Of a DNA stretch of 24,975 nucleotides, positions 1-24,975 are shown one piece after another. How positions within the stretch are numbered: position 1 is the stretch's first letter; each line of letters starts with the position of its first letter. A program made the position numbers and the translations under genes. Location: the NCBI GenBank assembly GCA_052121495.1, contig JBQKED010000046.1, one strand, 5' to 3'. The notes under the pieces are model-generated. The model searched no databases, had not been told where the DNA came from, and was given only the letters and a program-made list of their open reading frames with translations. This stretch comes from Faecalimonas sp. LCP19S3_D12. Its GTDB lineage: Bacteria > Bacillota > Clostridia > Lachnospirales > Lachnospiraceae.

Positions 1-304
1 CGATTAACCCAGTTAACAATCAAAGATGGGTTGGTAATGCCTTCTTGTAGAGCTAAATCTTGATATGAGATTTCACTTGATAAATACAATTCTACAACAG
101 AAAGCTTTTTTTCGAAAGAATATATATTATTTTTTCGAGAACGCAGTAAACCTTCATCTCCAAAGGTTTGATAATTATGAACCCATTGCTCAATATTTCT
201 TTTAGCAGGAATTCCATATGTTTTAGAAAGATATCCGTATCCACCTTCTCCATTTAAGTATGCCAAAACAACTTTCTTCTTGAATTCAAAAGAATATTTA
301 GACA
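1..304 (-). CDS. IS3-family (IS150-group) transposase OrfA, N-terminal part; the 3' end runs off the window
   Basis: Minus-strand translation from the ATG at 304 gives MSKYSFEFKKKVVLAYLNGEGGYGYLSKTYGIPAKRNIEQWVHNYQTFGDEGLL..., the two-HTH architecture of IS3/IS150 orfA. GGAGG lies 8 nt upstream (rc of 312-316). Confidence 0.75.
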
Positions 305-362
305 TAAAAATACCGACCTCCAATCGTTAGATTTTTAGGTCTAACTTTTGGGGGTCGGTACA
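1..362 (-). mobile_element. IS3-family insertion sequence, left end only. The terminal inverted repeat is inferred to start 5'-TGTACCGACC on the minus strand at 362
   Basis: orfA is present. Upstream of it, read on the minus strand, is TGTACCGACCCCC...GGTCGGTA, with an IS150-like TGTAC terminus and an internal 8-bp inverted repeat. The element ends 27 bp from the histidine kinase stop. Confidence 0.5.
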
Positions 363-388
363 CTTTGCTCTTTTTTATAATAGATATG

Positions 389-1750
389 TCACAACACTCT
401 CTCTGAGTTTCTTAAGAGCAATGACACGGAAAACAGTGCAGCTGTTTTGTGGATAGCTGCTGTGCCGTTCATCAACTGCATCATTTTTTCAGCGCTCTTC
501 AATCCGATCCGATTGCTCTCGACATCAGAAAAATCTTTTTTGATTGCATTTGTAAGATTGATAGAAATGCAGTCAGGAGTATGCTTTACTGAGACAGTTA
601 CCGTATCCTGTTTATCTCCGTATTTGATGATGTTGGAGAACAGATTAGAGAAAACACGTTTCAACATCGTCACGTCGCAGAGAAAAGAGAATGCGCAGTC
701 AGGAAAGGCAAGTTCTGTCTGAAAACCAACCAATTTTAGAAATTCACAGTGCTCCATCAAAATCTGTCTTAACAGAGCGGAATTTTGAGCGTGCAGTTCC
801 AGTGTTTCAGTGGGATCAAATACGAGTGCATACTCAAACATACGATCTGTCATTTCTTTGATATCCGCTGTCTTTTGCAGACAACGGTTTAAGTATTCCT
901 CTTGTTTATCAGGGCGTTTTTGCTGCTTTAAAATTTCCAAATATCCATTCAAAATGGTGAGCGGTGTGCGAAGGTCATGTGACATCGCGGTAATTAAGTC
1001 CTGATTGGCTTTGCGGCTCTCCTGCTCGGACTGTATATTTTCGTCAAAGGCAATGCGGAGGTGATCAAGTTCATGGGAGAGTATTCCGATTTCATTTTTT
1101 TGGTAGTCTGGAAAAGGATGTGACAGATCGCCACCTGCCATCACGAGCACATCGTCTTTTAAGCAAATGATCTGTTTCATTTTCCGGCTGACAAAAAACA
1201 GTACAAGAAAAAGGAACAATCCGATACAGACTACGAGAAGCACCATACAGTATGGATAGAGAAAGAAGGAACTATGGTAAAAAGTAATATGTACCTGTGC
1301 CATTCCGTTTTTAAATTGAATCGGAAAGCTGATAGGGGTTTCGCCTTCGCCGTCTGTCAGAGCATAGCCGAAGTCAAAAAAACTCCGAAACGCATGTTTT
1401 TCCATGGAAATCGGAGTCTTTCCGCACAGAAAAATTCCATCTTCCAAGCGGTAAATGTAAATACCTGTATAGTCATCCACGAGGTCAAAGAAAGGGTGCA
1501 TTTTTTCGCTCGTTTCCTTGTCATCTTCTGATTCGGGAATATCGTATTTGAGTGCCTCCTCATAGAGTGTTCCCCAAAAGGAATCGTCGTTTAGCTGCGG
1601 GTAAAAGCCGAATTTATCGTTCAGATAACCGAAGGTCTCATAGCGTTTTCCCCATAAGAACGAAAAAAGGAAATAGCAGAGTGCTCCGGCGAGTAGTATG
1701 ACAATTGCAAACTGGGTGCGTATTTTACAGTTTTGAAATTTCTTAATCAC
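389..1750 (-). CDS. Two-component sensor histidine kinase. Two TM helices flank a ~140-aa extracytoplasmic domain, followed by HisKA and HATPase_c
   Basis: H-box MSHDLRTPLT. Hydrophobic segments AIVILLAGALCYFLF and CMVLLVVCIGLFLFLVLFFV. The C-terminal ATPase region carries an N-box/G-box-like pattern. The gene overlaps the upstream RR gene by 8 nt (ATG...TGA coupling). Confidence 0.85.
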   Translation of the reverse strand: MIKKFQNCKIRTQFAIVILLAGALCYFLFSFLWGKRYETFGYLNDKFGFYPQLNDDSFWGTLYEEALKYDIPESEDDKETSEKMHPFFDLVDDYTGIYIYRLEDGIFLCGKTPISMEKHAFRSFFDFGYALTDGEGETPISFPIQFKNGMAQVHITFYHSSFFLYPYCMVLLVVCIGLFLFLVLFFVSRKMKQIICLKDDVLVMAGGDLSHPFPDYQKNEIGILSHELDHLRIAFDENIQSEQESRKANQDLITAMSHDLRTPLTILNGYLEILKQQKRPDKQEEYLNRCLQKTADIKEMTDRMFEYALVFDPTETLELHAQNSALLRQILMEHCEFLKLVGFQTELAFPDCAFSFLCDVTMLKRVFSNLFSNIIKYGDKQDTVTVSVKHTPDCISINLTNAIKKDFSDVESNRIGLKSAEKMMQLMNGTAAIHKTAALFSVSLLLRNSERVL

Positions 1751-2444
1751 ATCGATACCCCTTTCCCCAGACCGTTTTGACGATAGTTGGATGATTCGGA
1801 TCCATTTCCACTTTTCTTCTCAGATTCCGAATATGCACTGTTACGGTGTTGTTTGCGCCATAATAGTAAGGTTCGTCCCAAACAGCTTCATAGAGCCGTT
1901 CAGCAGAAAAAAGTTGTTTTCGGTTTTTCACGAGAAGGAGTAACATTCGGTACTCTGTGTCAGTCAGGTCGAGCGGTTTGCCGTCTGATAAGACTTCTTC
2001 TTTTGCTTCGTCAATGGTAAGATGATGGTATTGAAAGGTTGTTTGTGGAGGTAGTGTTTCTTTTTTACCCTTGTAAATGTGATAGCGGCGGATGAGCGCT
2101 TTGACACGGCTGATCAGCTCACTGTAGGAAAATGGTTTGGCGAGATAGTCATCACCTCCGCTTGAAAATCCAAGTGTCTTGTCGCTGTCCTTTGTTTTGG
2201 CGCTCAGAAATAGAATTGGGGCATTTGTTATTTTACGGATTTCCAGACAGGTCTGATATCCGTTAAGTCAAGGCATCATAATGTCTAAAATGATGAGGTC
2301 GAAACAAGTTGTCTGTAAGAGGTTGAGTGCGGTTTTTCCGTCTTTTGATTCTTGTGTTAAAAAGCCCTCACCGGACAGCAGAATCTGTATGATTTCTCGA
2401 ATCTCCGGGTTGTCGTCGACAATCAAAATGTGTGCATTATCCAT
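1743..2444 (-). pseudogene. OmpR-family response regulator (receiver plus winged-helix) interrupted by an in-frame TGA at codon 59 (coordinates 2268-2270)
   Basis: Translation from the ATG at 2444 (RBS GGAGGAAACACC) gives MDNAHILIVDDNPEIREI...DLIILDIMMP*LNGYQTCLEIRKITNAPILFLSAKTKDSDKTLGFSSGGDDYLAKPFSYSELISRVKALIRRY...TVWGKGYRCD. The frame is continuous across the stop, which falls in the conserved D-x-MMP-x-x-x-G receiver loop. The ORF track shows only the 67-aa C-terminal piece. Confidence 0.8.
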
Positions 2445-2582
2445 GGTGTTTCCTCCGTGTTTTGTCTTCTATGCTTATTATAGCGAAAAAATGACAAAAA
2501 TCAGAGAGACTTAAGAAATCTTAAGAATTAGTTGTGTAGTTCCTTAAGATTTTATCTGTAAAATAGACGTGAGGTGAGAAAA

Positions 2583-3539
2583 ATGAATAAAATTAGTATT
2601 GTGATACCTTGCTTTAACGAGGAGGAGGCTCTGCCGGTATATTATGAGGAGATGAGCTGTATTATGAAACAGATGCAAGGAGTAGACTTTGAATTGCTGT
2701 TTGTGGATGATGGATCTTCGGACCGGACACTTGGGCTTATGAAAAGTCTGCATGAGAGGGATGGGCGCTGCAAATATTTATCGTTTTCAAGAAATTTTGG
2801 AAAAGAGGCGGCGATTTATGCGGGACTTAGCAATGCAGAGGGGAATTATGTGGCAATTATGGATGTGGATTTACAGGATCCGCCGAGTCTGCTGCCGGAA
2901 ATGTATCGAACTCTTATTGAAGAGCCGTACGACAGTGTAGCGACAAAGCGGTCTACACGGACGGGAGAACCCAGAATTCGCTCCTTTTTATCCAATCGTT
3001 TTTATAAATTTATCAATAAGATTTCCAAGACAGAGATTGTAAGCGGAGCCAGAGATTACCGATTGATGAAACGCAAAATGGTGGATGCGATTCTGGAGAT
3101 GAGCGAATATAACCGATTCTCGAAGGGCATTTTTGAGTGGGTTGGATTTCGCACAAAATGGATGGAGTTTGAGAATGTAGAACGGTCAGCAGGAGAGACA
3201 AAGTGGTCGCTGCGCAAATTATTTTTCTATTCGTTGGAAGGGATTACAGGGTTTTCGGTTGCCCCGCTTTCCTTGGCGTCCGTTGTCGGAATTTTGTTCT
3301 GTATTCTTTCTTTTTTGATGATTGTGTTTATTATTGTGCGCACGCTCGTGTGGGGGGATCCGGTAGCAGGCTGGCCTTCACTTGTGTGTATCATTTTTAT
3401 GGTGAGCGGAGTGCAACTGCTTTGTACCGGAATTGTTGGGCAGTACTTGTCTAAGACATATTTGGAGACGAAGCACCGTCCGATTTACATATTGAAAGAT
3501 TCCAGCGAGGAGAACCAATATGAACAGGCAGAAGTTTAA
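2583..3539 (+). CDS. GT2-family polyprenyl-phosphate glycosyltransferase (CsbB/GtrB/DPM1-like) with C-terminal TM helices
   Basis: ISIVIPCFNEEEALP...FVDDGSSDRT...IMDVDLQDPP matches the GT-A DxD region. Two C-terminal hydrophobic helices are present. RBS GAGGTGAG at 2570-2577. The ATG at 2583 is preferred over the GTG at 2574. Confidence 0.85.
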   Translation: MNKISIVIPCFNEEEALPVYYEEMSCIMKQMQGVDFELLFVDDGSSDRTLGLMKSLHERDGRCKYLSFSRNFGKEAAIYAGLSNAEGNYVAIMDVDLQDPPSLLPEMYRTLIEEPYDSVATKRSTRTGEPRIRSFLSNRFYKFINKISKTEIVSGARDYRLMKRKMVDAILEMSEYNRFSKGIFEWVGFRTKWMEFENVERSAGETKWSLRKLFFYSLEGITGFSVAPLSLASVVGILFCILSFLMIVFIIVRTLVWGDPVAGWPSLVCIIFMVSGVQLLCTGIVGQYLSKTYLETKHRPIYILKDSSEENQYEQAEV

Positions 3540-6102
3540 ACAAACGATTCCGTATCTGATACTGGGAATGGCCACACTGTTTTTTTGCTGGTTTTTTTGC
3601 GGAAGGTATGGTGTATTTGGCTCGAAGGTAGACTGGATCAGTCAGCACAGCGTACTGCCGGATTATTTCCGGCAGCAGTTTTATAATACAGGACAGCTAT
3701 TTCCGGAGTTTGCAGCGAATATCGGAGGAGGGCAAAATATTTATAACTTTGCCTATTATGGGTTGTATAGCCCTGTTGTTTTGATCTCGTATTTTCTGCC
3801 TTTTGTAAAAATGAGCGATTATATGATGGCTGCAGGCGTTATAAGTCTTTTAGCAGCTGTCTTATTGTTTTATAAATGGTTTTTGCGAAGAGGGATTACG
3901 AGCAGGCTTAGTTTTCTGACGGCGTTGCTTTTTTTATTGTCCGGACCGATGATCTATCATTCTTATAATCAGATTATGTTTGTCAATTATATGCCGTTTT
4001 TGTGTCTGGCATTTTTAGGTGTAGATCGGTGTTTTGAGAAACAGAAAGCAGGACTCTACACGATAAGTGTATTTCTTATGATTCTGACAAGTTTCTACTT
4101 TAGCATAGGTGGAATGTTTGCGCTTGTATTGTATGTTATTTATCGGTATACCGAGGGCAAAGAGAAACTTGGAGAAAATATAAAGATTTTAGGGTTTGTG
4201 TCAGATGGATTTCGCTTCCTTTTACCGATGCTGACGGCAGTTTTGATGAGTGCCGTACTTCTTGTGCCGACGGCGATGGCGCTTGCGGGAGGACGAGAAG
4301 GAGGACATAAGACGGAACTGTCTGCACTTTTGATTCCGGAAATTCCGATTTTCCGGGTTGTATATACGCCGTACGGTATCGGATTGACAACACTTGCAAT
4401 CACGGTTCTGATTACCGGATTGACATATCGGAAGCTATATGAGAAATTTTTGCACATTGCCTGTATCGCTATTTTGACAGTACCTTTGTTTGCCTATTTG
4501 CTCAATGGAGGACTTTATATTCGGGATAAAGTGATGATTCCGTTTTTGCCGCTTTTATGTTATCTGATTGCAACTTATTTGGAAAAGCAAAAACGGCGTG
4601 AGATTTCTTTTTGGGCAGGAGTCTTGCCGTTTTTACTGACAATTGTTTTGGTGTATATGGGACGTGAACAAGGAAAATACTCAGAATATCTGGGCTGGGT
4701 GCTGATGGATGCGCTGGCGATGCTTGTCTGCTATCTTATTTTTTATTGGAAGAAATTCGATTGGGTTCTCATCGCTGTTCCAATTGGCTTTTTGTCGCTG
4801 TATGGAGTGGTGCTGCACAAAAGTGCCGACAAGATGATCGAACCGGCATTTTACGAAGAGGTGACAAATAAGCAGATTCGAACTGAGATTGAGGAGTTGA
4901 CAGAGAAAGAGAACGGATTTTACCGAATGGAGCAAAGCGGCACGACGAGTGAAAATGCCGCAAATTTGAACCGTATCTGGAATATGCAGCAGTATGTATC
5001 ATCGATTTATTCGTCTTCCTACAATGCGGCGTACCAGAAATTTCGAACCGAAACATTTCTGGTGGAACAGCCATTCCGAAATGTATTGATGCAGTCTGTG
5101 ACAGAAAACCCGATTTATCAGAAATTGATGGGGGTAAAATACATTCTTTCTAAACAAGAAATCACAGGGTATCAACAGGAGAAGAAAGTCGGAGATGTGA
5201 CAGTTTATAAAAATGAAGAAGTTCTCCCGATTGCGTATGTGACAAATCAGATGATTTCAGAAAAAGCGTATGAAGATCTGGCATTTCCGTACAGTCAGCT
5301 CGCTTTTTTGCGATTTGCCGTAGGAAAATCAGTAAATGATACAGTGAATCCTAAAGAGGTGTTGAAGAGTCAGGTGAAAGAGACTGGGGCAGAGATTCCG
5401 ATGGAAGATGCGCAGGCGATTGAAAAGATAGAAGATGGGTACCATATTAAGTCAAAAAAAATTCAGAATGTGAAATTAAAAATCAGTGAGGAGGCACAGA
5501 AGGAAGAGATTCTGTTTGTGCAGTTTGAACTAAAAAATTACAAGAGATCCAAGGATGTTTCTGTGTGGCTTGCAGGTGTGAAAAATAAACTAAGCGCAGG
5601 GTCGCATATTTACTATAATGGTAACACAACCTTTACTTATGTGGTAAACCTAAAGGCGGGACAAACGGAAGTGAATCTGGGACTAGGAGCAGGAAATTAT
5701 GAAATCCGAAACCTTCGATGCTATATCGGAAATACTGACGAATCGTTAAAGACGCTGTGCCAAAGCGAATTTAGGGTGGACAGAGCACAGACAAAAGGGA
5801 ACCGAATTGTAGGAAGTGTGGACGGCGTGAAAGATGGGTATCTGATTACATCGATTCCATATGATGAGCATTTTGAAGTGAAGATAGATGGAAAAGACGT
5901 GAAGTATGAAAAAGTCAATACGGCATTTTTAGGAGTAAAGATGCCGGACGGAACACATGAGGTAGAGATTGTGTATCATGCACCGGGATTGAAGATGGGA
6001 AAAGTATTGTCTGTGACGGGCTTGCTGCTCTTGGCGGGAATGATGCTTTGGAACAAGAAAAAGGCGTATAAGCCCCTTGACAAATATCATTTTATGGGGT
6101 AG
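3520..6102 (+). CDS. YfhO-family polytopic membrane protein, the predicted glycosyl-carrier-lipid-dependent transferase partner of CsbB-like GT2s
   Basis: 860 aa. About 13 N-terminal TM segments are followed by a large C-terminal extracytoplasmic domain and one final TM. This matches the size and topology of YfhO. It overlaps the GT2 gene by 20 nt, and RBS GAGGAG sits before the ATG at 3520. Confidence 0.75.
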   Translation: MNRQKFKQTIPYLILGMATLFFCWFFCGRYGVFGSKVDWISQHSVLPDYFRQQFYNTGQLFPEFAANIGGGQNIYNFAYYGLYSPVVLISYFLPFVKMSDYMMAAGVISLLAAVLLFYKWFLRRGITSRLSFLTALLFLLSGPMIYHSYNQIMFVNYMPFLCLAFLGVDRCFEKQKAGLYTISVFLMILTSFYFSIGGMFALVLYVIYRYTEGKEKLGENIKILGFVSDGFRFLLPMLTAVLMSAVLLVPTAMALAGGREGGHKTELSALLIPEIPIFRVVYTPYGIGLTTLAITVLITGLTYRKLYEKFLHIACIAILTVPLFAYLLNGGLYIRDKVMIPFLPLLCYLIATYLEKQKRREISFWAGVLPFLLTIVLVYMGREQGKYSEYLGWVLMDALAMLVCYLIFYWKKFDWVLIAVPIGFLSLYGVVLHKSADKMIEPAFYEEVTNKQIRTEIEELTEKENGFYRMEQSGTTSENAANLNRIWNMQQYVSSIYSSSYNAAYQKFRTETFLVEQPFRNVLMQSVTENPIYQKLMGVKYILSKQEITGYQQEKKVGDVTVYKNEEVLPIAYVTNQMISEKAYEDLAFPYSQLAFLRFAVGKSVNDTVNPKEVLKSQVKETGAEIPMEDAQAIEKIEDGYHIKSKKIQNVKLKISEEAQKEEILFVQFELKNYKRSKDVSVWLAGVKNKLSAGSHIYYNGNTTFTYVVNLKAGQTEVNLGLGAGNYEIRNLRCYIGNTDESLKTLCQSEFRVDRAQTKGNRIVGSVDGVKDGYLITSIPYDEHFEVKIDGKDVKYEKVNTAFLGVKMPDGTHEVEIVYHAPGLKMGKVLSVTGLLLLAGMMLWNKKKAYKPLDKYHFMG

Positions 6103-6105
6103 TAT
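6077..6105 (+). promoter_or_regulatory. Sigma-A type promoter, TTGACA-17-TAGTAT, driving the tyrS leader
   Basis: TTGACA at 6077-6082, a 17-nt spacer, and TAGTAT at 6100-6105. The -10 element overlaps the YfhO stop codon. Confidence 0.6.
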
Positions 6106-6111
6106 TTCCTC

Positions 6112-6397
6112 AGAATAAGAAACGGCGAAGAAAAGAAAAAGTAATAATTGAGACGCCATACAGAAAGCTGCCGGTTGATGAGAGGCGCATGGAAAGTCGA
6201 TTATGAATACATCTTGGAGCTTTGCACCGAACAGTGACATAATTCTAAGTAGGCTGCAACGGGATGGCACACGTTATCGTGCCTGAGTATTGATAGATAC
6301 TTGCAGAGGCGTTTGCTGTGAAGTGAATGCGAATGAAGGTGGTACCGCGGGATTACACTCGCCCTTTATGTTAGATAAGGGGCGGGTTTTTTTATTA
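6112..6397 (+). ncRNA. T-box riboswitch leader (likely tyrosine-specific) with an intrinsic terminator
   Basis: T-box sequence AATGAAGGTGGTACCGCGG at 6332-6350. It is followed immediately by a terminator hairpin CGCCCTT...AAGGGGCG plus a T7 run at 6358-6397. An F-box-like CGTTATCG and a UAC triplet at 6208-6210 lie in the stem I region. Position is upstream of tyrS. Confidence 0.75.
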
Positions 6398-6529
6398 TAG
6401 AAAATTCCTTTGGAATCCTATAATTAAAAAATGCACTTCGTGCAAAGATAATCGCATAGCAAATTACGTGCCATGCGATAAAACGCTCCGAAAAGTAATA
6501 AAACCGACAGACAAGAAGGAGAATGAAAA

Positions 6530-7753
6530 ATGAAAATTTATGATGAATTGAAAGCAAGAGGATTGATTGCGCAGGTAACAGACGAAGAGCTGATCAGCAA
6601 CTTGATTAATGAAGGAAAGGCAACATTTTACATCGGATTTGACCCAACAGCAGACAGCCTTCATGTGGGACATTTTATGGTACTGTGCCTGATGAAACGT
6701 CTTCAGATGGCAGGGAATAAACCAATCGCATTGATCGGGGGAGGAACAGGATACATCGGAGACCCATCTGGAAGAACAGATATGCGGTCTATGATGACTC
6801 CGGAGCAGATTCAGCACAACTGCGACTGCTTTAAAGAGCAGATGAGTAAATTCATTGATTTCTCAGAAGGAAAAGCAATGATGGTAAACAATGCAGACTG
6901 GCTTTTGGATCTGAACTATATTGAATTGCTTCGCGAAGTAGGGGCACACTTTAGCGTGAACCGTATGCTGACAGCAGAGTGCTACAAACAGAGAATGGAA
7001 AAAGGACTGAGTTTCTTAGAGTTTAACTACATGATCATGCAGGCGTATGATTTCTACGCATTGTACCAGAAATACGGATGTAATCTTCAGTTTGGTGGAG
7101 ATGACCAATGGAGCAATATGCTGGCAGGTACAGAATTGATTCGCCGTAAGCTTGGAAAAGATGCAAGTGCGATGACAATCACATTGCTTTTGAACTCTGA
7201 AGGAAAGAAAATGGGAAAAACACAGTCTGGTGCAGTTTGGCTTGACCCGAATAAGACATCACCATTTGAATTTTATCAGTATTGGAGAAATGTCGGAGAT
7301 GCAGATGTTCTGAAATGTATCCGTATGCTTACGTTCCTTCCGTTGGAAGAGATTGACAAGATGGATGCCTGGGAAGGAAGCCAGCTGAATCAAGCAAAAG
7401 AGATTCTCGCATTTGAGTTGACAAAACTTGTTCATGGAGAAGAGGAAGCGACAAAAGCACAGGAAAGTGCAAGAGCATTGTTCTCAAGTGGTGCAGCAGC
7501 AAACATGCCGACAGCAGAACTTACAGAAGAAGATCTTGTGGACGGAAGTATCGACATTTTGACAATGCTTGTAAAGAGCGGATTAGTTCCATCTAAATCT
7601 GAAGCAAGACGTGCTGTAGATCAGGGCGGTGTCGCTGTAGATGGCGAGAAAGTTACTGATATCAAAGCGGTATTTGCAAAAGACGTATTTGCAGGAGAGG
7701 GCATCGTGCTTAGAAGAGGGAAAAAGAATTTTAGAAAAGTAATCATGAAATAA
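6530..7753 (+). CDS. tyrS: Tyrosyl-tRNA synthetase
   Basis: HIGH motif (SLHVGHF), KMSKS-type motif (KKMGKTQSG), and a C-terminal S4-like domain. RBS AAGGAGAATG. Confidence 0.95.
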
Positions 7754-7816
7754 GGTTCTGAAACATAGACTTATAATAACTGCCTTATGTGGCAGCAGGT
7801 GAAAGGAGTGTATAAG

Positions 7817-8323
7817 ATGGCATTTCAAGAAGTGAAGATAGAAGATCTTTCGTTCAATCCATTTACAAAGATTGGAAAAGAATGGCTTTTGATTACAGCG
7901 GGAAAGGAAGAATCCTATAATACAATGACAGCAAGCTGGGGAGGCGTTGGTGTTATGTGGGGAAAGAATGTGGTAAGTGTTTACATTCGTCCACAGAGAT
8001 ACACGAAAGAGTTCGTAGATCACAATGATCTGTTTACGATTGCATTTTTTGGGGAAAACCATCGTCCGGCGCTCGCTTACTGTGGAAAAATATCCGGAAG
8101 AGACGAGGATAAGGTGAAAAATGCAGGATTGACACCATATTTTACAGATGGAACAGTGGCGTTTGAAGAGGCGGATATGATTATGGTCTGCAAAAAACAG
8201 TACCATCAAGAGATGCGTCCGGAATGTTTTGATGTCAAAGAGAATGATGCAAGATGGTATCCGGAAAAAGATTATCATACAATGTATATGGCTGAAATTG
8301 TGAAGGTACTTGTAAAGGAATAA
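7817..8323 (+). CDS. Flavin reductase-like (FMN-binding split-barrel) domain protein
   Basis: AFQEVKIEDLSFNPFTKIGKEWLLITAG...TASWGG...VSVYIRPQRYT is the Flavin_Reduct pattern. RBS AAAGGAG at 7802-7808 favours the ATG at 7817 over 7787. Confidence 0.65.
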   Translation: MAFQEVKIEDLSFNPFTKIGKEWLLITAGKEESYNTMTASWGGVGVMWGKNVVSVYIRPQRYTKEFVDHNDLFTIAFFGENHRPALAYCGKISGRDEDKVKNAGLTPYFTDGTVAFEEADMIMVCKKQYHQEMRPECFDVKENDARWYPEKDYHTMYMAEIVKVLVKE

Positions 8324-8352
8324 AGGATTGTCAAAAAAATAAGGGGTATAGA

Positions 8353-8871
8353 ATGAAAACACTGACAAAGGATATGAAGATTTTTTTGTATCGCACAGAA
8401 CCGTTAAATGGTCTGGAGGGAGATGACGGTGGCTTCTCGATTGAACTTTACGGAAACGGAAATCTTAGGTACTGTGTATACAGGCTTTTCGATGATATTA
8501 GACTGCTTCAGATGTTCAAAGTAAGCAAAGAGACTGTATATAGTATATATGGAATTATCGAAAAAGCAAGGAAACGCTTAGAAATAATACCGGAGAAACT
8601 AGATAATGGTTCTGGGGATGGGATGCTGAACGAGTTTTTGTTTGGAGATTTCTGCTGGGTGACAGCGATAAATATCCGAGAAGTATTTGTAAAAGGGATG
8701 ATATTAACGAATTATTCCTATTATCAGAAATACAAAGAAAATATGAAACATGAGAACACAGTTTTAGGTGTATTCAAGGAGATTTGTAAAGTATTGAAAG
8801 AAGCAGGGGTTGAGCTTTCTTTGGAGTCTTGCGAAGTCTGGAAAGACTGTAAACTGAAAGTAACGTGGTAG
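8353..8871 (+). CDS. Hypothetical protein with no recognisable domain
   Basis: A clean 172-aa ORF with RBS AAGGGG, followed by a bidirectional terminator. Confidence 0.5.
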   Translation: MKTLTKDMKIFLYRTEPLNGLEGDDGGFSIELYGNGNLRYCVYRLFDDIRLLQMFKVSKETVYSIYGIIEKARKRLEIIPEKLDNGSGDGMLNEFLFGDFCWVTAINIREVFVKGMILTNYSYYQKYKENMKHENTVLGVFKEICKVLKEAGVELSLESCEVWKDCKLKVTW

Positions 8872-8924
8872 TAAATATGACCGTTGCGGTGCTGGTTGTA
8901 TTCTCAGGAGTTCCCGGCGGACAA

Positions 8925-8975
8925 GAATAGAAACAGCTATGAAGCAGTTTGACGCTGCTCCATAGCTGTTTTGTC
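8925..8975. terminator. Bidirectional rho-independent terminator between convergent genes
   Basis: A 15-bp stem, ACAGCTATGAAGCAG/CTGCTCCATAGCTGT, with one mismatch and a 7-nt loop. It is flanked by TTTTG on the plus side and TTCTATTC on the minus side. Confidence 0.75.
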
Positions 8976-9023
8976 ATGTCTTGCATTTTTAAATAGTTGA
9001 TTCAATACAAGTTTTCGCAGATT

Positions 9024-10331
9024 TTAAAGCTGAATATACTGCGTGCTGTAAGGGGGAAGTATGAGCCCATCTTTCAATGAAATTTCTGTATCTGTTATCA
9101 ATTCTGTTCCGATACCATTTAAGATGTCGTGATAAGCAGTGTATTCTTGTTCGGAAGCATTAATGGCAACGATGATTCGCTCATCATTTGTTCTTCGCTC
9201 AAAGATAAGTTGATGGTTCTGAATGATGATATTGCGGTAATCACCGTTGCACAGTGCGTCACTGTCTTGACGAAGCGAGATGAGACGGCGAATCCAATCT
9301 GTCAGTTCGTTCGGTTTTGGCTCTGAAAAACAAGGGCGGAGTGCGTAATCACTGTGTGGTTCTTTGACACCTTCCACACCCCATTCGCTGCCGTAGTAAA
9401 GACATGGGATTCCAGGCATGCCCATCAAAATTCCGTAGGCGCTCCGAAGATGTTCTTTATTCTTTAAAATGCTGGCAAGCCTTGTGACATCGTGGTTATC
9501 TGCAAAGGTCATGAGATGCTTTCCGCGATAAATACACCATTGTTCTGTCCCAAACTGGCGGTGCAAGGAGTGTGCAATTTCGAATAGGTTCATATCGTTT
9601 AAGCTAGAAAATAGTCCTTTGTAACATTCATAATTCGTACAACTGTGCAGCATGTCGTCATTTACAATTAAGTTATAATCACCGAAGAGAACTTCTCCAA
9701 TCAGAGCAAAGTCAGGTTTTAATGCCTGACAAAAGCTGCGAAGTTTTCGCATAAAATTGTGATCTAAACTGTAGGCGACATCTAGGCGAAGACCATCAAT
9801 GTCAAACACTTCTATCCATTGCTTTACACAGTTTAACAAATAATCGACAACAGCAGGATTTTGCAAATTGAGTTTGACAAGTTCAAAGTGTCCTTCCCAG
9901 CCTTCATACCAAAAACCATCCTGGTAGGTGCTATCACCGTCAAAATTGAGATAGAACCAATCTTTATACAGAGAGCTCCATTTTTTCTCCCTTACATCTT
10001 GAAAAGCCCAAAAACCACGACCAACATGATTAAATACTCCATCTAGAACAATTCGAATGTCATTTTGATGTAAATGCTGGCAAACGTCTGAAAAGTCGCC
10101 ATTTGTTCCGAGTCTGCAGTCGATTTTCAGAAAATCACGAGTGTCATATCCGTGATTGTCAGATTCGAAAATCGGATTCAGCAAAACGGCATTTATGCCG
10201 AGTGATTTCAGATAATCAGTCCACTCAATTATTTTGCGGATGCGTGGTATAGTGACACTATCATTTTCTGTTGGAGCACCACAAAATCCAATCGGATATA
10301 TTTGGTAAAAAACACTTTCATAAGCCCACAT
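9024..10331 (-). CDS. GH13 (alpha-amylase family) glycoside hydrolase, catalytic domain only
   Basis: GINAVLLNPIFES...HGYD, GLRLDVAY and ...GEV...NHD are the GH13 conserved regions I-IV. RBS GGAGG. Confidence 0.8.
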   Translation of the reverse strand: MWAYESVFYQIYPIGFCGAPTENDSVTIPRIRKIIEWTDYLKSLGINAVLLNPIFESDNHGYDTRDFLKIDCRLGTNGDFSDVCQHLHQNDIRIVLDGVFNHVGRGFWAFQDVREKKWSSLYKDWFYLNFDGDSTYQDGFWYEGWEGHFELVKLNLQNPAVVDYLLNCVKQWIEVFDIDGLRLDVAYSLDHNFMRKLRSFCQALKPDFALIGEVLFGDYNLIVNDDMLHSCTNYECYKGLFSSLNDMNLFEIAHSLHRQFGTEQWCIYRGKHLMTFADNHDVTRLASILKNKEHLRSAYGILMGMPGIPCLYYGSEWGVEGVKEPHSDYALRPCFSEPKPNELTDWIRRLISLRQDSDALCNGDYRNIIIQNHQLIFERRTNDERIIVAINASEQEYTAYHDILNGIGTELITDTEISLKDGLILPPYSTQYIQL

Positions 10332-10370
10332 ATATATTACCTCCTACTAGATTAGTATTTGATAATGTTT

Positions 10371-10399
10371 ATTGTACCATACAGAAGAAAAAATGTCGA
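10371..10399 (-). promoter_or_regulatory. Promoter for the GH13 gene: TCGACA-17-TGgTACAAT, with an extended -10
   Basis: Read on the minus strand: -35 TCGACA (rc of 10394-10399), a 17-nt spacer, then TGGTACAAT (rc of 10371-10379). Confidence 0.5.
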
Positions 10400-10437
10400 T
10401 TATGCGTGGAAATGTGTGGAAAACAGGAAATTTAGAC

Positions 10438-10466
10438 TTGACATCATCGTGTAATAATAATATAAT
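10438..10466 (+). promoter_or_regulatory. Consensus sigma-A promoter TTGACA-17-TATAAT for the rplM-rpsI operon
   Basis: TTGACA at 10438-10443, exactly 17 nt, then TATAAT at 10461-10466. It sits 107 nt upstream of rplM, leaving room for a structured L13 autoregulatory leader. Confidence 0.8.
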
Positions 10467-10573
10467 AAATCAGTATGAAAACAGAAGAAACAGTTTACAC
10501 CAAAGCCCCGGAGTGGACTGATTCTAATAGAAAGAAGATATTAACTTGATAAAAATTATTAGGAGGTCACCCA

Positions 10574-11002
10574 ATGAAAACTTACATGGCTAATCCAGAC
10601 AAGATTGAAAGAAAATGGTATGTAGTTGATGCAGAAGGATGCACATTAGGACGCTTAACTTCTGAGATCGCTAAAGTTTTAAGAGGAAAAAATAAACCGG
10701 AATATACACCACACATCGATACAGGTGATTATGTAGTTGTAATCAACGCTGAAAAAATTAAAGTAACAGGTAAAAAATTAGATCAGAAAATCTACTATCA
10801 TCACTCAGACTATGTAGGAGGAATGAAAGAGACTACATTAAGAGAAATGATGGCTAAGAAACCTGAAAAAGTAATTGAACTTGCAGTTAAAGGAATGCTT
10901 CCAAAAGGACCTTTGGGAAGAAGTATGATCAAAAAATTACACGTATACGCTGGACCAGAGCACGCACAGCAGGCTCAGAAACCAGAAGTATTAACATTTT
11001 AA
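10574..11002 (+). CDS. rplM: 50S ribosomal protein L13
   Basis: [22 protein letters not shown]...; RBS AGGAGG. Confidence 0.95.
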
Positions 11003-11028
11003 GGAAAGGTTGAAAGGAGGAAGTTATA

Positions 11029-11421
11029 ATGGCTAATGCAAAATTCTACGGAACAGGAAGAAGAAAAAAATCAATCGCAAGAGTATATTTAGTACCTGGA
11101 ACAGGTAAAATTACAATAAACAAAAGAGATATTGATGAATATCTTGGATTAGAGACATTAAAAGTTGTAGTTCGTCAGCCACTCGTTGCTACAGAGACAG
11201 TTGACAAATTCGACGTATTAGTAAATGTACACGGTGGAGGATACACAGGACAGGCTGGTGCTATCCGTCACGGTATCGCAAGAGCTTTACTTCAAGCTGA
11301 TGCTGATTACAGACCAGTTCTTAAGAAAGCCGGATACTTAACACGTGATCCACGTATGAAAGAACGTAAGAAATACGGACTTAAAGCAGCTCGTAGAGCT
11401 CCACAGTTCTCAAAACGTTAA
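11029..11421 (+). CDS. rpsI: 30S ribosomal protein S9
   Basis: ...[19 protein letters not shown]...[37 protein letters not shown]. Confidence 0.95.
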
Positions 11422-11454
11422 TTTCAGTTACGCAAGAGATAATCTTCGGAACTC

Positions 11455-11480
11455 GGATTTACGTTCAAATCCTTATTTTA
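11455..11480 (+). terminator. Weak rho-independent terminator after rpsI
   Basis: GGATTT-acgttc-AAATCC followed by TTATTTTA. Confidence 0.45.
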
Positions 11481-11504
11481 CAAGGGTTTGTGGAGTTGTC
11501 AGAT

Positions 11505-11563
11505 GTGGTGAAAAGCGGTGGAATTTACTCAGTTCGCAACGCATTTGCAACACGTTTGCAACA
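11505..11563. repeat. Copy A of the att-like boundary block: GTGGTGA...TTCGCAAC-gca-TTTGCAAC-acg-TTTGCAAC-A, three 11-bp-phased TTTGCAAC repeats
   Basis: The last 23 nt are identical at 19 of 23 positions to blocks at 23607-23629 and 24377-24399. A GTGGTGA(A/G)(A/G)AG start is shared. The block lies at the junction between the rpsI terminator and the integrase. Confidence 0.55.
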
Positions 11564-11581
11564 AAAATATCTAAAAAATAT

Positions 11582-11625
11582 AGGACACTTTTCGGTGATA
11601 GACACTGGAGAGTGTCCTTTTTGTT
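11582..11625. terminator. Bidirectional terminator just inside the element's left end, serving int on the minus strand
   Basis: AGGACAC-23 nt-GTGTCCT. TTTTTGTT follows on the plus strand and ATATTTTTTAG on the minus strand. Confidence 0.6.
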
Positions 11626-12721
11626 ATGCGGATTTTGTATCGGCAGTTACGCTGTCCTCATTTTCTAAGGTTTTGTTGATTGCGTCTACAAGAACCTGCA
11701 TATCTAAGTGAGTATAAACTTTTTCTGTCAGTGTCATAGCGCCGGAGTGCCCCACAATTTTCTTGATTGTTGTATCCTGAACACCAGCTTCCGATAACAT
11801 GGAAATACAGGTATGCCGGGTACAATGTGGTGTGCGGTCAATTCCAATCTGTTCCACGAGAGGAGTCCAATAGCTGTCATAGTAATTGCGATAAAGAAAT
11901 CTTTTGCCATCCTCTGTATGAAGAAGATATTCGCAATCAGGACAAGACTCATACCAATCTTTATAGTAAGGCAAGAGCTTATCTGCAATCGGAACTTTTC
12001 GGATTCCATTTTCTGTCTTACTGTCAATCACATCAAAATACTGTTCTTCTAGATGCACGTTTTCTTTCTTCAAATCAAGAAATTCAGAGATGCGTGTACC
12101 ATTATAGAGCAGCATGAGGATGATCTGATAGTATTTGTCCTCTTTCATTGTCCAGACTTTTGCAACTTCTTCTTTCGTGAATTTTGTACGTGTATGCTTG
12201 TTTGGATTGCGGTCTTTGTACTGGGCGATCTCAACAAAAGTAGAATAATCTTTGTTGCAGATGTCATTCTTCAATGCAAATTCATATAACTGGTTGAACA
12301 GAATTTTAATTTTCTTCAATGTGGGAAAATTCTTTCCGCAGGTGTCAATAACCTGTTGTAAGTCTGCCAGTTTTAAATCCTTGAAAACTCGGTTGTAAAG
12401 AATGCCACATGTTTTATAAGAAGCCTTGTATCCTTTGATATTGCTTTCGGATACCGTAGGAAATTTTTTCTTTGACCATTCTTCATACACTTCATCAAAA
12501 GTCATTTTGGCTGCCTTCGTATCATAAGGATTCCGATTGTAATCAGCCAGCATTTGTAAGCCCTCTGTTTTTGTGGCGGCATATCCAATAATAATATATT
12601 CATTTACTTTCTTTTCTTTTACAGGATCAATGTGATAGCCGATGGTTTTACGAACCATCCAAGGTTTTCTTCTTTTTCCAGATAGTTTTACTACACTTCC
12701 GTAGCCGTTCGGTAATTTCAT
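11624..12721 (-). CDS. int: Tyrosine-type site-specific integrase (phage integrase family)
   Basis: C-terminal catalytic region TRISE...HCTRHTCISML...VGHSGAMTLTEKVYTHL (R...HxxR...Y). N-terminal arm-binding-like MKLPNGYGSVVKLSGKRRKPW. RBS GGAGG. Confidence 0.9.
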   Translation of the reverse strand: MKLPNGYGSVVKLSGKRRKPWMVRKTIGYHIDPVKEKKVNEYIIIGYAATKTEGLQMLADYNRNPYDTKAAKMTFDEVYEEWSKKKFPTVSESNIKGYKASYKTCGILYNRVFKDLKLADLQQVIDTCGKNFPTLKKIKILFNQLYEFALKNDICNKDYSTFVEIAQYKDRNPNKHTRTKFTKEEVAKVWTMKEDKYYQIILMLLYNGTRISEFLDLKKENVHLEEQYFDVIDSKTENGIRKVPIADKLLPYYKDWYESCPDCEYLLHTEDGKRFLYRNYYDSYWTPLVEQIGIDRTPHCTRHTCISMLSEAGVQDTTIKKIVGHSGAMTLTEKVYTHLDMQVLVDAINKTLENEDSVTADTKSA

Positions 12722-12744
12722 ATTCTAAAAATCCTCCTTAAAAA

Positions 12745-13356
12745 TTAGGACTCTTTCTTACCGTACCGCTCGTTCATAATTTTTTGAAATCTCTGGATTC
12801 GTTCTTCGTTTGAGATTTCTTCTGTTTCTTTTTCGGTCAGTTTTGCATTTGCGTAATAAGCAAGTGTTTTATCCTGCCACTTCTGATAAGATTCAAGACT
12901 TGTCTGATAGTCCTTGACTTCGTTTCTTTTATTCTCAAATTCTTCCAAGAATAGACAGAGATCTTGATTTAATTCCGTAGAAACATCTTTGCCATTAAAA
13001 GTAATAGCACATTCCCATCCATCATAATGTGGCGGGCGTTTGACTTCGATATTGAAGCCAAGTTCCTTTATCTTATCTAACTGAAATAAGAAATTCATAA
13101 TATCAGAAAGATTTTCTAAAGGTTTTCTCTCGGCATCATACCCTATAAGATATGTGGATTCGCAGTCTAAAACTTTTGCGATTTCATTGAGCATAGCGAT
13201 GGAAACTTCGATTTCTCCGCTTTCATATTTTTGGATTGTGCGAAGCGATTTCCCCAACAAATTTGCAAGCTCTGTTTGGTTGATACCTTTTTCTTTTCGA
13301 GCAGTACGGATTCTAAGTCCGATTTGATTGTTATGTAACTTCTCATTACTCATCAT
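12745..13356 (-). CDS. XRE-family HTH repressor (cI/Stl-like) with an uncharacterised ~130-aa C-terminal domain
   Basis: N-terminal HTH_3 LRIRTARKEKGINQTELANLLGKSLRTIQKYESGE. It is transcribed divergently from the cro-like gene, with int downstream in the same orientation. Confidence 0.8.
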   Translation of the reverse strand: MMSNEKLHNNQIGLRIRTARKEKGINQTELANLLGKSLRTIQKYESGEIEVSIAMLNEIAKVLDCESTYLIGYDAERKPLENLSDIMNFLFQLDKIKELGFNIEVKRPPHYDGWECAITFNGKDVSTELNQDLCLFLEEFENKRNEVKDYQTSLESYQKWQDKTLAYYANAKLTEKETEEISNEERIQRFQKIMNERYGKKES

Positions 13357-13384
13357 TATTCACCTCACGCTTATCATATCATAG

Positions 13385-13482
13385 AAAAATACGAATTACA
13401 AGTACATATTTATATAAAATAGTATTGACATGTGCAGAATAAGTGCATATAATAAAAATACGCATTAAAAGTACATATTAAA
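13385..13482 (+). promoter_or_regulatory. Lysis/lysogeny-type switch region: consensus promoter TTGACA-17-TATAAT (13425-13453) flanked by two 28-bp direct-repeat operator candidates
   Basis: AAAAATACGAATTACAAGTACATATTTA at 13385-13412 and AAAAATACGCATTAAAAGTACATATTAA at 13454-13481, about 24 of 28 identical. TTGACA at 13425-13430, a 17-nt spacer, TATAAT at 13448-13453. Confidence 0.65.
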
Positions 13483-13500
13483 AAAGAAAGGAGAAATAAA

Positions 13501-13710
13501 ATGAAGATAAACGTATTTAAAATGCAGATTTTGATGGAAGAAAGAGGATTAACAATTAAGAAATTGGCTGAGTTAAGTGGAGTGTCAAGGCAGACGATTT
13601 CCTGCATTATATCAGGAAAAAGCTGTACACCGCAGGTGGCATATAAAATTGCTACAGCTTTAGATCAAGAACTTAGTCAGATTGTAAAGGAGGACGTGGA
13701 AAATGGATAA
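13501..13710 (+). CDS. Cro-like small XRE-family HTH regulator
   Basis: 69 aa, LTIKKLAELSGVSRQTISCIISGK. RBS AAAGGAG. Confidence 0.75.
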   Translation: MKINVFKMQILMEERGLTIKKLAELSGVSRQTISCIISGKSCTPQVAYKIATALDQELSQIVKEDVENG

Positions 13711-13963
13711 AAGATTATATGTAGAATTGCCGCCATTTACGGGAAGAAATGTGCCGATTACAGAAATTGCAAAAGCAATCGGAAAAGATACTCATTACGT
13801 TCGTATCGGGATACAGCAGGGAATTTTGAAATTTGGAGTAGCAATGAAGATGGGGGATTCCAACGAATTCAGTTATTACTGTTCTGATCGTAAAGTATGG
13901 GAGGAAACTGGATATTTCAATGGAGAGGTAAAAAAGCAGGGAAAAGAAAAAGCCCTTGCGTAA
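13703..13963 (+). CDS. Small HTH protein, a candidate excisionase or recombination directionality factor
   Basis: 86 aa, VPITEIAKAIGKDTHYVRIGIQQGIL looks like an HTH. It overlaps the cro-like gene by 8 nt and occupies the xis position of int-repressor-cro-xis modules. Confidence 0.4.
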   Translation: MDKRLYVELPPFTGRNVPITEIAKAIGKDTHYVRIGIQQGILKFGVAMKMGDSNEFSYYCSDRKVWEETGYFNGEVKKQGKEKALA

Positions 13964-13987
13964 CACAAGGACAACTTCTCAGAGCTT

Positions 13988-14716
13988 TTGATAACTCTAT
14001 CTCGCAAATTCAGTATATCAAAGGCTCTGAGAGAATACAACGAAAATTTTAAAGGAGTCGAATTGAATATTTTTCAGGTAGTAAAAGAAAACGTAACTGC
14101 AAGGCAAGCAGCCGAACAGTACGGATTGAAAGTCAATAAAAACGGGATGATATGTTGCCCCTTTCATGATGACAGGCATCCCAGTATGAAAGTAGATAAA
14201 GGATTTTGCTGTTTTGCCTGTGGTGCGAAAGGGGATGTGATTACGTTTGTAGCAGATTTCTTTTATCTTACACCATTGGAAGCAGCAAAGAAACTGGCAG
14301 AAGATTTTCAGATACCAATCCTTGCGGATGACTCAAAGAAAAGGAATACCAGTAAGAAGAAAGAAAAACCAAAAAGAACGTTGTATCAGACCGAAAAGAA
14401 ATTTGAAGAATGGGAACGGGAAAGTATCCGTATTTTATCGGATTATCTTCATTTGCTGGAAGAATGGAAAATAAGATATGCACCGAAAACACCAGAGGAA
14501 GAATGGGAAGCAGAATTTATAGAAACCTGTCAGCAGATAGAAAAGATAAATTACTATCTGGATTTACTGGTGTTTGGAGAGTTACAGGACAGAATTGAAT
14601 TTTTACTGGATAGTGGGAAGGATGTGAAAAGAATTGAAGAACGAATGGAAAAATATAGACGAAACAACAAGGAACAGACTGGAAGAAGCATTGGATCAGA
14701 GAGAGATGAACTCTAA
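13988..14716 (+). CDS. CHC2 zinc-finger (primase-type) protein
   Basis: CPFHDDRHPSMKV...FCCFACGAKGDVITFV is a DnaG/P4-type CHC2 zinc finger. No Toprim domain is evident. Confidence 0.65.
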   Translation: MITLSRKFSISKALREYNENFKGVELNIFQVVKENVTARQAAEQYGLKVNKNGMICCPFHDDRHPSMKVDKGFCCFACGAKGDVITFVADFFYLTPLEAAKKLAEDFQIPILADDSKKRNTSKKKEKPKRTLYQTEKKFEEWERESIRILSDYLHLLEEWKIRYAPKTPEEEWEAEFIETCQQIEKINYYLDLLVFGELQDRIEFLLDSGKDVKRIEERMEKYRRNNKEQTGRSIGSERDEL

Positions 14717-16010
14717 GCCGTATTCTCAGGAATGGTTTGAGGATGGGCAGATTGATGAGGTGGCATTTTGTGAAAATTTCCTGCAAAGAATGCCATTGAA
14801 GTGTATCAACGGTATCTTTTTCAGCTATGATGGGATGCTGCCGGACAGCGAAGTAGAAAAAGAAATTTATAGAATGGTAAAACCGGTTCTTACGAAAGGA
14901 ATTTCTAAGAAAGTAAAACAGCTTTTGGAGGTTCTAAAATTGGAAGCCTATTCAGAGGAACTTCCGGTGCAAATGGATCGCATCCATGTGAATAATGGAA
15001 CTTATTTTCTGAGTGGCAGTTTTACAGAGAAGAAGGAGTTTTGCCTGAACCGATTGCCTGTAAATTATGAAATGAAAGAAGCAAAGCCGGAACGGTGGTT
15101 GAAATTTCTTTCAGAACTGTTGGAGGAAGATGATATTCCTACCTTGCAGGAATATATGGGATATTGCCTAATCCCATCCAATAAGGCACAGAAATTATTG
15201 ATTATCTTAGGAAAAGGAGGGGAGGGAAAATCCCGTATCGGTCTGGTTATGAGAAAAATCCTCGGAACGAATATGAATGTAAGCAATATTCAGAAAGTAG
15301 AACATAATCGTTTCGCAAGGGCGGATTTGGAATACTGGCTTTTAATGGTGGATGATGATATGAAACTGGAAGCCTTGAAAGACACCAACTATATTAAAAC
15401 CATAGTTACTCTGGAGGATAAGATGGATTTGGAAAGGAAGTCAAAGCAGAGCGTACAGGGGAATTTATATGTCAGATTTCTCTGCTTTGGAAACGGAAGT
15501 CTGAGTGCTTTACATGATCGTTCCTATGGATTTTATCGCAGACAGATTATCCTTACGGTCAAAGATGTGCCGCCAGACAGAGTAGATGATCCCTATCTGA
15601 TTGAGAAACTGCAAAGAGAAGCAGACGATATTTTTCTCTGGTGTCTGGAGGGATTGAAACGATTACTGAAAAATAAATACTGCTTTACCATCAGCGAACG
15701 TGCAAAGAAAAATCTACACGAAGCTATGGAATCCGGGAATAACATTATCGCTTTTATGCAGTCATCCGGGTATATCCGGTTGGAAGAAAATACAACAGTG
15801 ACTTCTAAGAATCTTTATCAAGCATACTGCCACTGGTGTGAGGACAATACGGAAAAGCCTATGAGTGCAAAAAGTTTTTCGGGGTACTTAAAAGAAAATG
15901 AAAAGAAGTATCACATTCATTATTCCACGAATATTCCCTCAGATAATGGAAAAAATGCCAGAGGATTTCAAGGAATTCATACGCAGATACGCATAGACAG
16001 CTATCGTTGA
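14706..16010 (+). CDS. P4-family/VirE-like primase C-terminal domain protein with a P-loop NTPase, a replication initiator or helicase
   Basis: Walker A LIILGKGGEGKS and Walker B LLMVDDDM. The first ATG at 14706 overlaps the upstream stop by 11 nt. The track's TTG start at 14634 was rejected. Confidence 0.65.
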   Translation: MNSKPYSQEWFEDGQIDEVAFCENFLQRMPLKCINGIFFSYDGMLPDSEVEKEIYRMVKPVLTKGISKKVKQLLEVLKLEAYSEELPVQMDRIHVNNGTYFLSGSFTEKKEFCLNRLPVNYEMKEAKPERWLKFLSELLEEDDIPTLQEYMGYCLIPSNKAQKLLIILGKGGEGKSRIGLVMRKILGTNMNVSNIQKVEHNRFARADLEYWLLMVDDDMKLEALKDTNYIKTIVTLEDKMDLERKSKQSVQGNLYVRFLCFGNGSLSALHDRSYGFYRRQIILTVKDVPPDRVDDPYLIEKLQREADDIFLWCLEGLKRLLKNKYCFTISERAKKNLHEAMESGNNIIAFMQSSGYIRLEENTTVTSKNLYQAYCHWCEDNTEKPMSAKSFSGYLKENEKKYHIHYSTNIPSDNGKNARGFQGIHTQIRIDSYR

Positions 16011-16048
16011 TACGGATGAAAAACAGATAAAAAAGAATTTTCCAAAGA

Positions 16049-16131
16049 AGCGTATAAGCGTATATCTTCAGGAAAATCAAGGGATTACAGGTTTCTGAAA
16101 AGTATTGAGGATACGTTTATACGCTTATACG
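16049..16131. repeat. Iteron-like inverted repeat, GCGTATAAGCGTATA ... TATACGCTTATACG, around an AT-rich spacer. Candidate replication origin
   Basis: The 14-15 bp arms at 16049-16063 and 16118-16131 are perfect reverse complements built from tandem GCGTATA heptamers. The site lies immediately 3' of the primase/NTPase gene, the usual ori position in PICI/IME replication modules. Confidence 0.45.
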
Positions 16132-16249
16132 GGTAATTTTTGAATTTATTTTATTTTTAGCAGGGGGAGTGTTGCAGATGTTAAAGCAGCCCGGATACGG
16201 GCAGATCAAAAGGGCGGATAAGCCCATAAATGAAATCTAAAGTCTGAGC

Positions 16250-16440
16250 AATAATCAGATTACGTAATACAAAAACAGCCCTCGGCGATTGAGAGTGAAA
16301 TACACCCATCGCATAAACTTCGTTTATGCTCTGCGTATTTCGCCCTGCCGGGAGCTATGCTGCCAATAGGCAGATAAGTTCGTAAACAGGTGCCTATGCA
16401 CCTACTCACAGCAAAATCGGCTAGAGCCGAGAAAGGAGGA
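16250..16440 (+). promoter_or_regulatory. Candidate oriT region upstream of the relaxase, with multiple short perfect hairpins
   Basis: GCATAAAC-ttcg-GTTTATGC at 16309-16328, AGGTGC-ctat-GCACCT, CTGCC-aata-GGCAG and GCCCG-gata-CGGGC. MobA/MobL (MOBQ) oriTs normally abut the relaxase gene. Confidence 0.35.
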
Positions 16441-17869
16441 TGCTTATAGGCAGACATTCATTTATCAGGAAAAGCAAGCTGTCTGATGTGGCAGGAAGGA
16501 TTGATTATATCTCCAATCCGAAACGACAGGAATATCTCTATGCGACCTATCAGACAGAAGGCGCAACACCGGAGTTTTGGAAACATCTTGCAAGAGAAAA
16601 TCAGTTGGACTTTAAGGCGAGTGGTTCAGCAGCAAATGTATCGAGGGGCGTGAGTTTATCATAGCGCTTCCCGAAAGTTTTGTTCAGTACAGGGCAGATG
16701 ATGTGGTAAGACTTTTTACGGAGACTTTTCATAAAAGATATGATGTGGAGTGCAGTGCAGCTCTTCATCACAATAAGGCAAAGACGAATTATCATATCCA
16801 TCTGGTATTCAGTGAACGGAAAATGTTGGAACAGCCCGAAGTAAAGATTGCTACCCGAAATATGTTTTATGATGAGCAGGGGAAGCATAGACGCACAAAG
16901 AAAGAGGTTTTAGACGAGCAGGGCAATCTTCGGGCGGGGTGCAGCATTATCCCCAAAGGGGAAGTTTATGAAAGCCATATCTTCACGAAAAAGGATGAAT
17001 GGTTTAAGAACAAAGCCTTTACCAAAGAAGTCAAGGAACTGTTTACCGATACGATCAACCGATATGTAAAAGAAGAATCAGAAAAACTGTCCGTATTCCA
17101 ACAGGGCGGAGTATATCTGGCAACCAAGAAAATCGGAAAGAACAATCCGAAAGCAGAGGAGATAAAGGCGGACAATGCGGCAAGGCAGGAATGGAATCGG
17201 ACAGTTGATGTGGCATTAGTCGAGGGTGTTCCCGAAGAAGATATTTTGAAGATTAAGCAGGAAAAAATCACAGACAAAACGATGCAATCTATCAGGACAC
17301 ACGGTTGGTTGCCGGATATGTTCCGTGAGATTATCCGAGGTGCGAAAGACTTTTTACAGGAAGTAATTTTCAAATTTAAGCTGCCGCCGAAACCTGTACC
17401 AAAGATTGATTTGCAGGAATGGAAAGATGTGCAGAAACTCATGTATGAATTACAGGGGCAGTCAAGGGAGATAAAACGCACACAGCAGGATATTTCTTCT
17501 TTGAAAAAGCAACTGTCAGAGTTACGAGGACTATTTAAAGGCAAAGAGCGAAAATCTCTGGAAGGGCGAATTGAACTGTTAGAGGATTTGGAAAAGCGTT
17601 TGCACAAGAGTTTGGAACAGATAGTAAAACGTGAGGGCTACCCTAATGTTCAAGCCTTTCAGAAGGTCTATAATAAGGCAGAAGAACTGATTATAGAATA
17701 CAATGAAGAACTAAGGGGATGGAAAAATCAGACGGAACAGAAGAAAGAGAAACCGTTAGAACAGCCGAAAAGAGCGAGCGTACTGGAAAAGCTACACCGC
17801 TATCAGCAGGAAGGCAGACAGCAACCAAAACGGTCAGTTAAGAAAAAATCTATGGATAGAGAACGATAA
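16440..17869 (+). pseudogene. MobA/MobL-family relaxase, frameshifted. The N-terminal 74 aa are in one frame and the rest is in the +2 frame from about 16616
   Basis: Frame A reads MLIGRHSFIRKSK...AGRIDYISNPKRQEY, the relaxase N-terminus with a candidate catalytic Tyr. The other frame, open from 16616, reads ...EGREFIIALPESF... (MobA motif II ExxxALPxE) ...ALHHNKAKTNYHIHLVFSER (motif III HxxxxxNxHxH). The frame switch must lie within 16616-16664. Confidence 0.7.
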
Positions 17870-17886
17870 GAAAGGTGGAAATGATT

Positions 17887-18000
17887 ATGAAGAAAACAAT
17901 ATTTGAAGAAATGGGCGGAACTTATATCAGACAAGGGGATTATCTTATCCCCTGTCTTACCTTGCCGGAGGAAGAAGGGCAGAGGTTTATAGGAGTATAG
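17887..18000 (+). pseudogene. Decayed 5' fragment of a small conserved mobile-element ORF (MKKTIFEEMGGTYIRQGDYLIPCLTLPEEE...)
   Basis: The 37-aa ORF ends at a TAG where, from recollection, related full-length proteins continue ...IGVWGQRH.... A second in-frame TGA follows 2 codons later. RBS AAAGGTGG. Confidence 0.3.
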
Positions 18001-18109
18001 GGACAATGAGAGGATTTATCAATAAGAAAAGGTTAATTTGTAACTAAAGTGATGTGATTTCTTGGGGATAAGATAAGATTGTAATTTAGTGAGAGTTTAT
18101 CTTTAGTAT

Positions 18110-18124
18110 TTGCGAAATTCGCAA
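18110..18124. promoter_or_regulatory. 15-bp palindrome TTGCGAA-A-TTCGCAA with an extra TTGCGA half-site 5 bp downstream. Candidate operator for the cargo operon
   Basis: Perfect 7-bp arms. Located about 40 bp upstream of the predicted -35 of the cargo-operon promoter. Confidence 0.4.
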
Positions 18125-18162
18125 TTTCTTGCGAGTTTTGCTTTATATAATGGGGAAAAATC

Positions 18163-18191
18163 TTGCTGAAATTGTCAAAAAAATGTATAAT
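18163..18191 (+). promoter_or_regulatory. Promoter TTGCTG-17-TATAAT for the cargo operon
   Basis: TTGCTG at 18163-18168, a 17-nt spacer, TATAAT at 18186-18191, and RBS GGAGG before the ATG at 18221. Confidence 0.55.
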
Positions 18192-18220
18192 AAATTATAT
18201 TATCGAATTGGAGGCGCAGT

Positions 18221-18439
18221 ATGAGGATAAATTATAAAAAGTTGTGGATATTACTCGCTGAACGTGAAATAGCTCCTGCTACGCTAAGGAAAGATTTAAA
18301 TATTGCAACAGGAACAATGACAAAGTTGCGACGCAATGAAGAAGTTGCAATTTCAATACTTCTACGTATATGTGAATATTTAGATTGTAATATTGGCGAT
18401 ATATGTGATGCGATGAAAAATAATGTGGAATCAATATAA
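18221..18439 (+). CDS. Small XRE/Cro-type HTH transcriptional regulator, first gene of the cargo operon
   Basis: 72 aa, LLAEREIAPATLRKDLNIATGTMTKLRRNEEV forms an HTH. Confidence 0.65.
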   Translation: MRINYKKLWILLAEREIAPATLRKDLNIATGTMTKLRRNEEVAISILLRICEYLDCNIGDICDAMKNNVESI

Positions 18440-18468
18440 AGATTATATTTAATTGGAGGGGCAGACAA

Positions 18469-19731
18469 ATGGTAGGTTTACAAATAGGAAATGATGAAGA
18501 AATTCTCATAGAATCATCGGGAGTTTGGTGGATTTCTAAACTAAGAAATCTAAATCAACATTTTAATGTGCTTGTGCTTACTAATAAAAGAATATATGGA
18601 GTTTATCAAAAAAGTAATGGGCTTTTTAAAAAAGCTAGCGAAGAATTAGAGGAATTAGATTTGGCCGATATAAAAATAAGCAATAATCAGCCAATGGTAT
18701 TAAAAAAATGGGATTTTAATAGTTTTAGTTGCTCTCTTGAAATACAGACAATTCAGGGATTACATACATTTATGTTTCAAGAATCAGCTAAAAAGAATGC
18801 AGCATTATGGGAGAAAGAGATTTTCAGAGTTTTTGGTTTGGAAAGGGAGGACGATTGCGAATCTAATGTAACGGCAAGTAGTTTTTCAGGAATTGCAGCA
18901 AGTTTAAAAGGTGCTGCGGGAGCAGTTTTGAATAGAGCGACTAATCAAGGTAAGCTGAATAATGTCAAATCGGCATCAGGTGATGAAGAAAATGAAAATC
19001 CTATAGAAGAATTTTCAGAAATTCCGCCTATTCCGAATGTTCAACCATCGAAAGGATCATATTGTTCGAATTGTGGGACAAAACTTAATGTAGGAGCCAA
19101 ATTCTGCCATAGCTGTGGTGCAACAGTTACTGGAGGTATTTCGCCAACACCACCGACTCCACCTAAGCATAGTAGCACAGGAAATTACTCTTCTCGTGTT
19201 CATGAATTTGCAGGTACGGTCTTAAAATGCCCAAATTGTGGTAATGTGATTAGTGCTATTGATGCTGTTTGTCCAGCTTGTGGGATGCATATTACAGGGA
19301 AATCTGCGAGTGGAACTGTTCAAAAGTTCTCTGATGCGTTGATGGAAATAGAGAAAGTTAAAGTGGTAGAGAATAAAGGAGGGCTTTTTGCACAAGTAGG
19401 ATATGAAGAACGAGTTAGAAATGCGTATGCTACATATTACAGTCAAAAACTTACGTTGATTCGTACATTTCCGATTCCTAATACAGTAGATGAAATTTAT
19501 GAGCTAATGTTATTGGCAACAACTAATATTGATGTGAAATTATCAAAGAATACGTTATGGAGCAAAATTGATAATTCGGGTAGCTCTGGAAAAGAAGTTT
19601 CAGATGCTTGGATACAAAAAATGCGTCAGGCATATCAAAAAGCTGTTATTTCATTTCCGAATGATCCAGTTTTTACTCACATACAAAAAATATATTATGA
19701 TAAAATGAATGAATTGAGAATAGAACCTTAA
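18469..19731 (+). CDS. Protein with an N-terminal bacterial PH/GRAM-like domain, a central double zinc ribbon and an uncharacterised C-terminal domain. Tentatively YdjG-like
   Basis: ...NVLVLTNKRIYGVY... is the bPH signature. CSNCGTKLNVGAKFCHSCG and CPNCGNVISAIDAVCPACG are two CxxC-n-CxxC ribbons. A PTPPTPP linker joins them. RBS GGAGGGG. Confidence 0.55.
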   Translation: MVGLQIGNDEEILIESSGVWWISKLRNLNQHFNVLVLTNKRIYGVYQKSNGLFKKASEELEELDLADIKISNNQPMVLKKWDFNSFSCSLEIQTIQGLHTFMFQESAKKNAALWEKEIFRVFGLEREDDCESNVTASSFSGIAASLKGAAGAVLNRATNQGKLNNVKSASGDEENENPIEEFSEIPPIPNVQPSKGSYCSNCGTKLNVGAKFCHSCGATVTGGISPTPPTPPKHSSTGNYSSRVHEFAGTVLKCPNCGNVISAIDAVCPACGMHITGKSASGTVQKFSDALMEIEKVKVVENKGGLFAQVGYEERVRNAYATYYSQKLTLIRTFPIPNTVDEIYELMLLATTNIDVKLSKNTLWSKIDNSGSSGKEVSDAWIQKMRQAYQKAVISFPNDPVFTHIQKIYYDKMNELRIEP

Positions 19732-19766
19732 AAATAGATGTTTTCAGCGGGAAAGGGAGAGAGATT

Positions 19767-21089
19767 ATGGCATTGTTTGGAAGGCCTAGAGCAGGCGGAT
19801 TTATGGATGAAATAAGATGTGATGAACCTTCGTATTTGATTTGGAAATGGCATCCACAAGGCTCTCGAGTTGGATATAATAATAGAGAAAATGCGATTCG
19901 TTGGGGATCTTCGTTAAGAGTTAAAGACGGAGAGGTTGCAGTTTTTGTTTACAAACAGAGAAATGGTATAATGCAGGATTTTATAGAGGGACCGTTTGAC
20001 CAACCTATAAAAACTGCGAATTTTCCCGTACTTGCAAGTATTATGGGATTAGCTTATGAAGGTGGCACGCCATTTCAGGCAGAGGTTTACTTTATTAACC
20101 TTTCTCGGATTATACAGGTTAAGTTTGGTGTTCCGTTTTTTGACATTTATGATCCGAGATTTATGGATTTTGGTGTTCCGGTAGCAGTACGCGGGACTAT
20201 AAGTTTTAGTATTGCTGATTATCGAGAGTTCATCAAATTACATAGATTGAATAGTTTTAGTTTGGATGATTTTCAAAGACAAATTAGAGATGCTGTTAGT
20301 AGATATGTGAAAGATGTTGTCGCAAATGCTCCTGCACAGAACAATATTCCGCTTATCCAAATTGAGACAAAGACTGCACAAATTAATGATGTAATTGAAA
20401 TGGATATTAGAGAAAGGTTGAAGGATAGTTTTGGTGTCAATGTTTCAGGTGTTGATATTGGAGCAATAGAACTTGATAAAACAAGTAAAGGTTATAGACA
20501 ATTGATGGCTGTAACTAAGGATATGGCAACGATTAGGACACAGGCTGAGATGGAAGATTATGTTGAAAGATTACGTATTCAACGAGAAGAAGGACAGTAT
20601 GCACAACATAAAGCTACACAAACTGTTAATATTGGTGCTTTCCAAGTTGAAAAACAGGCAGAGGTTGGTGTTGCTGGTGCAGAAGCCCTTGGACAGATGG
20701 GGGCAAATGGTGCGGGAAATATTAATTTAGGTGGAAGCAGTAGTGGAGATGGATTCAATATGGCCGCAATGATGGCAAGTATGGCAGTAGGTGGAGCCGT
20801 TGGGCAGAATATTGCGGGTTCTATGAATAATATAATGTCAGGGATAAACCAGCCAATTCAAAGCGGAATGACACCACCGCCAGTACCTAATGTAATGTAT
20901 CATGTTGCGACAAATGGACAAGCAACAGGTCCATTTGATCTTAATACTTTAAAACAGATGGCGATTGCCGGGCAGTTTACAGCAGATAACTTAGTGTGGA
21001 AAGTAGGTATGGCTGAATGGGAGAAAGCAGGAACGATTGATGAATTGAAGTCGATGTTTGTGGTTATTCCACCGATACCGCCAATGTAA
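19767..21089 (+). CDS. SPFH/Band-7 superfamily protein of the YdjI/COG4260 (virion-core-like) type, with a Gly/Ala/Met-rich disordered linker and a C-terminal DUF4339 (GYF-like) domain
   Basis: The N-terminus MALFGRPRAGGFMDEIRCDEPSYLIWKWHP... follows the COG4260 pattern. The C-terminus YHVATNGQATGPFDLNTLKQMAIAGQFTADNLVWKVGMAEWEKAGTIDEL matches DUF4339. RBS GGGAGAGAG. Confidence 0.55.
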   Translation: MALFGRPRAGGFMDEIRCDEPSYLIWKWHPQGSRVGYNNRENAIRWGSSLRVKDGEVAVFVYKQRNGIMQDFIEGPFDQPIKTANFPVLASIMGLAYEGGTPFQAEVYFINLSRIIQVKFGVPFFDIYDPRFMDFGVPVAVRGTISFSIADYREFIKLHRLNSFSLDDFQRQIRDAVSRYVKDVVANAPAQNNIPLIQIETKTAQINDVIEMDIRERLKDSFGVNVSGVDIGAIELDKTSKGYRQLMAVTKDMATIRTQAEMEDYVERLRIQREEGQYAQHKATQTVNIGAFQVEKQAEVGVAGAEALGQMGANGAGNINLGGSSSGDGFNMAAMMASMAVGGAVGQNIAGSMNNIMSGINQPIQSGMTPPPVPNVMYHVATNGQATGPFDLNTLKQMAIAGQFTADNLVWKVGMAEWEKAGTIDELKSMFVVIPPIPPM

Positions 21090-21114
21090 GATAAGTATGT
21101 GCAGGAGGAGAAGT

Positions 21115-21897
21115 ATGGAATTTAATTTTTTGCTAGAAAACACAATAGATAAGATACAGAATTTACAGGAGTATTACGAAAAACAAATTTCGAATATAGA
21201 AACACGATTAAAAGCTGAAAAGGAAAAATATAAATACGGTGTTTTACTTGACAAATATTTTTTTAGTAAAAGTATGGATATAGAAGATGAATTGACAGAA
21301 GAAGAAATATCAGAGGTAAATAAAATCGTTGAAACTTGTGATGTGGGAAAAAGAGAAGACGGAGTGGTAGTTCGCTATAAATTAAAAAATATATCGGATT
21401 TAGATAAAAAATATGAGTTGGATCCACGTATAGCAACTCGTGAGTATTTTAAATTATTTGAACAGCCGAGAATTCATAGTGAGTCCACATTGATGATGTT
21501 ATTAATTCGTTATGAAGAAGCTATATCAGGTATCTTTAAATATATTTTAATGAAATATCCAGAAGCTTATTTAAAGGAAAAAACTATTACATATTCAGAA
21601 TTAATGTCTATTGATACAGATATCGCGGAAGTAAAAAAACATTTTATTGAAAAAGAAGCGGAAGATTTTATGAGACTGCCTATTGGAGAGTGGTATAATA
21701 CTTTTGTGCAAAAGCATAAAGTAAAGTTTGATTTTGGAGATGATGAATTTGAAAAATTTAAAGAAGTATATTATCGAAGAAATTTGATAGTGCATAATCA
21801 GGGAAAAGTTAATGAAATTTATTTGAAAAGTATTGATCCGTGTTTAAGTGGTAGTGCACAAAAAGGACAGATACTGGATGTTGATAGAGAATATTAA
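21115..21897 (+). CDS. Hypothetical protein with an HEPN-like Rx4H motif (YYRRNLIVHNQG) near its C-terminus. It may be the N-terminal part of a longer gene split by an in-frame TAA
   Basis: RBS GGAGGAG before the ATG at 21115. The reading frame stays open through the TAA at 21895-21897 for another 570 nt. Confidence 0.5.
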   Translation: MEFNFLLENTIDKIQNLQEYYEKQISNIETRLKAEKEKYKYGVLLDKYFFSKSMDIEDELTEEEISEVNKIVETCDVGKREDGVVVRYKLKNISDLDKKYELDPRIATREYFKLFEQPRIHSESTLMMLLIRYEEAISGIFKYILMKYPEAYLKEKTITYSELMSIDTDIAEVKKHFIEKEAEDFMRLPIGEWYNTFVQKHKVKFDFGDDEFEKFKEVYYRRNLIVHNQGKVNEIYLKSIDPCLSGSAQKGQILDVDREY

Positions 21898-21948
21898 AAA
21901 AATGCATTTGAACATACTCAAATAATTCTGTATGGGACATTTTGGGCC

Positions 21949-22467
21949 TTGAGAAAATTATCGAAAGAGAAGGAAAAACTTGAGAATCGTATATTTGAAA
22001 AAGGGTTCATTCATATGTTAAATGCAGAGTGGAGATTAAGTGAATACATATACAATCTTATGATGAAGGAAAAAGAGCAAAGTGACGCAGATAAATTATG
22101 TAATAAGGTAAACTATTGGATATCTGTAAAAAATCAAGGACGTTTGCCGAGTATTGAAGAAGAAATTCAAAAGCTAGATGTTTCCGCTACAGCGGGGCAG
22201 TTTAAGGTCGCAAAGTATGCATTATTAGATGATTTTGAAAAAGTATCGGAATTATTAGAAGATATTATTGGAACTGAAATACCAGCATGTTATGTGGAAC
22301 AATGGCCATTGTTCATTCAATATCGTCAAAGCGATGAGTATAAGAAATTTAGGAATAAACATATGGAAGAATTCGAAAAGTTGGGATATCAACCAGAATA
22401 TATGGAAATGGATTCTCATGAAGATGTTACGGATGAATTTGGTGATGACATGGAGACTATTTGTTAA
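21949..22467 (+). CDS. Hypothetical protein in the same frame as the upstream ORF. Either its C-terminal continuation (pseudogene or read-through) or a separate ~151-aa gene starting at the ATG at 22014
   Basis: There is no stop between 21898 and 22467 in this frame. The track start is a TTG with no RBS. The ATG at 22014 has a weak AAAGGG 9 nt upstream. Confidence 0.4.
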   Translation: MRKLSKEKEKLENRIFEKGFIHMLNAEWRLSEYIYNLMMKEKEQSDADKLCNKVNYWISVKNQGRLPSIEEEIQKLDVSATAGQFKVAKYALLDDFEKVSELLEDIIGTEIPACYVEQWPLFIQYRQSDEYKKFRNKHMEEFEKLGYQPEYMEMDSHEDVTDEFGDDMETIC

Positions 22468-22563
22468 TTAAATACATATACTATCTTATTGTTGTCTGTT
22501 GAAAGCGATTTTCTTGGGAGAAGGAAATCCTAAAGGTAAAATATATTTGAAGGGAAGAGATGA

Positions 22564-23550
22564 ATGGAGAATAAAATTACCGCATTAGACAATTTAATAA
22601 AGATTATAGAAAATTCAAGAAATACTGCATTAAAAAAGGTAAATGAAGAGCTTATTAAAATGTATTGGAATGTAGGTGAATATTTAAACAGAGAATCTAG
22701 GAATGTAGCTTTTGGAGATGCATATATTGATTCGGCTGTTAATGAAATTCAAAATGCTTTTCCAGGAATTAAAGGCTTTAACCGACGTGGGCTTTATAGA
22801 ATGAAGCAGTTTTATGAAACTTATTGTGAAGATGAATTTGTGTCAGCACTGCTGACACAAATTAGTTGGACGAATCATTTGACAATTATGTCAAAAGCAA
22901 AAACTGTAGAAGAAAGACATTTTTATATTACACTTTGTATCAAAGAGTCGTATTCTTCGAGGGAATTAGAACGCCAGATTAATAGCGGCTATTATGAACG
23001 GTATATGCTTTCACAAGAAAAACTCTTACCAGAACCGATAAAAGGATTGAAAGATAATCCATTTTTAGATTCGTACATCATAGAATTCCTCGACTTGCCA
23101 AAGAATTTTAAAGAGTCGGATTTGAGAAAAGGTCTGATTCAGAATATGAAAGAATTCATTCTGGAAGTAGGTAAGGATTTTACATTTATTGATGAAGAAT
23201 ATAGAGTGCAAGTAGGAGGAGAAGATTTTCGGATTGATTTACTGTTTTTCCACAGAGGTCTGCAATGTTTGGTGGCTTTTGAATTGAAGATTGGAAAATT
23301 CAAACCGGAATATATTTCTAAAATGGATTTCTATTTGGAAGCATTAGATCGTCAAAAGAAAAAAGAGAATGAAAATCCGAGCGTGGGAATGATTCTGTGT
23401 GCATCTAAGGATGATGAAGTTGTAGAATATGCCATGAGCAGAACCATGTCTCCGATGATGGTTGCTGAATACAAGTTGCAATTACCGGATAAAACTGTAT
23501 TACAGAAAAAATTGCAGGAATTAATCAATATGCCTTTGTTGGAGGAATAA
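22564..23550 (+). CDS. YhcG/DUF1016-family protein: an N-terminal DUF1016 domain plus a C-terminal PD-(D/E)xK nuclease domain
   Basis: ...FRIDLLFFHRGLQCLVAFELKIGKFKPEYISKMDFYLEALD...NPSVGMILCASKDDEVVEYA is the characteristic YhcG D...ELK core. Confidence 0.75.
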   Translation: MENKITALDNLIKIIENSRNTALKKVNEELIKMYWNVGEYLNRESRNVAFGDAYIDSAVNEIQNAFPGIKGFNRRGLYRMKQFYETYCEDEFVSALLTQISWTNHLTIMSKAKTVEERHFYITLCIKESYSSRELERQINSGYYERYMLSQEKLLPEPIKGLKDNPFLDSYIIEFLDLPKNFKESDLRKGLIQNMKEFILEVGKDFTFIDEEYRVQVGGEDFRIDLLFFHRGLQCLVAFELKIGKFKPEYISKMDFYLEALDRQKKKENENPSVGMILCASKDDEVVEYAMSRTMSPMMVAEYKLQLPDKTVLQKKLQELINMPLLEE

Positions 23551-23571
23551 ATATAATTCTGTCTATAAGGT

Positions 23572-23629
23572 GTGGTGAGGAGTAATGAGAAGTAATGAGA
23601 AGGCCTGCGTTTGTAACGTGTTTGCAACA
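23572..23629. repeat. Copy B of the att-like block, the right boundary of the element. It contains a 10-bp tandem duplication AGTAATGAGA x2
   Basis: GTGGTGAGGAGTAATGAGAAG(TAATGAGAAG)GCCTGCGTTTGTAACGTGTTTGCAACA. It is nearly identical to copy C apart from the duplication and one mismatch. Confidence 0.55.
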
Positions 23630-23763
23630 CCACATTTCAAGAACCCAGTAAAATCAAGCATTCCCAGTTACCAAAACGTTAATTATACGTTTTTGGAACG
23701 TACAATTTCAAAAAGAATTTTCGACTCCTCAGGACTTTGGTTCTGGGGAGTTTTTTGTTCTAA

Positions 23764-24234
23764 ATGACATTAGGGGAGTTTGGAACACTGTTCGATTGTG
23801 CTTCGACAAACGTTAAACTGTATGTTTCCAAAATCATGAAATTGCCTACAAATCTAGATTCAGATGGTTTTATAACAAAATTTTTTATTTTTACTATAAA
23901 AGATTTGAGAAATGCGGTTGCACATAATAATGTGATTTTTGATACGAGATTTAAGACGGGGAAAATAGATAAAAGATTAGTTAATTTACTTGAAAAAGAA
24001 GTGGGAGTTTCTAATCTGAATTTCAATTATATGGATGCGTATGTAATTATGATTACATATTTTTTGAGGAAAATGGGAGAAACAAAAACTTCATGCAAAC
24101 AGTTTGTTGCTGCATATCAACAACAAACTGAATATCTGAGAAATGAATTGCCTATTGGTGTGTGCAATCAAATACTGGGAACTCAACACAGAAGTAATAT
24201 AAATACTCTTCAAAAATTTATCAGTAAATCGTAG
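23764..24234 (+). pseudogene. 5'-truncated Abi_2 (AbiD/AbiF-type, HEPN) abortive-infection gene remnant
   Basis: MTLGEFGTLFD... corresponds to the mid-protein SFGTLSKxY motif. DLRNAVAHNNVIFDTR matches the R[ND]xxxH HEPN motif. The N-terminal ~130 aa expected for this family are absent, and no RBS is present. Confidence 0.55.
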
Positions 24235-24310
24235 AAAGACTTGCATATTTGGAAGAGAAGATGTATCTTATATATAAGAATTGCGGTGGATGTCTTCGGA
24301 CTACACCTAA

Positions 24311-24346
24311 GGGAACCTGATGCGTCGGGTTCCTTTTGCATTTATT
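24311..24346 (+). terminator. Hairpin GGAACC-n10-GGTTCC followed by a T-rich tract
   Basis: The stem sits at 24312-24317 and 24328-24333, followed by TTTTGCATTTATTT. Confidence 0.4.
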
Positions 24347-24351
24347 TGGGG

Positions 24352-24399
24352 GTGGTGAGGAGTAATGAGAAGTCCTGCGTTTGTAACGTGTTTGCAACA
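24352..24399. repeat. Copy C of the att-like block, an orphan or outer boundary at the chromosome junction
   Basis: GTGGTGAGGAGTAATGAGAAGTCCTGCGTTTGTAACGTGTTTGCAACA. Confidence 0.55.
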
Positions 24400-24402
24400 G
24401 AA

Positions 24403-24432
24403 AAAGAAACAATTGTGTTTGGCAATTGTTCC
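24403..24432 (-). terminator. Rho-independent terminator of the Rrf2 gene, on the minus strand
   Basis: Read on the minus strand: AACAATTG-ccaaaca-CAATTGTT followed by TCTTTTTCT. Confidence 0.6.
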
Positions 24433-24449
24433 TTTAAAGTTACAATATT

Positions 24450-24857
24450 CTAAACAGTTCCATTGACCAGATCGGCAATTGTTATATGAAAGAAATAATC
24501 ATGTACAAGATTGTCGAATTTTTTCCACATAGGCAACGTTTTGCAGTAGGAACTTCTGGAACAAGTCTTCGTATCGGGAGCCAGGCAGGCTACCGGTGTA
24601 AGGCTGCCTTCCATCAATTCTAAAATTTCTCCTACATTATATTCTTCAGGGCTGGCAGTTAGTCGGTAACCACCGCCTTTTCCGCTGATTCCGGTTAACA
24701 ATCCTTTCCCGACAAGTATTTTTACAATCTGCTGAAGATATTTTTCTGATATTCCCTGCCTTTTTGCAATTTCTTTCAAAGGAACATATGTGGTTGAATC
24801 TTGTTCAGCCAAATCAATCAGTACGCGTAGGGCGTAGCGCCCTTTGGTTGAGATCAT
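24450..24857 (-). CDS. Rrf2-family transcriptional regulator (IscR/CymR-like) with three clustered Cys
   Basis: MISTKGRYALRVLIDLA...VPLKEIAKRQGISEKYLQQIV. A C-x6-C-x5-C cluster (CLAPDTKTCSRSSYC). RBS GAGGAGG before the ATG at 24857. The track's upstream extension to 24908 was rejected. Confidence 0.85.
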   Translation of the reverse strand: MISTKGRYALRVLIDLAEQDSTTYVPLKEIAKRQGISEKYLQQIVKILVGKGLLTGISGKGGGYRLTASPEEYNVGEILELMEGSLTPVACLAPDTKTCSRSSYCKTLPMWKKFDNLVHDYFFHITIADLVNGTV

Positions 24858-24975
24858 AAAGAAACCTCCTCGTATTATAAAGTAGTAGTGTTTATAGACC
24901 CTCTCCAAGGTCTATATGCTATACTGTTGGAGATACTGTGGATTGTTTAAAACCTCCTACCATTCGATGGTTTAC

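What the first reader, a model, noticed from the sequence alone, without database searches (positions are those of the whole stretch)
11505..24399. Three copies of a ~50-58 bp block ending in 11-bp-phased TTTG(C/T)AAC repeats bracket the element and a second 0.8 kb remnant, pointing to tandem accretion at one att hotspot downstream of rpsI
What the sequence shows:
- Copy A (11505-11563) is directly next to the integrase.
- Copy B (23572-23629) closes the 12 kb element.
- Copy C (24352-24399) lies 0.8 kb further on, after a 5'-truncated Abi_2 gene.
- B and C are nearly identical, except that B carries a 10-bp tandem duplication (AGTAATGAGA x2).
- A shares the GTGGTGA(A/G)(A/G)AG start and 19 of the last 23 nt with B and C.
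- The repeat units TTTGCAAC contain the palindrome TTGCAA and are spaced one helical turn apart. Copy A has three and copies B and C have two.

Inference:
- The helical-turn phasing is typical of integrase arm-type or Xis/RDF binding sites, not of coding sequence.
- The layout chromosome-A-element-B-Abi remnant-C-chromosome fits two successive integrations at one site, with the older element largely deleted.
Basis: seen in the sequence. Interest (0 to 1): 0.6.

Follow-up and report, generated by a model that had tools for sequence, protein, structure and literature searches.

The report
Integrase docking repeats flanking rpsI insertion site
The three repeat blocks are the protein-docking "arms" of a 12 kb mobile element inserted at the stop codon of the ribosomal gene rpsI in a gut Lachnospiraceae bacterium, plus one leftover arm from an older decayed element. 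This is a familiar kind of system, but its attachment site seems to carry two alternative crossover points.

Summary
Blocks A (11505-11563), B (23572-23629) and C (24352-24399) exist as described, and the 11-bp-phased TTTG(C/T)AAC doublet is absent from shuffled sequence.

The blocks are not the element boundaries. Contigs encoding an identical RpsI diverge immediately after the rpsI stop codon. The true junction is a 13-bp direct repeat, CAAAACGTTAATT (11411-11423 and 23672-23684). The element spans 11424-23684 (12,261 bp), so A and B both lie inside it, as the P' and P arms of attP.

- The integrase model has a small N-terminal sheet-plus-helix domain.
- The 23-nt word occurs in 88 stretches of genomes, mostly labelled Lachnospiraceae. 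Apart from three matches it lies beside an integrase 3' end or about 42 bp before a pseudo-rpsI end.
- Integrase lineages 62-70% identical keep three repeats in the P' arm at an 11-bp period but use a different word. The two lineages whose far end was recovered also keep two repeats in the P arm.

Block C is the truncated P arm of an integrase-less cassette carrying an AbiD fragment, so tandem accretion is supported.

Integration at the rpsI 3' end with accretion is already known in streptococci. The less expected feature is an attP with two tandem pseudo-rpsI ends, apparently used alternately according to the host's rpsI codons.

The parts
11029..11421 (+). rpsI (ribosomal protein S9), the target gene. 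Its last codons and stop form the attachment core.
   Evidence: Pfam Ribosomal_S9, E 1.9e-50. An identical protein is listed in 6548 blocks of the assembly collection.
11404..11423 (+). attL core c1, CAGTTCTCAAAACGTTAATT. The perfect 13-bp direct repeat is 11411-11423. The rpsI stop is 11419-11421.
   Evidence: Loci with identical RpsI diverge right after TAA. The core pattern gives 2 matches against 0.07 expected. The strain polymorphism C[A/T]AAACG is carried on both attL and attR.
11425..11443 (+). c2, a second pseudo-rpsI end (CAGTTACGCAAGAGATAAT) 21 bp after c1. It belongs to the element and is the junction actually used in hosts whose rpsI ends ...AAGAGATAA.
   Evidence: Tile pairs are listed.
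11490..11527 (+). R1 repeats of the P' arm (GTGGAG 11490, GTGAAA 11508, GTGGAA 11518).
   Evidence: Read from the sequence. The motif recurs in all P' subfamilies, but overall identity is only 0.59.
11505..11563 (+). Block A, the distal part of the P' arm. It holds three R2 repeats, TTCGCAAC/TTTGCAAC/TTTGCAAC, at 11533, 11544 and 11555.
   Evidence: It is conserved next to the integrase 3' end in 44 junctions.
11582..11618 (+). Terminator-like hairpin between block A and the integrase stop. On the + strand it would end rpsI read-through.
11624..12721 (-). Tyrosine integrase, 365 aa, with three predicted domains: N-terminal sheet-plus-helix, core-binding, catalytic.
   Evidence: Pfam Phage_integrase, E 3e-22. 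AF2 model, pLDDT 80. Foldseek top hits are Tn1549 Int and lambda Int.
12745..17869 (.). Regulation, replication and mobilisation module: HTH repressor (12745-13356, minus strand), Cro-like HTH (13501-13710), CHC2 primase (13988-14716), D5/DUF5906 helicase (14634-16010), MobA/MobL-like protein (16703-17869).
18221..23550 (+). Cargo: HTH_26, zinc-ribbon protein, SPFH-GYF protein, two unknowns, and a YhcG/DUF1016 nuclease (PADLOC candidate defence family PDC-S02).
23567..23664 (+). P arm of attP. It contains block B (23572-23629), with R1-like TGAGGAG/TGAGAAG x3 (one extra from a private 10-bp duplication) and R2 TTTGTAAC 23610 and TTTGCAAC 23621, followed by a conserved 35-bp spacer.
   Evidence: Conservation profile of 53 distinct P arms: sharp onset at GAGGTG, continuing to the core. 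None of the 52 other P-type blocks in the species genomes shows the duplication.
23665..23684 (+). attR core c1, CAGTTACCAAAACGTTAATT. The direct repeat is 23672-23684. This is the right end of the 12,261-bp element (11424-23684).
23685..23757 (+). Left end of the integrase-less cassette: ATACGTTTTTGGAACG... plus a terminator hairpin at 23723-23752. The same sequence follows rpsI directly in L003 and L004, which makes them empty sites for the 12 kb element.
23764..24234 (+). 3' fragment of an Abi_2/AbiD-type abortive-infection gene. About 130-150 N-terminal profile positions are missing.
   Evidence: Pfam Abi_2 profile positions 133-184 of 184. PADLOC AbiD positions 154-253 of 277.
24340..24399 (+). 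Block C, a truncated P arm of the cassette (R2 at 24380 and 24391). The spacer, core and about 520 bp of native flank that follow it in L003 and L006 are missing.
   Evidence: Homology to L003/L006 P arms covers 24340-24399. Chromosomal homology resumes at 24398.
24403..24857 (-). Chromosomal flank: terminator (24403-24435) and the Rrf2-family regulator (24450-24857).

Best explanation
The window is a whole contig of a Faecalimonas sp. (Lachnospiraceae). It carries a 12.3 kb integrative, probably mobilisable, element inserted by a tyrosine integrase at the stop-codon region of rpsI.

In the excised circle the attachment site attP would read: block B, 35-bp spacer, core c1, core c2, about 60-bp spacer, block A, integrase 3' end. 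That is roughly 260 bp. Blocks A and B are therefore the two arms of attP. Each holds 11-bp-phased direct repeats (R2 = TTTG(C/T)AAC), three in the P' arm and two in the P arm. The most likely role of R2 is as arm-type sites bound by the small N-terminal domain of the integrase, while its other domains act at the core, as in lambda-type heterobivalent integrases. A second set of ~10-bp-phased repeats (R1) beside them may bind the same protein or an accessory or excision factor.

Block C is the P arm of an older, integrase-less cassette. Relatives of this cassette carry ToxIN; here it carries an AbiD fragment. It occupied the site first and was pushed downstream when the 12 kb element integrated at rpsI. 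Its own right-hand core has since been deleted.

Shown: the boundaries, the internal position of A and B, the link of the blocks to att contexts across genera, and the covariation of the repeat word with integrase lineage. Inferred: which protein binds R2 and R1, and current mobility.
For: Boundaries:
- Eleven contexts with identical RpsI diverge right after TAA.
- There is a 13-bp direct repeat, or 20 bp with 2 mismatches.
- The window sequence after attR is colinear with the sequence after rpsI in L003 and L004, which makes them empty sites for the element.

Blocks belong to the element:
- The block word occurs in 88 stretches of GTDB species genomes, mostly labelled Lachnospiraceae.
- Matches fall into two classes. 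One lies next to an integrase 3' end. The other lies about 42 bp before a pseudo-rpsI end.
- P-arm conservation starts sharply at GAGGTG and runs to the core.

Arm-type reading:
- The integrase model has strands at residues 9-12, 21-32 and 37-48 and a helix at 51-61, ahead of the core-binding and catalytic domains.
- Full-length lambda Int aligns over 362-379 columns.
- Integrases 62-70% identical, found by protein search rather than by the DNA word, all sit next to rpsI. They carry three 11-bp-period repeats at the same place with other words: AACTAACA, TAA(G/A)CA(G/A)CA, AAGGA(G/A)CA.
- For two of these lineages the far end was recovered. It has two copies of the lineage's own word about 38-50 bp before the core.

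Accretion:
- L002, L003, L006, L015, L016 and L082 show the same cassette type with ToxIN, ending in a P arm plus core.
Against: - No binding or excision data exist.
- Pfam finds no arm-binding domain in the N-terminus.
- Covariation with integrase lineage would also be produced by a co-inherited excisionase or regulator.
- R1 is only modestly more conserved than the neighbouring spacer, 0.59 against 0.52.
- The high R2 identity among the closest subfamilies is partly an ascertainment effect of the search pattern.
- A search for the P-c1-c2-P' junction in metagenomes gave one contig that ends at the junction, so a circle and a tandem array cannot be told apart.
Confidence: 0.72

Rival explanations
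1. The blocks are themselves the att crossover sites that bracket the element, with A on the chromosomal side.
For: They lie near both ends, and B and C are nearly identical.
Against: - Sequence diverges between strains at the rpsI stop, 82 bp left of A.
- A, and the 80 bp before it, move with the integrase into at least 20 species of other genera with different rpsI codons.
- A perfect 13-bp repeat flanks the element elsewhere.
- A and B share only 19 of 23 nt at their best part.
Confidence: 0.02
2. R2 and/or R1 are binding sites for an element-encoded excisionase (RDF) or HTH regulator rather than for the integrase.
For: - Head-to-tail phased repeats are also typical of winged-helix Xis proteins (established knowledge).
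- The element has several small or HTH proteins of unknown role: 13501-13710, 13703-13963, 18221-18439.
- The arms contain two different repeat families, so at least two binding activities are plausible.
Against: - To my knowledge, RDF sites normally lie in one arm only, whereas R2 lies in both arms in a 3+2 pattern like lambda P'1-3 and P1-2.
- Integrase-less cassettes keep the P-arm repeats.
- No recognisable Xis family was found.
Confidence: 0.17
3. The phased repeats are iterons of a replication origin for the element's primase-helicase.
For: The element encodes a CHC2 primase and a D5-like helicase, and iterons are phased direct repeats.
Against: - The repeats lie at both extremities, beside the att core, not beside the replication genes.
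- They are kept by cassettes with no replication genes.
- They covary with the integrase in lineages that have different replication modules: AAA_25/DnaB-like in L108 and L111, primase-polymerase in L114.
- A better origin or oriT candidate exists at 16030-16152 (I2/I5).
Confidence: 0.04
4. The block is a dispersed REP-like or otherwise non-functional repeat.
For: The word is widespread, in 88 stretches of the species genome collection.
Against: All but three matches (L042, L049, L065) lie in one of two fixed att contexts. Orientation and distance to the core are constant. Only 2 matches were found in IMG/VR.
Confidence: 0.01

Closest known systems
Streptococcal IMEs and ICEs integrated in the 3' end of rpsI (IMESag-rpsI; integrase families Tyr_4, Tyr_5, Tyr_7 of Coluzzi et al. 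2017, PMC5357655; PMC5090054)
   Same: - A tyrosine integrase targets the 3' end of rpsI.
- Direct repeats include the gene end.
- Tandem accretion with other and decayed elements at rpsI is explicitly reported.
- A relaxase-type gene is present and no conjugation pore genes were recognised.
   Different: - The host family is Lachnospiraceae (Clostridia).
- Relatedness of this integrase to Tyr_4/5/7 was not tested.
- The element has a primase-helicase module and a lambda-like repressor/Cro pair.
- Arm repeats and tandem pseudo-cores were not mentioned in the passages of those papers that I read.
Lambda-type heterobivalent integrase with arm-type sites (P1, P2 / P'1-P'3)
   Same: - Three-domain integrase.
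- attP of about 260 bp.
- Two repeats in one arm and three tandem repeats in the other, tens of bp from the core.
- The integrase gene's 3' end faces attP.
   Different: - Binding is not shown.
- All repeats are in the same orientation.
- An extra repeat family (R1) accompanies R2 in both arms.
- No recognisable Xis.
- Two candidate crossover cores.
CIME / accretion-mobilisation model of ICESt1 and ICESt3 in Streptococcus thermophilus
   Same: An integrase-less element flanked by att sequences sits next to an element with a cognate integrase at the same target. In L089/L082 the composite lies between one pair of outer cores.
   Different: The cassettes keep only the P-arm repeats. In this window the cassette has lost its right-hand core, so it cannot be excised on its own.
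Phage-inducible chromosomal islands (PICI / SaPI)
   Same: Gene order of integrase, repressor, Cro-like protein and primase/helicase, with insertion at a conserved gene end.
   Different: - It carries a MobA/MobL-like gene.
- No packaging or capsid-redirecting genes were recognised.
- The block word has only 2 matches in IMG/VR.

Membership tests
Integrative mobilisable element at the rpsI 3' end | Tyrosine (or serine) integrase at one extremity | tested here: met
   Pfam Phage_integrase, E 3e-22, 365 aa, intact.
Integrative mobilisable element at the rpsI 3' end | Direct repeats at both ends that include the 3' end of the target gene, with an empty site in relatives | tested here: met
   The 13-bp repeat lies at 11411-23 and 23672-84. 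L003 and L004 have rpsI followed directly by the sequence found after attR.
Integrative mobilisable element at the rpsI 3' end | Own relaxase/oriT but no mating-pore genes | tested here: inconclusive
   The MobA_MobL hit sits exactly at the Pfam cut-off (26.7 bits, E 6e-6). Related elements in L002 and L108 have clear PF03389 proteins. No type IV secretion domains were found among the ORFs scanned.
Integrative mobilisable element at the rpsI 3' end | Excision and transfer demonstrated | not testable with these tools
   The evidence is indirect only. Near-identical P' arms occur in many genera, and the 99%-identical integrase cluster has 3563 member sequences.
Lambda-type heterobivalent integrase / arm-type sites | Separate N-terminal arm-binding domain (three-stranded sheet plus helix) | tested here: inconclusive
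Lambda-type heterobivalent integrase / arm-type sites | Repeated sites in both arms of attP, distant from the core | tested here: met
   Three R2 repeats lie 110-140 bp right of c1, and two lie 45-62 bp left of it.
Lambda-type heterobivalent integrase / arm-type sites | Site sequence specific to the integrase (covaries with it) | tested here: met
   Three further integrase lineages have the same architecture with different words in the P' arm, and two of them in both arms.
Lambda-type heterobivalent integrase / arm-type sites | Integrase binds the sites and needs them for recombination | not testable with these tools
   Requires biochemistry or genetics.
REP-like dispersed repeat | Many copies scattered in intergenic regions independent of mobile elements | tested here: not met
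   Of 93 matches in the species genomes, all but three lie in the two att contexts. Within the window the only copies are A, B and C.
CIME (integrase-less element bounded by att sites) | Both att sites present, no recombinase | tested here: not met
   In this window the right-hand core is deleted: copy C abuts the Rrf2 terminator at 24398-24399. The feature is met by the ToxIN cassettes of L003, L006, L015 and L082.

The most novel reading that the evidence does not exclude
The attP of this element family carries two tandem, complete pseudo-rpsI ends. One subfamily carries three. They are c1 (...AAACGTTAAT) and c2 (...AAGAGATAAT), 21 bp apart, which is two helical turns. The integrase appears to cross over at whichever one matches the synonymous codons of the host's rpsI end. 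This would let one element colonise genera whose target gene ends differently.

- Hosts with AAACGTTAA: attL = rpsI(c1)-c2-P' and attR = P-c1-B'. This is the case in the window and in L002.
- Hosts with AAGAGATAA: attL = rpsI(c2)-P' and attR = P-c1-c2-B'. Four contiguous pairs show this, including Blautia caecimuris DSM 29492.
- One array (L089/L082) has a cassette inserted at c1 while the element itself used c2.

I found no description of such a multi-core attP in a full-text search. That search does not prove novelty.
Probability: 0.5. Interest if true: 0.55.

Novelty: new member of a known kind. Interest (0 to 1): 0.4.

Why it matters
The result fixes the real boundaries and anatomy of a mobile-element family that is very widespread in human and animal gut Lachnospiraceae. 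The 99%-identical integrase cluster alone has 3563 member sequences.

It shows that the rpsI stop region is a shared landing pad in these bacteria. Elements and integrase-less cassettes stack up there, carrying ToxIN, an AbiD-type gene fragment, SIR2 or the candidate defence family PDC-S02.

It gives a concrete, testable map of an attP: core, two arm repeat sets, 3+2 sites, and lineage-specific words. Such a map could be used to delimit these islands automatically, or to build integration tools for Clostridia that are hard to manipulate genetically.

If the two-core attP is functional, it would be a simple way for a site-specific element to widen its host range across synonymous variants of a protein-coding target.

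Tried and rejected
- tRNA or tmRNA gene as target: none in the window.
- Known RNA family in the blocks: only a T-box leader elsewhere.
- Exact look-up of the Rrf2 flank: it gave only a 1.1 kb contig identical to the window, so no empty site from that side.
- The 261-aa gene after rpsI in L004 as the intact version of the Abi fragment: there is no DNA similarity, and the Abi fragment has no match in L002-L008.
- Pfam search of the integrase N-terminus at E up to 10: no arm-binding family.
- IMG/VR scan for the block: 2 hits, so the elements are not generally called viral.
- Metagenome scan for the P-c1-c2-P' junction, to find circular forms: one contig that ends at the junction, uninformative.
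- 'CATACG...terminator' after the right core as the native rpsI terminator: rejected. In the closest relatives the sequence after the last core is TTCAAGGTTATCAG..., and the same sequence follows c2 in another genus. The terminator piece is therefore more likely the left end of the cassette family. How that cassette first arose remains unresolved.
- Far end of the most distant lineage (P0061, L114): not reached within 10 kb.
Full report
**1. Checking the observation**

- B equals C apart from a 10-bp tandem duplication (AGTAATGAGA) and one substitution.
- A shares the GTGGTGA start and 19 of its last 23 nt with B and C.
- The TTTG(C/T)AAC units follow each other at 11-bp intervals. A has three (11533, imperfect TTCGCAAC; 11544; 11555). 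B has two (23610, 23621). C has two (24380, 24391).
- A doublet of this unit with one mismatch allowed is found four times in the window and never in 100 shuffles.

rplM and rpsI end at 11421. A 365-aa tyrosine integrase lies on the minus strand at 11624-12721. Next come a repressor/Cro-like pair, a CHC2 primase, a D5-type helicase, a MobA/MobL-like protein and cargo. After B there is a 3' fragment of an Abi_2/AbiD gene, and after C an Rrf2 regulator. An exact protein look-up identifies the window as a whole 24,975-bp contig of a Faecalimonas sp..

**2. Where the element really ends**

I fetched ten large contigs that encode exactly the same RpsI and lined up the DNA after the gene. The sequences diverge immediately after the TAA stop, not at block A.
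- Contigs with the same integrase (L002, L008) share the 82 bp between the stop and block A.
- Contigs without it have entirely different sequence from the first base after the stop.

The 3' end of rpsI is repeated at the far end of the element. CAGTTCTCAAAACGTTAAT at 11404-11422 matches CAGTTACCAAAACGTTAAT at 23665-23683, which is 2 matches against 0.07 expected. The perfect direct repeat is 13 bp: CAAAACGTTAATT at 11411-11423 and 23672-23684.

A strain polymorphism inside it (C[A/T]AAACG) is A on both sides in the window and T on both sides in L002. This is what one expects of the exchanged core.

What follows the right-hand repeat (23685-23757) is colinear with what follows rpsI directly in L003 and L004. 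These are therefore empty sites with respect to the 12 kb element.

The element is 11424-23684 (12,261 bp). Blocks A and B are both inside it. A lies 82 bp from the left junction, and B ends 42 bp before the right-hand repeat.

**3. What the blocks are**

I scanned one genome per species (GTDB collection) for GYRTTTGYAACRYGTTTGCAACA. This gave 88 stretches, mostly labelled Lachnospiraceae: Blautia, Mediterraneibacter, Dorea, Faecalimonas, [Ruminococcus] torques, Merdimonas, Anaerostipes, Roseburia, Oribacterium and others.

The matches fall into two classes.
- One class, like A, always lies just before the 3' end of an integrase gene, with rpsI 130-200 bp upstream.
- The other class, like B and C, is followed after a conserved 35-bp spacer by a pseudo-copy of the rpsI end.

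Only three matches lack either context: L042, L049 and L065. The block is therefore not a dispersed repeat.

A conservation profile of 53 distinct B-type ends rises sharply at GAGGTG, about 30 nt left of the repeats. It stays high through the spacer to the core and collapses after TAAT. The conserved unit is thus the whole P arm plus core, about 110 bp, not the 48-58 bp block alone.

Joined as in an excised circle, the site reads: P arm (B), core, P' arm (A), integrase 3' end. That is about 260 bp, the size and layout of a classical attP.

**4. Evidence that the repeats are arm-type sites**

- Integrase architecture. The AlphaFold model (24-sequence alignment, mean pLDDT 80) shows three parts. 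The first is a small N-terminal domain of three strands (9-12, 21-32, 37-48) and a helix (51-61). It is set off by a low-confidence linker from a helical core-binding domain and the catalytic domain. Modelling the domain alone gives the same result at pLDDT 82.5.
- Comparison of lineages, which is stronger. Within the pattern-selected set, integrases of the P' subfamilies are 75-89% identical. The DNA between core and block has diverged (mean pairwise identity 0.52), while the R2 region is 0.84. That contrast is partly forced by the search pattern.
- A pattern-independent test. I took more distant integrases from the protein search (62-70% identity) and located them by exact look-up. All lie next to rpsI. 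Each carries, at the same place before the integrase terminator, three direct repeats at an 11-bp period, but with a different word:
  - AACTAACA in the P0092 lineage.
  - TAA(G/A)CA(G/A)CA in the P0107 lineage.
  - AAGGA(G/A)CA in P0061.
- Far ends. For two of these lineages the far end lay within reach. It has two copies of that lineage's own word, 38-50 bp before a pseudo-rpsI end.

The number of repeats (3 + 2), their period, position and orientation are kept, while the word changes with the integrase. The N-domains differ at strand residues. This is the signature expected of a protein-specific binding site.

It does not prove that the protein is the integrase rather than a co-inherited excision factor. 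I give that rival about 0.17.

**5. The second repeat set**

The left half of each block holds another phased motif.
- Block A: GTGGAG, GTGAAA and GTGGAA at 11490, 11508 and 11518.
- Blocks B and C: TGAGGAG and TGAGAAG at a 10-bp period.

The private 10-bp duplication in B adds a third unit and shifts the spacing by one helical turn. None of the 52 other P-type blocks in the species genomes has this duplication. The motif recurs across subfamilies, but the region is only slightly more conserved than the spacer, 0.59 against 0.52. Its role is open.

**6. Copy C and accretion**

Homology between the window and its closest relatives (L003, L006; flanks 95-97% identical) covers 24340-24399, matching their P arm. 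It then resumes at 24398 with the Rrf2 terminator.

In L003 and L006 the P arm is followed by the spacer, a core, and about 520 bp beginning TTCAAGGTTATCAG.... In the window these are missing, so C is a P arm cut off right after its last repeat.

In those relatives, the unit between rpsI and that P arm is an integrase-less cassette with this order:
- the core;
- 'CATACG...' plus a terminator hairpin;
- ToxI repeats and ToxN;
- a P arm and a core.

The same cassette type recurs after a core in L002, L015, L016 and L082. The window carries the equivalent unit, with an AbiD fragment in place of ToxIN.

It matches what is described for streptococcal IMEs and ICEs at rpsI: 'tandem accretion', and 'many with decayed elements' (PMC5357655).

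**7. An unexpected detail: two crossover cores**

In the window the rpsI end (c1, ...AAACGTTAAT) is followed after two bases by a second pseudo-end. This is c2, CAGTTACGCAAGAGATAAT, at 11425-11443, 21 bp downstream of c1.

- Across the collection, 18 integrase-proximal junctions have rpsI ending ...AAGAGATAA (or AAGCGATAA) joined directly to the element's P' sequence, with no c1. Another 25 have a c1-type rpsI end followed by c2.
- In four cases both ends lie on adjacent tiles of one contig: L019/L080, L052/L094 (Blautia caecimuris DSM 29492), L099/L034 and L089/L082. All four are hosts with AAGAGATAA. All four have attL = rpsI(c2)-P' and attR = P-c1-c2-B'.
- The window and L002, hosts with AAACGTTAA, have attL = rpsI(c1)-c2-P' and attR = P-c1-B'.

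Both patterns follow from a single attP, P-c1-c2-P', with crossover at the core that matches the host.

In L089/L082 a ToxIN cassette sits at c1 while the element as a whole is bounded by c2. Both cores have therefore been used in one array.

One subfamily has three pseudo-ends (AAACGTTAA, AAGCGTTAA, AAGAGATAA). One pair (L086/L018) has a single hybrid core, so cores seem to be gained and lost.

I regard functional dual cores as plausible, at about 0.5, but not shown. I found no description of this in the literature search.

**8. Comparison with what is known, and verdict**

Several features are established:
- integration of tyrosine-integrase elements in the 3' end of rpsI;
- direct repeats that include the gene end;
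- tandem accretion;
- arm-type sites in attP, which are textbook for lambda-type integrases.

This is a new member of that kind, in gut Lachnospiraceae. The map is well resolved and the attP may have two cores. The arm-site inference and the accretion idea hold. The boundaries, and the statement that the blocks bracket the element downstream of rpsI, do not.

Noticed in passing
L007, L009, L010, L011 (10350-10400 and downstream): A second, unrelated kind of element (ParA/ParB, SpaA-like surface protein, T4SS genes in L010) is also inserted at rpsI. It replaces the last 40 nt or more of the gene with its own higher-GC synonymous version ending ...AAGAGATAA or ...AAGCGCTAA. In these strains the rpsI end has therefore been rewritten by the element.
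   Followed up: partly
L005 10394-13631: A 3.2 kb integrase-less insert encodes an AAA_21 ATPase and a 265-aa protein. It is flanked by 21-bp copies of the rpsI end (CACAGTTCTC[A/T]AAACGTTAAT) and has no TTTGCAAC block. A Tn916-like element follows it.
   Followed up: partly
window 16030-16152: Nested inverted and direct repeats (AAGCGTATAAGCGTATA ... TATACGCTTATACG) lie just downstream of the helicase gene and upstream of the MobA/MobL-like gene. This is a candidate replication origin or oriT of the element.
   Followed up: no
window 13385-13488: Two 35-nt direct repeats (83% identical, 69 bp apart) lie in the divergent region between the repressor-like and Cro-like HTH genes. They look like operators.
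   Followed up: no
window 22564-23550; L002, L003, L111, L108: The cargo next to the P arm is repeatedly a defence or candidate-defence gene: YhcG/DUF1016 (PADLOC PDC-S02, E 1e-123) here and in L108, ToxIN in L002/L003, a SIR2_2 protein in L111, and an AbiD fragment in the cassette. The rpsI site acts as a defence-gene hotspot.
   Followed up: partly
window 23581-23600: The 10-bp tandem duplication in block B is private to this element; none of the 52 other P-type blocks in the species genomes has it. It lengthens the arm by about one helical turn.
   Followed up: yes
L017 (P' arm): One element has four TTTG(C/T)AAC units in its P' arm instead of three, so the repeat number varies by whole 11-bp units.
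   Followed up: no
window 6119-6369: A T-box leader (Rfam RF00230, 111 bits) lies upstream of the tyrosyl-tRNA synthetase gene (6530-7753). This is ordinary.
   Followed up: no
window 10332-10573 versus L002/L003 4514-9545: Relatives carry a roughly 4.7 kb insert between the amylase gene and rplM. It encodes an 895-900-aa protein, ScmC and PqqD-like proteins, and looks like a peptide-modification cluster. It is absent from the window.
   Followed up: no
L042 (Planctomycetota MAG), L049 (Roseburia hominis MAG), L065: These are matches to the 23-nt word without a following rpsI-type core. L049 and L065 look like truncated P arms, similar to copy C. L042 has no recognisable context and may be chance or contamination.
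   Followed up: partly
L061, L066, L073: These contigs have complete att contexts but are labelled Chlamydiaceae, Oscillospiraceae and Bacillus MAGs. They are probably mis-binned Lachnospiraceae contigs.
   Followed up: no
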